The notes beneath the pieces are model-generated. The model was not told the origin of the DNA. It did no database searches and saw only the letters and a list, made by a program, of their open reading frames with translations. The translations under genes were made by a program, and so were the position numbers. A stretch of 64,000 bases of DNA from Lachnospiraceae bacterium HCP1S3_C2 (lineage in GTDB: Bacteria > Bacillota > Clostridia > Lachnospirales > Lachnospiraceae). Shown in pieces: positions 1 through 64,000 of the stretch (within the stretch, counting starts at the first letter, position 1; each line of letters starts with the position of its first letter). The DNA lies in NCBI GenBank assembly GCA_052066835.1, contig JBQHRJ010000002.1; one strand, written 5' to 3'.

Positions 1-1863
1 TTTTGCATTATATAACGCTTCATCCGCCTGCGCAAGTACATTATCCATAGATTCTTCGCTGTCATTCAATACTACAACTCCGCCAGACACACCCTTGATT
101 CCAATCACTTCGTTTACGACATCAACCTTCACTTCTTCAAACATTTTCCACAGTCTTTCTAATCTGTCACCTATCTCATCGCGATTTTCACATCCGTACA
201 TCATTATACAAAACTCATCTCCGGAGCGCCTTGCAGAAATACATCTGTACTTTGATACCTTATTAAGCACCGCAGCAAATGCCTTTAAATAATTATCTCC
301 CGCATCATGTCCATATGTGTCATTTACACTCTTAAAATCATCAAGATCCATCATAACAACCGCACACAAATTGTCATCTTTCACGGATTTTAAAAGTCTG
401 CTGCCCTGATTTTTAAAATATTTATATCTGTACAATCCCGTCAACTGGTCATGCTCATTTACGTATTTCATTTCCAGCTTTCTCTTAGTATCCTCTGTTA
501 CATCAGTTATAATACCCACATAACCGTTTTTCTCATCAACCATCCTGATATGCACATACTTATCTTCTGCTACCTGATACACATCATTCTCTCCCGGTAT
601 AGGTTCACTCATTATTCTCTTTATCATGCCATAGAACAGATTTTTATCCTTATATAAAAGTTCTATATCATCATCCCCAAGACACAACATTTTCTTTAAT
701 CCGTTAGTAACAAATACATGCTGCATATCATCATTATATTCAAACGCAACCAATGGCATATCATTAATGTCTATTATCTTTGCAAGTCTGTCTGAGGCAT
801 TTACAATGCTTCTTACCATCTTATTTATGCCTTCGCTCAGTTCTTCAAATTCTGGATTTCCACCTACATTTACATTTGTGCTAAGATTGCCGTCCGTTAT
901 CCTTCTAACATCCCTTAATATTCCATGTATGCCTTTTATAACATTTTTCTCCACAAGATAATTGAGAAGTGCTATGGCAATCAGTTCAATAAAAAGCATA
1001 TATACAAGCGTTAAAATGATATTCTTCCAATAGCTCTCAAACATATTACTAATGTCCATCGAACCCCCTATAAGTGTATCCCCTGCCTTTTTTGTCACTA
1101 CATACTTGTATTTGCCGTCAAGTTTACACAAAAATCCTTTTCCCTCTTTAAGATTTGATACGTCATAATCCTTTTTATTATAATCATCATTCGTATGTGC
1201 AATAACTTTATTTTCATTTATATCTACCGCAAAATAAGCTTCTCCGTAATTTTTAATGAAATGCGAATAAATATACTGATATGTATATCTCTCCTGCGCC
1301 TCCATTTGCCTTACCGGTTCAAGTCCTATCTGAACTATTCCTCTGCTCGCTCCACTTCCCACAGCCACTCCAACATATTTCATCATCTTTGATTCAGCGG
1401 TGTTTGGCTGCGCCTCCTGAATAAAATATTCAAGATTTCCATCAAGAAGCTGCAAAAACTCTCTTGTCTGATCACCATCATGAAAATCTATTCCCACATA
1501 CTTTTCTACTGATGAACTTCTGATAATACCATCAGCATCTATAGCATGAATCTCATCCACGTTAAGCAGCTTTGCAAGTTCCTGTAATTCATCTACATTA
1601 CTGCATTTTTCAGGATTCATCTCTATTACATATGCAGCCGCACGGGCTCTTGTAAGATAATCCTCATCAAGATTTTTCTTTATACTGTCTAATTCAGTTT
1701 TATTATTCTGCATCATGCTTATTATCTGGTCAATCTTAACAATGCTCATGTTATTTCTCTGTTTCACGACATAATACATATTAGTCACGCAACTAATCAA
1801 AAACATAACCATAACCGAAAATGTCATAACCATTATAGTATTTTTTCTGAAAATCTTCTGCAT
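1..1863 (-). CDS. Sensor diguanylate cyclase (periplasmic sensor + HAMP-like + GGDEF), C-terminus cut by window edge
   Basis: Manual minus-strand translation from ATG at 1861-1863: N-terminal TM segment, extracellular region, second TM, then a GGDEF domain (DQLTGLYRYKYF, DLDDFKSVNDTYGHDAGD, RRSGDEF = SGDEF variant of the GGDEF motif). No stop codon before position 1. The ORF track missed it because the ORF is incomplete. Confidence 0.7.
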   Translation of the reverse strand, partial: MQKIFRKNTIMVMTFSVMVMFLISCVTNMYYVVKQRNNMSIVKIDQIISMMQNNKTELDSIKKNLDEDYLTRARAAAYVIEMNPEKCSNVDELQELAKLLNVDEIHAIDADGIIRSSSVEKYVGIDFHDGDQTREFLQLLDGNLEYFIQEAQPNTAESKMMKYVGVAVGSGASRGIVQIGLEPVRQMEAQERYTYQYIYSHFIKNYGEAYFAVDINENKVIAHTNDDYNKKDYDVSNLKEGKGFLCKLDGKYKYVVTKKAGDTLIGGSMDISNMFESYWKNIILTLVYMLFIELIAIALLNYLVEKNVIKGIHGILRDVRRITDGNLSTNVNVGGNPEFEELSEGINKMVRSIVNASDRLAKIIDINDMPLVAFEYNDDMQHVFVTNGLKKMLCLGDDDIELLYKDKNLFYGMIKRIMSEPIPGENDVYQVAEDKYVHIRMVDEKNGYVGIITDVTEDTKRKLEMKYVNEHDQLTGLYRYKYFKNQGSRLLKSVKDDNLCAVVMMDLDDFKSVNDTYGHDAGDNYLKAFAAVLNKVSKYRCISARRSGDEFCIMMYGCENRDEIGDRLERLWKMFEEVKVDVVNEVIGIKGVSGGVVVLNDSEESMDNVLAQADEALYNAK

Positions 1864-1973
1864 AGTACCCCTCTTTTCGCTTGTCATTGTAATTTTCTAT
1901 GATTACATAGTGCTTACAGTCTTGTGCAATAAAAAAACGCACAGTCATATCTGAATAACTGTACGTTCTGTAA

Positions 1974-2046
1974 AGCGCGAGACGGGACTCGAACCCGCGG
2001 CCCCGACCTTGGCAAGGTCGTGCTCCACCAACTGAGCCACTCGCGC
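1974..2046 (-). tRNA. tRNA-Gly (anticodon GCC)
   Basis: Reverse complement reads gcgcgag-tggctcagttggtggagcac-gaccttGCCaaggtc-...-ggttcgagtcccgt-ctcgcgc. It has a 7-bp acceptor stem, a TpsiC-like GGTTCGAGTCC, and anticodon loop cuuGCCaa. CCA is not encoded. Confidence 0.85.
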
Positions 2047-2075
2047 ATGCATCAAATGCATAAATAATTATACAG

Positions 2076-2825
2076 CTACATCATGTTATTGTCAATAACA
2101 TTTTTAATAGAAATCACATATTCAAGATTATTATATTTCTTATCCTTGAATGATGGTATCTGTTTACTGACTATATCTATCCACTGGCTGTCTGCCGTCA
2201 TATCAATATTTGCCCTGGCTATTCCGATATTTATATGATTGTAATGAGCCGTTACAGGTAAATGTGCCTTTTTCATAAACAAATGCAGACTGTCTTTATA
2301 TACAAGCATTCTCCACGGCTGCGAATTAAAAGATGAAGGTGCCATTCTCACCGCCTCTATAAGTTTATCAATATTGACATTCGGTGTATCTTTAAATGTA
2401 CATATATCCTGTTGTGTATGCCTTGAAGCTTCTATGGATTCTCTGAAACATTCCTCATCAGCATATCCGAATGCAACCACAATAACTTTTTTCCTTCCTT
2501 TTGCATCACGCTTTGCAGCATACCCGGAGCTTCCCTGATAGCAGCATCCCAATCCCATGGATACAAGATACATAACCATGTACTGCATAACATATCCCGC
2601 ATTTTCGCCATATCCCTCTTTCTCCTCTGAGTATATGGTTATATAATGTGGTGCCTTTGCTTTCTTTGAACCTGCTACAACTTCTATATTAATATCTATA
2701 TCATCATACAGTCTCTCCACTGTATCAGCATAAGCTACAATATCGCCTATTACTTCCTTCGGTAAAATCCTGTCCTCAAATTTTCTGACTGTTTTTCTTT
2801 TTATAATAGCTTCGTATAAATCCAT
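2076..2825 (-). CDS. Nitroreductase-family flavoprotein
   Basis: 249-aa ORF. N-terminal KRKTVRKF and the NSQPWR motif are typical of NADH nitroreductase-like folds. Confidence 0.65.
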   Translation of the reverse strand: MDLYEAIIKRKTVRKFEDRILPKEVIGDIVAYADTVERLYDDIDINIEVVAGSKKAKAPHYITIYSEEKEGYGENAGYVMQYMVMYLVSMGLGCCYQGSSGYAAKRDAKGRKKVIVVAFGYADEECFRESIEASRHTQQDICTFKDTPNVNIDKLIEAVRMAPSSFNSQPWRMLVYKDSLHLFMKKAHLPVTAHYNHINIGIARANIDMTADSQWIDIVSKQIPSFKDKKYNNLEYVISIKNVIDNNMM

Positions 2826-2918
2826 TAGACCCTGATCCTTTCATGGCACATCTTCTATAACGTTATTCTACTACACATATATCATATTTTCTATTATTTT
2901 TTTTATTTTTATTATATA

Positions 2919-3047
2919 ATAAGATTCAGGTGTAAAAAGTGTGCTACGCACCAGCCAAGCACAATATGTGATATTGCAAGCTAGCTTGCAAATACACATA
3001 CTTGTGTTGGCTAGTCCCCGTAGGGGCTTTTTACACCTGAATCTTAT
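2919..3047. repeat. Palindromic/structured intergenic repeat, copy A (21-bp terminal inverted repeat, conserved about 95-nt core, internal GC hairpin + T-tract)
   Basis: ataagattcaggtgtaaaaag ... ctttttacacctgaatcttat inverted repeats flank the core gcaccagcc..aatatgtgatattgcaagc(t)agcttgcaaatacacata..ggctagtccccgtaggggcttttt. Related copies are at 35611-35733 and 55520-55569. Confidence 0.6.
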
Positions 3048-3082
3048 TAATCGTAATATCTATATAGAAAGGCAGACCTTAA

Positions 3083-3865
3083 ATGAACATATATGCAACC
3101 AGCCATTTAGACAACACATTACAATCTGATATCACAAAACTTGCAAGACTGTGCGCCAAATACGACGGTACAAGCGAACATATTTTTCTTGAGGAAGACA
3201 TAAACGCTCTTCCTGAGCTTCCGGCATATTATATAGCCACAACTAAACCTGATAATACGCTTATCGGATATATGGGTGTTTTTACGCCTGATGAATACAG
3301 TTGCGAAGTCTACTGTTATGTTCACCCTGAATATAGAAACCAACATATATTTACCAGTTTATCAGCTCTCCTTAAGAAGAATCTTAAAAATTATGGCACA
3401 GATACCATATACTTTGTGGCTGCTCCTGATTCTATCACGGCCACAAAGGTTGCACAACACTTACATGCCCGCCACGAACCATCAGACTATATACTCATAA
3501 ATACTCTTGGAAACCGAATTGTTTCCACCGGCACAAACGATACATTATATATAGAAGAACTTCCGCACGAAGAAGAATCAGAAGAAACCGTATCAATCAT
3601 TAATGATGGCATACGCATAGGCGAATGTGGTCTTTTTTTCCTCGGTTCCTGTGCAACAATACATGGTTTTGAAATATTTGAAAAATACAGAAATAAAGGA
3701 TTTGGAAAACTTTCCCTCAATCTGATACTCGATTTTCTGGCCGATAAAAATATAACAGATGTTATACTTCATGTTACAGAAAGCAATAAAGCCGCCTGTC
3801 ATCTGTATATGACAAACGGCTTCCATATAAAGGAACAGACTGATTATTATTCAATTAATATCTAG
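3083..3865 (+). CDS. GNAT-family N-acetyltransferase (two GNAT-like halves)
   Basis: 260 aa. The C-terminal half has a typical acetyl-CoA binding motif region (RNKGFGKLSLNLILDFL...ILHVTESNKAACHLYMTNGF). The N-terminal half has a second degenerate GNAT-like segment. Confidence 0.6.
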   Translation: MNIYATSHLDNTLQSDITKLARLCAKYDGTSEHIFLEEDINALPELPAYYIATTKPDNTLIGYMGVFTPDEYSCEVYCYVHPEYRNQHIFTSLSALLKKNLKNYGTDTIYFVAAPDSITATKVAQHLHARHEPSDYILINTLGNRIVSTGTNDTLYIEELPHEEESEETVSIINDGIRIGECGLFFLGSCATIHGFEIFEKYRNKGFGKLSLNLILDFLADKNITDVILHVTESNKAACHLYMTNGFHIKEQTDYYSINI

Positions 3866-3889
3866 GGTATAAGAGGCAAAAGCCCCCGT

Positions 3890-4588
3890 CTAATCAAGCA
3901 GATCAAACTCCGGTCCGTTATGCCAGTAGCATAAAACAGCCTTTCCCAATATACTGTCCTCCGGAACAAAATGTGTAGTCTTCCAATATCTTGAGTCCCA
4001 TGAATTGTTTCTGTTATCACCAAGAACAAAATAACTATTATCCGGCACTGTTATCTCATCAAAGTCTCCCGAGTCATCTCTTGCCACCTTGTTACCATCA
4101 CGGTCTTTGTATACAACATAGCTTTCATTCTGTTTTACGCCATTTATGTATACAATACCATCAGACATCTTAACACGGTCTCCCGGAACGCCTATAACTC
4201 TTTTCACATAATTTTTTGACGGATCATCCGGATATTTAAATATAATGACATCGCCTCTCTCCGGCTTTGAATTAAATTTGTAGCTCCATCTCCACCCTAT
4301 CATTCTGCTGTCTGTCATTATCGTATTTTCCATTGATCCCGTCGGAACCTCGGCATTGACTATAAGGACATGATCAATAAATACTGCTGCAAATACTGCA
4401 AATACTGCAACCTTCAGCCAACTGAAAATCTCCTTTTTTAAATCAAACTTTTCTTCCGGCTCACTTTTTTTATCTTCTACAGGAATCTTTTCCGCTGAAT
4501 CGACTACCTTCTCAACATTTTCCTCTTCTTCATCTTCTCCCCAGTAAATAATCTCTATATCATCATCTGTATAATTATTTTTTGACAT
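3890..4588 (-). CDS. lepB: Signal peptidase I (S26) with acidic N-terminal extension
   Basis: Has PTGSMENTI (catalytic Ser box), KRVIGVPGD, and GDNRNNSWDSRYW boxes. Start moved to the ATG at 4588, which has a GGAGA RBS 7 nt upstream. The track ORF starts at 4630 and lacks an RBS. Confidence 0.8.
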   Translation of the reverse strand: MSKNNYTDDDIEIIYWGEDEEEENVEKVVDSAEKIPVEDKKSEPEEKFDLKKEIFSWLKVAVFAVFAAVFIDHVLIVNAEVPTGSMENTIMTDSRMIGWRWSYKFNSKPERGDVIIFKYPDDPSKNYVKRVIGVPGDRVKMSDGIVYINGVKQNESYVVYKDRDGNKVARDDSGDFDEITVPDNSYFVLGDNRNNSWDSRYWKTTHFVPEDSILGKAVLCYWHNGPEFDLLD

Positions 4589-4733
4589 ATCATTCTCCAT
4601 TCTGCACCCACAAATCTGCGCCCGGCTCATCGTTTAAACGGGAGTCTGCTAAGCAAACTCCCGTTCAGACTATATGATATTATAGCACAGTTATGTGAAC
4701 ATAATGTGAAATCATTCCTGATAATATTTTATT

Positions 4734-6218
4734 CTACAGATTTGTGTAACCCATAAGACTCTCATCTACCTCGCGTGCGGCATCACGTCCTTCACGAATT
4801 CCCCACACTACGAGCGACTGTCCTCTGTGCATATCTCCTGCTACAAACACATTCTTTACATTTGTGGCATGGCATCCGGCATCTGTCTTAACATTTGTAC
4901 GTTCATTTACCTCTACACCGAAAGCATCTGTTACATATTTCTGGCTTCCAAGGAATCCTGCTGCAATAAGTACAAGCTCTGCCTCTACTTCATACTCGCT
5001 TCCTTCTATTTCTACCATGTTCATTCTTCCGGTCTTCGGATCTTTCTTTCCCTCAAGCTTTACAAGCTGTACCTTACAGAGATTTCCTTTTTTATCTGCT
5101 ATAAATTTCTTAACTGTTGTACAGTATACTCTAGGGTCATGTCCAAATACTGCTATAGCCTCTTCCTGACCATAATCAGTTTTGCACACTCTCGGCCACT
5201 CCGGCCATGGATTATTTTCTGCTCTTTCATCCGGTGCCTTAGGCATCATTTCAAGCTGAAGTACTGACTTCGCACCATGTCTTATAGATGTTCCTACGCA
5301 GTCATTACCTGTATCACCACCACCTATAACTATTACATTCTTTCCTTTTGCAGAAATGTATGTTCCATCTTTAAGTCCTGTATCAAGCAGGCTCTTTGTT
5401 GTGGATTTAAGAAAATCAACGGCAAAATATATACCGTTTGCTTCACGTCCCGGTGCCTTTATATCTCTCGGATTAGAAGCACCGCAACACAATACAACCC
5501 TGTCATATTTTTTAAGAATTTCAGATGCCTTTATATCCTTTCCTATATCAGCATTTGTAACAAATTCCACGCCCTCTTCTTTCATAATCTCTACTTTTCT
5601 GTCGATGACATGTTTTTCGAGTTTCATATTAGGGATTCCATACATTAACAGTCCGCCTATCCTGTCAGAACGCTCATATACTGTTACACTATGGCCTCTC
5701 TGATTGAGCTGGTCTGCTGTTGCAAGTCCCGAAGGACCCGAACCTATGACAGCCACCTTCTTACCTGTTCTCACCTTTGGAATCCTTGGCTTTGCATAAC
5801 CTTCTTTATACGCATTTTCAATAATTGCATACTCATTCTGTTTAGATGCCACTGCATTTCCGTTAAGTCCGCATGTACATGCATTCTCACACAATGCCGG
5901 ACATACTCTTCCGGTAAATTCCGGAAAATTGTTTGTCTTATGCAGTCTTGCGTATGCCTGCTCCCAGTTTCCGTTATATAACAAATCATTCCACTCCGGA
6001 ACCAGATTGTTAAGCGGACATCCTGACACCATTCCGCCGAGTACCATTCCTGCCTGGCAGAAAGGTACTCCGCAATCCATACATCTTGCACCCTGAAGCT
6101 GCTGCTTCTCTTTAGGAAGAGGAGTATGGAACTCGTTAAAATTTTTTATTCTCTGTTTCGGAGGTACAGCCACGCTGTTCTCACGTTCATAATCTAAAAA
6201 TCCTGTCGGTTTACCCAT
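4734..6218 (-). CDS. gltD: Glutamate synthase (NADPH) small subunit
   Basis: 494 aa. N-terminal Fe-S cysteine cluster (CMDCGVPFC..C..C), FAD/NAD Rossmann motifs (VAVIGSGPSG, VIGGGDTGNDC). Directly downstream of gltB. Confidence 0.85.
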   Translation of the reverse strand: MGKPTGFLDYERENSVAVPPKQRIKNFNEFHTPLPKEKQQLQGARCMDCGVPFCQAGMVLGGMVSGCPLNNLVPEWNDLLYNGNWEQAYARLHKTNNFPEFTGRVCPALCENACTCGLNGNAVASKQNEYAIIENAYKEGYAKPRIPKVRTGKKVAVIGSGPSGLATADQLNQRGHSVTVYERSDRIGGLLMYGIPNMKLEKHVIDRKVEIMKEEGVEFVTNADIGKDIKASEILKKYDRVVLCCGASNPRDIKAPGREANGIYFAVDFLKSTTKSLLDTGLKDGTYISAKGKNVIVIGGGDTGNDCVGTSIRHGAKSVLQLEMMPKAPDERAENNPWPEWPRVCKTDYGQEEAIAVFGHDPRVYCTTVKKFIADKKGNLCKVQLVKLEGKKDPKTGRMNMVEIEGSEYEVEAELVLIAAGFLGSQKYVTDAFGVEVNERTNVKTDAGCHATNVKNVFVAGDMHRGQSLVVWGIREGRDAAREVDESLMGYTNL

Positions 6219-6232
6219 TCCATTGTCCTCCT

Positions 6233-9200
6233 TTAATTTTTCTCACCGGTCATTGCATAGAAGGCTTCTATCTGTGCCTGTTCACTGCTAAGACCCTTTT
6301 CTTCCATCTGTACGATTGCCATCATCATCTTGTTATAATCATGTGGTATTACCTTCTTGAATTTTGGCAGATACTCACCAAAGTTCTCAAGAATCTCTTT
6401 ACCTTTTGCAGAATTTGTGTATGCAACATGATCTGTAATAATCTGTTTAAGTTCCATAACATCATATTTAGATGTTATTTCTGTAGAAGAAACCATTGAT
6501 TTATTAAGTTTCATATATAAATCTCTGTTTTCATCAAGCACGTAAGCTATACCGCCGCTCATACCTGCTGCAAAGTTCTTACCTGTAGGTCCGAGTATAA
6601 CGGCACGTCCTCCTGTCATATATTCGCATCCATGATCACCAACACCTTCTACTACGGCTGTTGCGCCTGAATTACGAACACAGAAACGTTCGCCTGCCAC
6701 ACCGTTTATATATGCCTTACCACTTGTGGCACCATACAACGCTACGTTACCGATAATTATATTTTCTTCTGCTTTATATGAAATTCCCTTTGGAGGATAA
6801 ACTATAAGTTTACCACCTGAAAGTCCTTTACCAAAGTAATCATTACTGTCACCTACAAGTTCAAGCGTAAGTCCCTTTGGAATGAATGCGCCAAAACTCT
6901 GTCCGCCTGCTCCCGTACATTTTACGGTAAATGTATCTTCCTCAAGGCTTTCACCATATTTTGCAGTTATCTCTGAACCAAATATAGTACCAAATGATCT
7001 GTCAGTATTTGTAACGTCCACCTCAATACTTCTCTTCTGTTTCTTCTCAAGTGCCGGTCCGAGTTTCTTCAAAAGCACACGTTCATCAAGTGTTTTCTCA
7101 AGCTGGAAATCATATACATTTTTATTGTTATATTCAATCTTCTCAGCATTTGCAAAATCAGAATTAAGTATCTTAGAAAGATCTACTTCACTGGCCTTAC
7201 CTGATGTAACACCCTTCTTTGCAACAAGAAGATCTGTTCTTCCTACAAGCTCATCAACTGTTCTGATGCCGAGCTTAGCCATATATTCTCTTAATTCCTG
7301 TGCTATAAACTTCATAAAGTTTACAACATATTCAGGTTTACCTTTAAATTTCTTTCTGAGTTCAGGATTCTGTGTAGCAACACCAACCGGACATGTGTCA
7401 AGGTTACATACTCTCATCATTACACATCCCATAGTTACAAGCGGAGCTGTTGCAAATCCGTACTCTTCAGCACCAAGCATTGCAGCTATTGCCACATCTC
7501 TACCACTCATAAGTTTTCCGTCTGTCTCAATGATAACCTTATTTCTAAGTCCGTTCATTATAAGTGTCTGCTGTACTTCTGCAAGTCCGAGCTCCCAAGG
7601 AAGTCCTGCATTGTGAATAGAGTTTCTAGGTGCTGCACCTGTACCTCCGTCATATCCTGATACAAGTATTACCTGTGCACCTGCTTTTGCAACACCGGCT
7701 GCAACAGTACCAACGCCTGCCTCTGAAACAAGTTTTACTGATATTCTGGCTTTTCTGTTTGCATTCTTACAATCATATATAAGCTGTGCTAAATCCTCGA
7801 TAGAATATATATCATGGTGTGGCGGTGGAGATATAAGACTTACACCCGGTGTTGAATGTCTGGTCTTTGCTATCCAAGGATAAACCTTTTTGCCCGGAAG
7901 ATGTCCGCCCTCACCCGGCTTAGCACCCTGTGCCATCTTAATCTGTATCTCCTGTGCACTCATCAGATATTTTGATGTAACACCAAAACGTCCTGATGCT
8001 ACCTGCTTAATAGCCGAACAACGGTTAAGTCCGTCTTTTGAAGGCTCAAGTCTCTCATCACTCTCTCCACCTTCACCGCTGTTTGATTTACCATGGAGCA
8101 TGTTCATTGCAATCGCCATAGTTTCATGTGCTTCCTGTGAAATAGAACCATATGACATGGCACCTGTCTTAAATCTCTTAACAATCGAATCAACACTTTC
8201 AACTTCATCAATCGGAATAGGTTTGTCAGCATATTTAAAATCAATAAGTCCTCTTAAATGAACTGCATCCATCTCCTCATCAATGAGATGTGTATACTGT
8301 TTAAATATATCATAGTTTCCTGTTCTGGTTGCAACCTGAAGCATATGAATAGTCTGAGGATTGTAAAGATGCTCCTCTTTTCCACTTCTGAACTTATGAC
8401 TTCCCTTACTCTCAAGAGTATCATCAACACCAAGTCCCAGTGAATCAAATGCCTTAGAATGAAGTTCATTAACTCTGTCTTCTATATCTTTAAGTGTAAT
8501 TCCCTCTATTCTGCTTACTGTATTTGTAAAATATTTATCTATTACTTCTGAGCTTATACCTATTGCCTCAAATATCTGAGAACCCTGATATGACTGTATT
8601 GTAGAAATACCCATCTTAGATGCAATCTTTACAATGCCGCTTATAATTGCCTTGTTGTAATCTTCTACTGCTGCATAATAATCTTTATCAAGCATTCTGT
8701 TGTCTATAAGTTCTTTTATAGTTTCCTGTGCAAGATATGGATTTATGGCACATGCTCCATATCCGAGCAATGTTGCAAAATGATGTACTTCTCTAGGTTC
8801 ACCACTCTCAAGCACAAGTGCAAGACTTGTTCTCTTCTTAGTCACTACAAGGTGCTGGTGAAGTGCTGACACTGCCAGAAGTGAAGGAATGGCAACATGG
8901 TTCTCATCAACACCACGGTCAGACAATATAAGTATATTTGCTCCATCCTTATGTGCTCTGTCTGCCTCAAGGAACAAATGATCAATAGCTTTCTGCAATG
9001 ATGTATTCTTATAATATGTGGTCGGAATAACAACAACCTTGAATCCCGGTACATTCATATTTTTAATTTTCAATATATCCGTATTTGTAAGTATCGGATT
9101 ATGAACCTTAAGAACCTGACAGTTTTCAGGACATTCCTCAAGAATATTTCCGTCCTTACCTATATATACTGTTGTAGATGTAACTATTTCCTCTCGGATT

Positions 9201-10792
9201 GCATCTATAGGCGGATTCGTAACCTGTGCAAAAAGCTGTTTGAAATAATCAAATAATGGTTCGGCACAGTTTGACAATACAGAAACCGGCTTGTCTGAAC
9301 CCATGGCTGCAATAGGCTCTGAACCATTCTTTGCCATAGGAAGAATAGATGTCATTACATCCTCATATGTGTAACCAAATGATTTCTGAATCTTCTTTCT
9401 CTCATCTTCTGAATACTCTTCAACTCTCTTATTAGGAATCTTTAAATCTTTAAGTTCTACAAGATTGCTGTCAAGCCATTCACCATATGGTCTCTTAGCT
9501 GCATATTTCTCTTTAAGTTCATCATCATCAATAAGTCTTCCCTGAACAGTATCAACTAAAAGCATCTTTCCCGGTCTCAAACGTTCTTTTGAAACAATCT
9601 TTGCAGGATCAACGTTAAGAACACCGACTTCTGATGAAAGAACAAGATTGTCATCATCTGTTATATAATAACGGGATGGTCTGAGTCCATTTCTGTCAAG
9701 AACTGCTCCCATGATATCTCCATCTGTAAACAGGATAGACGCAGGTCCGTCCCACGGCTCCATCATAGTAGCATAGTACTGATAAAAGTCTCTCTTTGCC
9801 TGACTGATAGTAGGATTATTGTCCCAAGGTTCAGGTATGGTAATCATTACTGCCAAAGGAAGTTCCATTCCACTCATAACTAGAAATTCAAGTGTATTAT
9901 CAAGCATTGCCGAATCAGAACCTTCAGAATTAACTACAGGCATAACTTTGTGCATCTGGCCTTTAAGATACTCAGATTCCATCGTCTCCTCACGGGCAAG
10001 CATATTATCAGCATTTCCACGAATCGTATTAATCTCTCCGTTATGCACTATCATTCTGTAAGGATGTGCTCTCATCCAGCTTGGCTGTGTATTTGTACTG
10101 AATCTTGAGTGAACAAGTGCTATTGCTGACTCATAATCTGCACTCTGCAAATCGTCAAAGAACAATCTGAGCTGTCCTACAAGGAACATACCTTTATATA
10201 CGATAGTTCTGCTTGAAAGTGAAAGAACATAAGTTGTATCATTACTCTGTTCAAACACACGTCTTACAACGTAAAGTTTTCTGTCAAAATCAAGACCTTT
10301 ATTAACATTTTCCGGTCTCTTTACAAATGCCTGCATAATACATGGCATACATTCAACAGCTTTGCTTCCAAGTACCTTAGGATTTGTCGGAACCTCTCTC
10401 CATCCGAGGAATTCCATTCCCTCTTTTTCCACGATTATCTCAAACATCTTTTTAGATTCGTTACGTTTGAATTCATCCTGTGGAAAGAAGAACATTCCTA
10501 CTCCGTAATCTCTCTCTGAGCCAATTAAAAAGCCGAGCGGTTTGACTGCTTTCTGGAAAAATTTATGAGAAATCTGTAACATGATTCCTACTCCATCACC
10601 AGTCTTACCCTCGGCGTCTTTGCCTGCTCTATGTTCCAAGTTTTCAACAATCTTAAGTGCATCCTCTACTGTCGCATGGGATTTCTTTCCCTTAATGTTT
10701 ACTACAGCACCGATACCACAGTTATCGTGTTCAAATGAAGGATTGTATAATCCTTTATTCTTTGCACTTTTACAAAATTCTCTCTGATTCAT
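6233..10792 (-). CDS. gltB: Glutamate synthase large subunit
   Basis: 1519 aa. N-terminal Cys amidotransferase (FEHDNCGIG), central FMN/3Fe-4S domain, C-terminal GXGXG domain. Canonical GOGAT architecture. Confidence 0.9.
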   Translation of the reverse strand: MNQREFCKSAKNKGLYNPSFEHDNCGIGAVVNIKGKKSHATVEDALKIVENLEHRAGKDAEGKTGDGVGIMLQISHKFFQKAVKPLGFLIGSERDYGVGMFFFPQDEFKRNESKKMFEIIVEKEGMEFLGWREVPTNPKVLGSKAVECMPCIMQAFVKRPENVNKGLDFDRKLYVVRRVFEQSNDTTYVLSLSSRTIVYKGMFLVGQLRLFFDDLQSADYESAIALVHSRFSTNTQPSWMRAHPYRMIVHNGEINTIRGNADNMLAREETMESEYLKGQMHKVMPVVNSEGSDSAMLDNTLEFLVMSGMELPLAVMITIPEPWDNNPTISQAKRDFYQYYATMMEPWDGPASILFTDGDIMGAVLDRNGLRPSRYYITDDDNLVLSSEVGVLNVDPAKIVSKERLRPGKMLLVDTVQGRLIDDDELKEKYAAKRPYGEWLDSNLVELKDLKIPNKRVEEYSEDERKKIQKSFGYTYEDVMTSILPMAKNGSEPIAAMGSDKPVSVLSNCAEPLFDYFKQLFAQVTNPPIDAIREEIVTSTTVYIGKDGNILEECPENCQVLKVHNPILTNTDILKIKNMNVPGFKVVVIPTTYYKNTSLQKAIDHLFLEADRAHKDGANILILSDRGVDENHVAIPSLLAVSALHQHLVVTKKRTSLALVLESGEPREVHHFATLLGYGACAINPYLAQETIKELIDNRMLDKDYYAAVEDYNKAIISGIVKIASKMGISTIQSYQGSQIFEAIGISSEVIDKYFTNTVSRIEGITLKDIEDRVNELHSKAFDSLGLGVDDTLESKGSHKFRSGKEEHLYNPQTIHMLQVATRTGNYDIFKQYTHLIDEEMDAVHLRGLIDFKYADKPIPIDEVESVDSIVKRFKTGAMSYGSISQEAHETMAIAMNMLHGKSNSGEGGESDERLEPSKDGLNRCSAIKQVASGRFGVTSKYLMSAQEIQIKMAQGAKPGEGGHLPGKKVYPWIAKTRHSTPGVSLISPPPHHDIYSIEDLAQLIYDCKNANRKARISVKLVSEAGVGTVAAGVAKAGAQVILVSGYDGGTGAAPRNSIHNAGLPWELGLAEVQQTLIMNGLRNKVIIETDGKLMSGRDVAIAAMLGAEEYGFATAPLVTMGCVMMRVCNLDTCPVGVATQNPELRKKFKGKPEYVVNFMKFIAQELREYMAKLGIRTVDELVGRTDLLVAKKGVTSGKASEVDLSKILNSDFANAEKIEYNNKNVYDFQLEKTLDERVLLKKLGPALEKKQKRSIEVDVTNTDRSFGTIFGSEITAKYGESLEEDTFTVKCTGAGGQSFGAFIPKGLTLELVGDSNDYFGKGLSGGKLIVYPPKGISYKAEENIIIGNVALYGATSGKAYINGVAGERFCVRNSGATAVVEGVGDHGCEYMTGGRAVILGPTGKNFAAGMSGGIAYVLDENRDLYMKLNKSMVSSTEITSKYDVMELKQIITDHVAYTNSAKGKEILENFGEYLPKFKKVIPHDYNKMMMAIVQMEEKGLSSEQAQIEAFYAMTGEKN

Positions 10793-11024
10793 TGTGCATT
10801 TATCCTTCCTTTTTTATTAGGTAACCGCTCTTTGCTTACACAGTTACGTTTGTTATGTGAATACTATACTATATAATTTCTCATTTGTAAAGTACTACTT
10901 TTTATTAAATTGTCTGATAGTTTTCATTTAGTAATTAATTCATTTATTTGTCTGACTATTTATTCATTCTGTTGATATTGTTTTATGTTATGTCTGCAAT
11001 ATAGCATCCTCCCCGTCGAACATA

Positions 11025-11080
11025 CAAAAAACAGCAGCTATCATGATCGGTAAAATTCTTCACAATAACTGCTGTTTTGA
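11025..11080 (-). terminator. Intrinsic terminator downstream of sigA (bidirectional-looking)
   Basis: aaaaaaCAGCAGCTAT-(23-nt loop)-ATAACTGCTGtttt. A 12-bp stem with one mismatch, with an A-tract and a T-tract on either side. Confidence 0.45.
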
Positions 11081-11136
11081 TATTTATTAAATTTTATTAT
11101 AACTGCTCAAATCAAATTTCCTGAATGTTTTGCATC

Positions 11137-12270
11137 TTACATAAGGAAATCCTTGATTTTTTTACTTCTGACAGGATTACGCAGTTTTCTTAACGCTTTC
11201 GCTTCTATCTGTCTGATTCTCTCTCTGGTAACGTTGAATTCCTTACCTACTTCTTCAAGGGTTCTCGGATGTCCATCCTCCAGACCAAATCGTAAAACGA
11301 TAACCTGTCTCTCTCTGTCTTTCAAATCCTGTAACAATAAATCTATATGCTCTCTCAACATTACAGACTCCACATTTGCCTCTGGAGTCACAGTATTATT
11401 ATCAGCCACGAAATCGCCAAGATTTGAATCATCCTCTTCACCTATAGGTGTCTCCAATGATGCCGGTTCTCTGGCAATCTGCATAATCTCCAAAACTTTG
11501 CTCTCAGACATGCCAAGTGCCTCTGCAAGCTCTGCTGATGATGGCTCATATCCAAGCTCAAGTGTAAGTTTTCTCTGCATCTTAGACATTCTGTTTATAG
11601 TCTCAACCATATGAACAGGAACTCTGATGGTTCTTGCCTGATCTGCCAATGCTCTTGTTACAGACTGTCTGATCCACCATGTGGCATAGGTACTGAGCTT
11701 GTAACCTTTCTCATAGTTAAACTTCTCAACACCCTTTATAAGCCCCAGATTACCTTCCTGAACAAGATCCAGAAAGCTCATGCCTCTTCCTGTATACCTC
11801 TTTGCTATACTTACCACAAGACGCAAATTTGCCTCTATAAGCCTGTCCTTTGCAACCTCATCGCCTTCAGCCTTACGTTTTGCAAGTCTCAGTTCTTCCT
11901 CTGCTGTAAGAAGCGGAACTGTACCAATCTCTTTCAGATACATTCTGACAGGATCTTCAGTACCTATTCCTTCAAGAAGATTAATGGCATCTATATCTAC
12001 CTTTTCATCCTCTTCTTCCTCCAATTCTTCATCGGTCGGCTGCAAATCATCATCATCAAAGTTGAGTGCCAGTGGTATCTGGTCCTCACTTATCTGAAGA
12101 ACATCAATCTTATTCTCCTCAAGATACTGATATACCATATCCATCTGATCAGCATTTAAATCCATACCCTGAAAATAGTCATTTATTTCCTTTATTGATA
12201 AAACATCTTTCTTATTTCTGCCTAATTCTACTAATTCCTTTAATTTCTTTGTAAACTCAGCTGCGTCCAC
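11137..12270 (-). CDS. sigA: Primary RNA polymerase sigma factor (sigma-70/SigA)
   Basis: 377 aa. Acidic region 1.1/1.2, then regions 2-4 ([25 protein letters not shown], region 4 [20 protein letters not shown]). Confidence 0.9.
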
Positions 12271-12419
12271 TAATATCGGTCCTTTCTAGAATCATACTCT
12301 AATTATATCTACCTCGGAGCAACATTATACACAAAAAAAACTCTGCTGTAAATAAGATACACGAATTTTTTTTATTTTTGTATAAAAGTATAATATTTTG
12401 TCGAACATCCATGCCTAAA

Positions 12420-13343
12420 TTAGTTACAATTTAGAGCTTTTACCTTGTCCAATCCCGTCATTATTTCCAATGCATGATGATAATTGCGTATAATCACTTT
12501 CTTTGGTGCCCCGCCATACTCTCCATCAAGTACCCACGGTATATTTTCCTCTGTTTCAATCTCTACTCTGGACGTTTTATATGTCTCAACATTATCACAC
12601 TTTACATCCATTCCTATCAGTTTTCCCAATATAAGCTGAAGCTCTATGGGATTCTTAGGCGGACGTATAAGTGTCATTTCAAATAAACCGTCATCAAGTA
12701 CTATATTTTTTCCTGTCATTCCCTTAAATCCACCAACTGACACAGAATTAGTAACCATGCCATACATATAATCTCCCTCTATAGTTTTATCTTCAAGCTC
12801 TGCTTTTATTCTATACTTTCGCAATGAAGTTAATTTTTTTACGGCTTCTATTATATATGCCGGATGGCCTAATGTATTCTTCATCTCCTGCGGTGTCATA
12901 TATGAGACATCAGTAAATGCTCCAAATGCCGCAATATACACAAATTTTTTCTTATTAAATCCGCCTATGTCTACATTTAACGGTGTTCCATTAAGCACAA
13001 TATCCGCTGATTCATTCATGTTTTTAGGCAGTGAAATACTTGTTGCAAAATCGTTTGTAGAACCTGATGGTATATATCCTATTCTTATCTTTTCATCTAA
13101 CTCCATCATTCCTGAGACCACTTCATTTAATGTACCATCTCCGCCACTGCACACAACCATATCAAAATCTTCTGCCCATCTGACAACTTTTTCCTTCGCA
13201 TCCATTTTATTCTGTGTTGGATATAATTCCACCCTGTAACCGGCCTTTACAAATTTATCAACTATTCCTGACAGATAATCCTTTATCATTCCTTTTCCGG
13301 ACCGTGGATTATATATAAATAACAATTTCTTCATAAAGTTCAC
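12420..13343 (-). CDS. Diacylglycerol/lipid kinase (DAGK_cat, YegS/DgkB family)
   Basis: 307 aa. LFIYNPRSGKG ... VVCSGGDGTLNEV catalytic motifs. Confidence 0.75.
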   Translation of the reverse strand: MNFMKKLLFIYNPRSGKGMIKDYLSGIVDKFVKAGYRVELYPTQNKMDAKEKVVRWAEDFDMVVCSGGDGTLNEVVSGMMELDEKIRIGYIPSGSTNDFATSISLPKNMNESADIVLNGTPLNVDIGGFNKKKFVYIAAFGAFTDVSYMTPQEMKNTLGHPAYIIEAVKKLTSLRKYRIKAELEDKTIEGDYMYGMVTNSVSVGGFKGMTGKNIVLDDGLFEMTLIRPPKNPIELQLILGKLIGMDVKCDNVETYKTSRVEIETEENIPWVLDGEYGGAPKKVIIRNYHHALEIMTGLDKVKALNCN

Positions 13344-13378
13344 ATCCTGACAATATATAATAATGCTTCTACTTATGC

Positions 13379-13411
13379 AAAAAAGGAACCGGTATTTAAC
13401 ACCGGTTCCAT
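13379..13411 (-). terminator. Intrinsic terminator after secreted protein P1
   Basis: Minus-strand RNA GGAACCGGUguuaaauACCGGUUCC followed by UUUUUUGC. Confidence 0.6.
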
Positions 13412-13432
13412 GAAAACATTCACCTTAAAGGC

Positions 13433-14338
13433 TTATTTTTTCTTCTTTCCTAATACGATAGCAACTGCTGCAATTACAACAACTACTACGATTACTACTA
13501 CTACGATTACACCTGTGTTAGATGATGAATCATCTTTGCTGTCATCAGCCTTTGAAGCTGCTGTTGTATCTTCTTTAGCGTCTGTAGCCTTCTCTGTGAT
13601 TGTCTCACTCTGATCCTCACCTGTAACAGACTCATCTTCGCCATTATCTGCTGTTGCTGTCATTGTAACACCAACTTTTTCAGCTAAATCAGCATTTAAC
13701 TTAGCAACATCCTGACAATCTCTGTCTTTGTTTGTATCACCTGTTGTAGCATTTGGTTCTGCGTTCTCGATAGCATCTTTTGTAGCCTCTGTGAACTCAT
13801 ATGGATCTTCGTCTTTAGATTTCCATCTTACTAAGTAATTGATAGAATTCTTGTCAGCGTCTGCAACTACTACAGCACCTGTTGTAGAATCTACGTATAC
13901 TGTAACTTCACCTGTTGTCTCAGCAGGGAGTTTGAACTGTGTCTGGTTATCTCCCCATGCGATTGATGGGTTACCTAAACAACACTGATATGTCCATGCA
14001 AAATCATCTGCATCTTTTAAAATCTTGAACTCGTATCCTACTGGAATCTCAAGTCCGTCATATTTTGTATCTCCTTCACCTGTATCAGCTGTAGCTACGT
14101 TGAATGTAACTGAATATACATTCTCTACATCTGTCTCTGTCATAAGGCCCATTTCACCTGGTGCACCAGGATTTGTATCGTCCGTCTGAGCTGCCTCTAA
14201 CCAAGACTCACCTACTAAACCTTCTGCTCCAACTACTTTGTAAGTTGATCCGTCGCCTGCATATGCTAAACATCCCATTGCAATTGTCATTGCTGCTGTA
14301 GCTGCACATACTACAACTTTTTTAATCATTTTTCTCAT
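13433..14338 (-). CDS. Secreted surface protein P1: signal peptide + uncharacterised ~130-aa W/C domain (domain X) + acidic linker + SSNTG/TM/KKKK C-terminal sorting-signal-like tail
   Basis: 301 aa. Signal peptide MRKMIKKVVVCAATAAMTIAMGCLAYA. Domain X is paralogous to repeats in 15491-16405 and 17980-20235 (GxxxYTV.GGF...W.PL, QCCLGNPSIAWGDNQTQFKL, TGAVVVADADKNSI). The C-terminus is SNTGVIVVVVIVVVVVIAAVAIVLGKKKK. Confidence 0.7.
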   Translation of the reverse strand: MRKMIKKVVVCAATAAMTIAMGCLAYAGDGSTYKVVGAEGLVGESWLEAAQTDDTNPGAPGEMGLMTETDVENVYSVTFNVATADTGEGDTKYDGLEIPVGYEFKILKDADDFAWTYQCCLGNPSIAWGDNQTQFKLPAETTGEVTVYVDSTTGAVVVADADKNSINYLVRWKSKDEDPYEFTEATKDAIENAEPNATTGDTNKDRDCQDVAKLNADLAEKVGVTMTATADNGEDESVTGEDQSETITEKATDAKEDTTAASKADDSKDDSSSNTGVIVVVVIVVVVVIAAVAIVLGKKKK

Positions 14339-14470
14339 CTCGAAAAACTTCTCCTTTCAATTATTAAATAAAATCTGCTGTAGATATTTCCTACAACACT
14401 AGTATATTGTATATCATATACCTGTTTTTTGCAATCCTTTTTTTGCCATATCTTAACCCGGCAATAAGGT

Positions 14471-14503
14471 AAAAAAGGTCGCATATCAGCATGACATGCA
14501 ACC
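14471..14503 (-). terminator. Intrinsic terminator after P2
   Basis: Minus RNA GGUUGCAUgucaugcugaUAUGCGACC + UUUUUUACC (8-bp stem including one G-U pair). Confidence 0.5.
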
Positions 14504-14520
14504 CTTTTGTATGTAGTGAA

Positions 14521-15252
14521 TTATTCGTTAACTCTTCTTCTTGAAGCTACGAATACTGCTGCTGCTGCAATACCTGTGAATACGATTGCGTAAGCTGCGC
14601 TGTCACCTGTCTTTACAGATGTATTAGCTGTAGCTGTTGTAGCTGTTGTAGAACCAGCTGCTGCTGTTGTATCAGTTGTTGCTGAAGCTGTCTTTACATA
14701 GCTTGCAGGAGCTTCTGTTAAGAGCTTAGCTGCTGCTGCACCTGTATCACCTGAGAAATCACACCAGTAATCACCTGTTGCTGATGTAAACTGGTTCTTA
14801 GGGATAAGCTGGTTAGCTGTCTGCTGTTTAGCTGATGTGTCTTTTGTAAGACCTGAATTGTCAACATATGCCTGGTCTGACTCATCTCCGCCTGAAGCTG
14901 TATCAACCTTTGTATCTGCTACCATGTTATTGAAGATGGCAACTAATCCCTGTGAAGGATCCTGAACTGTAACTGTGATAGAATACCATCCATCATAGTC
15001 AGCCTCTTTTGTAAGTCTTGCACCCGGCCAGATTGCTCTACTCTTCTCTGTGTTGTATGCAGGGCACTTATCCTGTGGCATAATCTGTGTAGTAAATCCT
15101 ACACCTTCATAAATCCAACCACCAACATCGCTCCAGTTTGCTGCATTCTTAAAATGTAATGTAACATCCTGAGCAGCGAATGCAGATAATGACATAGCTG
15201 TTGTCATTGCTGCTGTTAATCCTACTGCAAATAACTTCTTTAAATTTCTCAT
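14521..15252 (-). CDS. Secreted surface protein P2: signal peptide + CBM25/26-like aromatic module (domain Y) + linker + VKTGD/TM/RRR tail
   Basis: 243 aa. Signal peptide ends AFA/AQD. Domain Y (DVTLHFKNAANWSDVGGWIYEGVGF...WPGARLTKEADYDGWYSITV...VAIFNNMVADTKVDT) resembles the starch-binding CBM25/26 sequence pattern. C-terminus is NTSVKTGDSAAYAIVFTGIAAAAVFVASRRRVNE. Confidence 0.65.
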   Translation of the reverse strand: MRNLKKLFAVGLTAAMTTAMSLSAFAAQDVTLHFKNAANWSDVGGWIYEGVGFTTQIMPQDKCPAYNTEKSRAIWPGARLTKEADYDGWYSITVTVQDPSQGLVAIFNNMVADTKVDTASGGDESDQAYVDNSGLTKDTSAKQQTANQLIPKNQFTSATGDYWCDFSGDTGAAAAKLLTEAPASYVKTASATTDTTAAAGSTTATTATANTSVKTGDSAAYAIVFTGIAAAAVFVASRRRVNE

Positions 15253-15424
15253 TTTTTCTCACTTCTCCTTTTTATTTTTTTCATGAAGCAGACCACAATC
15301 CGACTTCATATTAATGTTATTATAGCCTAAACTTTCCTATTTTGCAATACTTTTGTTTGAGCATTTTTCACAAAAAATACATATTTTTTTATGAATCTTA
15401 TACAGTTTTAATAGACATTTCATA

Positions 15425-15458
15425 ACAAAAGGAGACAATAAATAAATTACTGTCTCCT
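15425..15458 (-). terminator. Intrinsic terminator after P3
   Basis: Minus RNA GGAGACAGUAAuuuaUUUAUUGUCUCC + UUUUGUU. Confidence 0.5.
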
Positions 15459-15490
15459 TCTAAGTTGCTAATAATTATATGTATAAGTTA

Positions 15491-16405
15491 TTAAGCTTCT
15501 TTCTTCTTTGCTGCTACTGCAACTACTGCTGCAGCTGCGCATAATGTAACTACCATTGCTACTGGAGCTGCATCTCCTGTCTTTGTAGATGCGTTCTTAG
15601 CTGTTGTAGCTGTGTTAGCTGCTGTTGTAGCTGTGCTGGCTGCTGCTGTTGTAGCTGTGTTAGCTGCTGCTGTTGTCTCAGGTGTTGGTGCAGGTGTGCT
15701 TGAAAGCTTAGCTTCAAGTGCTGCATTAAGGCTTGCAAGATCAGGAATAGCTGTACATCCTGCTGCCTGTGCTTTAGCTGCCTTATCAGCTGCATAATCA
15801 CTCCATGAAGACTTAGACATATCTGCTACTGTCATCCATTTTAACTCATTATCATATCCAACGAAACTGATCATGTAATCAATTGAGTTACCGTCAGCAT
15901 CTTTGATAACTACTGCACCAGTTGTTGTATCCCAGTATACTGTTACTTCTGTCTCTTTGTCTACAGGAATTCTGAATCTTGACATGTTATCCTGATAAAG
16001 AGTTGTTCCGGCAATAAGTGAGTGATCCCATCCATCACCAAAAATCATGTTATCAACTGTACAAAGCTTGAATTCATTCTTTGTTCTTGATTCATCAGTA
16101 TCTTCAAAAGCAGGTACTGTGAATGTTCCAGAATATACTCCTGCATAATCTGTCTTTGTAAGCATATTATCAACTGCTAAAGGACCCCACTGAACTTTAG
16201 TGAATCCACCACCAATTGTATAATACACTTCGCCATCAGCTAATGACATAGGATCGATAGCTGCGTATGAAGTATGTGCTTCATCTGTTAATGTTTCCAT
16301 AACTGTTGGAAGTTCTGCCTTAGCTGTAGTAGCAGGTATAAGTGTTGCTGCTGCAACTGCAACTGCACATGCTAATGCAGAAACTGCTTTAATTGATTTT
16401 CTCAT
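15491..16405 (-). CDS. Secreted surface protein P3: signal peptide + domain X + T/A-rich linker + STKTGD/TM/KKK tail
   Basis: Start moved to the ATG at 16405 (MRKSIKAVSALACAVAVAAATLIPATTAKA signal peptide, with a purine-rich RBS upstream). The track ORF start at 16474 adds 23 implausible residues. Domain X: GEVYYTIGGGFTKVQWGPL...FKLCTVDNMIFGDGWDHS...TGAVVIKDADGNSI. C-terminus TKTGDAAPVAMVVTLCAAAAVVAVAAKKKEA. Confidence 0.7.
   Translation of the reverse strand: MRKSIKAVSALACAVAVAAATLIPATTAKAELPTVMETLTDEAHTSYAAIDPMSLADGEVYYTIGGGFTKVQWGPLAVDNMLTKTDYAGVYSGTFTVPAFEDTDESRTKNEFKLCTVDNMIFGDGWDHSLIAGTTLYQDNMSRFRIPVDKETEVTVYWDTTTGAVVIKDADGNSIDYMISFVGYDNELKWMTVADMSKSSWSDYAADKAAKAQAAGCTAIPDLASLNAALEAKLSSTPAPTPETTAAANTATTAAASTATTAANTATTAKNASTKTGDAAPVAMVVTLCAAAAVVAVAAKKKEA
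15596..15680. repeat. Intragenic tandem repeat (about 24-27 nt x3+) encoding the TATTAA(N/S) linker of P3
   Basis: tgttgtagctgtgttagctgctgc units repeat directly. Length variation is possible. Confidence 0.55.
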
Positions 16406-16530
16406 TGTAAAATCCATCCCTTTCTTCTTTTTGATTTTATTTTTCCTTATGTCAAAAATGACATGTCTACACACTATTAATTATATTATATAAACCCTTT
16501 ATTTGCAACACTTTTGTAATAAAAACTTCA

Positions 16531-16560
16531 AAAAAACCGGGCAGTTTTTAACTACCCGGC
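16531..16560 (-). terminator. Intrinsic terminator after P4
   Basis: Minus RNA CCGGGUAGuuaaaaaCUGCCCGG + UUUUUUUG. Confidence 0.6.
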
Positions 16561-16572
16561 CGTAAATTTTTA

Positions 16573-17706
16573 TTATTTTGTAACTTTAATCTTCTTATAA
16601 CTCTTTGCAGATACCTCTGTCATAGCCTTAATACCTGATACATCTCTGTAAGCAGCTGCTTTATAATAGTATGTCTTACCCTTTTTAGCTGTCTTATCTG
16701 TGTATGTAGTCTTAGTTGTTGATCCGATTGGCTCATATCCGCTGCCCTGTTTTGTTGAACGGTAAATGATGTATCCTGAAGCTTTGCTTACTGCATTTAC
16801 TTTAACTGTAACTTTACCTTTAGTTGTGTTTGATACAGATTTAACTGTTGGTATATCTAATGGTACTGCATATACTTCATTTGATGATGCAATAGATTTG
16901 CTTCCCTTAACAGCCTTGATTGTAAACTTGTAAGCTTTTCCTGCTTTAAGTGCCTTTTTGTTGAATTTTGTTACTGTAACAGTTGATTTAGTTGTTGAAG
17001 CAACCTTAACATTTTTCTTAGTTACTGAGTCATAGCAGAAAATGTTATACTTCTGAGCACCCTTATATTTGTCCCAAGAAAGTTTAACTGCACTCTTGCC
17101 TGTTGCAACTGCTGTAGCGTTGTTTACAACTGTAGATGCTTTCTTCTTGTATGATGCAGGAGCTGTATCAGTCATTAATATAGCTGATCCATTAACGTCA
17201 CCATTGAAATCACACCAATATTCTGTTGCTGTAAATTTACCCTTCATGATACATGCATTAGGAGCCTGTATCTTCTTTGCTCCGTTTATGTTATCTTTCT
17301 TAAGTCCTGATGCATCAACAAATTCCTGATCTTCCGGATGTCCGCCTGAAGCTGTATCAACTTTTTCATCAGCTACAAGGTTGTTGAATATCATGATAGC
17401 ACCATTTGATGTATCCTCAAATGTAGCTGTGATAGTATACCATCCGTCATAATTTGCCTCTGCTGTCATCTTAGCGCCAGGCCAGATTGCATGGTCATAA
17501 ATTGTATCATATGCAGGTGTAAATTCCTTAGGTGTAACATTCTTTGTCCAACCTATACCTTCATATATCCATGCTCCACAATCTTCCCAGTTATTTGTGT
17601 TTTTAAAATGGAAAGTAACATCTGTAGCTGCCATTGCCATTACTGACATAGCCATTGTCATAGCTGCTGTAGCGCCGACTGCAACAATTTTTTTAAGATT
17701 TCTCAT
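16573..17706 (-). CDS. Secreted surface protein P4: signal peptide + CBM25/26-like domain Y + two K-rich FN3-like domains, no membrane anchor
   Basis: 377 aa. Its N-terminal 140 aa are paralogous to P2 (DVTFHFKNTNNWEDCGAWIYEGIGW...IMIFNNLVADEKVDT). C-terminal FN3-like segments (SGYIIYRSTKQGSGYEPIGSTTKTTYTDKTAKKGKTYYYKAAAY). Confidence 0.65.
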   Translation of the reverse strand: MRNLKKIVAVGATAAMTMAMSVMAMAATDVTFHFKNTNNWEDCGAWIYEGIGWTKNVTPKEFTPAYDTIYDHAIWPGAKMTAEANYDGWYTITATFEDTSNGAIMIFNNLVADEKVDTASGGHPEDQEFVDASGLKKDNINGAKKIQAPNACIMKGKFTATEYWCDFNGDVNGSAILMTDTAPASYKKKASTVVNNATAVATGKSAVKLSWDKYKGAQKYNIFCYDSVTKKNVKVASTTKSTVTVTKFNKKALKAGKAYKFTIKAVKGSKSIASSNEVYAVPLDIPTVKSVSNTTKGKVTVKVNAVSKASGYIIYRSTKQGSGYEPIGSTTKTTYTDKTAKKGKTYYYKAAAYRDVSGIKAMTEVSAKSYKKIKVTK

Positions 17707-17926
17707 AATTCTATCTCCTTCTTTCTCTTTTTTACACTGACCACTTCAGTTAGGATTATTATATATCATTCTGCCCTTTTTTTCAATAGCTTTTGCCTAT
17801 TTTATTATGTATTTTTACCAACTTCAACACAAGTTACCACTCTTGTATTCGTCATATTAGCACAATCCATCCCCTGGCGAAGACCATTTTATGCAGACAT
17901 AATGTTGCATGTCACCATTGTATAAC

Positions 17927-17962
17927 GAAAAAATGAGCGTCCCATTAGCGAGACGCCCATTG
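17927..17962 (-). terminator. Probable intrinsic terminator after P5
   Basis: Minus RNA GGGCGUC-(10-nt loop)-GACGCUC followed by AUUUUUUCG. Confidence 0.4.
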
Positions 17963-17979
17963 AATAATCTTTAATTAAA

Positions 17980-20235
17980 TTATTTAACTGTAACTTTAAC
18001 TGTCTTAGTTGCTCCACCGCTTGTAATCTTAACTTTAGCAGTACCTTTCTTAAGACCCTTAACTGTTACTTTGCTTCCTGATGTTGTAATCTTAACTATC
18101 TTCTTAGAAGCTGATGTAGCATATGTAGCTTTAAATCCAGCTTTTGAAGGAGAAGTTGTAACTGAAAGTTTTACACTCTTAGCTTTCTTAAGTGAAACGC
18201 TTGAAACTTTCTTAGAACCATTCTTAACTGTGATTGTTGGGTTCTTAACTGTGATTGTTACTTTCTTTGTAATTCCGTTAGCTTTTGCAGAAATTACAAC
18301 CTTACCAGCTTTCTTAGCTGTTACAACACCCTTAGATGATACTGTTGCAACTCTTGTATTTGATGACTTATATGTTACTTTCTTGCTGTCGCCCTTAACT
18401 GTTGCCTTGATTGTTGTTTTGTATGTAGATTTTCCTGTGTAAAGTGTTGTCTTACCTGCTTTAATCTTTAATGAAGGCTTAACTGGTTCCGGAGCCGGTT
18501 TAGATAACTTCTCTACAAGTGCATTGTTAATCTCTGCTACGTTAGGAACTGCATCTACTTTAACCTTACCTGCTGGCCACTGATCTAATGTTGTAGCTGC
18601 TATCTCTTCCGGTGACATGAACTGTGTCTCATCATCATATCCTACCCAGCTGATTGAAAGGTCTACAAGATTTCCATCTGCATCCTTAACTACTACAGCA
18701 CCTGTTGCTGTATCAAGGTAGATTGTGAATGTTCCTGCTTCTTTATTAAGGATTCTGATCTGTGACTGATTGTCTGCATAAGTTGTTGTACCTACACAAA
18801 GACTTCCTGACCATCCTGCATCAATAATTGTATTGTTGATTCTGCAAACTTTAAATCTGTTGTTCCACTCTGCTGTCTCATCATATGCTCCGAGATCTAC
18901 AGTATAGCTGTATACTCCTTCATATGCTGTTGCAGCCATTGTGTTTGTCTTAGCTAATGGGTTCCATGTTGTTGGTCCGAATCCGCCTGCTATTGTATAG
19001 TAAGCTTCTCCTTCTTTCATTGTAGTTGTATCATACTCTAATGAATTCTTAAGAGCATCATTAATCTCTACAAGGTTTGGAACTGAATCTACTTTAACTT
19101 TTCCAGCTGGCCACTGATCTAATGTAGAAGCTGCTATCTCTGCCTCTGACATGAACTGTGTCTCATCATCATATCCTACCCAGCTGATTGAGAGATCTAC
19201 GAATTTACCATCTGTTCCTTTAACTGCTACAGCACCTGTGCTTGCATCGAATAAGATGTAGTATGTACCTGCTGTCTCATTAAGGATTCTGATCTGTGAC
19301 TGATTGTCTGCTGCTACAGTTGTTCCTAAGCAAACGCTTCCTGACCATCCTGCATCAATGATTGAGTTGTCAATCTTGCAAACTTTAAATCTGTTGTTCC
19401 ACTCTGCTGCTTCATCATATGCCTGAAGATCAGCTTTCATAATATATAAGCTGTCACTTCCTGCAACTTTTGTCATCTCTGCTTTTCTTGCAAGAGGATT
19501 CCATGTCTTAACTCCAAAGCCACCTGCTACTGTGTAGTGTACTTCACCTTCAGCCATTGTGCTTGGATCCATGTTTGTAAGTTTATCAGATAATGCTGCG
19601 TTAATCTTGTCAAGTGCAGGAACTGCATCTACTTTAACCTTGCCTGCCGGCCACTGGTCTAATGTAGAAGCTGCTATCTCTGCTGCTGACATGAACTGTG
19701 TCTCATCATCATATCCTACCCAGCTGATTGAAAGATCTACATCTGCATCATTTGCATCTCTTACAACTACAGCACCTGTTGTAGAATCAAAATATACTGT
19801 GAATTTTCCTGCTTCTTCATTAAGAATTCTGATCTGTGACTGATTGTCTGCTGCTACAGTTGTTCCTAAGCAAACGCTTCCTGACCATCCTGCATCAATG
19901 ATTGAGTTGTCAATCCTGCAGACTTTAAATCTGTTGTTCCACTCTGCTGCTTCATCGTATGCCGGAAGCTCAGCTGTGAAAGAATATACACCGTCAAGTC
20001 CTTCTACTGCTTTCATCTCAACATCCTTAGCTAACGGATTCCATGTAACTTTTCCAAATCCGCCTGCAACTGTATAGTGTACTTCTCCGTCTGCCATAGC
20101 AGTTGTGTCAAACTCCTCCGGTGCAGGTGTGGCAGTGTCATCAGCTAATGCACTTACTGTTGGAACTGCTGCCATAGTGAACGCCATAGCTACTGCACTT
20201 GCTACTGCAACTGTGCTTTTAATTAATTTCTTCAT
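17980..20235 (-). CDS. Large secreted surface protein P5: signal peptide + 3 tandem domain-X repeats (about 190 aa each) + two K-rich Big_2-like Ig domains
   Basis: 751 aa. Three near-identical repeats (GEVHYTVAGGFGKVTWNPL...AEWNNRFKVCRIDNSIIDAGWSGSVCLGTT...TGAVVVRDA...ISWVGYDDETQFMS..EIAASTLDQWPAGKVKVD). C-terminal KVTITVK/KVKITSGG Big_2-like pattern. Confidence 0.75.
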   Translation of the reverse strand: MKKLIKSTVAVASAVAMAFTMAAVPTVSALADDTATPAPEEFDTTAMADGEVHYTVAGGFGKVTWNPLAKDVEMKAVEGLDGVYSFTAELPAYDEAAEWNNRFKVCRIDNSIIDAGWSGSVCLGTTVAADNQSQIRILNEEAGKFTVYFDSTTGAVVVRDANDADVDLSISWVGYDDETQFMSAAEIAASTLDQWPAGKVKVDAVPALDKINAALSDKLTNMDPSTMAEGEVHYTVAGGFGVKTWNPLARKAEMTKVAGSDSLYIMKADLQAYDEAAEWNNRFKVCKIDNSIIDAGWSGSVCLGTTVAADNQSQIRILNETAGTYYILFDASTGAVAVKGTDGKFVDLSISWVGYDDETQFMSEAEIAASTLDQWPAGKVKVDSVPNLVEINDALKNSLEYDTTTMKEGEAYYTIAGGFGPTTWNPLAKTNTMAATAYEGVYSYTVDLGAYDETAEWNNRFKVCRINNTIIDAGWSGSLCVGTTTYADNQSQIRILNKEAGTFTIYLDTATGAVVVKDADGNLVDLSISWVGYDDETQFMSPEEIAATTLDQWPAGKVKVDAVPNVAEINNALVEKLSKPAPEPVKPSLKIKAGKTTLYTGKSTYKTTIKATVKGDSKKVTYKSSNTRVATVSSKGVVTAKKAGKVVISAKANGITKKVTITVKNPTITVKNGSKKVSSVSLKKAKSVKLSVTTSPSKAGFKATYATSASKKIVKITTSGSKVTVKGLKKGTAKVKITSGGATKTVKVTVK
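18384..20097. repeat. Three tandem approximately 570-bp DNA repeats inside P5 (near-identical stretches, e.g. 19305-19380 vs 19845-19920)
   Basis: Long identical nucleotide runs seen directly (…gttgttcctaagcaaacgcttcctgaccatcctgcatcaatgattgagttgtcaatc… occurs twice). Confidence 0.7.
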
Positions 20236-20510
20236 AAATTAAAACCATCCCTTTCTTATGTTTTTTTGTTTTTTGCAATGTTGCATGAAATTATTATAGT
20301 ACATTTGCTATAATTTTGCAACTGATTTTCCCAAGTAATTGAACATTTTTAATAATTATTATGTAAAATTTTATCAATTACTATGTAAAATTACTTAAAA
20401 GTTCTAAAAAAACTTAAATCATTATAAACATTTTGGCTATTAGTTGAGTTTTTTTTCACAGTATGCTATACTTTGTGCATTATTTTTACTGAAAGAAGGT
20501 ACAATCACAT

Positions 20511-21257
20511 ATGGAAATATTGCAGCCCGGCAAAAAAAATGACGATGACGTAAAACACGGCAGACTTGAAGCTGAAGCAGAAATATACAATCCAAATCGT
20601 AAAGATCCGTCGGCATCCGAGCGTTGGAAAAGCATGGACAGGAAACAAAAGCTACACCATTTCAGGGAATACTACCTTAAATATGTAATATTGGGAATTG
20701 TTGTACTGGCATTTGCCGGCTACATGATATACTATATTGTAAAGCCTGATGAGAAAGATACATTTTTCGGTGCTTCATTTAATGTGTATTTTGATATTGA
20801 TTTAGAGAAGGATATTCCTGACCGTTTTGGAAAGTATCTTGAGAGCACTACAGATACAAAGCCTGACAAAGACAGAATATTTTTCAAATCATATTACGAT
20901 TCAGTCCTCACGGACACAGAAGTAAACAACTTCTTTGATAAACGCAGATACGATATATTTATCACAACCGAGAGCAGGTTTAAAACATATGCCAAAACCG
21001 ACAATTATTTAGACCTTAAGGATGTTCTTCCGGCTGATAAATATGAAGAATATAAAGATAAACTTGTATTTTGCAATAACCAGAAACAAAAGGATACTAC
21101 CACCGAACATGCCTATGGCATTTCGCTTAAAGACTGTAATTACAAATTTTACGATTATTACGAAAATCCAATCAATGATGCGGTTATAGGAATAGTCATC
21201 AATACCCAGCGTCCCGAAACCGCAATCGACTTTATTGATTTTCTGTTTAATGACTGA
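20511..21257 (+). CDS. Hypothetical single-pass membrane protein (cytoplasmic N-terminus, one TM, about 170-aa extracytoplasmic domain)
   Basis: 248 aa. TM segment YVILGIVVLAFAGYMIYYIV. No motif I recognise. Divergent from P5. Confidence 0.45.
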   Translation: MEILQPGKKNDDDVKHGRLEAEAEIYNPNRKDPSASERWKSMDRKQKLHHFREYYLKYVILGIVVLAFAGYMIYYIVKPDEKDTFFGASFNVYFDIDLEKDIPDRFGKYLESTTDTKPDKDRIFFKSYYDSVLTDTEVNNFFDKRRYDIFITTESRFKTYAKTDNYLDLKDVLPADKYEEYKDKLVFCNNQKQKDTTTEHAYGISLKDCNYKFYDYYENPINDAVIGIVINTQRPETAIDFIDFLFND

Positions 21258-21292
21258 TTTAAAACAGAGATTTATTTGCACCAAAAATCCCC

Positions 21293-21337
21293 ACAGTGTA
21301 TCAGATAATGATATACTGTGGGGATTTTATATTTACG
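21293..21337. terminator. Bidirectional intrinsic terminator between convergent genes
   Basis: aaaaATCCCCACAGTGTATCagataatgATATACTGTGGGGATtttat. A perfect 16-bp stem with an A-tract and a T-tract on either side. Confidence 0.7.
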
Positions 21338-21386
21338 CAGGCAACGTACGAAAATCCTAAGTTACCTCCAAAATGTCCTGCCCTTA

Positions 21387-23063
21387 TTATTTAAGAACCA
21401 CTATTGAAAAAGGTGGCATTACGATTGTATCTTCTGTCTGATAAGGTTCATCATCACCGACTGCAAGGATGGCTTTAATGTTTGTATAACCATTTTCAGT
21501 TCTGTCCAGTTTAACTTCCTTTTCGTCTGTTGATGACGTATTTGCAAGTACAATTATGCTGCTGCCCTCATAAGTCTTTCTTACTGCAAATATTTCCTCA
21601 TCCACACCGTCTATTATTTCCACATCTCCTCGTGCCATTTCTGGAAACATGTTTCTTATTTTAACAGCATGTTTTACATAATTTAATATAGAGCTGTCAT
21701 CTTTGAGCTGTTCTTCCACTGAACCGAATTTGTTAATGACATATGCAGACTGCATATTTACCGGTCCTCTTGTTTTTCCTGTATCATCTGTCGATGACCA
21801 TATCATAGGTGAACGCTTGTTTTCATCATCACCCGCTCCTCCGAGTCCTATTTCATCACCATAATAATAGAAAGGTGAACCATTCATTATGCTTAACAGT
21901 CCGGCATCCATCTTTATTTTGTCCTCTTTAAATGCAAGATAATGTGCTGCCCTGTTCAAATCATGATTTGCATAAAAAGGAGCCATTACTCCGTTTGGAT
22001 TTTTACTCTTTATAGTATCAAGTGAATAAACAAGATTGTCTGCAAGATAACGTCCATTATACTCTTTATTATTATCCTGTACTATGTTTGCAAGGTGTCC
22101 GTCAAAGCTTGCATAGTTGAAATCAAATACACTGTCTATTCCGCTGGCAAGATATTCATAATAATCTCCTGACCACGCCTCTCCGACTATGTAGGCATCA
22201 GGTTTTATACTCTTGACATACTGGCTGAACCATGTGAGAACCTCCACATTTTTAGGTGTATTTCCTGAATAATATTCTTTCACTGCATCAAGTCTGAATC
22301 CGCCTACACCGTACTCCTCTATCCAGTATTTTGCAATATTTTCAAATTCCTCTTTAAGCTTTGGATTGTCCCAGTTAAGGTCAGGCATGTTGCTGCTGAA
22401 CTGTGCATTGTAATACCAATCTGAATTGCCTACCTGATAATAATTTCCCGATTCTTTAGTTCTTGAGAATGTATAATATCCAACGTATGGGCATACATTT
22501 TCGTCAGGCTCCTCTCCCGGTGCCAGACTTTCAAGATATTCTGAAGCCTTCAAAAACCATTCATGGTGATCACTCGAATGATTCATGACAAGATCCATTA
22601 TAACCTTAATGCCTCTCTTATTACACTCTTCCACCAACTGTTTAAAGTCTTCTTTTGTTCCGTATCCTGAGTCAATGTCATAATAATCCATAACATCATA
22701 TTTATGATATGTAGGAGACGGATTCACAGGCATAAGCCATAAGCCGTTCATCCCAAGGTCATCATCTGTAGTATCATCACCATCATTTATATAATCAAGC
22801 TTTGATATAAGTCCCTGAATATCTCCCAGGCCGTCACCATTACTGTCATAAAATGAACCTACAAATACTTCATAATAATTTCTGTAGTTATCATCAACCA
22901 CGTTAAGTTCCGTAGCAAGCTCCGGAGCGACAGTTTCCACTTCTACCTTTTTGTCTGTCTCCTTAGAAGCATCCTTTTTGTCAGTTGTACCGCACGCACA
23001 GATTCCCAGACACAATGCACCGATGGCAACTGATGCAAATAACTCTTTTTTTGTTAATCTCAT
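21387..23063 (-). CDS. GH13 alpha-amylase family lipoprotein
   Basis: 558 aa. Lipoprotein-like signal (…ALCLGICACG), GH13 conserved regions (DLVMNHSS, GGFRLDAVKE, EAWS, FYANHD). Confidence 0.8.
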   Translation of the reverse strand: MRLTKKELFASVAIGALCLGICACGTTDKKDASKETDKKVEVETVAPELATELNVVDDNYRNYYEVFVGSFYDSNGDGLGDIQGLISKLDYINDGDDTTDDDLGMNGLWLMPVNPSPTYHKYDVMDYYDIDSGYGTKEDFKQLVEECNKRGIKVIMDLVMNHSSDHHEWFLKASEYLESLAPGEEPDENVCPYVGYYTFSRTKESGNYYQVGNSDWYYNAQFSSNMPDLNWDNPKLKEEFENIAKYWIEEYGVGGFRLDAVKEYYSGNTPKNVEVLTWFSQYVKSIKPDAYIVGEAWSGDYYEYLASGIDSVFDFNYASFDGHLANIVQDNNKEYNGRYLADNLVYSLDTIKSKNPNGVMAPFYANHDLNRAAHYLAFKEDKIKMDAGLLSIMNGSPFYYYGDEIGLGGAGDDENKRSPMIWSSTDDTGKTRGPVNMQSAYVINKFGSVEEQLKDDSSILNYVKHAVKIRNMFPEMARGDVEIIDGVDEEIFAVRKTYEGSSIIVLANTSSTDEKEVKLDRTENGYTNIKAILAVGDDEPYQTEDTIVMPPFSIVVLK

Positions 23064-23614
23064 TTCTTTCCTCCAATTTTCTTTTTTTGTTCTGAACGTA
23101 ATATGTCAAACGATGTAAATACATAGAAAATCACCGTCACTGCACATATCTTCGAGAAGAAGAAAAATGCTATTTCGATTTCCTCAAAGTTTAAGAATAC
23201 ATACTCAGCTATATAACACACCAGTATAACTCTCCAAACCATGGTCAACCGCTTGCTTTGTATATCCAGCCTTGGATTTTTAAAGCTTTTTAACGCAAAC
23301 GTCAGTAAAAATATTGTTGTCACTTTAAGCATATCCGATGCCGCACTTATCATCGTAACCGCCATCACAGGCATTTTCGACATCAGTCCGTACATATCAA
23401 GAATGTACGCCACATACGAATACACAAATGCCACTATAAGAGAAATATTAAATTTCTTAAAGTCGGCAGACCCGTTTTTATATTTCCACGCCCCCCAGAA
23501 TATCAGAAGATATCCTATAAAATCAGGCAGTATATCTGCTCTGTTTCCCTGAGTTCCTATCTGATACACAATATCAAACAGTACCAGGAAGTATCCTATT
23601 ATAATTCGGATCAT
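23060..23614 (-). CDS. Polytopic membrane protein, translationally coupled upstream of amylase
   Basis: 184 aa, about 5 TM segments. Its stop overlaps the amylase start by 4 bp (ATGA). Confidence 0.5.
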   Translation of the reverse strand: MIRIIIGYFLVLFDIVYQIGTQGNRADILPDFIGYLLIFWGAWKYKNGSADFKKFNISLIVAFVYSYVAYILDMYGLMSKMPVMAVTMISAASDMLKVTTIFLLTFALKSFKNPRLDIQSKRLTMVWRVILVCYIAEYVFLNFEEIEIAFFFFSKICAVTVIFYVFTSFDILRSEQKKKIGGKK

Positions 23615-23798
23615 TAACTGCTACACTCCTTTTTTTATTGACATACCTGTTTATTTTATCATCAATAATTTGTTTTGTCATTAATGTTATTGATTTTGGA
23701 TAATTAAATCACTATCGTACCATACTAATGTTGTAATTTTTGAGGTTTATGCCGAATAATTGCGTATTATTATATAATCTTTTTAATGGAGGACTACA

Positions 23799-25355
23799 AT
23801 GGGAGAAATGTTTTGTTTTCAATGCCAGCAGACATCCCACAATACAGGCTGTGAGGGACGTGCCGGCGTATGCGGTAAAAAGTATGATACCGCAAATTAT
23901 CAGGATGAGCTTACAGGCGCACTTATAGGACTTTCCCGTGCCGTCAGATCATCTGAGCCTACTGATACATCTGATGAACTTATGTTTAAAGGCCTGTTTA
24001 CAACTATAACAAATGTAAATTTTAATAACGAAACCATCAACGATCTTATTAAAAAAGTCAGAACAGAAAAGAAGAATATATCCGATGATGCTGATGATTA
24101 TAATATGCAGCATTTATGGGCAGCCGACGAAGATATCCGCTCTCTCAAATCTCTTATATTATTCGGTCTGCGTGGCATGGCGGCATACGCATATCATGCA
24201 TACGCCCTCGGATACAAAGACCGGGAGGTAACTGACTTTTTCTATGAAGGGCTTTGCGCTGTGGGCGGTGAACATGACACAGATTATCTGTTATCCGTTG
24301 TGTTAAAAACAGGTGAGGTGAATTTTAAGTGTCTTGAACTTCTTGACACGGCAAATACCGAAACCTATGGTAACCCGGTTCCCGTCACTGTACCGCTTAC
24401 TATAGAAAAAGGACCGTTTATAGTTGTCAGCGGACATGACCTTCACGACATGAAGCTTTTACTTGAACAGACGGACGGAACCGGCGTAAACGTGTATACA
24501 CACAGCGAAATGCTTCCTGCCCACGGTTATCCGGAACTAAAGAAACACAAGCAGCTAAAGGGTAACTTCGGTACTGCATGGCAGAGCCAGCAGTTTGAAT
24601 TTCACAATATTCCTGCTCCAATATTATTCACAACGAACTGCCTTATGCCGGTACGCCAAAGCTATTGTGACCGTGTCTATACTACATCTGTCGTCTCTTA
24701 TCCTGATCTCATCCACATAGGAGAAGATAAAGATTTCACACCGGTAATCCAAAAAGCCATCGAATGTAAAGGCTATCCGGAAGACCACCCTATGACCGGC
24801 ATAAATGGCGGTACAACTGTTACAACCGGTTTCGGACACGATGCCATACTTTCACATGCCGAAAAAATCATTGAACTCATAAACAAAGGAAAAATAAAGC
24901 ACATATTCTTAATCGGCGGCTGCGACGGTGCTGCTCCAGGGAGAAGCTATTATACTGAATTTGCAAAATCTGTACCTGATGACGCAATTATTATTACTCT
25001 TGCATGTGGAAAATACAGACTGAATGATTTAAACTTAGGAGATATAGAAGGAATTCCCCGTCTTCTCGATGCCGGACAGTGTAACGATTCATACACTGCC
25101 ATCAAGGTCGCCCTCGCTCTTGCAGATGCATTTAAATGTAATGTAAACGAACTTCCTCTTACACTTGTTCTTTCATGGTATGAGCAAAAGGCTGTTTGTA
25201 TTCTGCTCGCCCTTCTCTCACTCGGAATTAAAAATATATTTCTCGGGCCAACCATACCGGCATTTATATCAGAAAACGTTCTGAATATCCTTATAGAAAA
25301 CTACGGAATAAGAAAAATCTCTACCGTAGAAGAAGACCTTGCAAAATCTTTTTAA
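23799..25355 (+). CDS. hcp: Hydroxylamine reductase / hybrid-cluster protein
   Basis: 518 aa. N-terminal CFQCQQT...C...C cysteine cluster and hybrid-cluster ligand regions (CGKYRLN, GQCNDSY). Confidence 0.8.
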   Translation: MGEMFCFQCQQTSHNTGCEGRAGVCGKKYDTANYQDELTGALIGLSRAVRSSEPTDTSDELMFKGLFTTITNVNFNNETINDLIKKVRTEKKNISDDADDYNMQHLWAADEDIRSLKSLILFGLRGMAAYAYHAYALGYKDREVTDFFYEGLCAVGGEHDTDYLLSVVLKTGEVNFKCLELLDTANTETYGNPVPVTVPLTIEKGPFIVVSGHDLHDMKLLLEQTDGTGVNVYTHSEMLPAHGYPELKKHKQLKGNFGTAWQSQQFEFHNIPAPILFTTNCLMPVRQSYCDRVYTTSVVSYPDLIHIGEDKDFTPVIQKAIECKGYPEDHPMTGINGGTTVTTGFGHDAILSHAEKIIELINKGKIKHIFLIGGCDGAAPGRSYYTEFAKSVPDDAIIITLACGKYRLNDLNLGDIEGIPRLLDAGQCNDSYTAIKVALALADAFKCNVNELPLTLVLSWYEQKAVCILLALLSLGIKNIFLGPTIPAFISENVLNILIENYGIRKISTVEEDLAKSF

Positions 25356-25375
25356 ACTGATAAAATAACAAAAAG

Positions 25376-25425
25376 AAATGTGAAAACTCATTGCAATAAT
25401 GATTTTCCACATTTCTCTTTTACAT
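25376..25425 (+). terminator. Probable terminator after hcp
   Basis: GAAATGTGAAAA...TTTTCCACATTTC stem followed by TCTTTT. Confidence 0.4.
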
Positions 25426-25606
25426 ACAGTGTATTAATCAGCCTAAATAATTATTTTGAAAAATACTTTAAAATAGCTTCCCATAATCCTGACATTCCGG
25501 CTCACTCCTTTATATTTGATGCTTAAAGGATAGGCTTTTCTGAAGGATTTTTAACTTACTTACGGGTATGCTTTTTTCGTTGATAAAGTAATAGAAAGGA
25601 CTATTT

Positions 25607-27043
25607 ATGTTAAGAAATATTACAAGATACTTTTCGCTTATCATTTGCAGCATATATACATACAGAATGATTCTAAATGTCAGGCCAAAATCACGAAAAT
25701 CATATTATATAATCTGTTCCGTATTTTCTGCTGCCCTTGCCACACTGTCGTACTTGCTGCTTAAAGATATTGATTACTTTGAATTTGTTTTTATGATTGT
25801 AATGGTAACCCTGTTTTTAACCAGATATTATTCAAAAGATTTTTCCCTGTCATTCAACACTGTATTAATTTCATTCAGTTACAGCTATATAGTATTCTCC
25901 ATTGTGTCAGTTCCGTTAGTGACATTTAATTACATAGTATTAGGCTCATTTTTAAATCCTACACTGCTACAGTTTATAGGTATGTTTATACAATTTGCCG
26001 TATGCACTATACCTTTCAGATTTAACAGGTTCAAAAACGGACTTTCATTTATAAACAAACCATTTTACAGCACACCATTTACCGTTATCGGTATCCTTGT
26101 GATTCTCGCAGCAATGTTGTTAAATGCCAAAACTGAAGGAACCCTCATTCACATTGTTCCACTTTCATTTTTACTTATCTGTGCCATATTCATGCTAAGC
26201 TGGTGGCAGTCTTACACAACCCGCGAATACATGGACAGAATCCGTTCAAGAGAATTTCAGGAGTATGTAATTCAGCTTCAGGATAAGGATATTAAAATCA
26301 ATCAGCTTGAAAATGAAGTGAAACACCTCTCTTCACTGATACATAAAGATAATAAACTTCTGCCTGCAATGGAACTTGCTGTTGAAAATATGATTAATAA
26401 TCCTGACAGCCATGATAAGGAGAAACTTCTTGACAGACTTAAAGACATAAGTTCAGAACGTACAGGAATACTTAACAGACTTGAAACAAGCGAAAAGTAC
26501 ATATCCACAACCAGAAATATCGCCATTGATTCTCTGTTTGGCTATATGCATCAGCGTGCATGCCGGGACGGGATAAATTTTAATGTAATTGCAGACCCCA
26601 ATATAACCGAATGGATTGGTAATCCTGTGACTGAAGACGAACTGTCTACCATCCTTGCAGATATAACCGAAAATGCAATAATCGCGACCGGATCATCTGA
26701 CATCAAAAATGTTATGGTAAACTTTGATACATCGTCCTGTCTCACCATAAATGTGTATGACAGCGGTCCGGCATTTGATATAAATGTGCTTGCAAATTGG
26801 GGACGCAAAAGATATACAACCCACAAAAATGAAGGTGGAAGCGGTATCGGACTGTATACAACCTACGAAATACTTAAAAAATATAATGGAAGCTTTCTTA
26901 TAGAAGAATTCGATATTGAAAACAAATCTTTCACAAAAAAAGTCTCCATTATATTTGATTATTCAGACGAATATATGCTCAAATCGACAAGAAGCAAATC
27001 AGACAGGCATATACTCAAGTCATCTTTATTTAAACTTATCTAA
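25607..27043 (+). CDS. Membrane sensor histidine kinase, AgrC/HPK10-like (6-TM sensor + GHKL ATPase)
   Basis: 478 aa. About 6 N-terminal TM helices, a coiled-coil linker, a putative H-box LIHKDNKLL, and an ATPase with N/G boxes (ENAIIATGS..., DSGPAFD, GGSGIGLYTTYEILKKYNG). Confidence 0.65.
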   Translation: MLRNITRYFSLIICSIYTYRMILNVRPKSRKSYYIICSVFSAALATLSYLLLKDIDYFEFVFMIVMVTLFLTRYYSKDFSLSFNTVLISFSYSYIVFSIVSVPLVTFNYIVLGSFLNPTLLQFIGMFIQFAVCTIPFRFNRFKNGLSFINKPFYSTPFTVIGILVILAAMLLNAKTEGTLIHIVPLSFLLICAIFMLSWWQSYTTREYMDRIRSREFQEYVIQLQDKDIKINQLENEVKHLSSLIHKDNKLLPAMELAVENMINNPDSHDKEKLLDRLKDISSERTGILNRLETSEKYISTTRNIAIDSLFGYMHQRACRDGINFNVIADPNITEWIGNPVTEDELSTILADITENAIIATGSSDIKNVMVNFDTSSCLTINVYDSGPAFDINVLANWGRKRYTTHKNEGGSGIGLYTTYEILKKYNGSFLIEEFDIENKSFTKKVSIIFDYSDEYMLKSTRSKSDRHILKSSLFKLI

Positions 27044-27057
27044 AACTTCATATTTTA

Positions 27058-27118
27058 AAAGAGCATTATACAATTGATTTTTAACCAAATCTTTTATATA
27101 ACGCTCTTTTTTTATTCT
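27058..27118 (+). terminator. Hairpin + T-tract between kinase and regulator genes
   Basis: AAAGAGCATTATA-(loop)-TATAACGCTCTTTtttttatt. Confidence 0.4.
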
Positions 27119-27206
27119 ATCCTTCATTTCTCATATTTACTTATTCCACCGTTGCCTATAGTTTAAACACTGGGTTTTCAAATTTCAATTCAATATCAGT
27201 ATACAT

Positions 27207-27253
27207 TTTGTGTTGATTTTTGTTGTTTTGTGTTGTTTTTGTGTTTATTTATG
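27207..27253. repeat. TG-rich simple-sequence tract (TTTTGTG-like units)
   Basis: tgtgttgatttttgttgttttgtgttgtttttgtgtttatttatgtt lies immediately upstream of a TATAAT-like box and the regulator gene. Confidence 0.5.
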
Positions 27254-27312
27254 TTATAATACGCATATATGGACAAAACAAATTTTTTCAAATATATTAG
27301 GCAGGGATATTT

Positions 27313-28089
27313 ATGGATAATAAACTTTATATTTTGATTATAGAAGATGATAATGATGCATGCGCCAGACTTGAAAAATGTATAGATGCAAACGAATCAA
27401 TGTATATAGCAGGTATCACCGGCAGTTCAACTGAAGGGCTTAAATGTATTACTAACTGTCGCCCGAATGTTGTCATACTTGACCTTGAACTCATGTATGG
27501 TGAAGGCGACGGAATATCTTTTCTAAAAGACTTAAAAGCCCTCAATCCTTCAGTATTTCCGTTTATAATAGTGACTACCAACAATCCGAGTACATCTATT
27601 CATGAGCTTACAAGATCTCTCGGTGTTGACTATATTATGTATAAGCATCAAAAAGGATATTCAGAACAGTCTGTCATAGACTTTCTTGATATAACTAAAG
27701 ATTTCATAGTGAACAATCATAAACCGGATGAATGTGCAGAAGTTCCTGAGATTGAACATAAAAAGAAGCTTTCTCTTGCAGTTAAAAATGAACTTAACAG
27801 ACTCGGTGTGAGTCCTAAATTAATAGGCTATACATACCTGTATGAAGGAATTCTTATTCTTCTTGAAGATAACACAAGCAATGTATTTAATATTCTTTCA
27901 GGCAAATACCACAAATCCATTCAGAGCATACAACGTTCAATGCAGACCGCAATTAATAAGACATGGGCAGTATCAAGCATATCAACACTTGAAAAATATT
28001 ACACAAACCGAATACGTCCGGATAAAGGAGCACCTACAGTAATGGAATTTATACATTACTATAGAAACCAGTTATCTGACAACATTTAA
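27313..28089 (+). CDS. Spo0A-like response regulator (receiver + divergent Spo0A_C DNA-binding domain)
   Basis: 258 aa. Receiver domain (LIIEDDND...VVILDLELMYGEGDG). The C-terminus aligns to Spo0A_C (GVSPKLIGYTYLYEGI ... SIQRSMQTAINKTW ... APTVMEFI vs Spo0A GVPAHIKGYLYLREAI...RVERAIRHAIEVAW...KPTNSEFI). Confidence 0.65.
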   Translation: MDNKLYILIIEDDNDACARLEKCIDANESMYIAGITGSSTEGLKCITNCRPNVVILDLELMYGEGDGISFLKDLKALNPSVFPFIIVTTNNPSTSIHELTRSLGVDYIMYKHQKGYSEQSVIDFLDITKDFIVNNHKPDECAEVPEIEHKKKLSLAVKNELNRLGVSPKLIGYTYLYEGILILLEDNTSNVFNILSGKYHKSIQSIQRSMQTAINKTWAVSSISTLEKYYTNRIRPDKGAPTVMEFIHYYRNQLSDNI

Positions 28090-28097
28090 AAGCATAA

Positions 28098-28140
28098 AAA
28101 AATAAGAATGTCTAAATGATACGACATTCTTATTTTTTTA
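28098..28140. terminator. Bidirectional terminator between convergent genes
   Basis: aaaaaaatAAGAATGTCtaaatgataCGACATTCTTattttttt. Confidence 0.65.
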
Positions 28141-28168
28141 ATCTCATGCATCAGCATGATATTTCATA

Positions 28169-29596
28169 CTATACTACAAAGAAGAATTTCACAAGGAATA
28201 TAGCTGATATAACATAAGTAAGTATTGAAACATCCTTAGCCTTACCTGTGAATACCTTGATAACCGTATATGAAATTAATCCCAAACCGATACCATGTCC
28301 TATAGAACCTGATATAGGCATCGCAATCAACATAAGTGCAACAGGCACTGTCTGACACATATCGTCAAAGTCAATCTTTTTAAGACCGCTAATCATAAGG
28401 ATTCCAACATATATAAGTGCTGCTGATGTAGCCGGTGCCGGAATAATGGCTGCTATCGGTGCAATAAACATACATGCAAGGAAAAGCACACCTGTAACTA
28501 ATGCTGTAAGTCCTGTACGTCCACCTGCCTCAACACCTGATGCAGATTCAACGAATGTTGTAACTGTTGAAGTTCCTGTAACAGATCCTGCAACTGTACC
28601 GATGGCATCTGAGATTAATGCCTGTTTCATATTCAGCATTTCACCATTCTCATCTACCATACCTGCTCTTGAAGCAGTACCCACAAGCGTACCGATTGTA
28701 TCAAACATATCAATAATGCAGAACGTGATTACCAGTGTAACAGCTGTAAACCACCCAATCTCAATGAATCCTTTAAAATTAAATTTAAATAATGTTGTGT
28801 CAACCATGTCCTTAAAAGGTGGGATAAATGAAGCTGTCTTTAATGACGCAAACGGATTTGTGTCAAGAAAAATTGCTTCTCCTGCCCAATATATAACACA
28901 TGATACAAGCATTCCAAGTAAAACTGATCCTTTTACTTTCTTGCTGTCAAGAATAATTATTACAAAAAGACCGATAAGCATTGTCACAACAGCAAGTACC
29001 ATTGCTGAGTAACCTGAACCCATTGTATCTTTTGCAAGTCCCGGTGTTAATGCACCAAAGAAATCTTTCATCACATAGAAAGGACCGCCTTCTTCACTGT
29101 AAACACCTGCATTAGAACCTAAACCAATGTTCATAAGCATAAGACCGATTGCCGGTGCAATACCGAGTCTTACTCCTAAAGGAATCGCCTGAACAATTTT
29201 CTCTCGTATATTAAGTACTGAGAGAATAAGAAATACAATACCTTCTATAAGGATAATACAAAGTCCTGCCTGAAAAGAAGCAGTATATGATAATCCTGTA
29301 ATCGAAACTATATTTCCTATAACAACAGCAAAAAAGCTGTTAAGACCCATGCCCGGTGCAAGAGCAAAAGGTTTGTTGGCAAGGAATGCCATAGCAAACA
29401 TACCGATTGCCGAAGCAATACATGTTGCAAGGAACACACCGTTCCATAATTTAGTTCCACCATTAGCGCCAAAACCTGTAAGCAGATTAGGATTCAATGC
29501 AATGATATATGCCATTGTCATGAATGTTGTAAGACCTGCTACTATTTCGGTACGGACTGTGGTACCATTCTCTTTGAGTTTAAATAGTTTTTCCAT
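28169..29596 (-). CDS. Purine (guanine/hypoxanthine) permease, NCS2/AzgA-PbuG-like
   Basis: 475 aa. About 12 TM segments. N-terminus MEKLFKLKENGTTVRTEIVAGLTTFMTMAYIIALNP is typical of PbuG/AzgA permeases. Confidence 0.75.
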   Translation of the reverse strand: MEKLFKLKENGTTVRTEIVAGLTTFMTMAYIIALNPNLLTGFGANGGTKLWNGVFLATCIASAIGMFAMAFLANKPFALAPGMGLNSFFAVVIGNIVSITGLSYTASFQAGLCIILIEGIVFLILSVLNIREKIVQAIPLGVRLGIAPAIGLMLMNIGLGSNAGVYSEEGGPFYVMKDFFGALTPGLAKDTMGSGYSAMVLAVVTMLIGLFVIIILDSKKVKGSVLLGMLVSCVIYWAGEAIFLDTNPFASLKTASFIPPFKDMVDTTLFKFNFKGFIEIGWFTAVTLVITFCIIDMFDTIGTLVGTASRAGMVDENGEMLNMKQALISDAIGTVAGSVTGTSTVTTFVESASGVEAGGRTGLTALVTGVLFLACMFIAPIAAIIPAPATSAALIYVGILMISGLKKIDFDDMCQTVPVALMLIAMPISGSIGHGIGLGLISYTVIKVFTGKAKDVSILTYVISAIFLVKFFFVV

Positions 29597-29808
29597 CTCT
29601 TCCTCCTTGGATTATAAAATACATATTGCATTCTATCACATATTTATCCGTAAAAGCAACAGGTTTACTCAGTTTTGATGATAATTACTTTCATATCTTA
29701 ACATTTCCCTCACATATTCCTTAATCTTTAAATAAGTAGTCTTTTCTTGTGATGTGTGTAATTACTCTCTTCATCTGGCTCCATTTCACCCTCAACCTTA
29801 ATTATATC

Positions 29809-31206
29809 TTATTTGAGGGATAATTTGGCTACCGTCTCTACATTTGCCGTCTGCGGGAACATATCCACCGCACACACCTTTTCAACCTTATATCCTCTCT
29901 CCTGTAACACAACGAGATCTCTTGCAAGGCTTGTCGGCTTACATGAAACATACACCATCTTATTTACGCCATAATCGATAATTTTCTGTAATGCCTTAGG
30001 ATGTATTCCGTCACGCGGCGGGTCGAGTATGATAAGGTCCGGCTTTTCTTCTATCTCATCAAGTACCTTAAGCACATCTCCCGCAATAAAGCTGCAATTG
30101 TCAAGATTATTTAACTTTGCGTTTTCCTTCGCTGCTTCTACAGCCTCTTTTACTATCTCAACACCTACCACACTGTCTGCCACCGGTGCCATCATCTGTG
30201 CTATTGTTCCTGTTCCACTGTACAGGTCAAACACTACCTTATTGTTAGTGTCACCTATATATTCCCTTACCTTTCCATACAATTTCTCTGCTCCATATGA
30301 GTTCGTCTGGAAAAATGAAAATGTTGACACCTTAAATTTCAGTCCCAATATCTCCTCGTTTATATAATCACGTCCGTACAGCTGCTCCATTCTGTCACAT
30401 TTAACAGCATCAGATACCTCGTCATTGAATATATGGGATATTCCAACTATTTTTCCCTGAAGTTTAAGATTTAATAACGCTTCAACAAGCGGGGACAAAT
30501 CCACATTCTCCTGAGTCGTTGTCACCAGATTAACTGTCATCTCTCCTGTTGTGGCAGCACGTCTTACCAACAGATGTCTCAGATATCCCTTGTGGGTTAT
30601 CTTGTGAAAATATTCCAGATTCATGCCTTTAAAAAATCCGATAACTGTCTTCAGAACTTCGTTATAATCCTGATTTACAATCATACATTCATCTGTTGTA
30701 ACGATATCATAAAAGCTGTCCTTTTTATGCAGCCCGAGTGCAAGAGGACCATCCTTAAACTCATCTCCAAAAGAATACTCCATTTTATTTCTGTAGCCAA
30801 ATTCATCCGGACTTGCTATTATTCCCTCATATTCATAATCACTCACAACACCATCAACCAGCTTTTTTACAATATCAGATTTGAGTCTTAACTGCTCTTC
30901 ATATCCTAGCTGTTGATAACAGCATCCGCCACATTTTCCGTACTGTGGACAGGGTGCCTCCCTGTTTTCAATTTCTGATTTTGTTATGACATTTATAATT
31001 CTGCCTTCACATTTACCTTTTCTCTTTTTCGTGAGTCGAAATTCTATCTCCTGTCCGGGAACTGCTCCTTTTACAGCCACCCTATATTTCTCACTGACAC
31101 CTTCCGGCGTCTGCTCTGTATATACTACAATTCCTTTGTTTGGAAATTGTACCTCGCTAACTGTTCCTGTGTATATATTACCTTTCTTCATCGTGTCAGT
31201 CTCCAT
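29809..31206 (-). CDS. rlmD: 23S rRNA (uracil-5)-methyltransferase RlmD/RumA-like (TRAM + Fe-S + SAM MTase)
   Basis: 465 aa. N-terminal TRAM domain, a 4-Cys cluster (CPQYGKCGGCCYQQL), and C-terminal MTase motifs (DLYSGTGTI, ILDPPRDG). Confidence 0.8.
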   Translation of the reverse strand: METDTMKKGNIYTGTVSEVQFPNKGIVVYTEQTPEGVSEKYRVAVKGAVPGQEIEFRLTKKRKGKCEGRIINVITKSEIENREAPCPQYGKCGGCCYQQLGYEEQLRLKSDIVKKLVDGVVSDYEYEGIIASPDEFGYRNKMEYSFGDEFKDGPLALGLHKKDSFYDIVTTDECMIVNQDYNEVLKTVIGFFKGMNLEYFHKITHKGYLRHLLVRRAATTGEMTVNLVTTTQENVDLSPLVEALLNLKLQGKIVGISHIFNDEVSDAVKCDRMEQLYGRDYINEEILGLKFKVSTFSFFQTNSYGAEKLYGKVREYIGDTNNKVVFDLYSGTGTIAQMMAPVADSVVGVEIVKEAVEAAKENAKLNNLDNCSFIAGDVLKVLDEIEEKPDLIILDPPRDGIHPKALQKIIDYGVNKMVYVSCKPTSLARDLVVLQERGYKVEKVCAVDMFPQTANVETVAKLSLK

Positions 31207-31273
31207 TTCAAGTAATCAATGTATACACAAAAAGCTGTCGCTATAAGCGGCAGCCTTTATAGTGTACCTGTTA

Positions 31274-31525
31274 TTATTCGTCATCCTCATCGAAGAATTC
31301 GTCATCAAATTCATCTTCGAAATCATCTTCAAAGTCATCCATGTAATCAGGCTTAAGATACTTATATAAACCGTATATAGCAAGTGCTACCACTACAACG
31401 GCACCTACTATAGCCAATATACATTTCACATTACATTTGCTTTCTTCTTTCTTCTCCTGTTTTCTAAGTAACTTATTAAGTTTTTCTCTGTTTTCAAGAC
31501 TTATTAAATTATCTAATCTATCCAT
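31274..31525 (-). CDS. Small membrane protein with poly-acidic C-terminal tail
   Basis: 83 aa. One TM segment (ILAIVGAVVVVALAIYGLY). The tail is DDFEDDFEDEFDDEFFDEDDE. Confidence 0.4.
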   Translation of the reverse strand: MDRLDNLISLENREKLNKLLRKQEKKEESKCNVKCILAIVGAVVVVALAIYGLYKYLKPDYMDDFEDDFEDEFDDEFFDEDDE

Positions 31526-31596
31526 TTTTACACGTTCCTTCCTTCCAAATTAATATAAATTAGTATATCACATAGTGAAAATTTTTACTACTATTT

Positions 31597-33804
31597 TTAT
31601 ATTTTTTTAAGTTTTGCAAATGAAGCAAACATCTTCTTCACTCCGACCTTGTCAAAGTTCACAGTGACTTCATAATCTCTGCCTCCGTCTGCTATTTTAA
31701 CAACCGTTCCCTCGCCGAATTTTATGTGTTTCACTCTGTCACCATTTGTATATTCAAGGTTTGTTGCCTTACTTACTTTAAATTTATTCGCTTCAAACGC
31801 TTTAGCCTTAAATATAGGCTTTGCAGAAGATGTCTGTGTAGGCTTCACGATTCTCTGACGCATCGGATTTTCCGTTATTCTTCCTGTATCCAGCAATTCC
31901 TTTGGGATTTCCTTTACAAATCTTGACACTCTGTTATATTGTGTCTCTCCATGAATCATACGCTGCTTTGCCGCTGATATATGAAGTTTCTCCATGGCAC
32001 GGGTAATGGCAACATAACACAATCGTCTCTCTTCTTCCATATCGGAAGGATCATCAGACATAATCGTCATATATCCCGGAAACAATCCGTCCTCCATACC
32101 GCATAAGAAAACATTAGGGAACTCCAGTCCTTTTGCACTGTGAATTGTCATAAGCACAACATAATCGCTGTTCTCATCCAGACTGTCTATATCTGCTACC
32201 AGTGCAACTTCCTCCAAAAATCCGCTGAGATTCGGTTCTTCCGCTTTCTGTTCATAGTCAGCAGACTTAGATACAAGCTCTTCTATATTCGATATTCTGT
32301 CTAAGGCTTCATCTGTATTTTCAGCCTTAAGTTCTGCTATATATCCTGTATCTTCCAGAATCTCTTCTATAAGTTCTGAAACTGAAATATAATTTTTCTT
32401 GGTTCTGAGTGTTTGTATATAGCCTCCAAAATTTCTCACCTTTTCAGCCGAACGTCCTATATTTGCAATGCAGTATTCATCCTTTATGGCATCATAAAAA
32501 CTGCATCCGTTATAGTCTGCAAATGTCTGTATTTTTTCTATTGTCGTAGCTCCTATTCCACGTTTCGGAATATTTATTATTCGTTTAACTGCAAGATCAT
32601 CCATTCCATTATCAACAGTCTTTAAATATGCAAGAACATCTTTTATCTCTTTTCTCTGATAGAAGTTCACGCCGCCGACTATTTTATATGGAATATTTTT
32701 TCTCATAAATGCTTCCTCAAGAAGTCTCGACTGTGCATTGGTTCTGTAAAGGCATGCACAATCTTTATATGCATGATTATCTTTTACATATTTATCAATC
32801 TCATCCGCAACAAGAATTGCCTCTTCCTGTGCATTATCAAGCATTTTAAATGAAATCTTTTCTCCATCACCGTGATCCGTCCACAGCTTTTTATCTTTTC
32901 GTTCTGTGTTATTTTTTATAACCTCATTTGCAGCATTCAATATAGTCTGAGTCGATCTGTAATTCTGCTCAAGTTTTATAACTCTCGCATCCGAAAATAC
33001 TTTCTCAAAATTCAGGATATTCTTTATATTTGCTCCTCTGAATTTATAGATTGACTGATCATCATCACCGACAACGCAGAGATTCCTGTGTTCACCTGCA
33101 AGCAGACTGATAAATTTAAACTGCACTGTATTGGTATCCTGATACTCGTCAACCATAATATATTTGAATCTGTTTCTGTACTGCTCTAATATGTCCGGAT
33201 TGTTTGTAAATAATTCAACCGTTTTAAACAATAAATCGTCAAAATCAAGTGCATTATTGCTTTTTAACTGTTCCTGATATGATTTATACGCATCTGTCAT
33301 TCTCTTTTTGCTAAAGTCTCCCTGATTCGCAAGGCTATACTGCTCAGGTGACATAAACTCATCTTTGGCTTTTGATATCTGCGAAAGAATGTTTCTTTCT
33401 TTGTATAATTTTGTATCAATATTTAATCGTTTACATACGTCTCTCATAACCGACTTCTGATCGTCGGTGTCATATATGGTAAAATTGTTAGAATAACCAA
33501 GTCGGTCTATATATCTCCTAAGTATTCTCACACATGTTGAATGAAATGTACTTACCCAGATTTGTTCCGAGCCGAAACCTACCAGACTTTCAACTCTTTC
33601 TTTCATTTCACCTGCTGCTTTATTGGTAAATGTTATTGCCATTATGTTCCATGGATTCACGCCTTTTTCTTCTATTAGATATGCTATTCTGTGCGTGAGT
33701 ACTCTTGTTTTGCCGGAACCTGCTCCAGCCAAAATAAGGAGCGGTCCCTCTGTATGAAAAACCGCTTCCTTCTGCATATCATTCAATGTATCATATATGC
33801 TCAT
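31597..33804 (-). CDS. pcrA: ATP-dependent DNA helicase PcrA/UvrD
   Basis: 735 aa. Walker A AGAGSGKT and the UvrD helicase motifs I-VI. Confidence 0.9.
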   Translation of the reverse strand: MSIYDTLNDMQKEAVFHTEGPLLILAGAGSGKTRVLTHRIAYLIEEKGVNPWNIMAITFTNKAAGEMKERVESLVGFGSEQIWVSTFHSTCVRILRRYIDRLGYSNNFTIYDTDDQKSVMRDVCKRLNIDTKLYKERNILSQISKAKDEFMSPEQYSLANQGDFSKKRMTDAYKSYQEQLKSNNALDFDDLLFKTVELFTNNPDILEQYRNRFKYIMVDEYQDTNTVQFKFISLLAGEHRNLCVVGDDDQSIYKFRGANIKNILNFEKVFSDARVIKLEQNYRSTQTILNAANEVIKNNTERKDKKLWTDHGDGEKISFKMLDNAQEEAILVADEIDKYVKDNHAYKDCACLYRTNAQSRLLEEAFMRKNIPYKIVGGVNFYQRKEIKDVLAYLKTVDNGMDDLAVKRIINIPKRGIGATTIEKIQTFADYNGCSFYDAIKDEYCIANIGRSAEKVRNFGGYIQTLRTKKNYISVSELIEEILEDTGYIAELKAENTDEALDRISNIEELVSKSADYEQKAEEPNLSGFLEEVALVADIDSLDENSDYVVLMTIHSAKGLEFPNVFLCGMEDGLFPGYMTIMSDDPSDMEEERRLCYVAITRAMEKLHISAAKQRMIHGETQYNRVSRFVKEIPKELLDTGRITENPMRQRIVKPTQTSSAKPIFKAKAFEANKFKVSKATNLEYTNGDRVKHIKFGEGTVVKIADGGRDYEVTVNFDKVGVKKMFASFAKLKKI

Positions 33805-33823
33805 CTTTTCTTTTCCTTTATGT

Positions 33824-34798
33824 TTATACTAATTTGGTGCCACAGTTAGAACAGAAATTTGCACCGTTTGTCTTTGAACCGCAATTCGGACAGAAGTTCG
33901 GTACGCTTCCATTTCCAGACTGTGCCTGCTGCTGGCCTGATGAAACGTTATTCATTGCCGTCTGCATGGCATTTGTCATCTGCTGTCCCATCATCATTCC
34001 CATCTGCATACCTGCCATGGCATTTGCCGTAGATGATGTTGTATTTCCTTTTGCCATGTTCTCCGTCATAGCCATCTGCATATGTTTATTCATATCGCCC
34101 ATCATACTTTCTGATGCGGCTCTTTCCTGCATCTTTCTGACACTTTCAGGATAACTGAAACTCTCAATATTGAATCCGGTAATAGTTATACCTATCTTTA
34201 CCATTTCCATATCAAGATCATCTTTTATACCTTTTCCTATGTCAAATGAATTTGCCTGAAGGTTAAACATATCTTTTCCTTCTCTTGCTATCCATTTCAT
34301 AAGAAGCTGGTCAACCATGGAGATAACTCTCTCCTTGACATCATCAACAGTGTACTGTTTCTTTACCCCGGCAATTTTTTCTATAAGTGCAAGATAATCG
34401 TCAACCTTACATGTAAATGTACCAAATGCCCTGATTGGCATACCACCCGGCAGATTTGGTGCAGGAATGCTTATTGCATTTTTAGTTCCCCACTTAATAA
34501 GAAATTCTTTTGTATTGATAAACAGTACTTCTGCTCTTATTCCGCTGTTAAATCCGAACTTAAATCCTTTTAAGGTTGATAAAAAAGGTACTATCTGTGA
34601 TTCGATATCAAAGCTTCCTTCATCTTTAAATATACCTTCAATCTTACCATTATACATAAATATGGCATCCTGACCGGCATGTATAATAAGTTTACTTCCT
34701 TTTTTTATCTCATCATTGCTCCACTTCCAAAATATCACATCATCTCTGTGTTCATTCCACTCAATGACATTTGCAAGCTGATTTCCAAATAATCCCAT
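33824..34798 (-). CDS. SPFH (band-7-like) domain protein with C-terminal double zinc ribbon
   Basis: 324 aa. C-terminus is CPNCGSKTNGANFCSNCGTKL. Next to pspA, which is a common pairing. Confidence 0.55.
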   Translation of the reverse strand: MGLFGNQLANVIEWNEHRDDVIFWKWSNDEIKKGSKLIIHAGQDAIFMYNGKIEGIFKDEGSFDIESQIVPFLSTLKGFKFGFNSGIRAEVLFINTKEFLIKWGTKNAISIPAPNLPGGMPIRAFGTFTCKVDDYLALIEKIAGVKKQYTVDDVKERVISMVDQLLMKWIAREGKDMFNLQANSFDIGKGIKDDLDMEMVKIGITITGFNIESFSYPESVRKMQERAASESMMGDMNKHMQMAMTENMAKGNTTSSTANAMAGMQMGMMMGQQMTNAMQTAMNNVSSGQQQAQSGNGSVPNFCPNCGSKTNGANFCSNCGTKLV

Positions 34799-34811
34799 CT
34801 GACTCCTCCTG

Positions 34812-35561
34812 TTAATTTTCCATCTTTGCTTTCAATGCTGCAAGCTCATCATCTACCGAAGATGGAGATGCCTGACTTCCGCCCATTCCCATCTGTGCTT
34901 TTAATGCTGCGAGTTCATCATCTACTGCTGCTGCGCTCTCTGTGTCATACTTACTTGCAAGATTCTCTATATCGCTGTCCTCAGATGAAGTGTTAAGCTC
35001 TGCCATGGCATTTGCCTCATCGAGCATCTTATTGGCCTTTGCTTCCATCCTATCAAATGCTGAGAGATTATTCTGTGCTCCTGTATAGCTTGAACCTATC
35101 TTGCTTATTCTCTCCTGTGCCTTCGCTACTGCCATCTTGGCCTTAATTGAATCTTTTCTTGCGTTTAAATCATTTATATCTTTTACGAGTTTATCATGCA
35201 TCTGTCTCATCTTAGCTGCATTTGCAGCAGATAAATCATATGCCTGCTTAAGTGTTGCCTGTTTTGCAACAAGCTGGTTCTTCTTCTCAAGGAACTGCTT
35301 TGCATCTGAATCGTTTCCTGCCATAACTGCTTTTTCAGCATATTTCTGGAACTTCTCAATATCAGCATTGCACTCATCAAGCTCACGTTTGCTTCTCTGC
35401 TCTTCTGCCATGACAGACGCTGTCTCTGCTTTTACCTTTCCAAGATCACTCTCTAAATTTCTCAAATACTGATCTATCATTTTCTCCGGATTTTCTGCCT
35501 TATCTAAAAGTGCATTGATGTTTGCCGACATAATATCCTTAAATCTTGTCATTATTCCCAT
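34812..35561 (-). CDS. pspA: PspA/IM30 family protein
   Basis: 249 aa, all-helical coiled-coil protein. N-terminal MGIMTRFKDIMSANINALLDKAENPEKMIDQYLRNLE is diagnostic. Confidence 0.85.
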   Translation of the reverse strand: MGIMTRFKDIMSANINALLDKAENPEKMIDQYLRNLESDLGKVKAETASVMAEEQRSKRELDECNADIEKFQKYAEKAVMAGNDSDAKQFLEKKNQLVAKQATLKQAYDLSAANAAKMRQMHDKLVKDINDLNARKDSIKAKMAVAKAQERISKIGSSYTGAQNNLSAFDRMEAKANKMLDEANAMAELNTSSEDSDIENLASKYDTESAAAVDDELAALKAQMGMGGSQASPSSVDDELAALKAKMEN

Positions 35562-35610
35562 TTGTAATTCCTCCTCTTACATGGTAATGAATACCTGAAA
35601 TGATTTTATT

Positions 35611-35733
35611 ATATTAGTGCGTCAAAATGGTGCTTTGCACCAGCCGGACATAATATGTGATATTGCAAGCAAGCTTGCAAATACACATATTTATGCCGGC
35701 TAATCCCCAAAGGGGATTTTTATGCACTAATAT
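35611..35733. repeat. Palindromic/structured intergenic repeat, copy B
   Basis: About 90% identical core to copy A (gcaccagcc..aatatgtgatattgcaagcaagcttgcaaatacacatatttatgccggctaatccccaaaggggattttta). The outer stem has a different sequence but still base-pairs (atattagtgcgtcaaaa / tttttatgcactaatat). Confidence 0.6.
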
Positions 35734-35983
35734 ATAAATTTCAGGAGTTCATTGTCAATATTTTTCTCTAATATTATACTATGCCACACTCAAAAAGTCA
35801 CTATTAATTTAGGATATATTTAGGTGCGATTGCGCAACCGCAACACGCTAATCTCATTACCTTCAGAGCATACAACGTCAAATTTGCTCTTGTCATATAG
35901 TTTTAAATACTATATAATATAAGTTACGAATCTTTCAAGTAAAGTACGCCATATGGCAGAATCGAAAGGAACTGATTAGAATT

Positions 35984-36589
35984 ATGTCAATAGATACAAC
36001 AAAAATAATCCACTCTGTGATGGATAATTTACAGCTTATAAATGCACAGGATATACCGGCAATAGATTTATACATGGACCAGGTAACTACCTTTATGGAA
36101 AAACATTTAAATTCTTCCAAAAGATATGAAACCGACAAAGTTCTCACAAAGACCATGATAAATAACTATGCAAAGAACAAACTTTTACCCCCACCGGAAA
36201 AGAAAAAGTATTCAAAAGAACATGTTCTTATGCTTGTATTTATCTATTACTTTAAAAATATTATGTCAATAAATGACATTAAAACCCTGCTGACTCCAAT
36301 ATCCGATAAATATTTTAATAAAGAAAATGGCTTAACCCTTGAGGATATATATACTGAAGTGTGCGGACTTGAACAGCGTGAAATTGAAAAACTTGGTGAT
36401 GAACTTAAAGGTATTCTCGAGACTTCAAAAACTACATTTACAGATGCTCCAAAGCGTGATCAGGAATTTCTGCAGCTTTTTTCTCTTATATGTACATTAA
36501 GCTATGATGTGTATGTCAAAAAGCAGATGATAGAAGGTCTTATAGATGCCATCTCCGGTGAAACAGGACGTTCTGATAAAGATAAATAA
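35984..36589 (+). CDS. Hypothetical cytoplasmic protein (possibly DUF1836-like)
   Basis: 201-aa ORF with good coding statistics. I did not recognise a catalytic motif. Confidence 0.45.
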   Translation: MSIDTTKIIHSVMDNLQLINAQDIPAIDLYMDQVTTFMEKHLNSSKRYETDKVLTKTMINNYAKNKLLPPPEKKKYSKEHVLMLVFIYYFKNIMSINDIKTLLTPISDKYFNKENGLTLEDIYTEVCGLEQREIEKLGDELKGILETSKTTFTDAPKRDQEFLQLFSLICTLSYDVYVKKQMIEGLIDAISGETGRSDKDK

Positions 36590-36639
36590 AATAAACGGTT
36601 ATAACATAAATGAGACAGGTGTTAAAAACATCTGTCTCA

Positions 36640-36972
36640 TTATTCTACTCTGTTAAATACAATATCATATCCATCATTTCCATAATTCAATGATCTGTTT
36701 ACCCTGCTTATCGTTGCAGTGGAAGCTCCCGTTTTTTCAGCTATGTCATGATATGTTCTCTTATCCTTTAGCATTTTTGCAACAGCAAATCTCTGGGATA
36801 TGGATAAAAGTTCATTAACAGTACATATATCTTCAAAAAAGCGGTAACATTCCTCTTTGTCTTTTAACGTTAATATTGCATCAAATAAATCATCAACTGC
36901 TTCTGTGTGAATCTTATTTGTCATATTTTTTCTCCATTCATCTGACTTTTTATCTATGTAGTATTTTACCAC
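36640..36972 (-). CDS. TrpR-like YerC/YecD family protein
   Basis: 110 aa. GASTATISRVNRSLNYG helix-turn-helix motif typical of this family. Confidence 0.7.
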   Translation of the reverse strand: MVKYYIDKKSDEWRKNMTNKIHTEAVDDLFDAILTLKDKEECYRFFEDICTVNELLSISQRFAVAKMLKDKRTYHDIAEKTGASTATISRVNRSLNYGNDGYDIVFNRVE

Positions 36973-36997
36973 ACTAAAGCGTTGATATCCAGTATTT

Positions 36998-37726
36998 TTA
37001 CTTATATTTATTCAAAAACTTTTTTAATCTTTCCGGATAATAGTTTAATATAAGTTCTCTTGGAAACTCATTTTCTTTAAGAAATTTCATACTTTCAACA
37101 TGGCGTCCCACATTTTCAACGCAATGTGCATCACTATCAATCAAAACCGGATAATCATTTTTTTTGCAAAGCTCTAATATTCTTCTGATATTTTCTCTGG
37201 TATTACCCCTCCAGCATCCCGGCGTGAGTGAATTGTTATTTATCTCTATAATGGTATTATTATTGATTGCTTCTTCTATCACGGCTGAATAATTTAATGG
37301 AATATTGCCATCATCTGGATGGCCTATTATATTAATGTATGGATTTCTTATGGCCCCTATTACCGCAGCTGTATTTTCATCAATATATCCCGGTTCATAT
37401 CCAATACCTGCATGTATGCTCGCTATCACAACATCCATTTTCTTTAAAATACTGTTATCCATATCAACGGTTCCATCATAATCAATTATGTTAAGTTCCA
37501 CACCGTATAATACATCAATCCCCTCAAACTGCTTTTTATTTTCGACCATATCTTCAAAATATTCCATACTGCATGTTCCCGGCATAGTCACAGCATGGTC
37601 AGTTATTCCGTATATCTCAAGACCAGCCTTTTTTGCTGCATCTGCCATCTCCTCTATAGTTCCTGTTGCATGTCCGCTGGCAACTGTATGTGTATGTAAA
37701 TCTGCTTTATAAATATTCCTGCTCAT
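36998..37726 (-). CDS. PHP-domain phosphoesterase
   Basis: 242 aa. N-terminal DLHTHTVASGHA and additional His/Asp metal ligands (GITDHA, IASIHAG, GHPDD). Confidence 0.7.
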   Translation of the reverse strand: MSRNIYKADLHTHTVASGHATGTIEEMADAAKKAGLEIYGITDHAVTMPGTCSMEYFEDMVENKKQFEGIDVLYGVELNIIDYDGTVDMDNSILKKMDVVIASIHAGIGYEPGYIDENTAAVIGAIRNPYINIIGHPDDGNIPLNYSAVIEEAINNNTIIEINNNSLTPGCWRGNTRENIRRILELCKKNDYPVLIDSDAHCVENVGRHVESMKFLKENEFPRELILNYYPERLKKFLNKYK

Positions 37727-37926
37727 TCCTGATTCCTCCTAAATATATATATATTATAACACCTTTACGCTTCCCGTAAAAACTTTTTTAGCTTTTCACC
37801 TTACTAATTTTTTACAATCATATTGTGCTATCACCTTGACATCACATACCTAATATGATATGCTTGCAAAAGGTTGATGTCTTACGGACTATATTCAGCC
37901 TAGTTTATTTTTTCGGAGGTACTATA

Positions 37927-38124
37927 ATGAAAGGTACAGTTAAGTGGTTTAACAATCAGAAAGGATACGGTTTCATCTCTGATGAAGAGGGAAATGATGT
38001 ATTCGTTCACTATTCAGGACTCAACATGGAAGGCTTTAAGACATTAGACGAAGGCGCTGAGGTTGAATTCGAGGTTGTTAACGGAGCTAAGGGCCCACAG
38101 GCTACAAATGTAACAAAATTATAA
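37927..38124 (+). CDS. cspA: Cold-shock protein (CspA family)
   Basis: [30 protein letters not shown]... RNP1/RNP2 motifs. RBS GGAGG. The track ORF 37855-38124 includes an unlikely N-terminal extension. Confidence 0.9.
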
Positions 38125-38211
38125 TCAAGCCCAGTGTATACATGATGTGCCTTTTTTCTATAATAGATATATTATGAATTAAGTTATATTTTGTTTTACA
38201 GGAATGATTGT

Positions 38212-38245
38212 AAAAAAGCTATCTTTTCAGATAGCTTTTTTACGT
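38212..38245. terminator. Bidirectional terminator between csp and hslO
   Basis: aaaaaAGCTATCTtttcAGATAGCTtttttac. Confidence 0.7.
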
Positions 38246-38253
38246 TTCCCACT

Positions 38254-39132
38254 TTATTTACATTTCTTGTACAGTTCTTTCAACTCTGCTACGCTAAATG
38301 CATAATTTGTATTACAGAAGTTGCAGTTTATATTTATCTCTTTTCCGTCATTTATCATATCATTAAGCTCTTTTTTACCTATGCTGACCAAAGCTCTTGA
38401 CACTCTCTCCCTGCTGCAATTGCACTTATAAGCCGTAGGAATTTTATCATTTATCTTTAATCCGAGTTCTCCCACTACTTCTTCAAGTATGTCCGCAGGT
38501 GTCATTCCCTTCTCAAGCATATCTGTAACTGAACTTATTTTATTTACTTTATCTTCCAGAAATGATATTACTTTTTCTTCTGCAAACGGCATGAGCTGAA
38601 GTATAAATCCTCCTGCCTGTTTTACTGTATTATTTTTCTCCATCAGGACTCCGAGTGCAACTGCCGACGGAACCTGTTCAGATGCAGCAAAATAATAAGT
38701 AAGGTCCTCTGCTACCTCACTCGTTGTAAGGTTTATCTGGCTTGTATAAGGTTCTTTCATGCCAAGATCCTTTGTGACACTCATGGTTCCATATCCTATG
38801 GCTGCCCCTACATCAAGCTTACCAAGATAGTTTGGCGGTATGATAACATTTGGATTTCCAACATATCCCTTTACATTTGAACCGGAATCTGCCGTTACCG
38901 TTATCCCATTTATCGGACCGTCACCGCGCATTCTTATTGTAAGAATATCCTTCTCGCCTTTCATCATGCTTCCCATCATGGCAGCTCCTGTAAGAAGCCT
39001 TCCAAATGCCGCTGTTGCAACCGGGCTTGTCTCATGTAACTGTCTTGCCTTCTCCACCATTTCCCTTGATGTAATGGCAAATGCTCTTACCTGGTCATTA
39101 GCTGCCGTTGCTCTTACTATATAATCACTCAT
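38254..39132 (-). CDS. hslO: Redox-regulated chaperone Hsp33
   Basis: 292 aa. C-terminal zinc centre CxC...CxxC (YKCNCSRERV ... CNFCNTNY). Confidence 0.85.
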   Translation of the reverse strand: MSDYIVRATAANDQVRAFAITSREMVEKARQLHETSPVATAAFGRLLTGAAMMGSMMKGEKDILTIRMRGDGPINGITVTADSGSNVKGYVGNPNVIIPPNYLGKLDVGAAIGYGTMSVTKDLGMKEPYTSQINLTTSEVAEDLTYYFAASEQVPSAVALGVLMEKNNTVKQAGGFILQLMPFAEEKVISFLEDKVNKISSVTDMLEKGMTPADILEEVVGELGLKINDKIPTAYKCNCSRERVSRALVSIGKKELNDMINDGKEININCNFCNTNYAFSVAELKELYKKCK

Positions 39133-39134
39133 TT

Positions 39135-39896
39135 CTATGCCTCCGGTTTCTTTCCTTTTTCTCTTGCTATTATATACATTCTTTCTGTGTCTTTAGTTAT
39201 CTCATTTCCGGTAAATGCTTCTATGGCAGTTATATATTCCATTCCCGATTTCTCAATCAGTTCCTTTACTTCCGCCACAGTGTATCCCCGCTGCAAATGT
39301 GTTTCCTGATATCTGTCATATTTCCCATCTTCATCTTCTATATACAGGGTAAGGTCATACTCATTTATCTTTGTGTTCTCATCATAATAATTCTCCCATA
39401 TAAAGCTTCCATTATCACGATTTTCGGCTATGGTTGACTCTCCCATCTGCTGATACTTAGATATGGTATTCATATCAAATATAAATATACCCTCTATATC
39501 AAGATAATTATTTACCAGTCTGAACACCTGAAGCAGATCATCACTTTCTGTTATATAATTCATACTGTCACATATGCTTACCACGGCTCTGACCGTTCCA
39601 TACAGTTCAAATTCCCGCATATCCTGATTCAGATACAATATATCATGTCCGGATTCATACTTTTTTTCTATGGCTATACTTAACATTTCATCTGAATTGT
39701 CCACGCCTATCATATCATAACCGGCCTGTGCAAGTATCTCTGTAATATTTCCTGTTCCACACCCAAGTTCAAGTACAAGTCCGTCTTCCACTCTATATTT
39801 TCTCAAAAGACTAATAAGATATTTTCCCCAGTCCTCATACGGAACATTATCCATGAACATATCATATACATTTGCAAATTCTGTGTATGCTTCCAC
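39135..39896 (-). CDS. Class I SAM-dependent methyltransferase
   Basis: 253 aa. Motif I VLELGCGTGN. Its stop is 2 nt from the hslO start, so the two are probably an operon. Confidence 0.7.
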   Translation of the reverse strand: MEAYTEFANVYDMFMDNVPYEDWGKYLISLLRKYRVEDGLVLELGCGTGNITEILAQAGYDMIGVDNSDEMLSIAIEKKYESGHDILYLNQDMREFELYGTVRAVVSICDSMNYITESDDLLQVFRLVNNYLDIEGIFIFDMNTISKYQQMGESTIAENRDNGSFIWENYYDENTKINEYDLTLYIEDEDGKYDRYQETHLQRGYTVAEVKELIEKSGMEYITAIEAFTGNEITKDTERMYIIAREKGKKPEA

Positions 39897-40035
39897 TTTT
39901 GTCAGACCTTTCTTTTCTTTTTCTCAAATACAGTTACATGTTATACTAACAGTTTTTTTATTTAAATGCAAGGTTGATTATTTTTTACTTTTAAATTATA
40001 CTCTTATTATATTTTAGCTAATAAGGATTAATAAA

Positions 40036-40962
40036 ATGAATTCGAATTATATTTATAAACAAATACGACGTATAAGTCTTATAAATCTGACTATTCCGGC
40101 AGCACTTGCCATAATAGTTGTCATAATGTATATTAATATCCCGTTTGGTGACATTCTCCACCCAAAGCAGCTTGACAATACCCTTGATGCTGATAAAATG
40201 TATGCCGATGATGTACGGTTTGTCAATGCTTCGTTTGATAAACTCTACTATACAGGTTACGATTACATTAAAAATGGCAAAACAGCCGGCTACTACTATT
40301 ATAGTCTTGACGATAACAAATGTACATTTGTACTTGTTGACTCAGATAACATAAAAGAACCTAAGGATACCATAACCGGATATTCTATGAACGCTTCATT
40401 AGAGAAACAAAATGATCTTATTAAAAAAATGATTTCCGGTTTTTCTAAAAATCTTGACTGGACTAACGACGGTCTGTTGTCCGTTACATCCGTATGCTTT
40501 ATAGACGAGACCGGTTTTAATTCATCAATGTATGTGTTCTTCGGTGTATGTCTTTTTATACTGGTAGTTTTGTTATTTAGTTATCTTATAATAAATATTG
40601 TGTACTTTATAGCACCGGGACTTGATCCTGCATGCCTGAAAATAAAGAAAATCACTGGTAACCTCAATTGTCTCGTTCAGGCGGATGCTGAAATAAATGA
40701 TCCCGAGTCGATTATTTATTCTTCCAAAAAGATAATCATAACAAACCACTATCTGTTTTACAGAGGAATCTTTAACATTGATGTAATACCTGTTTCAGCT
40801 ATAAATAAGATTCACAAAACAGCACACGCAATTTTAAAAAACGGCTGTACTGTTTCATTTACCTGTACTGATAAATTAAAATTCTACATTCCATATATAA
40901 AGAATTCTGATTTTAACAGCATCAAAAACATCTTAGGGAAATATGATATAAACTTTATATAA
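40036..40962 (+). CDS. Hypothetical membrane protein (2 TM, large extracytoplasmic domain)
   Basis: 308 aa. TM segments at about residues 15-35 and 175-200. Confidence 0.4.
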   Translation: MNSNYIYKQIRRISLINLTIPAALAIIVVIMYINIPFGDILHPKQLDNTLDADKMYADDVRFVNASFDKLYYTGYDYIKNGKTAGYYYYSLDDNKCTFVLVDSDNIKEPKDTITGYSMNASLEKQNDLIKKMISGFSKNLDWTNDGLLSVTSVCFIDETGFNSSMYVFFGVCLFILVVLLFSYLIINIVYFIAPGLDPACLKIKKITGNLNCLVQADAEINDPESIIYSSKKIIITNHYLFYRGIFNIDVIPVSAINKIHKTAHAILKNGCTVSFTCTDKLKFYIPYIKNSDFNSIKNILGKYDINFI

Positions 40963-40967
40963 ACACA

Positions 40968-41012
40968 AAAAGACCTTACAGACTAAAAACACAGCCTGTA
41001 AGGTCTTTCTAT
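40968..41012. terminator. Bidirectional terminator
   Basis: aaaaAGACCTTACAGactaaaaacacagCCTGTAAGGTCTttc. Confidence 0.6.
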
Positions 41013-41019
41013 TATCACA

Positions 41020-41538
41020 TTATTTACCGCAACAGAATTTATACTTTTTACCGCTTCCGCATGGACACGGATCATTTCTTCCAACTTTTGCTCCCTTTAC
41101 AACTGTATGTGAGCTCTTCTGTTCCTTATATAATTCTTTTCTTCTTTCTTCCGGAATAAGGTCATTCCACTGCTCTAATGTATATAACCACTCAGCTTTA
41201 GCCTCAACCATGTTTTTATAAAGCATTTCTTTATCATATTTAAGACTTACTACTGTATCTTCTGTCATAGTCTCTATAGGATTTTCTTCTACAAGGCTGT
41301 CATTAATTCCATCAAGAAAACCTACCATAATCAATAATTCAGTATTATATTTTTCTGCGAGTTCCTTAACAGTTCCTGTAACTACCTCGTCAGGATTTGA
41401 TAAAATCTGCTCATATATTCCTTTTTCAATATTAAAATAATTTGCCCAAAAACGATTACTTTCCTGCTGGCTCTTCTCTGCAGAATATGCAATTCCACGC
41501 CATGTCTCAAGTAATGTTAATTCCTGATTTTCTGCCAT
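41020..41538 (-). CDS. SEC-C metal-binding motif protein (YecA-like)
   Basis: 172 aa. C-terminal [19 protein letters not shown]. Confidence 0.7.
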
Positions 41539-41791
41539 CTCTTTATTCCTTCCTTAGTTATATATTTGTATGACTAAGAAACAGTATATACTATTTCATC
41601 TGTTTTTTCAAACTTTTTTATACAAATTACATATTTTTTTCAATTTTCTGTATATAAATCTTTTTATCTGTTCATACTTTTATCAGGCTATTAAAGCTGA
41701 TACAAAAGAAAGTTAGAATACTTATCCTCCCCTTTTTTTGAGAGCAGCATCTCTGCTGCTCTCTTTTTTTATTTCACAAACAGTATAAATA

Positions 41792-43252
41792 TTATCTGTG
41801 CATTGAGAATGAATCCATATCGTAATTGCAAAGGTTATCATTAATTGTTCTTCCATCAGCCTCTGCGATAAGTACATCTCTTGCTTTCTTTGCTTCAAGT
41901 TCACCCTTATGTTTACTTGGACCGCCTACACAGCCTCCTGTACAGACCATTCCCTCTATAAAATCGTCCTGAAATCTGCCCAATTTGAGCATCATAAGTG
42001 CTTTCTTACACTCTGATGCACCACTACATGTAGTAACCTTGATATCTGTATTTTCGCCTGATTCTTTGAGACTTTCAACAACTGCAGCCGTTACGCCGCC
42101 GCCATTACCAAATCTCTTACCGTATACACTTGCTTCCTGTAATGTATTTTCTTCCGGTTCAAGCTCTATTGATTTTGCCTTTAATAATGATCTTATCTCT
42201 CCAAATGTCAGAACATAATCTGCATTTCCTGTTATTCCATGATCATGTGCTTCGCTCTTCTTAGCTATACATGGTCCGATAAATACAGTTACTGCATCAG
42301 GATCCTGTGCCTTAACCATTCTCGATACAGCACACATAGGAGAAATTGTGGTTGACATATTGTCAAGTACTTCTGGAAAATGAATCTTTATCATATTAAC
42401 GAAAGCCGGACAACATGATGTTGTCATCTTCTTGCCCTCTTTGTAAGCTTCAGCCCACTCTGCTGCCTCTGCTGCTGCTGTCATGTCTCCACCAAGACCT
42501 ACTTCTATCATTCCTGCAAATCCCGCTTTCTTAAGAGCTGTCTTCCAACTTGCCATTGTAATATCTGTTCCAAACTGACCTTCTGCTGCAGGTGCAATCA
42601 TACCGATTACCTTTTTACCTGATTTTATTGCATTTATTACATGAACAATATCTGTCTTTGAGCCTATGGCACCAAATGGACAGCTATGTATACATGCACC
42701 ACATTTGATACATTTTTCTTCATCTATAACGCATATTGCATTCTCGTCCATAGTAATAGCATCTACCGGACAATTCTTCTTACACGGTCTTACAAGATCT
42801 GCAATTGCGTTGTATGGACAGGCTTTGGCACACATTCCACACTCTTTACATTTTGCCGGATCAATGTATGAACGGTCATGTCCCATAGATATAGCACCAA
42901 ATTTACATGCATGCTGACATGCTTTACCCATACATTTACGACAGTTATCTGTTACCACATATCTTGCTATTGTACATCCTTCGCATGCTGCTGACATGAC
43001 CTGGATAATATTTCCGTCTTCCGTTCCATCCGGATTTTTTCCTTCTGCAAGATTTATACGCTGTCTGATAATCTCTCTCTCTTTGTATATACAACATCTG
43101 AACTGAGCCTGTGGTCCCGGTATCATTTTGTACGGAATCTGTTCTTTTTCAGCATCGAGTTTTCCCTCGAACGTAAGCTTTGCAACCTGATAAAGCACTT
43201 CATGTTTTATTCTTAATACTGTTGCATCGTTTGTTATCATACTAATCCTCAT
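41792..43252 (-). CDS. hydA: [FeFe]-hydrogenase catalytic subunit (2x[4Fe-4S] ferredoxin domain + H-cluster domain)
   Basis: 486 aa. Ferredoxin-type CxxCxxCxxxCP repeats, and H-cluster motifs L1 TSCCPAF, L2 GPCIAKKSE, L3 EGMVCTGGCVGGP. Confidence 0.75.
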   Translation of the reverse strand: MRISMITNDATVLRIKHEVLYQVAKLTFEGKLDAEKEQIPYKMIPGPQAQFRCCIYKEREIIRQRINLAEGKNPDGTEDGNIIQVMSAACEGCTIARYVVTDNCRKCMGKACQHACKFGAISMGHDRSYIDPAKCKECGMCAKACPYNAIADLVRPCKKNCPVDAITMDENAICVIDEEKCIKCGACIHSCPFGAIGSKTDIVHVINAIKSGKKVIGMIAPAAEGQFGTDITMASWKTALKKAGFAGMIEVGLGGDMTAAAEAAEWAEAYKEGKKMTTSCCPAFVNMIKIHFPEVLDNMSTTISPMCAVSRMVKAQDPDAVTVFIGPCIAKKSEAHDHGITGNADYVLTFGEIRSLLKAKSIELEPEENTLQEASVYGKRFGNGGGVTAAVVESLKESGENTDIKVTTCSGASECKKALMMLKLGRFQDDFIEGMVCTGGCVGGPSKHKGELEAKKARDVLIAEADGRTINDNLCNYDMDSFSMHR

Positions 43253-43353
43253 TTCTGGACAGTTCTATTGCCCTAAAGTGAATAAATCATTATTATCTAT
43301 AATACACAAATGGCGACCATCATATTATATGATGACCGCCATAACTTTTGCTT

Positions 43354-44418
43354 TTATTTCTGTGTTGCCTCTTTAATCTTTTCTGTCAAAAGCGGAACAA
43401 TCTTATTTAAATCACCAACTATACCATAATCTGCTACATCAAAGATAGGAGCTGTCTCATCTTTGTTGATTGCTATTATGATGTCTGACTCTTCCATACC
43501 TGCTGTATGCTGAATAGCACCAGAAATACCGATTGCAAAGTATACCTGTGGACGAACTGTCTTACCTGTCTGTCCAACCTGTAATTCCTTAGGTTTCCAG
43601 CCATTATCTACAACGGCACGAGAACAGCTTACTGTTCCACCTAAAGCTTCTGCAAGGTCATCTAACAATTTGAAGTTTTCTGCACTTCCAACACCTCTAC
43701 CACCAGATACAAGAATCTTTGCATCCATGATATCAACTACATCAGTTACTTCCTTAACGATATCAAGAATCTCTACATACTTGTTGTCAGGTACGAATCC
43801 AGGATTATACTCGATAACTTCTGCCTTAGCACCCTTGATAGGATCAATCTTCTGCATAACACCAGCACGAACTGTTGCCATCTGTGGACGGTTGTCAGGG
43901 CAAGCGATTGTTGCTATTGTGTTTCCACCAAATGCAGGACGAGTCATAAGAAGCTGATTGTGCTTCTGCTCTTTTCCAGGAATTGCATTAATTGGGAAAT
44001 CACCAATCTCAAGAACTGTACAGTCTGCTGTAAGACCTGTCTTAACTCTTGCTGATACTCTAGGTCCTAAATCTCTACCGATTGCAGTAGCACCTACAAG
44101 CATGATCTCAGGCTTGTACTCATTTATAACAGATGCAAGTGCATGTGCATATGGTTCTGTTCTGTAATCTTTTAATTCAGGATCATCTACAACGATAACT
44201 CTGTCTGCACCATACTCTGCTAACTGGTCTGTAAGTCCTTTAACTCCGGAACCGATTAATACTGCTGTAACCTGTGTGTCTAATTTGCCTGCTAACTCTT
44301 TTGCTTTTCCGAGTAACTCGAATGCAATACTGCTGATTTCATTGTCAACCTGCTGAGCAAAGACAAATACGCCTTTATATTCCTCTAAATTCATTACTGT
44401 CACCACTCTTCCTTCCAA
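43354..44418 (-). CDS. etfA: Electron transfer flavoprotein alpha subunit
   Basis: 354 aa. C-terminal FAD-binding region (PQVYFAIGISGAIQHTAGM). Confidence 0.9.
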   Translation of the reverse strand: MEGRVVTVMNLEEYKGVFVFAQQVDNEISSIAFELLGKAKELAGKLDTQVTAVLIGSGVKGLTDQLAEYGADRVIVVDDPELKDYRTEPYAHALASVINEYKPEIMLVGATAIGRDLGPRVSARVKTGLTADCTVLEIGDFPINAIPGKEQKHNQLLMTRPAFGGNTIATIACPDNRPQMATVRAGVMQKIDPIKGAKAEVIEYNPGFVPDNKYVEILDIVKEVTDVVDIMDAKILVSGGRGVGSAENFKLLDDLAEALGGTVSCSRAVVDNGWKPKELQVGQTGKTVRPQVYFAIGISGAIQHTAGMEESDIIIAINKDETAPIFDVADYGIVGDLNKIVPLLTEKIKEATQK

Positions 44419-44419
44419 A

Positions 44420-45202
44420 TTATATTACGTGTTTTTCTAATAATTTGCCCATGATATAATCAACTGCTTCATCTGTTTCAAGGGCAACTTTTTCTCCTGC
44501 GCCTTTTCTGACCTTATCAGATGCCTTAGCAATCTTTGTTGGAGAACCTGCAAGACCAAGATCTGAATCATCAACATCTTTAAGATCTTTTCTTCCCCAA
44601 ACTGTAATGTCAGCATCATAAGCATCAAAAATTCCACCCGGTGTCATATAACGTGGAACATTTAATTCTGAAAGAGCTGTTACAAGGCATGGCATCTTTG
44701 CTTTTAATATATGATGTCTGTCTTCATACTGACGATTTACGATTACGTAATCGCCTTCTACCTTAATATCCTGTGCATAAGAGATTACAGGAATTCCAAG
44801 ATGCTCTGAAATCTGTGGTCCAACCTGAGCTGTATCTCCATCAATAGCCTGACGACCTGTTATGATAAGATCATAATCAAGATTTCTGATTGCTCCTGCT
44901 ATTGTTGTAGATGTTGCCCATGTATCTGCTCCACCTAAAACTCTGTCTGTTACAAGGATTCCCTTGTCAGCACCCATAGCCATAGCTTCACGAAGAACTT
45001 CTTCAGCCTTTGGAAGACCCATTGTAACTACTGTAACTTCTGCACCATACTCATCTTTTAATCTAAGTGCTGCTTCAAGTCCTGCTTTATCATCCGGATT
45101 CATGATTGTTAACATTGCAGCTCTGTCAAGTGTACCATCAGGGTTGAACTTAACTCCGCCCTTAGTATCAGGTACCTGTTTAATACAAACAACGATTTTC
45201 AC
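44420..45202 (-). CDS. etfB: Electron transfer flavoprotein beta subunit
   Basis: 260 aa. MKIVVCIKQVPDT N-terminus. Sits 1 nt from etfA. Confidence 0.9.
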   Translation of the reverse strand: MKIVVCIKQVPDTKGGVKFNPDGTLDRAAMLTIMNPDDKAGLEAALRLKDEYGAEVTVVTMGLPKAEEVLREAMAMGADKGILVTDRVLGGADTWATSTTIAGAIRNLDYDLIITGRQAIDGDTAQVGPQISEHLGIPVISYAQDIKVEGDYVIVNRQYEDRHHILKAKMPCLVTALSELNVPRYMTPGGIFDAYDADITVWGRKDLKDVDDSDLGLAGSPTKIAKASDKVRKGAGEKVALETDEAVDYIMGKLLEKHVI

Positions 45203-45241
45203 GGTATATTCACTCCTTAATCTTTTTTATTTAAATTTTAA

Positions 45242-46411
45242 TTATTTCAAGAGATTTCCTGAGATAACCATTCTCTGAACTTCACTTGTTCCTTCGTAAA
45301 TCTCAGTAATCTTAGCATCACGCATCATACGCTCTACATCGTATTCTCTTATGTAGCCGTATCCACCGTGTAACTGAACAGCCTTTGTTGTAACTTCCAT
45401 AGCAACCTCTGCTGCGTAAAGTTTAGCCATAGCTGCCTCTACTGAATAAGAAGTCTTATGGTCAGCCTGATACTGTGCCTTCTTCATAGCAGCCTTGTAT
45501 ACTAACATCTTAGCTGCTTCAATCTTTGTAGCCATGTCAGCAAGCAGGAACTGTGTATTCTGCTGTGCAGAAATTGAACGTCCAAACTGTTTTCTTTCTT
45601 TTGTATATTCTACTGTACGCTCTAAAGCACCTTCAGCGATACCAAGTGCCTGTGCAGCGATACCAATACGTCCACCATCAAGTGTATGCATTGCGATTGG
45701 GAAACCTTTTCCTCTTGCACCTAAAAGGTTATCCTTTGGAATTCTGCAGTCCTCAAATATTAACTCATATGTTGATGAACCACGGATACCCATCTTCTTC
45801 TCTTTTGTTCCGAATGAGAATCCAGGTGTTCCCTTCTCAACTATAAATGCTGAGAACTTCTTCTGCTTTCTTCCTCTCTTGTCTTCAACAATATCTGTGT
45901 AAGCAATGATAATGTAGATATCTGCAACTTTACCGTTTGTGATAAAGCATTTAGATCCGTTTAATACCCACTCATCTCCGTCTAATACAGCTTTTGTCTG
46001 AACACCCTGTGCATCTGTTCCTGCACCCGGCTCAGTAAGACCGAAAGCACCAAGCTTCTCGCCCTTAGCAAGTGGTACTAAATATTTTTCTTTCTGTGCA
46101 GGTGTACCATATGTCTGAATAGGATCAGCACAAAGTGATGTATGAGCTGATACAATAACACCTGTTGTAGCACAAACTTTTGAAAGCTCCTCAACACACA
46201 TTACATATGTTAAAGGATCACAACCCTGTCCACCGAACTCTTTCTCGATTGGAATACCCATGAAACCGTATTTCTGCATTTTAGCAACTGTCTCTGCAGG
46301 GAACTGCTCTGTTTCATCTGTTTCCTGTGCATAAGGTTTAACTTCTGTCTCAGCAAACTCTTTAAAAAGAGATCTTGCCATTTCATGTTTTTTACTTAAA
46401 GTGAAATCCAT
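45242..46411 (-). CDS. bcd: Butyryl-CoA dehydrogenase (acyl-CoA dehydrogenase family)
   Basis: 389 aa. ACAD motifs, catalytic Glu near the C-terminus (YEGTSEVQ). Confidence 0.9.
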   Translation of the reverse strand: MDFTLSKKHEMARSLFKEFAETEVKPYAQETDETEQFPAETVAKMQKYGFMGIPIEKEFGGQGCDPLTYVMCVEELSKVCATTGVIVSAHTSLCADPIQTYGTPAQKEKYLVPLAKGEKLGAFGLTEPGAGTDAQGVQTKAVLDGDEWVLNGSKCFITNGKVADIYIIIAYTDIVEDKRGRKQKKFSAFIVEKGTPGFSFGTKEKKMGIRGSSTYELIFEDCRIPKDNLLGARGKGFPIAMHTLDGGRIGIAAQALGIAEGALERTVEYTKERKQFGRSISAQQNTQFLLADMATKIEAAKMLVYKAAMKKAQYQADHKTSYSVEAAMAKLYAAEVAMEVTTKAVQLHGGYGYIREYDVERMMRDAKITEIYEGTSEVQRMVISGNLLK

Positions 46412-46449
46412 TTTTTAATCTCCTCCTACAAAAATTGTTATGCCCTGAA

Positions 46450-47322
46450 TTACTGAGCATCTACTGGTGTCTTTGTACGATCGGCATTGTATACATAGAA
46501 TCCTTTGCCGCTCTTGCATCCAAGATTACCACCACGAACCATCTTACGAATCAATGGGCAAGCACGGTACTTGCTGTCACCTGTCTCATTGTAAAGTACA
46601 TCCATGATTGCAAGACAGATATCTAAACCGATGAAATCACCTAACTCAAGTGGTCCCATTGGATGGTTAGCACCAAGCTTCATAGCTGCATCGATACCTG
46701 CAATGTCAGAAACACCTTCCATCTTGATAAATGCTGCTTCATTAATCATAGGAATTAAGATACGGTTTACAACAAATCCTGCTGCTTCATTTACCTGTAC
46801 AGGTGTCTTTCCGATTTCTTCTGCAATCTTAACAATCTTAGCAACTGTCTCATCAGGTGTATTAACGCCTGCGATTACCTCTACTAATTTCATACGATCA
46901 GCAGGGTTGAAGAAATGCATACCAATCATAGGACGTGTAAGACCATTACCAATCTCTGTAATTGAAAGGCTTGATGTGTTAGAAGCGAAAATACACTCAG
47001 GCTTAGCAATCTTATCTAACTCAGCAAATGTTGTCTTCTTAACGTTCATATCTTCGAATGCTGCCTCTACGATTAAATCACAATCAGCACAAAGATCTTC
47101 TTTAAGACCAGGAGTGATGCTGTTAAGTATTCCATCTACCTTATCCTGTGTCATTTTGCCTTTTTCAACAAGTCTTGCATATCCTTTTGCAATCTTGTCC
47201 TTACCGCCTTCAGCCCACTCCTGCTTGATATCGCAAAGAGCTACTTCATATCCGTCTACCTGAGCAAATGCTTTAGCAATGCCCTGTCCCATTGTTCCGG
47301 CTCCAATAATACCTACCTTCAT
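46450..47322 (-). CDS. hbd: 3-hydroxybutyryl-CoA dehydrogenase
   Basis: 290 aa. NAD-binding MKVGIIGAGTMGQGIA. Confidence 0.9.
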   Translation of the reverse strand: MKVGIIGAGTMGQGIAKAFAQVDGYEVALCDIKQEWAEGGKDKIAKGYARLVEKGKMTQDKVDGILNSITPGLKEDLCADCDLIVEAAFEDMNVKKTTFAELDKIAKPECIFASNTSSLSITEIGNGLTRPMIGMHFFNPADRMKLVEVIAGVNTPDETVAKIVKIAEEIGKTPVQVNEAAGFVVNRILIPMINEAAFIKMEGVSDIAGIDAAMKLGANHPMGPLELGDFIGLDICLAIMDVLYNETGDSKYRACPLIRKMVRGGNLGCKSGKGFYVYNADRTKTPVDAQ

Positions 47323-47365
47323 TTTAGTCCTCCTATAAATATATATTTATTATTTTTTTACGTGA

Positions 47366-48160
47366 TTATTTGTTCTGGAAAGGAACTACTTTTAATTTCT
47401 TCTCTTTATCTTTCTCAAGGAAGTTACCCATTCCAGCTTTCTGATCTTCTGTCTCGAAGCAGTCACCGAATAATTTCTCTTCGATAACGATTGCCTGATC
47501 CATATCTACCTGTAAACCATCATTGATAGCTTTTTTGCAGTTACGAACTGCTATAGGTGCATTCTTAGCTATTGTAGAAGCAAGCTTCTTAGCTGCATCC
47601 ATAAGTTCTTCCTGTGTATATACGGCATTTACAAGTCCGATTCTGTAAGCTTCATCAGCTTTGATATTTCTTGCTGTATATATCATCTGTTTAGCCATTC
47701 CGACACCAACGACTCTTGCAAGTCTCTGTGTTCCACCAAATCCAGGTGTGATTCCAAGACCTACTTCAGGCTGTCCGAATACTGCATTATCAGAACAGAT
47801 TCTGATATCACAGCTCATTGATATCTCGCATCCACCGCCAAGTGCGAATCCGTTTACTGCTGCTATTACAGGAATAGGAAATGTCTCAATCTTACGGAAA
47901 ACATCATTTCCCTTTTTACCGAAAGCTTCACCTTCAGCCTTTGTAAGTGTGCTCATCTCACCTATATCTGCTCCGGCTACAAATGATTTCTCACCTGCTC
48001 CTGTAAGAATAAGTGCTCTGATTTCATTTACATCAACTGCATCAAATGTTTTGTCAAGCTCTTCAAGAACTGCACTGTTTAATGCATTTAAAGCCTTAGG
48101 ACGATTAATTGTAATGATTCCAACCTGTCCTTCTACTTCATATGTTACAAATTCCATCAT
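47366..48160 (-). CDS. crt: Crotonase (short-chain enoyl-CoA hydratase)
   Basis: 264 aa. Enoyl-CoA hydratase fold (ALILTGAGEKSFVAGADI, GGGCE). Confidence 0.9.
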   Translation of the reverse strand: MMEFVTYEVEGQVGIITINRPKALNALNSAVLEELDKTFDAVDVNEIRALILTGAGEKSFVAGADIGEMSTLTKAEGEAFGKKGNDVFRKIETFPIPVIAAVNGFALGGGCEISMSCDIRICSDNAVFGQPEVGLGITPGFGGTQRLARVVGVGMAKQMIYTARNIKADEAYRIGLVNAVYTQEELMDAAKKLASTIAKNAPIAVRNCKKAINDGLQVDMDQAIVIEEKLFGDCFETEDQKAGMGNFLEKDKEKKLKVVPFQNK

Positions 48161-48237
48161 GTTTCTCCTTCCAAATGTTTATTTAAGCAAAACTGCACAT
48201 CACCCACAAACATGTGAGTGATGCACAATCTGAATAA

Positions 48238-49422
48238 TTAGTCTCTTTCAACGATTGTTGAGCAGCCCATTCCACCACCGATACAAAGTGTTGCAAGACC
48301 CTTCTTAGCGTCTCTCTTCTGCATCTCGTGTAATAATGTAACAAGGATACGGCATCCTGAAGCTCCAACCGGATGTCCGAGTGCGATAGCTCCACCGTTT
48401 ACGTTTAACTTGCTAAGGTCAAATCCAAGATCTTTTCCTACTGCTACTGACTGTGCAGCGAATGCCTCATTTGCCTCGATAAGATCCATATCATCTACTG
48501 TAAGACCAGTCTTAGCTAATACTTTCTTTGTTGATGCAACAGGTCCTACACCCATGATTGAAGGATCAACTCCGCCAAGTGCTCCTGCTACAAATGTTGC
48601 CATAGGCTTAACACCTAATTCTTTAGCTTTCTCTTCGCTCATAACAACGATAGCTGCAGCTCCGTCATTAATACCAGAAGCGTTACCTGCTGTAACAACT
48701 CCGCCTTCTTTTCCACTACAGCATTTTAATTTGCTGAGTGACTCTGCTGTTGTACCAGGACGTGGGCCTTCATCTGTATCAAATACAACTGTACCCTTCT
48801 TTGTCTTAATCTCAACAGGAACGATTTCATCTTTGAATTTACCAGCTGCAATAGCTGCTTCACATTTCTGCTGGCTGTTTGCTGCGAACTCATCTAATTC
48901 TTCTCTTGTAAGTCCCCACTGATCAGCTACATTCTCTGCTGTAATCATCATATGGTAGTTGTTGAAAGCATCCCATAATGCATCATTTACCATAGTATCA
49001 ATTAATTTGCCATTGTTCATTCTGTAACCAAAACGTCCCTGCATCATAGCATATGGTGCCATAGACATGTTTTCCATACCACCTGCAACAACGATATCAG
49101 CATCTCCTGCCTGAATCATCTGAGCTGCCATGTTTACACAGTTAAGACCTGAACCACATACAACGTTTACTGTAACAGCCGGTGTCTCGATAGGTAAACC
49201 AGCTTTAATAGATGCCTGACGTGCAACGTTCTGTCCTAAACCTGCCTGGATAACACATCCCATATATACATGATCAACCTGATCTGCCGGTACGCCTGCT
49301 CTGTTTAATGCTTCTTTAATAACAATTGAACCAAGTACTGGTGCCGGTGTTGTGCTTAATCCTCCACCCATTTTACCGATTGCTGTACGACAAGCGCCTG
49401 CTAAAACTACTTTTTTTGACAT
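48238..49422 (-). CDS. thl: Acetyl-CoA acetyltransferase (thiolase II)
   Basis: 394 aa. Active-site Cys regions (NVVCGSGL, C-terminal CIGGGMG). Confidence 0.9.
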
Positions 49423-49485
49423 AAAAAATTTCCTCCTTAATAAAAAATGTATTATGTTATGCTATATGATAGCCTGCATACCCAA

Positions 49486-49974
49486 TTAATTATGTGCTCC
49501 TGCATATTTGCTTTTAAGCATTTTTTCAACATTAGGCGGCACAAATCCCGATATGTCTCCACCATAAAATGCTACTTCTTTTACAATGGTAGAACTCAGA
49601 AAAGCATACTCAAGACTTGTTGTAAAAAACATTGTGTCAATCTGGGGCATGATGCTGTGATTTGTCTGTGCAATCTGCATCTCGCTCTCAAAATCCGTAA
49701 CTGCTCTCAGACCTCTTATAATAAGATTCGCATCATTCTGTCTTGCAAAATCTACTGTAAGTCCTTCAAAGCTTAGTGCCTTGACATTCTTAAGTTCCTT
49801 AGTGGCTTCACGTATCATCTCAAGCCTTTCTTCCATAGTAAATGTAGGATTCTTCTTATTATTAATAAGCACTCCTATAATAAGTTCATCCACTACTCTT
49901 GAGGAACGTTCGATAATATCTAAATGTCCTAATGTAACAGGATCAAAACTTCCCGGATAAATAGCCCTGGTCAT
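49486..49974 (-). CDS. coaD: Phosphopantetheine adenylyltransferase
   Basis: 162 aa. [16 protein letters not shown]/TxGH motif. Confidence 0.85.
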
Positions 49975-50181
49975 AAATTACCTCTTTTCATCCTTTTGTT
50001 TATCCTAAAAAATATCACAATCTAATAATAACATTTTTATTTGAAATCGTCAAATATTTATCAATCTTTTTAAGGTTTTTTTATAAATACATGAAATAAC
50101 CGTCCCACATGTCTATCTTAAATTAATCCAACATATGAAACGGTTATCTTTTTAGTTAAACTTACTATATAATTATTTATC

Positions 50182-51282
50182 CTATGGCATTACACCTGCT
50201 GCAACCTTTTTAATATTAATACTCTCTATGGTATCATTGTCTGCCTTTGACATTCCGATTAAGACCATATATCCCTTTACATTCGCTGTAACATCACAAT
50301 CATAATTGTAATTTGTCAGTGTTATTGTGAGCTTTTCTTTTCCGTCAGCTATGTTACTTCTGCTTGTTTTAACCGGAATTAAAGGTAAAGGATTATCTTC
50401 TATATTTTTAATTACCAGGACATTTTTCTTAAAATATTTCTTATCGTATGAATTTAAAATATTTTTTACTGTCTCATTTTCTATGCCTGCTATAATCTCT
50501 TTCATCTGACTATAACTCGTAACTGTTTGTTCTTTTATATCAGAAACATTAAAAGGATAATCATAACACGCTACATTTACATCACCTGTTTTCACATCAC
50601 TTCTTCCGCATCTGTAATAGTCTCTTTTCTTTGCATTTTTGATAATATTAGAAGGAACCTTAACCTTTGTATCAAGTTCTATTATAAGTGTAACTTTTCC
50701 TGCACCAGTTCCGCTCACTGCTCCCATTATTTTATAATCTTTTGCTCTGAGATAATATTTGATATCTGTTCCACCCTTACTCTTTGTAGATAACACTAAA
50801 CATTTCACACCCTGAAACTTCTTATATCCATCCACTTTGTTTCCACTGTACGAAGTCTGAATCATATTGCTATAATTAATTCCACTTTGCTGACCGGCAG
50901 TCTTTGTATAACACCACTCTTTATTAGAAATATCATACCAATACATTTTCTTTCCTTTATAATACATCTTAGTATCCCCGATAATTGTGCTGTCTTTGTA
51001 AACAGTATTATCGTTTTTATTCATAGCTACAGTGCTTATGTAATTGTTATTTTTCACATTTCCAAAATATCCACTAATTGTTATGTATTGTGCCTTATCA
51101 AATTGCTTAACAATCTTATCCGCAACTTTAGATGCTGATATGTCTTTAGCAGCTGTGGAAGCATGCACAGTAGCTGCTGTAACCAAAGATATTAATGCAC
51201 ACAAACCCACTAAAACACCCGCTTTAAATTTTCTTTTAATATTCATATTGAAAACCTCCTTATAATTCACCTTGCTATACAT
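50182..51282 (-). CDS. Secreted hypothetical protein, translationally overlapped with the upstream S8 protease
   Basis: 366 aa. Signal peptide after the internal Met (MNIKRKFKAGVLVGLCALISLVTAATVHAS). K/Y-rich. Its start overlaps the protease stop by 16 bp. Confidence 0.5.
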   Translation of the reverse strand: MYSKVNYKEVFNMNIKRKFKAGVLVGLCALISLVTAATVHASTAAKDISASKVADKIVKQFDKAQYITISGYFGNVKNNNYISTVAMNKNDNTVYKDSTIIGDTKMYYKGKKMYWYDISNKEWCYTKTAGQQSGINYSNMIQTSYSGNKVDGYKKFQGVKCLVLSTKSKGGTDIKYYLRAKDYKIMGAVSGTGAGKVTLIIELDTKVKVPSNIIKNAKKRDYYRCGRSDVKTGDVNVACYDYPFNVSDIKEQTVTSYSQMKEIIAGIENETVKNILNSYDKKYFKKNVLVIKNIEDNPLPLIPVKTSRSNIADGKEKLTITLTNYNYDCDVTANVKGYMVLIGMSKADNDTIESINIKKVAAGVMP

Positions 51283-53234
51283 GATATAACATCTGAATAT
51301 TCTCCATATTTTCTTGACTCACCATACTTGTTCCAACATCTAATCTTATAATAATATCTCGTACCTGATACAAGATTTTTATCATTAAAACTTATTGTAT
51401 CACTAGATGTAATCTGAACATTTTTAATCTTTTCATACGTTCCATCCTCGCTTGTTGATCTATAAAGCGATATATACTCTTCATTCGCTATCCTGCTATA
51501 TTTCATTGAAACAACACCTTCAACATCAGATTTTATAGCAGAAATCTGCGGTATAACGCCCTTATAGCTCTCATATACTGCCATTTGTGCTGCTAAGCCC
51601 AAATTCACTTTTCCCCACCCCGTAAGCGTATCTTTTCCTTTAGTCTCCAAATCAGTAGCTGTATCTTTCAATACTCTTCGTATATCATTTGGAGACAAGT
51701 CAGGAACAATACCCTTTATAATTGCTACTGCTGATGATACAAGCGGTGCTGCATAAGACGTTCCACCCCTTTCGTCAATGACATATTGATTATTAGGTGC
51801 ACACGTAAGAATATTGCTTCCCGGTGCAGACAAAAACTTTTTCTCCCCATAATTTGAACTTTCTGTTTTTTTATCATTCTCATCTAATCCTATTACAGAC
51901 ACAACTCCATAATAATCCGATGGATAACTAGGGCTTTCTTCATCACTTACATATCCATTTCCTGCTGCCGCAACAACAACTATACCTGTTTTCTTTATAT
52001 CTCTTAAAAGTCTTTCCAATGTTTCATCATATGTTGTTCCTGACAAGCTCATATTAATAACATCAGCACCTTTAGCAACTGCATACTCTAAAGCTTTTAT
52101 TTCATCTGGTATATAAAAATATGCATCCATAGTTTCTGTTGGACCATATGTAAATCCAGCCTGTATAGCTATGATATTTACGCCATATCCATTTTCGCTA
52201 TACGCATTTCCCACTGCACCAGCTATTCCTTTACCATTATTAGTTTTTGCAGATATAATCCCCGAAACTATTGTTCCATGCCAAGCCACATATGTTTGCT
52301 CCTTATCCGCAAGTAATACTGGCTCTGTTCCTGTTATATCTACTGATAATCTTTTAGATATCTTTCCCTCTAAATCTTCATGTTTCATATCAATTCCTGA
52401 ATCAATAACTGCTACTCTAACTTTTGAACATTCATTAGCATTTTCTAATGTTTCCCAAGCCGTTTTTGCATTTACACTATCAAGATACCATTGTTGTGAC
52501 GAATATAAATCATCACTAATATCACCTGTTCCACACATTGTTTCTATGTAATTTCTTGATGCAACATCAACACAGTCCAATGCCAAATACTCCTCAATAG
52601 CCTTTTCAGTTGTCTCATCTTTTCCAAGATTTACTATAGCAATTTTTGTTTTTCTTTCATCAAAAAACTTCCTAATTCTGTCTTGTTTTTCTTTGGGTAA
52701 TTCTTCATCAATTTCATATTTACCCGTAATCACTTCCCCTCCATCCGACATATCATCCATTATATTTGTTATATCAGTATCACTTAATGTTGAATCAAAC
52801 TCCACTAATATACTGTCTGATGAATATCCTAATTTTTCCGCATTTCTACGTTCATAAGCTGCTTCTTCATAATCTTTCAAAATATCATCAGCAGCATCAT
52901 CAATTTCGCCAGTAAACTCTTCTATTTTTTCTGATACACAACCGTCATCATCATAATATGTATCAAGCACATTGCAGACAGCATCAATAAACTTTTCCTT
53001 GTCCTCTATCTTGTTGATTAACCTCGCTGCATCACTACCTTTTTCCTGATTTATCGCATCATTTATTAAGTCATTTTTATCAAAATATAAATTTTCTTCA
53101 TGCTCTTCTCTTAATGACATCACCACCTCATCATCTGTATTTACACCATTATTTTTCATTAACTGCATACTAGATGGCACAAACATATTGGTTGTAAAAG
53201 TTGCACAAAGCAACATAGATAATAATTTTTTCAT
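51267..53234 (-). CDS. Secreted subtilisin-like (S8) serine protease with C-terminal FN3-like domain
   Basis: 655 aa. Signal peptide, catalytic triad boxes (VAVIDSGID, HGTIVSGII, GTSYAAP), C-terminal FN3-like segment. Confidence 0.8.
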   Translation of the reverse strand: MKKLLSMLLCATFTTNMFVPSSMQLMKNNGVNTDDEVVMSLREEHEENLYFDKNDLINDAINQEKGSDAARLINKIEDKEKFIDAVCNVLDTYYDDDGCVSEKIEEFTGEIDDAADDILKDYEEAAYERRNAEKLGYSSDSILVEFDSTLSDTDITNIMDDMSDGGEVITGKYEIDEELPKEKQDRIRKFFDERKTKIAIVNLGKDETTEKAIEEYLALDCVDVASRNYIETMCGTGDISDDLYSSQQWYLDSVNAKTAWETLENANECSKVRVAVIDSGIDMKHEDLEGKISKRLSVDITGTEPVLLADKEQTYVAWHGTIVSGIISAKTNNGKGIAGAVGNAYSENGYGVNIIAIQAGFTYGPTETMDAYFYIPDEIKALEYAVAKGADVINMSLSGTTYDETLERLLRDIKKTGIVVVAAAGNGYVSDEESPSYPSDYYGVVSVIGLDENDKKTESSNYGEKKFLSAPGSNILTCAPNNQYVIDERGGTSYAAPLVSSAVAIIKGIVPDLSPNDIRRVLKDTATDLETKGKDTLTGWGKVNLGLAAQMAVYESYKGVIPQISAIKSDVEGVVSMKYSRIANEEYISLYRSTSEDGTYEKIKNVQITSSDTISFNDKNLVSGTRYYYKIRCWNKYGESRKYGEYSDVISCIAR

Positions 53235-53797
53235 ACCTCTTTCTCCTTCCTCATAATACTTTGCCTCTTTTAATACTGGTTAGCCTTCGTAGATGAATTA
53301 TATTTCATCAGTTGTATTTTCCTCCTTCTGTAATTATTTTACAATATACTTAATTAATTTTCAATGTAAATATTATAATTTCGTGTGTTTTATTTCAATT
53401 TATTTATGGCAAACAGCTGTTTCGCAACTATTCGCATGTTTACATGTTGAGGCCTTAACTTGTTTTATTTAGCTGTAAGCCAGTCGCATTTTAATATAGT
53501 GTTTTAATTTATACTAATATTGTATTTCAATTTACTACATATTTATAGAACAATTTGTTTTTTGCTATTGTGATAATATAAGAAAATCAGCAAAATAAGA
53601 GCATGAGAAATATATAAACTTTTATGTATAATATAAAAAAACTGTTTACGAAATGTTTTATATACTTTACGTCAAATCACTTTGCACCATCCAAAGCTTA
53701 ATAGCTATAAAATACCAATTTATTAATGATACCAGGTTCATCTGAACATGTACATTTCCGAGATTGAACCCTCAAATACTTTTGAAAAAGTCAATTC

Positions 53798-53826
53798 TTG
53801 ACCTTCCATATCTTTAATGATAAAAT
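53798..53826 (+). promoter_or_regulatory. Sigma-70-type promoter for CoA-transferase gene
   Basis: TTGACC, a 17-bp spacer, then TAAAAT. Lies about 55 bp upstream of the ATG and RBS GGAGG. Confidence 0.5.
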
Positions 53827-53882
53827 AGCATCTGATATATAATACAATTTTTTATAAACCGTTTCAGAAATGGAGGATTAAA

Positions 53883-55226
53883 ATGGATTACAAAGAACTT
53901 TACACAAAAAAGCTTGTGACTGCTGATGAGGCAGCTAAAGTCATCAAATCCGGAGACTGGGTTGATTACGGATGGGCTGCAACAACTCCTGTCACTGTAG
54001 ATAAGGCAATTGCCAAAAGAATGAATGAACTTACGGATGTTAATTTCCGCGGTGGTATCCTTATGTGGGTACCTGAAATATTTAAAATCGACAATCCTGC
54101 CGATCACCTTACATGGAACTCATGGCATATGGGTGGTATCGAGCGTAAAGCCGTAGCACAGGGATTTTCTTTTTACTCACCTATCAGATACTCTGAGCTT
54201 CCAAGATACTACCGTGACTCTCTCACTCCGCCTGATGTTGCCGTATTCCAGGTTGCACCGATGGATGAACACGGATACTTCAACTTCGGACCTAGTGCTT
54301 CACATCTTGCCGCTGCATGTGAGCGTGCAAAAACAATCATTGTTGAAGTTAATGAAAATATGCCTAGATGTCTCGGTGGTTTTGAGGAAGGCATCCACAT
54401 TTCAAAGGTAGACATGATAGTTGAAGGTGAAAATCCTGCCATGGCAGAAATGGGTGGCGGCGGTGCTGCTACTGAAGTTGACGAAGCCGTTGCAAAACTT
54501 ATTGTTGAGGAAATTCCTGACGGTGCATGTCTCCAGCTCGGTATCGGTGGTATGCCAAATGCTGTAGGTTCCCTTATAGCAAAATCAGACTTAAAAGACC
54601 TCGGTGTTCATACAGAAATGTATGTTGATGCGTTCGTTGATATTGCAAGAGCAGGCAAAATAAACGGTTCAAAGAAAAACATAGATAAAGGCCGCCAAAC
54701 ATACGCATTCGCTGCCGGTACTAAGAAATTATATGATTACCTTGATAACAATCCTGAATGTATGAGTGCACCTGTTGATTACACTAATGATATAAGAAGC
54801 ATTTCAGCTCTCGATAACTTTATGTCTATCAACAATGCTGTAAACCTTGATTTATTCGGACAGGTAAATGCTGAATCTGCCGGAATCAAAAATATCAGTG
54901 GTGCAGGCGGACAGCTTGATTTCGTACTTGGAGCTTATCTCTCTAAAGGCGGAAAGAGCTTTATCTGCTGCTCTTCTACATTTACAACAAAGACAGGAGA
55001 ACTCAAATCACGTATTCTTCCTACACTTGATCCGGGTTCTATCGTAACTGACACCCGTGCAAATATTCACTACCTTGTTACTGAATATGGTAAAGTTAAT
55101 CTTAAGGGATTGTCTACATGGCAGAAATGCGAATCTATTATCTCTGTAGCACATCCTGATTTCAGAGATGAGCTTATCAAAAATGCTGAGCAGATGCATA
55201 TCTGGAAACGCAGCAACAAGAGATAA
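53883..55226 (+). CDS. but: Butyryl-CoA:acetate CoA-transferase (4-hydroxybutyrate CoA-transferase family)
   Basis: 447 aa. The N-terminus [26 protein letters not shown] and overall AcetylCoA_hydro/transf architecture resemble the But enzymes of butyrate producers. Confidence 0.8.
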
Positions 55227-55234
55227 TTCTGCTT

Positions 55235-55444
55235 ATGAATATGAAGAAATTTAAACAGATACTGGCCATTATCGGTATAATATTACTTGTAGGATTGTAT
55301 GTGGCTGCCTTTGTGCTTTCATTTATGCACAGTCCGTTAGCTTCAAGATGGTACTCTGCCGCCATATACAGTACTATCATTATTCCCATATTTTTGTGGG
55401 TGGTTATTATGATTACCAAATATCTGAAAAATCTTAATAAATAA
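55235..55444 (+). CDS. Small 2-TM membrane protein
   Basis: 69 aa, 9 bp downstream of but. Two hydrophobic helices. Confidence 0.4.
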   Translation: MNMKKFKQILAIIGIILLVGLYVAAFVLSFMHSPLASRWYSAAIYSTIIIPIFLWVVIMITKYLKNLNK

Positions 55445-55519
55445 ACAGCTTAACAGCAAAAAAATATCCATTCTGGAACAGGTTATCAGCCTCTCCAAAA
55501 TGGATATTTTCATTTAATC

Positions 55520-55569
55520 AGATTCAGGTGTTGGCTAGTCCCCGTAGGGGCTTTTGACACCTGAATCTT
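55520..55569. repeat. Palindromic repeat copy C (short form) acting as a convergent-gene terminator
   Basis: aGATTCAGGTGttggctagtccccgtaggggcttttgaCACCTGAATCt. It shares the inverted-repeat ends and GC hairpin of copy A but lacks the central core. Confidence 0.6.
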
Positions 55570-55580
55570 AATTATCTAAA

Positions 55581-56162
55581 TTAACATGTCTGCTGTATCG
55601 CAAAAGGTACATTTACTCTCTTAAGATACTCAAACTCTATATTTCTGTCTGTTCTATTCATATCCTCAGATTCTACATCCGGATATGAAAGTTTTTCCTT
55701 TAAGAAGTTATCAGGAATATCTGTATATTTTATCTCTGATCTTATGAAGCTGTATATCTCTTCAGTATCTTCACTCCGATAGCTCTCTTCTACATACTCT
55801 CTGATTCCTAACACTCTGATTCCGTCAATTTCCATGCCCCAGGCCATTTCCCTTAAGACATCGTTTTCTGATTCCTTAACCAGGGTGTAATCGTTATGTA
55901 TAATTGCACTGAACTCCTCTGCAGTTATAACTGTCTGCTTTCTGACGACGCAGCCGTTTATCTCTCTTTCTTTTACCAATACCAGAACATCTTTCATACA
56001 TTTGTACATCATAATGTAATATCTGTCTGAACTCTCCACCGAGAAATCAAGTCTTCTGATGTATTCAACCTCTTTTTTCATGTATGTATTTAATTTTTCT
56101 TTTATCAAAATGTACTGTGCATTAGTAATCACGTTAATAAACTTTTTAAACATTTCTACCAT
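55581..56162 (-). CDS. Hypothetical cytoplasmic protein
   Basis: Start reset to MVEMFKK, which has a GGAGG RBS 7 nt upstream. I could not assign a domain. Confidence 0.45.
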   Translation of the reverse strand: MVEMFKKFINVITNAQYILIKEKLNTYMKKEVEYIRRLDFSVESSDRYYIMMYKCMKDVLVLVKEREINGCVVRKQTVITAEEFSAIIHNDYTLVKESENDVLREMAWGMEIDGIRVLGIREYVEESYRSEDTEEIYSFIRSEIKYTDIPDNFLKEKLSYPDVESEDMNRTDRNIEFEYLKRVNVPFAIQQTC

Positions 56163-56289
56163 ATAAAAACCTCCATTCAATTCAACAGGCATTCTGCCTA
56201 ATCCTTTCTTATGTACTTAACTTTACAATAAGATTGTGAATATCTGGTGTTTAATTGGTAAAGTAAATATAAAACAATTATAAATACGT

Positions 56290-56787
56290 TTACATTTTGT
56301 TCAAAATATCCAATGTTGCACTGGTGCCAAGTCTGTCAGCTCCAGCATTTATCATGGACATCGCTTCATCATATGTATGAATACCCCCCGATGCCTTTAC
56401 CCCAATTCTGTCACCTACAGTATCCCGCATAAGGGCAACGTCTTCTGTTTTTGCTCCACCTGTGCTAAATCCGGTAGATGTCTTTACAAAATCAGCTCCC
56501 GCTTTTTCTGCAAGCACACATGCCTGTCTCTTCTCTTCATCACTTATCGCGCATTCTGCTTCGTATTTCTTCACGGCAGTCGATACAGCACCAAGAGGAA
56601 AACCGACTACAGTACACACTTTAACGTCCGTGTCCCTTAAAATATCCGCTACCATCTTTGTCCTGTACTGATTTACACATACGGAGGCAAAATCATACTC
56701 TATTGCCTCCCTGCATACCTTTTCAACCTGTTCTGCCGTGGCATCAGCTTTTAATATTGTGTGGTCGAAATACTTATTAAACTTCAT
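56290..56787 (-). pseudogene. deoC: Deoxyribose-phosphate aldolase (DeoC) homologue with about 50-aa in-frame internal deletion removing the Schiff-base lysine strand
   Basis: 165 aa vs about 220 aa for DeoC. It aligns to DeoC at both ends ([15 protein letters not shown] ... [25 protein letters not shown] ... GVKASGG). The segment equivalent to EVDMVINIG…VKVIIET, which contains the catalytic Lys, is absent. The junction [13 protein letters not shown] was checked against the DNA. Confidence 0.5.
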
Positions 56788-58061
56788 TATCTGTATATAA
56801 TCTCATGTCTTTCAGGTCCGTTTGATACCATTTTAACCGGAACTTCAAGCTCTTTCTCTATAAATTCAATGTATTTTCTACAGTTTTCAGGAAGATCTTC
56901 ATATTTCTTGATTCCTCTGATTTCTGTTTTCCAGCCCGGAAGTACTTCATAAACAGGTTTTGCCTTTGCAAGCTCTACTGTTGTAGGGAAATCTTTTCTT
57001 ACCTTACCATCAATTTCATATCCTACACATACCGGTATCTCATCAAGATATCCGAGAACATCAAGAACTGTAAGTGCAACCTGTGTTGCTCCCTGAATCT
57101 TGCATCCATATCTTGAAGCTACGCAGTCGAACCATCCCATTCTTCTCGGACGGCCTGTAGTAGCACCAAACTCGCCACCGTCTCCACCACGTTTTCTAAG
57201 CTCATCTGCCTCGTCACCGAATATCTCACTTACGAATTCACCGGCACCTACGGCACTTGAATATGCTTTAACGACTGTGATGATTTCTTTAATCTCATAT
57301 GGCGGAATACCTGCACCTATTGCACCGTATGCTGCAAGTGTAGATGAAGATGTTACCATTGGGTAAATTCCAAAATCAGGATCTTTAAGTGAACCTAACT
57401 GACCCTCAAGTAAAATGTTTTTGCCTGCTTTTATGGCATCATGTAAAAATGCAGATGTATCACATGCATACGGCTCAACCATATCCCTGTACTCATGAAG
57501 TGTAGCTAAAAGTTCCTTAGGATCAAGCTTTGGCTTATGGTACATATGCTCAAGCATGACATTCTTCATCTCGCATATTCTCTCAACTTTTTCCTCCAAT
57601 ACGGCATCATCAAAAAGCTCTGACACCTGGAATCCTATCTTTGCATATTTATCTGAATAGAAAGGAGCTATACCTGACTTAGTAGAACCAAAAGACTTTT
57701 TACCAAGTCTTTCCTCTTCATACTGGTCAAATAATATATGATATGGCATAAGTATCTGTGCTCTGTTAGATACTAAAATCTTTGGTTTTGGTACTCCCTT
57801 GCTTACAATATCATTTATTTCCTTTACAAGATATGGAATGTTAAGTGCCACTCCGTTTCCTATAATAGACGTAGTATGATTGTAAAATACTCCTGATGGG
57901 AGCAGATGTAATGCAAATTTACCATATTCATTTATAATAGTATGTCCGGCATTTGAACCACCCTGAAATCTTACAATAATATCAGATGATTCTCCCAACA
58001 TATCTGTTATCTTACCTTTTCCCTCGTCTCCCCAGCATGCTCCAACGATCGCTTTAACCAT
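56787..58061 (-). CDS. purA: Adenylosuccinate synthetase
   Basis: 424 aa. GDEGKGK P-loop, QGGSNAGHT. Its stop overlaps the deoC' start (ATGA). Confidence 0.9.
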
Positions 58062-58188
58062 AGATTACCTATCCTTTCATTACGGTTTTTCTTTTTAACA
58101 TAAAAATGTGATATACTCTATACACATAATCACCGCATAGTAGTATATCACATTTTTTCTAATAAGTAAAATTAATAATACTCATTTT

Positions 58189-59619
58189 TTAAACATTTAT
58201 CTGAGCTGTCATTCCAAGAATATCTTTGTTATCCTCAAGTATAGGATTTACAACTTCACTTAAGAATTCCTCAACCTGTTCCTTTGAACGTCCGACATAT
58301 TTTATCGGATCCATTGATTTCTTAAGCTCGTCTATTGTCATGTTAAATGCAGGATCTGCTGCTATAAGTTCAAGAAGATTATTATCTTTTCCTTCCTGCT
58401 TAACGTTCTTTCCTGCTTCCATGGAGAGCTGACGAATCTTCTCATGAAGTTCCTGTCTGTCTCCACCTGCCTTTACGGCATCCATCATAATATTTTCTGT
58501 AGCCATGAACGGAAGTTCTGCCATCATATGTTTTTCGATAACCTTAGGATATACCACAAGTCCATCTACAACGTTGAGATACAGATCAAGTATACCGTCT
58601 ATTGCAAGAAATGCCTCCGGAACACTTATTCTCTTGTTTGCAGAATCATCAAGTGTTCTCTCGAACCACTGTGTAGCCGATGTAATTGCCGGATTTAATG
58701 CATCAACCATAACATAATTTGCAAGGGATGCGATTCTCTCACTTCTCATCGGATTTCTCTTATATGCCATAGCTGATGAACCTATCTGGTTCTTCTCAAA
58801 CGGCTCCTCAACTTCTTTTAAGTGCTGTAATAATCTGATATCATTTGAGAACTTATGAGCACTTGCTGCAATTCCTGCAAGGACATTTAATACCCTTGTG
58901 TCCACTTTTCTTGAGTAAGTCTGACCTGATACAGGCTGGCATGCTTTAAATCCCATCTTTTCAGCTATCATTTTATCTACTTTACGTGCTTTTTCATGAT
59001 CTCCCTCAAATAATTCAAGGAAGCTTGCCTGTGTACCTGTAGTTCCCTTTGAACCCAGAAGTTTCATTGTATCGATAACATAATCAATATCTTCAAGGTC
59101 AATTAAGAGTTCCTGCATCCATAGTGTAGCTCTCTTTCCTACTGTAGTAGGCTGTGCCGGCTGAAAATGTGTGAAAGCAAGTGTAGGCTGTGCCTTATAT
59201 TCATTTGCAAATTTTGCAAGCTCATTTATAACATTTATAAGTTTCTTTCTTACAAGCTTTAATCCCTCTGTCATAATGATAATATCAGTATTATCACCCA
59301 CATAACATGAAGTTGCTCCAAGATGGATAATACCTTTTGCCTTAGGACACTGAACACCGTATGCGTATACATGTGACATTACGTCATGTCTTACCAGTGC
59401 TTCTCTCTCTTTTGCAACATCATAATTAATATCATCTGCATGTGCCTTTAATTCCTCTATCTGTTCATCTGTGATATTAAGTCCTAACTCTTTCTCTGTC
59501 TCTGCAAGTGCAATCCAGAGTTTTCTCCATGTTTTGAATTTCTTGTCAGGAGAAAAAATATACTGCATCTCCTTACTTGCATATCTCTCTGATAATGGGC
59601 TTTGATATCTGTCTCTCAT
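58189..59619 (-). CDS. purB: Adenylosuccinate lyase
   Basis: 476 aa. Fumarate-lyase signature (GSSAMAYKRNP). Confidence 0.9.
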   Translation of the reverse strand: MRDRYQSPLSERYASKEMQYIFSPDKKFKTWRKLWIALAETEKELGLNITDEQIEELKAHADDINYDVAKEREALVRHDVMSHVYAYGVQCPKAKGIIHLGATSCYVGDNTDIIIMTEGLKLVRKKLINVINELAKFANEYKAQPTLAFTHFQPAQPTTVGKRATLWMQELLIDLEDIDYVIDTMKLLGSKGTTGTQASFLELFEGDHEKARKVDKMIAEKMGFKACQPVSGQTYSRKVDTRVLNVLAGIAASAHKFSNDIRLLQHLKEVEEPFEKNQIGSSAMAYKRNPMRSERIASLANYVMVDALNPAITSATQWFERTLDDSANKRISVPEAFLAIDGILDLYLNVVDGLVVYPKVIEKHMMAELPFMATENIMMDAVKAGGDRQELHEKIRQLSMEAGKNVKQEGKDNNLLELIAADPAFNMTIDELKKSMDPIKYVGRSKEQVEEFLSEVVNPILEDNKDILGMTAQINV

Positions 59620-59642
59620 GTTTTTACCATGCCTTTCTTAAT

Positions 59643-61085
59643 TTATTTTTCGTATGAACCTCTGATATCCTCTTTCGGTGGCTCTAACGGATATTTTCCG
59701 TTAAAGCATCCCGTACATATCGGAAGTCCGTTTACCATCTCGGATAGTCTGTTTATTTCAAGATAGCCGAGTGAGTCTGCTCCTATAATCTTTCTAATGT
59801 CTTCTACAGTTCTGTTATGTGCGATAAGCTGTTCTTTTGATGGAATGTCAGTTCCAAAATAGCACTCACTGATAAACGGTGGCGAACTTATCCTCACATG
59901 TACTTCTGTCGCGCCTGCCTCTTTCAACATTCCGACAATTCTGTCACTGGTAGTTCCTCTCACTATAGAATCATCAATCATTATTACTCTTTTTCCTGCA
60001 ACTGCTTCCTTTAAAACATTAAGTTTAACACGAACACTTGACTCTCTGTTACTCTGCTTTGGTTTTATAAATGTTCTTCCTACATAACCATTCTTTACAA
60101 ACGCCGTACCATATGGTATGCCTGACTCCAGTGAATATCCAAGTGCTGCCGCATTTCCTGATTCAGGTACTCCGACTACTACGTCAGCTTCTACAGGATG
60201 GTCTTTTGCAAGATATCTTCCTGCCATTATTCTTGAATGATACACTGATACTCCATCTATTATACTGTCCGGTCTTGAGAAATATATATATTCAAATATA
60301 CATCTTGCTTCCTTCTCCTTTGGCAGGCACAGACTGGTATCTGACTGTATTCCGTCTTCATTTATGGTAACTATTTCGCCCGGAAGCACATCTCTTACAA
60401 ATTCTGCTCCGATAGTATCAAGTGCACAGGTCTCTGATGCCAGTATATATGCATTATCTCTCTTTCCTATACAGAGTGGTTTAAATCCAAACGGATCCCT
60501 TGCTCCGATAAGCTTTCTCGGACTCATTACAATAAGCGAATAAGCACCTTTTATCTTCTTCATTGCATTTTTAACAGCATCTTCTACAGTAGATGTCTTT
60601 ATCCTCTCTCTGGCAATGTGGTATGCTATAACCTCAGAATCAATGGTTGTCTGAAAAATAGCTCCCGTGTACTCAAGTTCCTTTCTAAGCTCAAGTGCAT
60701 TTATCAAATTCCCATTGTGTGCAAGTCCTAATGTACCCTTAACATAGTTAAGTACCAACGGCTGTGCATTTTCTCTTGTACTGCTTCCAGCTGTAGAGTA
60801 TCTTGTGTGTCCAACACCGATGTTACCCTTTAACTTCTGAAGCTCCTCCTGTGTAAATACTTCATTTACAAGTCCCATACCCTTATGAACCGATACCTGT
60901 CCCTTTGGTCCGTTTGTATCACTGACAGCTATACCGCAGCTTTCCTGTCCTCTGTGCTGAAGTGCAAACAAACCGTAATATATGGTTGATGCTATATCAT
61001 TACCATCAAAATCATATATTCCAAAAACTCCGCATTCTTCATGCAGACTGTCCTCTAACTCTTCCTGAATATGAACTGAACCCAT
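59643..61085 (-). CDS. purF: Amidophosphoribosyltransferase
   Basis: 480 aa. N-terminal catalytic Cys (ECGVFGIY), PRTase motif (VIMIDDSIVRGTT), C-terminal Fe-S cysteines. Confidence 0.9.
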   Translation of the reverse strand: MGSVHIQEELEDSLHEECGVFGIYDFDGNDIASTIYYGLFALQHRGQESCGIAVSDTNGPKGQVSVHKGMGLVNEVFTQEELQKLKGNIGVGHTRYSTAGSSTRENAQPLVLNYVKGTLGLAHNGNLINALELRKELEYTGAIFQTTIDSEVIAYHIARERIKTSTVEDAVKNAMKKIKGAYSLIVMSPRKLIGARDPFGFKPLCIGKRDNAYILASETCALDTIGAEFVRDVLPGEIVTINEDGIQSDTSLCLPKEKEARCIFEYIYFSRPDSIIDGVSVYHSRIMAGRYLAKDHPVEADVVVGVPESGNAAALGYSLESGIPYGTAFVKNGYVGRTFIKPKQSNRESSVRVKLNVLKEAVAGKRVIMIDDSIVRGTTSDRIVGMLKEAGATEVHVRISSPPFISECYFGTDIPSKEQLIAHNRTVEDIRKIIGADSLGYLEINRLSEMVNGLPICTGCFNGKYPLEPPKEDIRGSYEK

Positions 61086-61280
61086 GTTCTAACTCCTTTG
61101 ACTAACTAGACTAATCCGGACATGCCGACCTTATATTACTTTGTGATTATAATACATCATATATGTAAAATCAAACAAAAATTATATAAGAATCGACATT
61201 TTTAATATTTTTTATTATATTCATATTTTTCTAAATAAATGTATTGATTTATACTTATATCTGTGATATCATACCGTTTA

Positions 61281-61300
61281 GGTAACTATATTTAGTTGCC
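61281..61300. promoter_or_regulatory. Palindrome upstream of padR (candidate autoregulatory operator)
   Basis: GGTAACTATATTTAGTTGCC, an imperfect inverted repeat about 40 bp upstream of the padR start. Confidence 0.3.
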
Positions 61301-61338
61301 GTTTATAAAATCTAAAGAAAGAGTCAGGTATAAAAGGT

Positions 61339-61674
61339 ATGAATACAATGGTAACGAACTTGAAAAGAGCTTCAGTTGATGTTATACTTTTAACACTTCT
61401 TACAGAAGAAGATATGTATGGATATCAGCTCGTTCAGGAAATTAAAAGAAGAAGTAATGGCGAACTTACATTACTTGAGGGCTCTATGTATACAATCCTT
61501 AATCGTTTAAAAGATAAAGGTGATGTTACATTCTACTCTATGACAGTTGGTAAGAAAATGAAACGTGTGTATTACCACATTACAGATGCAGGTAAAGAAC
61601 ATCTTGTAGAAATGAGAGCTACATACGAGAAAAATATCGCTATAATAGCTAAAATCTTAGATGGTGAAAACTAA
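61339..61674 (+). CDS. PadR-family transcriptional regulator
   Basis: 111 aa. Winged-helix LLTEEDMYGYQLVQEI...GSMYTILNRLKDKG. Confidence 0.8.
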   Translation: MNTMVTNLKRASVDVILLTLLTEEDMYGYQLVQEIKRRSNGELTLLEGSMYTILNRLKDKGDVTFYSMTVGKKMKRVYYHITDAGKEHLVEMRATYEKNIAIIAKILDGEN

Positions 61675-61683
61675 ACAAAAGAT

Positions 61684-61716
61684 AACCGATATGAATTTAT
61701 ATCATATCGGTTTTTA
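61684..61716. terminator. Bidirectional terminator
   Basis: AACCGATATGAatttataTCATATCGGTTtttatt. Confidence 0.6.
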
Positions 61717-61717
61717 T

Positions 61718-62266
61718 TTATATGTATTCTTTTGTTTTTTTCATTACATTTTCTAATATCTTTATACTTTCTAATATATCTGATGTTTCAAGCGAATGAT
61801 TTGCTTCATTATATACATGTATTGTTACATTCTGCTCTCTGCTAAGTCTTACCACTTCTTCAGTATTACTCCAGGGATCACTTGTTCCTATAAACGCTAT
61901 GGCATCCTCATGCTTAAACTGATATGTCTGCTTTAATGGCGTGTATAAAATTTGTCTGCATTTTATATTGTGTTTTTCTGCATACGCTGAAGAAATTATT
62001 GTACCAACGCTTTTTGATACAAATAAAACATCATCATACTCATCTAATTTCACTTTTACAAGCATTTTCTCTGCCTGAGCATACAGTGATTCAAATGCTT
62101 CCTGCATTTTATGTTCATCGCCGCGTATCCCCTTTCCATCATATTTGTAATCCAGATTCATACACTCAGTATATCCATTTTCTACCACAATTTTTCTACT
62201 ATAATATAACAATGGTTTATCACAATGGTAACCTATTCCTGGGAAAAATATAGCTATTTTTTTCAT
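61718..62266 (-). CDS. Putative alpha/beta-hydrolase-fold esterase (small)
   Basis: Start set at MKKIAIFFPGIGY (GGAGG RBS). GxSxG-like VSKSVGT. Confidence 0.45.
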   Translation of the reverse strand: MKKIAIFFPGIGYHCDKPLLYYSRKIVVENGYTECMNLDYKYDGKGIRGDEHKMQEAFESLYAQAEKMLVKVKLDEYDDVLFVSKSVGTIISSAYAEKHNIKCRQILYTPLKQTYQFKHEDAIAFIGTSDPWSNTEEVVRLSREQNVTIHVYNEANHSLETSDILESIKILENVMKKTKEYI

Positions 62267-62300
62267 ACTTACCTCCAATCCGCATTAATACTATAAATAT

Positions 62301-62335
62301 AAAAAGCCCAGAAGAGTGCACGCACTCTCTGGACT
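62301..62335 (-). terminator. Hairpin + U-tract immediately 5' of the hydrolase RBS (terminator or attenuator)
   Basis: Minus RNA CCAGAGAGUGCgugCACUCUUCUGGG + CUUUUUAUAUUU. The RBS and ATG follow within 25 nt. Confidence 0.5.
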
Positions 62336-62646
62336 TCATATACTTATCTAAAATCTTCTCGTAATTAACGTACAGATTATTCGATGATAGTAGCAACCTT
62401 ACCAGAACCTACTGTTCTACCACCTTCACGCTCCCGGTTTTGGCTTTGTCGCTATCTTCTACCATGTTTTTTATTGATTTTATGCTGTTTTTGGGCACTA
62501 TATACATTATGTATTTTTATTTCCCAAAATTATTGGAGCCATTTTGGAGCCATCTAGACTCTAACACATCAATCGTTATTTGTCCATCTTTTTGTCATAA
62601 CAATTCTTATGAAACTGAAAGTATCATCTGTTCGACATATTGGAAT

Positions 62647-63216
62647 TTACAGAAACTTAAGAACACCTAATATCAGCAAATGCAACGGATAAAACACATA
62701 GTAACCATATTGCAGTATCTTATTATGATATCCTTGCTTCCCTCTATACAACCATATTGGTATCAATGCTAGCAGGGCAAATCCTTGCCTTGTGATGAAT
62801 TGTGTTGTGCCGAATAGGTCTACCTCATAACCAAACCCACCAAGCAATTCAATATTGATATACCACATACACAACAACTGCCCAAGATAATGCCACCACA
62901 TTTTTCCTCTAAAAAAATAGAATGTGAGTACCATAAGAATACCAGCGTTATAATAATCTACAAAGGTAATGATTCCACCAATATAAGCAACAGCAAACAG
63001 CAATAATCGTTTCACATATTTTTTGAAGTCTTTTGTATGAAAATACCCTTCAACAATCATAAATGCATAGATTGGGAAAGTTAATCTGCCGATACAAGTC
63101 AACCAGTCATTTCCATTGATAATTGTACCCCACAAATGGTCGCACAACATAAATATCATAGCCATGATATGCAAGGAAAACGATGTTGTTTCGATTTTTA
63201 ATATATTATTCATCAA
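62647..63216 (-). CDS. TraX-family membrane protein
   Basis: 189 aa, 6 TM. N-terminal LHIMAMIFMLCDHLW resembles the TraX family signature. Confidence 0.5.
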   Translation of the reverse strand: MMNNILKIETTSFSLHIMAMIFMLCDHLWGTIINGNDWLTCIGRLTFPIYAFMIVEGYFHTKDFKKYVKRLLLFAVAYIGGIITFVDYYNAGILMVLTFYFFRGKMWWHYLGQLLCMWYINIELLGGFGYEVDLFGTTQFITRQGFALLALIPIWLYRGKQGYHNKILQYGYYVFYPLHLLILGVLKFL

Positions 63217-63234
63217 TGCTGTTCCTCCTCGTCA

Positions 63235-64000
63235 AATTCAATTTAGCTAACAGATATATATTACCATAAAAATGGAAAATCGAGTAGGAGGGAAAATTAA
63301 ATTAATTTTCCCGACCTCTCACACCACCGTGCGTACCGTTCGGTACACGGCGGTTCAATCAACTTAACAAGTAACACACCTTTCGGTGTAGTAATCTAAC
63401 ATTGAGACTAGTCCAAATTGGGTTAGTCTCTCTTTTGTTATGGCATTATGCATCGCTCCGCCATGACATACTCTGGCTATATGAGCACCATAGTAAGCCA
63501 TAGACCAAGCAAGATGTTTATTTACTCCTAGCTTTATCAAGTTCTTTGCTCTCATTTGTGGAGTTTTCCAGTGTTTCCAAATGCACATGCGTAATCTATA
63601 TCTGATGTTTCCATCAAGTTTTCTACAGAGGGTTTTCATACTTCCTATCTTGAAATAGTTAATCCACCCTCTAATAAGTTGATTAAGTTTCTCAATCTTG
63701 TAGCTATTGCTAACGCCCCAACTACGCCGAGTGAGTTCTTTCATCCGTTTCTTGAATTTTGCTACTGATTTTGCATGTGGCTTCGCCTTGTATTGGTGTC
63801 CCCTTGAATCAAAATAAAATCCAAACCCAAGGTATTTGAGCCCTTGTGGTTTATCCACTTTGCTCTTTGTCATGTTGACCTTAAGCCCTAGTTTCTCATC
63901 AATGAATCGAGAGATATTTCTCATTACTCTGTTCGCAGACATTTCGCTTCCGACCATAATGATACAATCATCCGCATACCGCACAAAATTGAGCCCTCGC
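63235..64000 (-). mobile_element. Group II intron (3' part; continues beyond window end) encoding reverse transcriptase/maturase
   Basis: ORF 63364-64000 (-) has RT block YADD, the thumb/X maturase domain, and a C-terminal Cys cluster. Just downstream there is a domain V-like bulged hairpin (CCGUGUACC-GAAC-GGUACGCACGG) and a second hairpin (GGGAAAAUUAauUUAAUUUUCCC). The ORF is open to the window edge. Confidence 0.7.

Follow-up and report, generated by a model that had tools for sequence, protein, structure and literature searches.

What are the three structured repeats that lie between genes in this stretch of DNA: RNA genes, regulatory leaders or pieces of a mobile element? An earlier note on the 64,000-nt stretch analysed here (the window) had described three related intergenic copies, A, B and C, and had offered cis-acting attenuators, small RNAs or a MITE-like element carrying a terminator as possible identities. 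Based on the copies in the window, their alleles in other strains and their relatives in other genomes and metagenomes, we conclude that the three repeats are very probably copies of a non-autonomous DNA transposon of about 121 bp, a MITE. A MITE family is an ordinary kind of thing; this one is apparently new and undescribed.

Copies, anatomy and distribution of the element

Reading of the sites together with pattern searches bore out a three-copy family with all members on the plus strand. The 38-nt core AATATGTGATATTGCAAGCnAGCTTGCAAATACACATA occurs in the window solely at 2963-3000 and 35652-35689, and the pattern GGCTARTCCCCnnnGGGG solely at 3009, 35698 and 55533, with no occurrence of either in shuffled sequence. 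Copies A and B fold on either strand with z-scores of -9 to -12 relative to dinucleotide shuffles. A covariance model built from 29 family members and run unfiltered over the whole window assigned 147.8 bits to A, 142.3 bits to B and 26.7 bits to C (E 5e-4), with no fourth copy at E < 0.1.

A full copy carries 17-nt terminal inverted repeats at both ends, with the consensus GATTCAGGTGTCAAAAG, and the termini of young copies read GATTCAGGTGTC...GACACCTGAATC. Inside one end lies a small sub-terminal GC hairpin, H1 (GGTGC-nnn-GCACC), and inside the other end a second one, H3 (CCCC-nnn-GGGG followed by C/A and TTTT(T)). The centre is occupied by a 60-nt hairpin, H2, whose apex ATTGCAAGCnAGCTTGCAAAT has the form TTGCAAGC-n-AGCTTGCAA and is near-constant in the copies recovered. 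The whole element is near-palindromic, the difference between H1 and H3 being its only real asymmetry. H1 and H3 tend to have loops that are each other's reverse complement (TAC/GTA, TTT/AAA, TGC/GCA; 84% paired), and in relatives from soil Bacillota H3 itself reads GCACC-nnn-GGTGC, suggesting that the element was once a symmetrical palindrome.

Copy A is a full-length element of 121 bp, delimited by the covariance model at 2923-3043 on the plus strand and running in the H1-to-H3 direction. Its left terminal inverted repeat GATTCAGGTGTAAAAAG (2923-2939, plus strand) is the exact reverse complement of the right one, CTTTTTACACCTGAATC (3027-3043, plus strand). Between them, on the same strand, lie H1 at 2940-2952 (TGTGC TAC GCACC) and H2 at 2953-3012, with a basal stem that covaries between copies and the apex ATTGCAAGCTAGCTTGCAAAT at 2973-2993. 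H3, at 3016-3032, consists of CCCC GTA GGGG followed by C and TTTTT and is terminator-like, below the thresholds of the terminator scan described later. The first base of H1 is mutated in this strain: position 2940 is T in the window and G in other strains, so that TGTGC replaces GGTGC and the hairpin is weakened. On the left, copy A is flanked by the 7-mer ATAATAA (2916-2922), which is identical at 5/7 positions to its partner TTATTAA on the right (3044-3050) and can be regarded as a decayed target-site duplication.

Copy B, likewise a full-length element of 121 bp, was placed by the same model at 35612-35732 on the plus strand. Its modules are H1 at 35629-35641, H2 at 35642-35701 with the apex at 35662-35682, H3 at 35704-35716 and the T-run at 35717-35721, all on the plus strand. 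The terminal repeats of B, TATTAGTGCGTCAAAAT and ATTTTTATGCACTAATA, have diverged with their complementarity retained. The outer flanks of A and B, which had been described as unrelated in sequence and still base-paired, do pair, and they prove to be diverged versions of one 17-nt terminal inverted repeat. Complementarity also holds, with a one-base bulge, for the blocks that differ between the two copies (AAGCAC/GTGTT in A, GGACAT/ATGCC in B), as had been proposed; the loop of the GC hairpin, given there as four nucleotides, has 3 nt (GTA in A, AAA in B).

Copy C (55521-55567, plus strand) was rightly said to keep just the terminal repeats and the GC hairpin. It is a 47-bp internal-deletion derivative, corresponding to an A-like copy minus the segment between two GTGT direct repeats, whereby H1 and H2 are gone and both terminal repeats and H3 are retained. 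Its left flanking duplication TTAATCA (55514-55520) matches the right partner TTAATTA (55568-55574) at 6/7 positions. All three copies are small (A and B 121 bp, C 47 bp) and non-coding, as is characteristic of MITEs, the sole ORF overlapping the full copies being a mechanical 62-aa GTG frame at 2941-3129. The terminal inverted repeats that mark a MITE are perfectly complementary over 17 nt in A, and pairing of the outer helix reaches 94% over the 29 copies.

Copies beyond the window, which the earlier note had proposed to count, are numerous. A metagenome scan with the apex pattern returned 40 loci, 23 of them from the single assembly ERZ1034998, which contains the species of the window, as it carries both locus A (L057) and locus B (L068). 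An end-motif scan combined with the covariance model added at least four further full copies without the exact apex in loci of this assembly, giving at least 27 full or near-full copies, the many dispersed copies expected of a MITE. Relatives with the same architecture were recovered by one apex-pattern scan of species-representative genomes, which also returned unrelated or chance matches; they come from an uncultured Jutongia MAG (two loci), Lachnoclostridium sp. UBA3262 and the soil MAG Bacillota bacterium CTSoil_066 (two loci). Truncated copies were found among the retrieved loci, and L070 carries at 1272-1318 a mini derivative composed of just two terminal repeats around GCCC (GGATTCAAGTGAAAAAAGCCCTTTTTTTCACTTGAATCC). 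Together with copy C, this is a second case of collapse to a simple hairpin resembling an ordinary terminator. Local clustering is seen in the 13-kb locus L071, where four full copies (1824-1957, 4654-4784, 9082-9212 and 9619-9750) lie within 8 kb, two of them about 400 bp apart.

Many short-read (Logan) contigs break inside the element, often near the centre of the palindrome, as is expected of a repeated palindrome; those ending inside copies A and B are L012, L020-L022, L032-L038 and L084. The exact boundaries given here define a repeat that can be named and that fragments short-read assemblies of a human-gut butyrate producer and its relatives. As the repeat adjoins promoters and gene ends, it bears on annotation, on strain typing and on how expression differs from strain to strain.

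The apex pattern also matched sequences of other kinds. Anaerocolumna and Lachnospiraceae MAGs contain the palindrome GGAATTGCAAGCnAGCTTGCAAATTCC within another repeat (L006 5061-5244, L001 ~3560-3740, L059 ~6080-6260), which has an 87-nt unit in 2.1 tandem copies, each starting with the promoter-like TGATATAAT. In a third palindrome context, the apex palindrome is followed by CTCACTTTGCTTTCGCG-AAATAAAA, at ~7026-7046 of L007 (Anaerocolumna sedimenticola) and ~1501-1521 of L051 (a metagenome contig). Matches devoid of the element architecture occurred in seven loci that are near-identical to each other (L040, L058, L060, L063, L069, L074, L076) and in L052, where the reverse strand around the pattern resembles, by eye, the tyrosine-recombinase motif H-T-F-A-S-W-L-A. 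These architecture-free matches are probably chance matches in coding sequence.

Flanking duplications and an empty site

We compared the 7 bases outside the alignment-fixed termini of 29 copies, using the left and right flanks of different copies as a control. Perfect 7/7 duplications flank five of the 29 copies (CTATTCA, CTATTAA, TATATAA, CTAATAA and CAGATAG), compared to 0.25% in the cross-copy controls, and a match of at least 6/7 was found for 8/29 copies, compared to 2.7% in the controls. For 13 of the 29 copies, the match was 3/7 or less, which is the chance level. The intact duplications occur in copies with near-consensus ends. The target-site duplications by which a MITE is recognised are thus present and 7 bp long, which points to staggered cuts made by a transposase.

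The site of copy C is empty in three strains (L023, L027, L028), which have the same genes on either side and a single TTAATTA, so that the look at target sites in strains lacking a copy, suggested in the earlier note, gave a positive result. The empty site reads TTCAT-TTAATTA-AATTAAC and the window reads TTAATCA-element-TTAATTA, plus an adjacent 4-nt indel. Copy C therefore shows the presence/absence polymorphism of a MITE, and copies A and B are present in every retrieved strain. Of the identities proposed for the repeats, the MITE-like one is upheld by the 7-bp duplications, the empty site of C, dozens of dispersed copies and the truncated or deleted derivatives.

The element inserts into intergenic DNA, with 7 bp of the target becoming duplicated; according to the MITE reading, it would be mobilised in trans by a transposase making 7-bp staggered cuts. 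An autonomous partner was sought as a widely spaced pair of the same ends in 559 kb of retrieved loci, by blastn in plasmids and phages and by three scans of viral contigs, with no match in any of them. The family defines a 7-bp-duplicating element. The outermost positions of the terminal repeats vary freely yet stay paired, which would not normally be expected if a DDE transposase recognised the ends by their sequence. A full-text search of the literature yielded no description of the apex sequence or of MITEs in Lachnospiraceae. The clade goes unmentioned in the main text of a MITE survey of 183,232 genomes, the data of which may differ (PMC11602168).

Gene context, paired changes and an inverted allele

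An ORF-based analysis of 32 copies placed 12 between divergent genes, 4 between convergent genes and 14 between genes in tandem. Among these 14, the element, read from H1 to H3, runs with the genes in 12 cases and against them in 2 (binomial p ~0.013), and a co-directional gene follows the element in 25/31 contexts. Relative to the local majority gene strand, 20 copies are co-oriented and 12 anti-oriented. An insertion bias due to replication strand was rejected as the cause, considering that this ratio is only 20:12 and that A, B and C all lie on the plus strand of a window with 85% minus-strand genes. The 12:2 co-orientation suggests instead that transcription filters which insertions survive. 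Such filtering is plausible, and the bias is the one result not predicted by a purely neutral selfish element.

The terminator attributed to the element in the earlier note is present as a hairpin followed by a T-run; it does not qualify as a terminator in a scan requiring a GC-rich stem of 5 or more pairs and, after it, 5 or more T within 8 bases, which found no terminator-like site around A or B, H3 having 4 G-C pairs and 4-5 T. On the opposite strand, H1 is likewise a small GC hairpin followed by 4-5 T, and both are terminator-like at most. Each terminal repeat also contains an outward TTGACA. In copy A, the GNAT gene at 3083 is preceded by an outward -35-like TTTACA (3030-3035) and, after a spacer of 18 nt, by TAATAT; this promoter-like match scores 9/12, which is not above shuffles. 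Hybrid promoters formed from the outward TTGACA were not retained as a general feature: A offers one weakly, and in young copies no suitably spaced -10 was seen by eye. With a GC hairpin followed by T's and an outward TTGACA at each end, the copies would probably stop transcription weakly in either direction and occasionally supply a promoter.

The surroundings of copies A and C include further features. Just past the end of the nitroreductase-like gene that flanks A lies a tRNA gene (1974-2046, minus strand, 65.3 bits). Near C, an uncalled hydrophobic ORF of 69 aa (MNMKKFKQILAIIG...) extends over 55235-55444, downstream of the butyryl-CoA:acetate CoA-transferase gene, and has its own hairpin and T-run at ~55463-55510 (ATATCCATT...AATGGATATTTT), just after which C is inserted. 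Since this separate hairpin is also present in strains without C, copy C is not needed as the terminator of the ORF.

The compensatory stem changes described in the earlier note are real and general in the family. In the alignment of 29 copies, 95.3% of the cells are paired and 24/49 pairs have changed on both sides (102 cells). The covariation check with more copies, which the earlier note had called for, is highly significant, with 0/500 shuffles reaching any of the five observed measures, and sliding the partners by 1-3 columns reduces pairing to 31-48%. The positions that vary and are compensated lie in the outer terminal repeat and at the base of H2; H1, H3 and the inner terminal repeat hardly vary. 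Conservation of the apex is only partly tested by these data, because the apex pattern itself served to retrieve or select 25 of the 29 copies and so fixes the apex in them; in the 4 copies found independently of it, the apex is exact in two and differs by 1-3 bases in two.

Comparison of young and old copies indicates how the paired changes arose. The arms of young copies are nearly unchanged. In old copies, those with decayed duplications, each arm has diverged from the consensus at 4.5-4.9 of 12 terminal positions; Watson-Crick pairing nevertheless persists at 9.5/12, and each copy has about 3.2 compensated pairs of its own. Independent drift at this divergence is expected to leave about 5/12 paired, by a rough estimate. 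The private variants, along with pairing above the drift estimate, indicate that compensation occurred in place, copy by copy. No strand asymmetry was found when G-U was compared with A-C mismatches (27 G-U on the plus strand and 18 on the minus strand, p=0.23), and the folding energy of the 29 copies is equal on the two strands (p=0.9). When 12 unflipped alleles of locus B were compared, 4 sites proved variable in the 121 nt of the element, and the 249 nt of flanks contained 1 SNP and 1 indel; the resident copy B shows no sign of purifying selection.

A DNA palindrome undergoing arm-to-arm conversion accounts for the covariation better than an RNA specific to one strand does. Arm-to-arm gene conversion and replication template switching are both established for inverted repeats, and after insertion the two arms of a copy may co-evolve most simply by one of these routes. 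Concerted evolution of the arms would suffice to generate the compensatory changes, with no RNA function required. The family is therefore a cautionary case of how highly significant covariation can arise in a DNA palindrome with arms evolving together; since palindrome arms can evolve in concert, covariation alone does not prove a functional RNA.

Strains with identical flanks at locus B carry the interior, bounded by TTAGTGCGTCAAAAT and the inverted partner of this sequence, in either orientation. Three alleles from independent samples (L013 2624-2754, L022 1-60 and L068 1708-1838, orthologous to window 35612-35732) are flipped, as opposed to the window and 12 other alleles. The reverse complement of the interior in the window matches the flipped interior at 99/100 positions, and the left repeat of the flipped allele equals the left repeat of the window rather than the complement of its right repeat. 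As the left repeat is unchanged, inversion between the repeats fits better than excision and re-insertion. All three flipped alleles have the right-repeat variant ATTTTGACACA in common, and a 3-nt insertion in the left flank is found in the flipped L013 and L068 as well as in the unflipped L083 (L022 starts inside the element). The shared variant and the flank insertion, including that of L083, make the flip look like a single historical event in a sublineage. The same arm-to-arm recombination, if resolved as a crossover, would produce the inverted interior.

Alternative readings and known systems

The strong covariation and a predicted stability far above that of shuffles are what would be expected of a structured RNA family, comprising small RNAs or 5'-leader attenuators with a four-helix fold maintained by selection on the RNA and a GC hairpin with U-tract ending the transcript. 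The 12:2 co-direction, the co-directional gene that comes next in 25/31 contexts and the location of A and B upstream of plus-strand genes would also suit such a family. Nevertheless, the duplications and the empty site show that the copies arrived by insertion, and both the mismatches and the folding energy are indifferent to the strand. There is no conserved upstream promoter, as the sequences flanking the copies are unrelated, and H3 falls short as a terminator. Moreover, the interior at locus B exists in either orientation with nothing else changed, and among strains the element is no more conserved than its flanks. At the Rfam gathering threshold, the tRNA was the sole match in the window and five related loci gave none; in a permissive search, the best sub-threshold match reached 18 bits against a threshold of 100, confirming the earlier impression that no known Rfam family is involved. 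We thus consider an RNA family improbable: the attenuator and small-RNA identities are not supported, and the lack of strand asymmetry, the private compensations and the polymorphism at B argue against taking the paired changes as a signature of selection for an RNA hairpin. Two related candidates were set aside. A Cas9 tracrRNA-like nexus (GGCTAGTCC) turned out to be no more than the H2 stem, at its 3' base, of a repeat that is dispersed and flanked by target-site duplications. A retron msr/msd or a leader attenuator was dropped because the copies have different flanks and unrelated genes downstream (GNAT, DUF1836).

The two orientations at locus B, with identical flanks and an unchanged left repeat, could also be explained by a family of invertons, in which a site-specific recombinase flips the interior of about 90 bp and alters the expression of a neighbour. 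Lineage-independent, repeated switching was not observed among the strains compared, given that the flipped alleles share one right-repeat variant and the flank insertion extends to L083, and every strain examined has copy A in one and the same orientation. The Pfam lists for the genes up to 3 kb from B contain PspA, Band_7, UvrD, DUF1836, Trp_repressor, PHP, CSD and HSP33 and no recombinase; a distant global invertase is conceivable. Because the element is almost symmetrical, flipping changes little, and the duplications and the empty site would be left unexplained. A phase-variable inverton was therefore downgraded, the flip tracking a sublineage, and is in our view very improbable. The constant stems of the sub-terminal hairpins at both ends, surrounded by stems that tolerate change, are reminiscent of REP/BIME-like or IS200/IS605-type palindromes, moved as single strands by an HUH (Y1) transposase that would recognise H1 and H3. 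REP/RAYT and IS200/IS605-type systems are not known to make target-site duplications or to carry terminal inverted repeats; the present family has both, with duplications of 7 bp and terminal repeats of 17 nt, rendering this explanation extremely unlikely.

A further reading retains a mobile element and assigns importance to its fold rather than its sequence, describing a mobile four-way-junction palindrome with an outer stem free to change as long as it stays paired. The constant blocks (the inner repeat, the stems of H1 and H3 and the apex) between covarying stems could reflect selection on a folded nucleic acid. Either the transposase would recognise the hairpin or cruciform, or the host would keep copies as directional transcription insulators, an option hinted at by the 12:2 co-orientation together with the alternation of constant blocks and covarying stems. 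If true, this would represent a structure-dependent class of target-duplicating bacterial transposon; we regard it as unlikely.

As a MITE, the family can be compared with small dispersed repeats of other bacteria. ERIC is, like the element described here, an imperfect intergenic palindrome of similar size (~127 bp), with a copy number that varies between species and with internal-deletion and insertion variants (PMC10969869). It differs in host clade and sequence, and the young copies with intact duplications found here indicate recent mobility. SPRITE, RUP and BOX of Streptococcus pneumoniae are likewise small, non-coding, dispersed repeats of a Gram-positive genome, and SPRITE carries a hairpin resembling a Rho-independent terminator (PMC10969869). 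No similarity to them was detected, as nothing matched in Rfam, plasmids or phages, and the present element differs in having sub-threshold terminator-like hairpins at both ends, clear terminal repeats and 7-bp duplications.

The Correia repeat-enclosed elements (CREE) of Neisseria have 26-bp ends and a TA target duplication. The ends here are GATTCAGGTGTCAAAAG and the duplication is 7 bp, which places the family outside Correia; there is no sequence similarity, the host belongs to a different phylum, the interior is built of four helices and includes two sub-terminal GC hairpins, and no IHF site was identified. The resemblance lies in the overall design: Correia is a palindromic MITE of ~100-150 bp, its terminal inverted repeats are long, and its numerous intergenic copies often lie just upstream of genes; it also has outward promoter-like hexamers in its ends and transcripts that form hairpins (PMC10969869). 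In-situ inversion has been reported for Correia as well, and both inversion and promoter or terminator effects have been described for MITEs such as Correia and SPRITE (PMC10969869). Locus B thus adds an example from a Gram-positive gut bacterium to the in-situ MITE inversion previously described for Correia.

Follow-up and report, generated by a model that had tools for sequence, protein, structure and literature searches.

The 751-aa secreted protein encoded on the minus strand at 17980..20235 carries three copies of a domain, here called domain X, that is probably a divergent and previously unannotated relative of the X25 type, with a family-specific helical tail of ~55 aa and a proposed capacity to bind alpha-glucan (starch). 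The gene lies in a 64,000-nt stretch of Lachnospiraceae bacterium HCP1S3_C2 DNA (the window), and its product was laid out from the open reading frame and its translation. A signal peptide (aa 1-31; 20143..20235) has a predicted cleavage site between PTVSALA and DD, placed from the AxA motif. It is followed by unit 1 (aa 41-220; 19576..20115), unit 2 (aa 221-399; 19039..19575), and unit 3 (aa 400-578; 18502..19038), and then by a Pro-rich linker with two Big_2 Ig-like domains (17983..18501), all on the minus strand. The Big_2 match (PF02368) scores 46.2 bits against a Pfam cut-off of 22.8 and falls in two stretches, the better at aa 589-663. This C-terminal region is rich in lysine (23.7%; pI 10.8) and contains no sortase or transmembrane anchor. 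A terminator-like hairpin on the same strand, with a 13-bp stem and a T-run, lies just past the stop codon (17932..17961). The exact protein is named by NCBI as 'Ig-like domain-containing protein [Lachnospiraceae bacterium HCP1S3_C3]', and public annotation goes no further than 'Ig-like domain-containing protein' or 'hypothetical'.

The three motif copies run head to tail within the single open reading frame, starting at aa 50, 230, and 409. An initial sequence-only reading had described them as near-identical 570-bp repeats of a ~130-aa domain extending down to position 18384, and most of these particulars required correction. The conserved unit is ~180 aa (180, 179, and 179 aa for units 1-3), made up of a beta-sandwich of ~125 aa and a helical tail of ~55 aa; the repeat period is 534-540 bp, and the units span 18502-20115, so that the earlier limit overshoots the repeats by ~120 bp, reaching the linker and Big_2 tail. 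Pairwise identity among the units is 74-79% in DNA and 66-73% in protein, with dS of 0.51-0.73, which is well short of near-identity. Unit 2 is closest to unit 1 (73% protein identity), while unit 3 is 66-69% identical to units 1 and 2.

Because dS reaches 0.5-0.7, recent duplication of the units as wholes, which had been read from their DNA identity, is rejected. The accompanying suggestion of concerted evolution fares better at a local scale. A 90-nt run is identical between units 1 and 2 (19286-19375 and 19826-19915), and runs of 45-48 nt are shared with unit 3, such as 18613-18660, which recurs at 19687-19734 in unit 1. Synonymous change is almost zero in these local tracts, which point to patchy gene conversion. 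The concern that the repeat number could be an assembly artefact was also dismissed, since the exact 751-aa protein is present on 12 contigs, forms of 751-755 aa occur on contigs of up to 2.1 Mb, and dozens of long contigs carry the version with three copies. The anticipated variation in copy number is seen between species, where proteins have 1 to 4 units. Within the species it is limited to two short or low-coverage contigs: a one-copy version on a 5.3-kb scaffold (P0001/L001) and a two-copy version on a 1.6-kb contig at 2x coverage (P0005/L004). P0001 reads from unit 1 into unit 2 and then unit 3, with overlapping alignments to units 1 and 3; given this arrangement and the short or thinly covered sequences, recombination and mis-assembly are indistinguishable for these versions.

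Five copies of domain X had been proposed for the window, and scanning all six translated frames with an HMM gave exactly that number: three in 17980-20235 and single copies in 15491-16474 and 13433-14338. The HMM was partly built from those same five copies, and the BLASTP comparison of unit 1 with the paralogues thus provides independent support. The fourth copy (15704..16258, minus strand) is a single unit in a 327/304-aa protein, matching unit 1 with an E-value of 8e-44 and 42% identity over 187 aa, with an HMM domain score of 211 bits. After the unit, this protein continues with a linker rich in Thr and Ala and a C-terminal sorting signal of the KTGD type. The fifth copy (13673..14257, minus strand) is the most diverged and is the single unit of a 301-aa protein with a hydrophobic anchor at its C-terminal end. 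It matches unit 1 over its C-terminal half (BLASTP E-value 2e-13), with an HMM domain score of 152 bits and 30% identity in alignment A1. Both sequence strings quoted earlier for the diverged copies are present.

The same reading assigned each copy two conserved cysteines and a likely disulfide. C66 and C82 of the unit are invariant in units 1-3 and in close orthologues, but each of the two window paralogues keeps just one of the pair. Of 37 family sequences, 10 have both cysteines, 16 lack both, and 11 have a single one. A disulfide-stabilized domain was rejected on this pattern of co-occurrence, and a required disulfide in domain X is unlikely because the two residues are not conserved across the family.

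At the level of sequence, the earlier remark that domain X could not be matched by eye to a known family largely stands. Neither the domain X region of the 751-aa protein nor any single unit matches a Pfam or NCBIfam model at the curated cut-off, and searches of PDB sequences (phmmer and hmmsearch with the protein and profiles A1 and A2) returned only chance-level matches, for instance to a nanobody, colicin D, and chromodomains. Domain X gives neither a Pfam match nor a close fold match to the starch-binding families of CAZy for which Pfam has CBM models, among them CBM20, CBM25, CBM26, and CBM48. The Pfam model PF22058, X25_BaPul_like, scores 21.8 bits (E-value 2e-4) on the window protein against a cut-off of 27 and aligns ~28 residues of its 87 positions. 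Unit 1 alone scores 15.9 bits, and units 2 and 3 are unlisted up to an E-value of 10. X25_BaPul_like is the commonest family match among 45 homologues (8 members at E-values of 1e-3 or lower), and its best score, above the cut-off, is in a 4-unit homologue, P0003 (57.1 bits, E-value 1.9e-15).

Profile comparison makes sequence homology to a solved X25 domain detectable. Using hhalign, family profile A2 aligns to lobe X25-2a of Ruminococcus bromii Sca5 with a probability of 93.8% and an E-value of 1.7e-7, pairing unit positions 13-123 with lobe positions 2-99 across the complete lobe; the match to lobe b is weak (35.8%). The family itself is rare: clustering at 50% identity yields only 54 clusters from a set of 1.84 billion representative proteins. 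A word-indexed search with a single unit returned 2 proteins, the family being found by exhaustive profile search, and a scan of a genome collection with the closer alignment A3 returned one locus. Literature searches on the family and on the strain name found nothing specific to either.

The predicted structure agrees with this assignment. The model of a single unit (pLDDT 97.1, pTM 0.92) contains a beta-sandwich that superposes on solved X25 domains, and Foldseek places the Sca5 X25 chain 7rpy_A at the top (E-value 0.011, probability 1.00). Each unit is predicted to consist of an X25-like beta-sandwich (about aa 10-125) fused to the helical tail, which separates adjacent units. The two-unit model (pLDDT 92.9, pTM 0.86) shows no bilobed clamshell like that of Sca5 X25-2/Sas20d2, as it aligns to 7rpy_A over 109 residues, corresponding to one lobe. 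The tails may act as fairly rigid spacers, a suggestion whose sole basis is the single pTM value of 0.86 from a 16-sequence alignment.

A rigid-looking model of this kind would also suit a domain that serves as a structural stalk or spacer with an X25- or Ig-like fold and no affinity for carbohydrate, keeping the protein at a distance from the wall or presenting other partners. The C-terminal half of the 751-aa protein is itself Ig-like (Big_2), and the family includes many large adhesin-like proteins that carry LRR_5, Flg_new, and fn3 modules and no CAZyme domain. The Bacillus pullulanase has an X25 domain that is not known to bind any ligand. The X25 lobes of Sca5 did not bind maltooligosaccharides in isolation (PMC9112005), and in view of both cases the X25 fold alone does not guarantee binding. 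What weighs against a stalk is the pattern of conservation. In Sca5/Sas20, the ligand is contacted by W509/W620, W555/W661, K654, N564, and N684/N687 (PMC9112005). In the hhalign alignments, W25 of the unit pairs with both W509 and W620, K64 with K654, and D90-N91-Q92 with D562-N563-N564; W77 and W555 occupy separate columns ~5 residues apart in a gapped region. These residues are among the most conserved in the family: across 37 sequences, S/T93 is kept in 37, W25 in 36, W77 in 34, D90 in 31, N91 in 28, and K64 in 25. The most conserved residues, the two tryptophans and the polar DN-S-Q loop, align with Sca5 ligand contacts or, for W77, lie near one, a pattern unlike that of a typical hydrophobic core. 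W25 and W77 are assumed, by homology, to be surface-exposed, and the candidate site in each unit would combine them with K64 of the central strand and the Asp-Asn-Gln-Ser-Gln loop (D90-Q94), a putative platform as in Sca5, Sas20, SusE, and SusF. Together with the conserved gene cluster and the family fusions discussed below, this makes the stalk an unlikely explanation.

The genes around the 751-aa protein are also consistent with a role in starch binding. A neighboring gene, 16573..17706 (minus strand), encodes a surface protein with a CBM26-like N-terminal domain and a Lys-rich fn3 tail. The Pfam CBM26 score of 20.9 bits is below the cut-off and fn3 is matched; its orthologue in a second Lachnospiraceae MAG (L003) reaches 38.2 bits for CBM26, above the cut-off. 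A second surface protein, which combines CBM26 with a sorting signal of the KTGD type, is encoded at 14521..15252 (minus strand; 31.9 bits against a cut-off of 28.1, with a weak Rumino_NPXTG match). On the other side, 21387..23063 (minus strand) encodes an enzyme of the GH13 alpha-amylase family (Pfam Alpha-amylase, 259 bits) with an N-terminal signal or lipoprotein-like sequence, and this gene occupies an equivalent position in L003 and L001. The gene order is repeated in L003, where the orthologue of the 751-aa protein has two units. In a consensus scan, the 751-aa gene is preceded by a promoter-like box, TTGCAA-N17-TATAAT (20293..20321, minus strand), and an alignment of five upstream regions shows the same box before each of the other four surface-protein genes as well; both are pattern matches, and the five genes may be co-regulated. 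Elsewhere in the family, domain X is fused to GH13 and CBM48 (P0041), to CBM26 and a dockerin (P0010), and to modules that bind the wall, for example ChW, choline-binding repeats, and LRR_5.

These partners bear on two further explanations. Domain X could be a CBM for a non-starch glycan, such as glycogen from the host or from microbes, pullulan, dextran, or some unrelated glycan of dietary or host origin. Its family is distant from characterized X25 domains (22% identity to Sca5), the inserted loops (unit aa 45-60 and 66-76) and the extra tail could reshape the site, and most family members have no amylase domain. Yet the closest structural neighbors of the unit all come from alpha-glucan systems, and every CAZyme or CBM partner seen, in the locus or in fusions, is starch-related (GH13, CBM26, and CBM48), leaving a different glycan as a distinctly improbable ligand. 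Alternatively, domain X could be a protein-protein module, a cohesin-like or scaffoldin element of an amylosome-like complex, given that unit 2 weakly matches Pfam Cohesin (E-value 0.034, 14.8 bits), that two family members carry dockerins, and that Sca5, the closest solved relative, is a scaffoldin in which X25 domains accompany cohesins (PMC9112005). The Cohesin score is, however, far under the 24.1-bit threshold and confined to one of three units, and neither a dockerin nor a cohesin was found in the 10 locus proteins scanned (11137-23614). Cohesin-like identity was rejected on the basis of this sub-threshold match to a single unit, and a protein-binding role of this type is very improbable.

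Fold likeness, profile homology, residue conservation, and gene context all favor the polysaccharide-binding module implied by the initial reading, in putative form and with starch as the probable ligand. The 751-aa protein would be exported by its Sec signal peptide and would present three units in a row at or near the cell surface. Thus, judging from its sequence and models, it is most likely a multivalent adhesin for starch and maltooligosaccharides, or for another alpha-glucan. With the helical tails as fairly rigid spacers, the three sites would remain separate and work independently, adding avidity without closing into a bilobed clamshell. The very basic Big_2 tail would probably hold the protein on the anionic cell wall. 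The 751-aa protein, the two single-unit paralogues, the two CBM26 proteins, and GH13, each with a similar promoter, would then make up a Gram-positive starch-capture locus. A broader reading is tentative and rather doubtful: that the ~180-aa unit defines a separate, Lachnospiraceae-centered starch-adhesion family forming rigid multi-site rods, and that the five-gene set (three X25-like, two CBM26, with a common promoter box) and GH13 constitute an undescribed, cohesin-dockerin-independent Gram-positive starch-capture system, a functional counterpart of SusE/F and of the R. bromii amylosome whose binding specificity would be determined by the extra loops and tail.

Among gut Firmicutes, a good understanding of how starch is broken down is limited to a few organisms, mainly R. 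bromii and E. rectale. The identification of domain X offers a testable function for proteins labeled 'Ig-like domain-containing' or 'hypothetical' in uncultured-type human-gut Lachnospiraceae, and extends the X25 group to a rare branch in which a helical spacer is added and a protein has 1 to 4 units. Should binding be confirmed, the family could be put forward as a defined family of starch-binding modules, and the Pfam X25 model could be broadened so as to detect it. This is a useful annotation that leaves the concepts of the field unchanged and introduces no new kind of biology.

The closest known counterpart is the X25 of Sca5/Sas20 domain 2 from R. bromii (PDB 7RPY; Cerqueira et al. 2022, PMC9112005). 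Both share the order of landmarks (Y-x-V-A-G, W, M, G-V-Y, F-K, W, D-N-x, T-V-x-F-D, and T-x-x-I/V); three of the maltotriose contacts of Sca5/Sas20 are aligned, namely the first Trp, the Lys on the strand, and the Asn loop; and each belongs to a surface protein of a gut Firmicutes starch system, beside CBM26. Unlike Sca5/Sas20, to which identity is low as noted above, the 751-aa protein has no cohesin or dockerin, and its units have extra loops, among them the AEWNN segment, which contributes a third Trp (W59) that is semi-conserved. Furthermore, Sca5/Sas20 sets two X25 lobes back to back around one clamshell groove, whereas here a conserved helical tail separates the units. In pullulanases, such as that of Bacillus acidopullulyticus (PF22058, PDB 2WAN), X25 is an accessory domain inside the enzyme, while domain X makes up the bulk of a protein that is not catalytic. 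CBM26 modules, such as that of Eubacterium rectale Amy13K (PDB 6B15), presumably share the same ligand and are present in the neighboring genes. SusE and SusF of Bacteroides thetaiotaomicron (PDB 4FE9, 4FEM, and 4FCH) differ in being Gram-negative outer-membrane lipoproteins of a SusC/D-type locus, in having neither an inter-module helical tail nor a Big_2 tail, and in sharing no sequence similarity with domain X detectable by HMM. Despite these differences, they likewise array X25-like beta-sandwich modules in tandem on a non-catalytic surface protein with GH13 alongside. Since each of their modules is an independent starch-binding site, SusE and SusF provide the best functional analogy for the three independent sites proposed here.

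The minus-strand ORF at 17980-20235 encodes a 751-aa protein in which a Sec-type signal peptide (residues 1-31 of the translation) is followed by three head-to-tail units of domain X: unit 1 (residues 41-220; 19576-20115), unit 2 (residues 221-399; 19039-19575), and unit 3 (residues 400-578; 18502-19038). In the translation, a Pro-rich linker C-terminal to unit 3 leads into two Big_2 Ig-like domains (46.2 bits in Pfam, where the cut-off is 22.8). The last 173 residues have a pI of 10.8 and 23.7% Lys, and contain neither a sortase nor a transmembrane anchor. Scanning all six reading frames with an HMM gave exactly five copies of domain X in the window, as a sequence-only reading had proposed, three of them being the tandem units. 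The period, identity, and extent of the repeats in that reading did not hold. The measured period is 534-540 bp rather than 570 bp, and the supposedly near-identical units share 74-79% identity in DNA and 66-73% in protein. The proposed domain of ~130 aa, whose motif begins at residues 50, 230, and 409, gives way to a conserved unit of ~180 aa that includes the segment D-L-S-I-S-W-V-G-Y-D-D-E-T-Q-F-M...I-N-A-A-L, which is kept in both paralogues and across the domain X family. Each unit carries a tail of ~55 aa, confidently predicted to form one short strand and two helices.

The remaining two copies are single units in minus-strand ORFs at 15491-16474 (327 aa; BLASTP against unit 1, E 8e-44, 42% identity over 187 aa) and 13433-14338 (301 aa; E 2e-13). 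The GTG start listed for the former (16406-16474) probably lies too far upstream; an ATG (MRKSIK...) 23 codons further in lines up with where the paralogous genes begin and yields a 304-aa product, which is the NCBI assembly call. Both paralogues end in sorting-type signals. Read from sequence, the minus-strand C-terminal ends of the 327-aa protein (15491-15600) and of the neighboring 243-aa protein (14521-14620) feature S-[VT]-K-T-G-D followed by a hydrophobic segment and a K/R tail, resembling a variant sortase signal; the sole support for this is a weak NCBIfam Rumino_NPXTG match (18.8 bits; cut-off 23.5). The C-terminus of the 301-aa protein (13433-13530) consists of SSNTG followed by a poly-Val helix and KKKK. 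Within the two paralogue genes, tandem repeats of 15-24 bp (15583-15676 and 13462-13510) encode low-complexity Thr/Ala-rich linkers (e.g., TTAAANTATTAAASTATTAANTATTA) that join the binding unit to the C-terminal anchor.

The tandem units had also been read as pointing to recent duplication or concerted evolution. Nei-Gojobori estimates among units 1-3 give a dS of 0.51-0.73 and a dN/dS of 0.31-0.39, which makes the units, taken whole, old and subject to purifying selection. How far they have diverged varies along their length. Against a background pS of ~0.4-0.5, codons 61-100 of units 1 and 2 show a pS of 0-0.14, including an identical run of 90 nt (19826-19915 and 19286-19375), and a second low-pS tract at about codons 125-150 is common to all three units, with identical runs of 45-48 nt. 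Given this background, the low-pS tracts are best explained by local gene conversion.

Homologues carry one, two, three, or four units. In a distance tree, some units group by position across species, the first and last units of P0004 pairing with their counterparts in P0007 and those of P0006 with their counterparts in P0009. Others group within their own protein, as do all four units of P0003, both units of P0008, and the three tandem units of the 751-aa protein. This indicates that expansion has recurred, that units have been homogenised, or both. Assembly error does not account for the three-unit form: the exact 751-aa sequence is found on 12 contigs, and variants of 751-755 aa occur on dozens of contigs of up to 2.1 Mb. 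Among metagenome contigs of close relatives, one of which originates from an ENA metagenome assembly, two carry shorter forms. P0001 (3504-4346 of the 5.3-kb scaffold L001) is a one-unit chimera running from the start of unit 1 through the middle of unit 2 to the end of unit 3; the stretches of it that align to units 1 and 3 overlap one another. P0005 (65-1411 of L004, a 1.6-kb contig at 2x coverage) is a two-unit form with units 1 and 3. Genuine unequal recombination could have produced these forms, as could assembler collapse or other mis-assembly.

The 751-aa gene is flanked by the two single-unit paralogues, two CBM26 proteins, and a GH13 enzyme (21387-23063, 259 bits), all on the minus strand. 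The CBM26 match is 31.9 bits in the 243-aa protein (14521-15252) and weak in the 377-aa protein (16573-17706), whose orthologue in a second Lachnospiraceae MAG (L003) scores 38.2 bits. Gene order in L003 is the same, and its orthologue of the 751-aa protein has two units. The 558-aa GH13 protein begins with a lipoprotein-like signal (...ALCLGICACG...). Upstream lies a gene (23060-23614) whose stop overlaps the GH13 gene by 4 bp and whose 184-aa product is a multi-pass membrane protein that matched no family; this pair is kept in L001 and L002, and L003 has a HAD-family hydrolase in place of the membrane protein. Elsewhere, domain X units are fused to GH13+CBM48+ChW (P0041), to CBM26+dockerin+LRR_5 (P0010), or to choline-binding repeats. 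Both anchor-less surface proteins bear extremely Lys-rich Ig-like tails (17983-18501 and 16573-17133, the latter an fn3 tail with 19.3% Lys and a pI of 10.1), which may be non-covalent cell-wall binding regions.

By pattern match, all five surface-protein genes are preceded by a near-identical promoter-like box on the minus strand (A-tract, TTGCAA, N17, TATAAT; 20293-20321, 17758-17786, 16480-16508, 15319-15347, and 14406-14434), ~60-90 nt ahead of the start (ATGAGA or ATGAAG), with TTGAAA before the 377-aa gene and TACAAT before the 301-aa gene. A terminator-like hairpin follows four of the five and was not found after the 243-aa gene. This sequence pattern suggests separately transcribed, similarly controlled cassettes. 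Housekeeping genes lie nearby, among them the large glutamate synthase subunit (6233-10792), rpoD (11137-12270), hybrid-cluster protein (23799-25355), and spo0A (27313-28089); genes are mostly on the minus strand, and every 2-kb bin of 1-64000 shows negative GC skew. The window fits a chromosomal region of a spore-forming Clostridia genome, not a mobile element.

Domain X had not been matched by eye to a known family. It is indeed unannotated: no Pfam or NCBIfam model exceeds its cut-off on it, and searches of PDB sequences, profile searches included, returned no match. The family is also rare, with 54 members at E <= 1e-3 when 1.84 billion representative proteins were searched exhaustively with a profile, and one locus among 185,579 species genomes scanned. 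It is not an orphan, however. When the true sequence of the 7RPY chain (Ruminococcus bromii Sca5 X25-2) was recovered for hhalign, the family profile aligned over the whole of lobe a (93.8% probability, E 1.7e-7). Pfam X25_BaPul_like matches the 751-aa protein weakly (21.8 bits), scores 57 bits in P0003 with its four units, and is the commonest family match among 45 homologues (8 matches). Profile comparison and Pfam matches across homologues thus place the unit with X25 starch-binding modules, and it is very probably an X25 homologue.

In Sca5, maltotriose is contacted by W509, E508, and N564 in lobe a and by W620, W661, K654, N684, and N687 in lobe b, and W555 extends the binding platform (PMC9112005). 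hhalign places W25 of the unit opposite both W509 and W620, K64 opposite K654, and D90-N91-Q92 opposite D562-N563-N564. Among the best-conserved positions in 37 family sequences are W25 (36/37), K64 (25/37), D90 (31/37), and N91 (28/37), together with F63 (34/37), G84 (36/37), S/T93 (37/37), and W77 (34/37). W77 falls a few residues off W555 where the alignment is gapped, so that its equivalence to W555 is inferred. Less support exists for the units forming a non-binding stalk, binding another glycan ligand, or acting as a cohesin-like scaffold. The likely disulfide proposed earlier is not borne out, as the two Cys (C66 and C82) do not behave as a pair: both occur in 10 of the 37 sequences, neither in 16, and one in 11. 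Of the earlier interpretation, the unannotated status of the domain and a probable glycan-binding role hold, without a required disulfide or recent duplication.

On balance, we favor a multivalent starch or alpha-glucan adhesin, a statement that as a whole is somewhat less secure than the homology. The three divergent X25 modules of the 751-aa protein would provide the multivalency, helical spacers would keep them apart, the polycationic Ig-like tail would probably retain the protein on the wall, and the adhesin would act alongside the CBM26 proteins and the GH13 enzyme. Domain X would then be a variant of an already known module type, which is a useful annotation; it differs from X25 in its ~55-aa tail, of which X25 has no equivalent.
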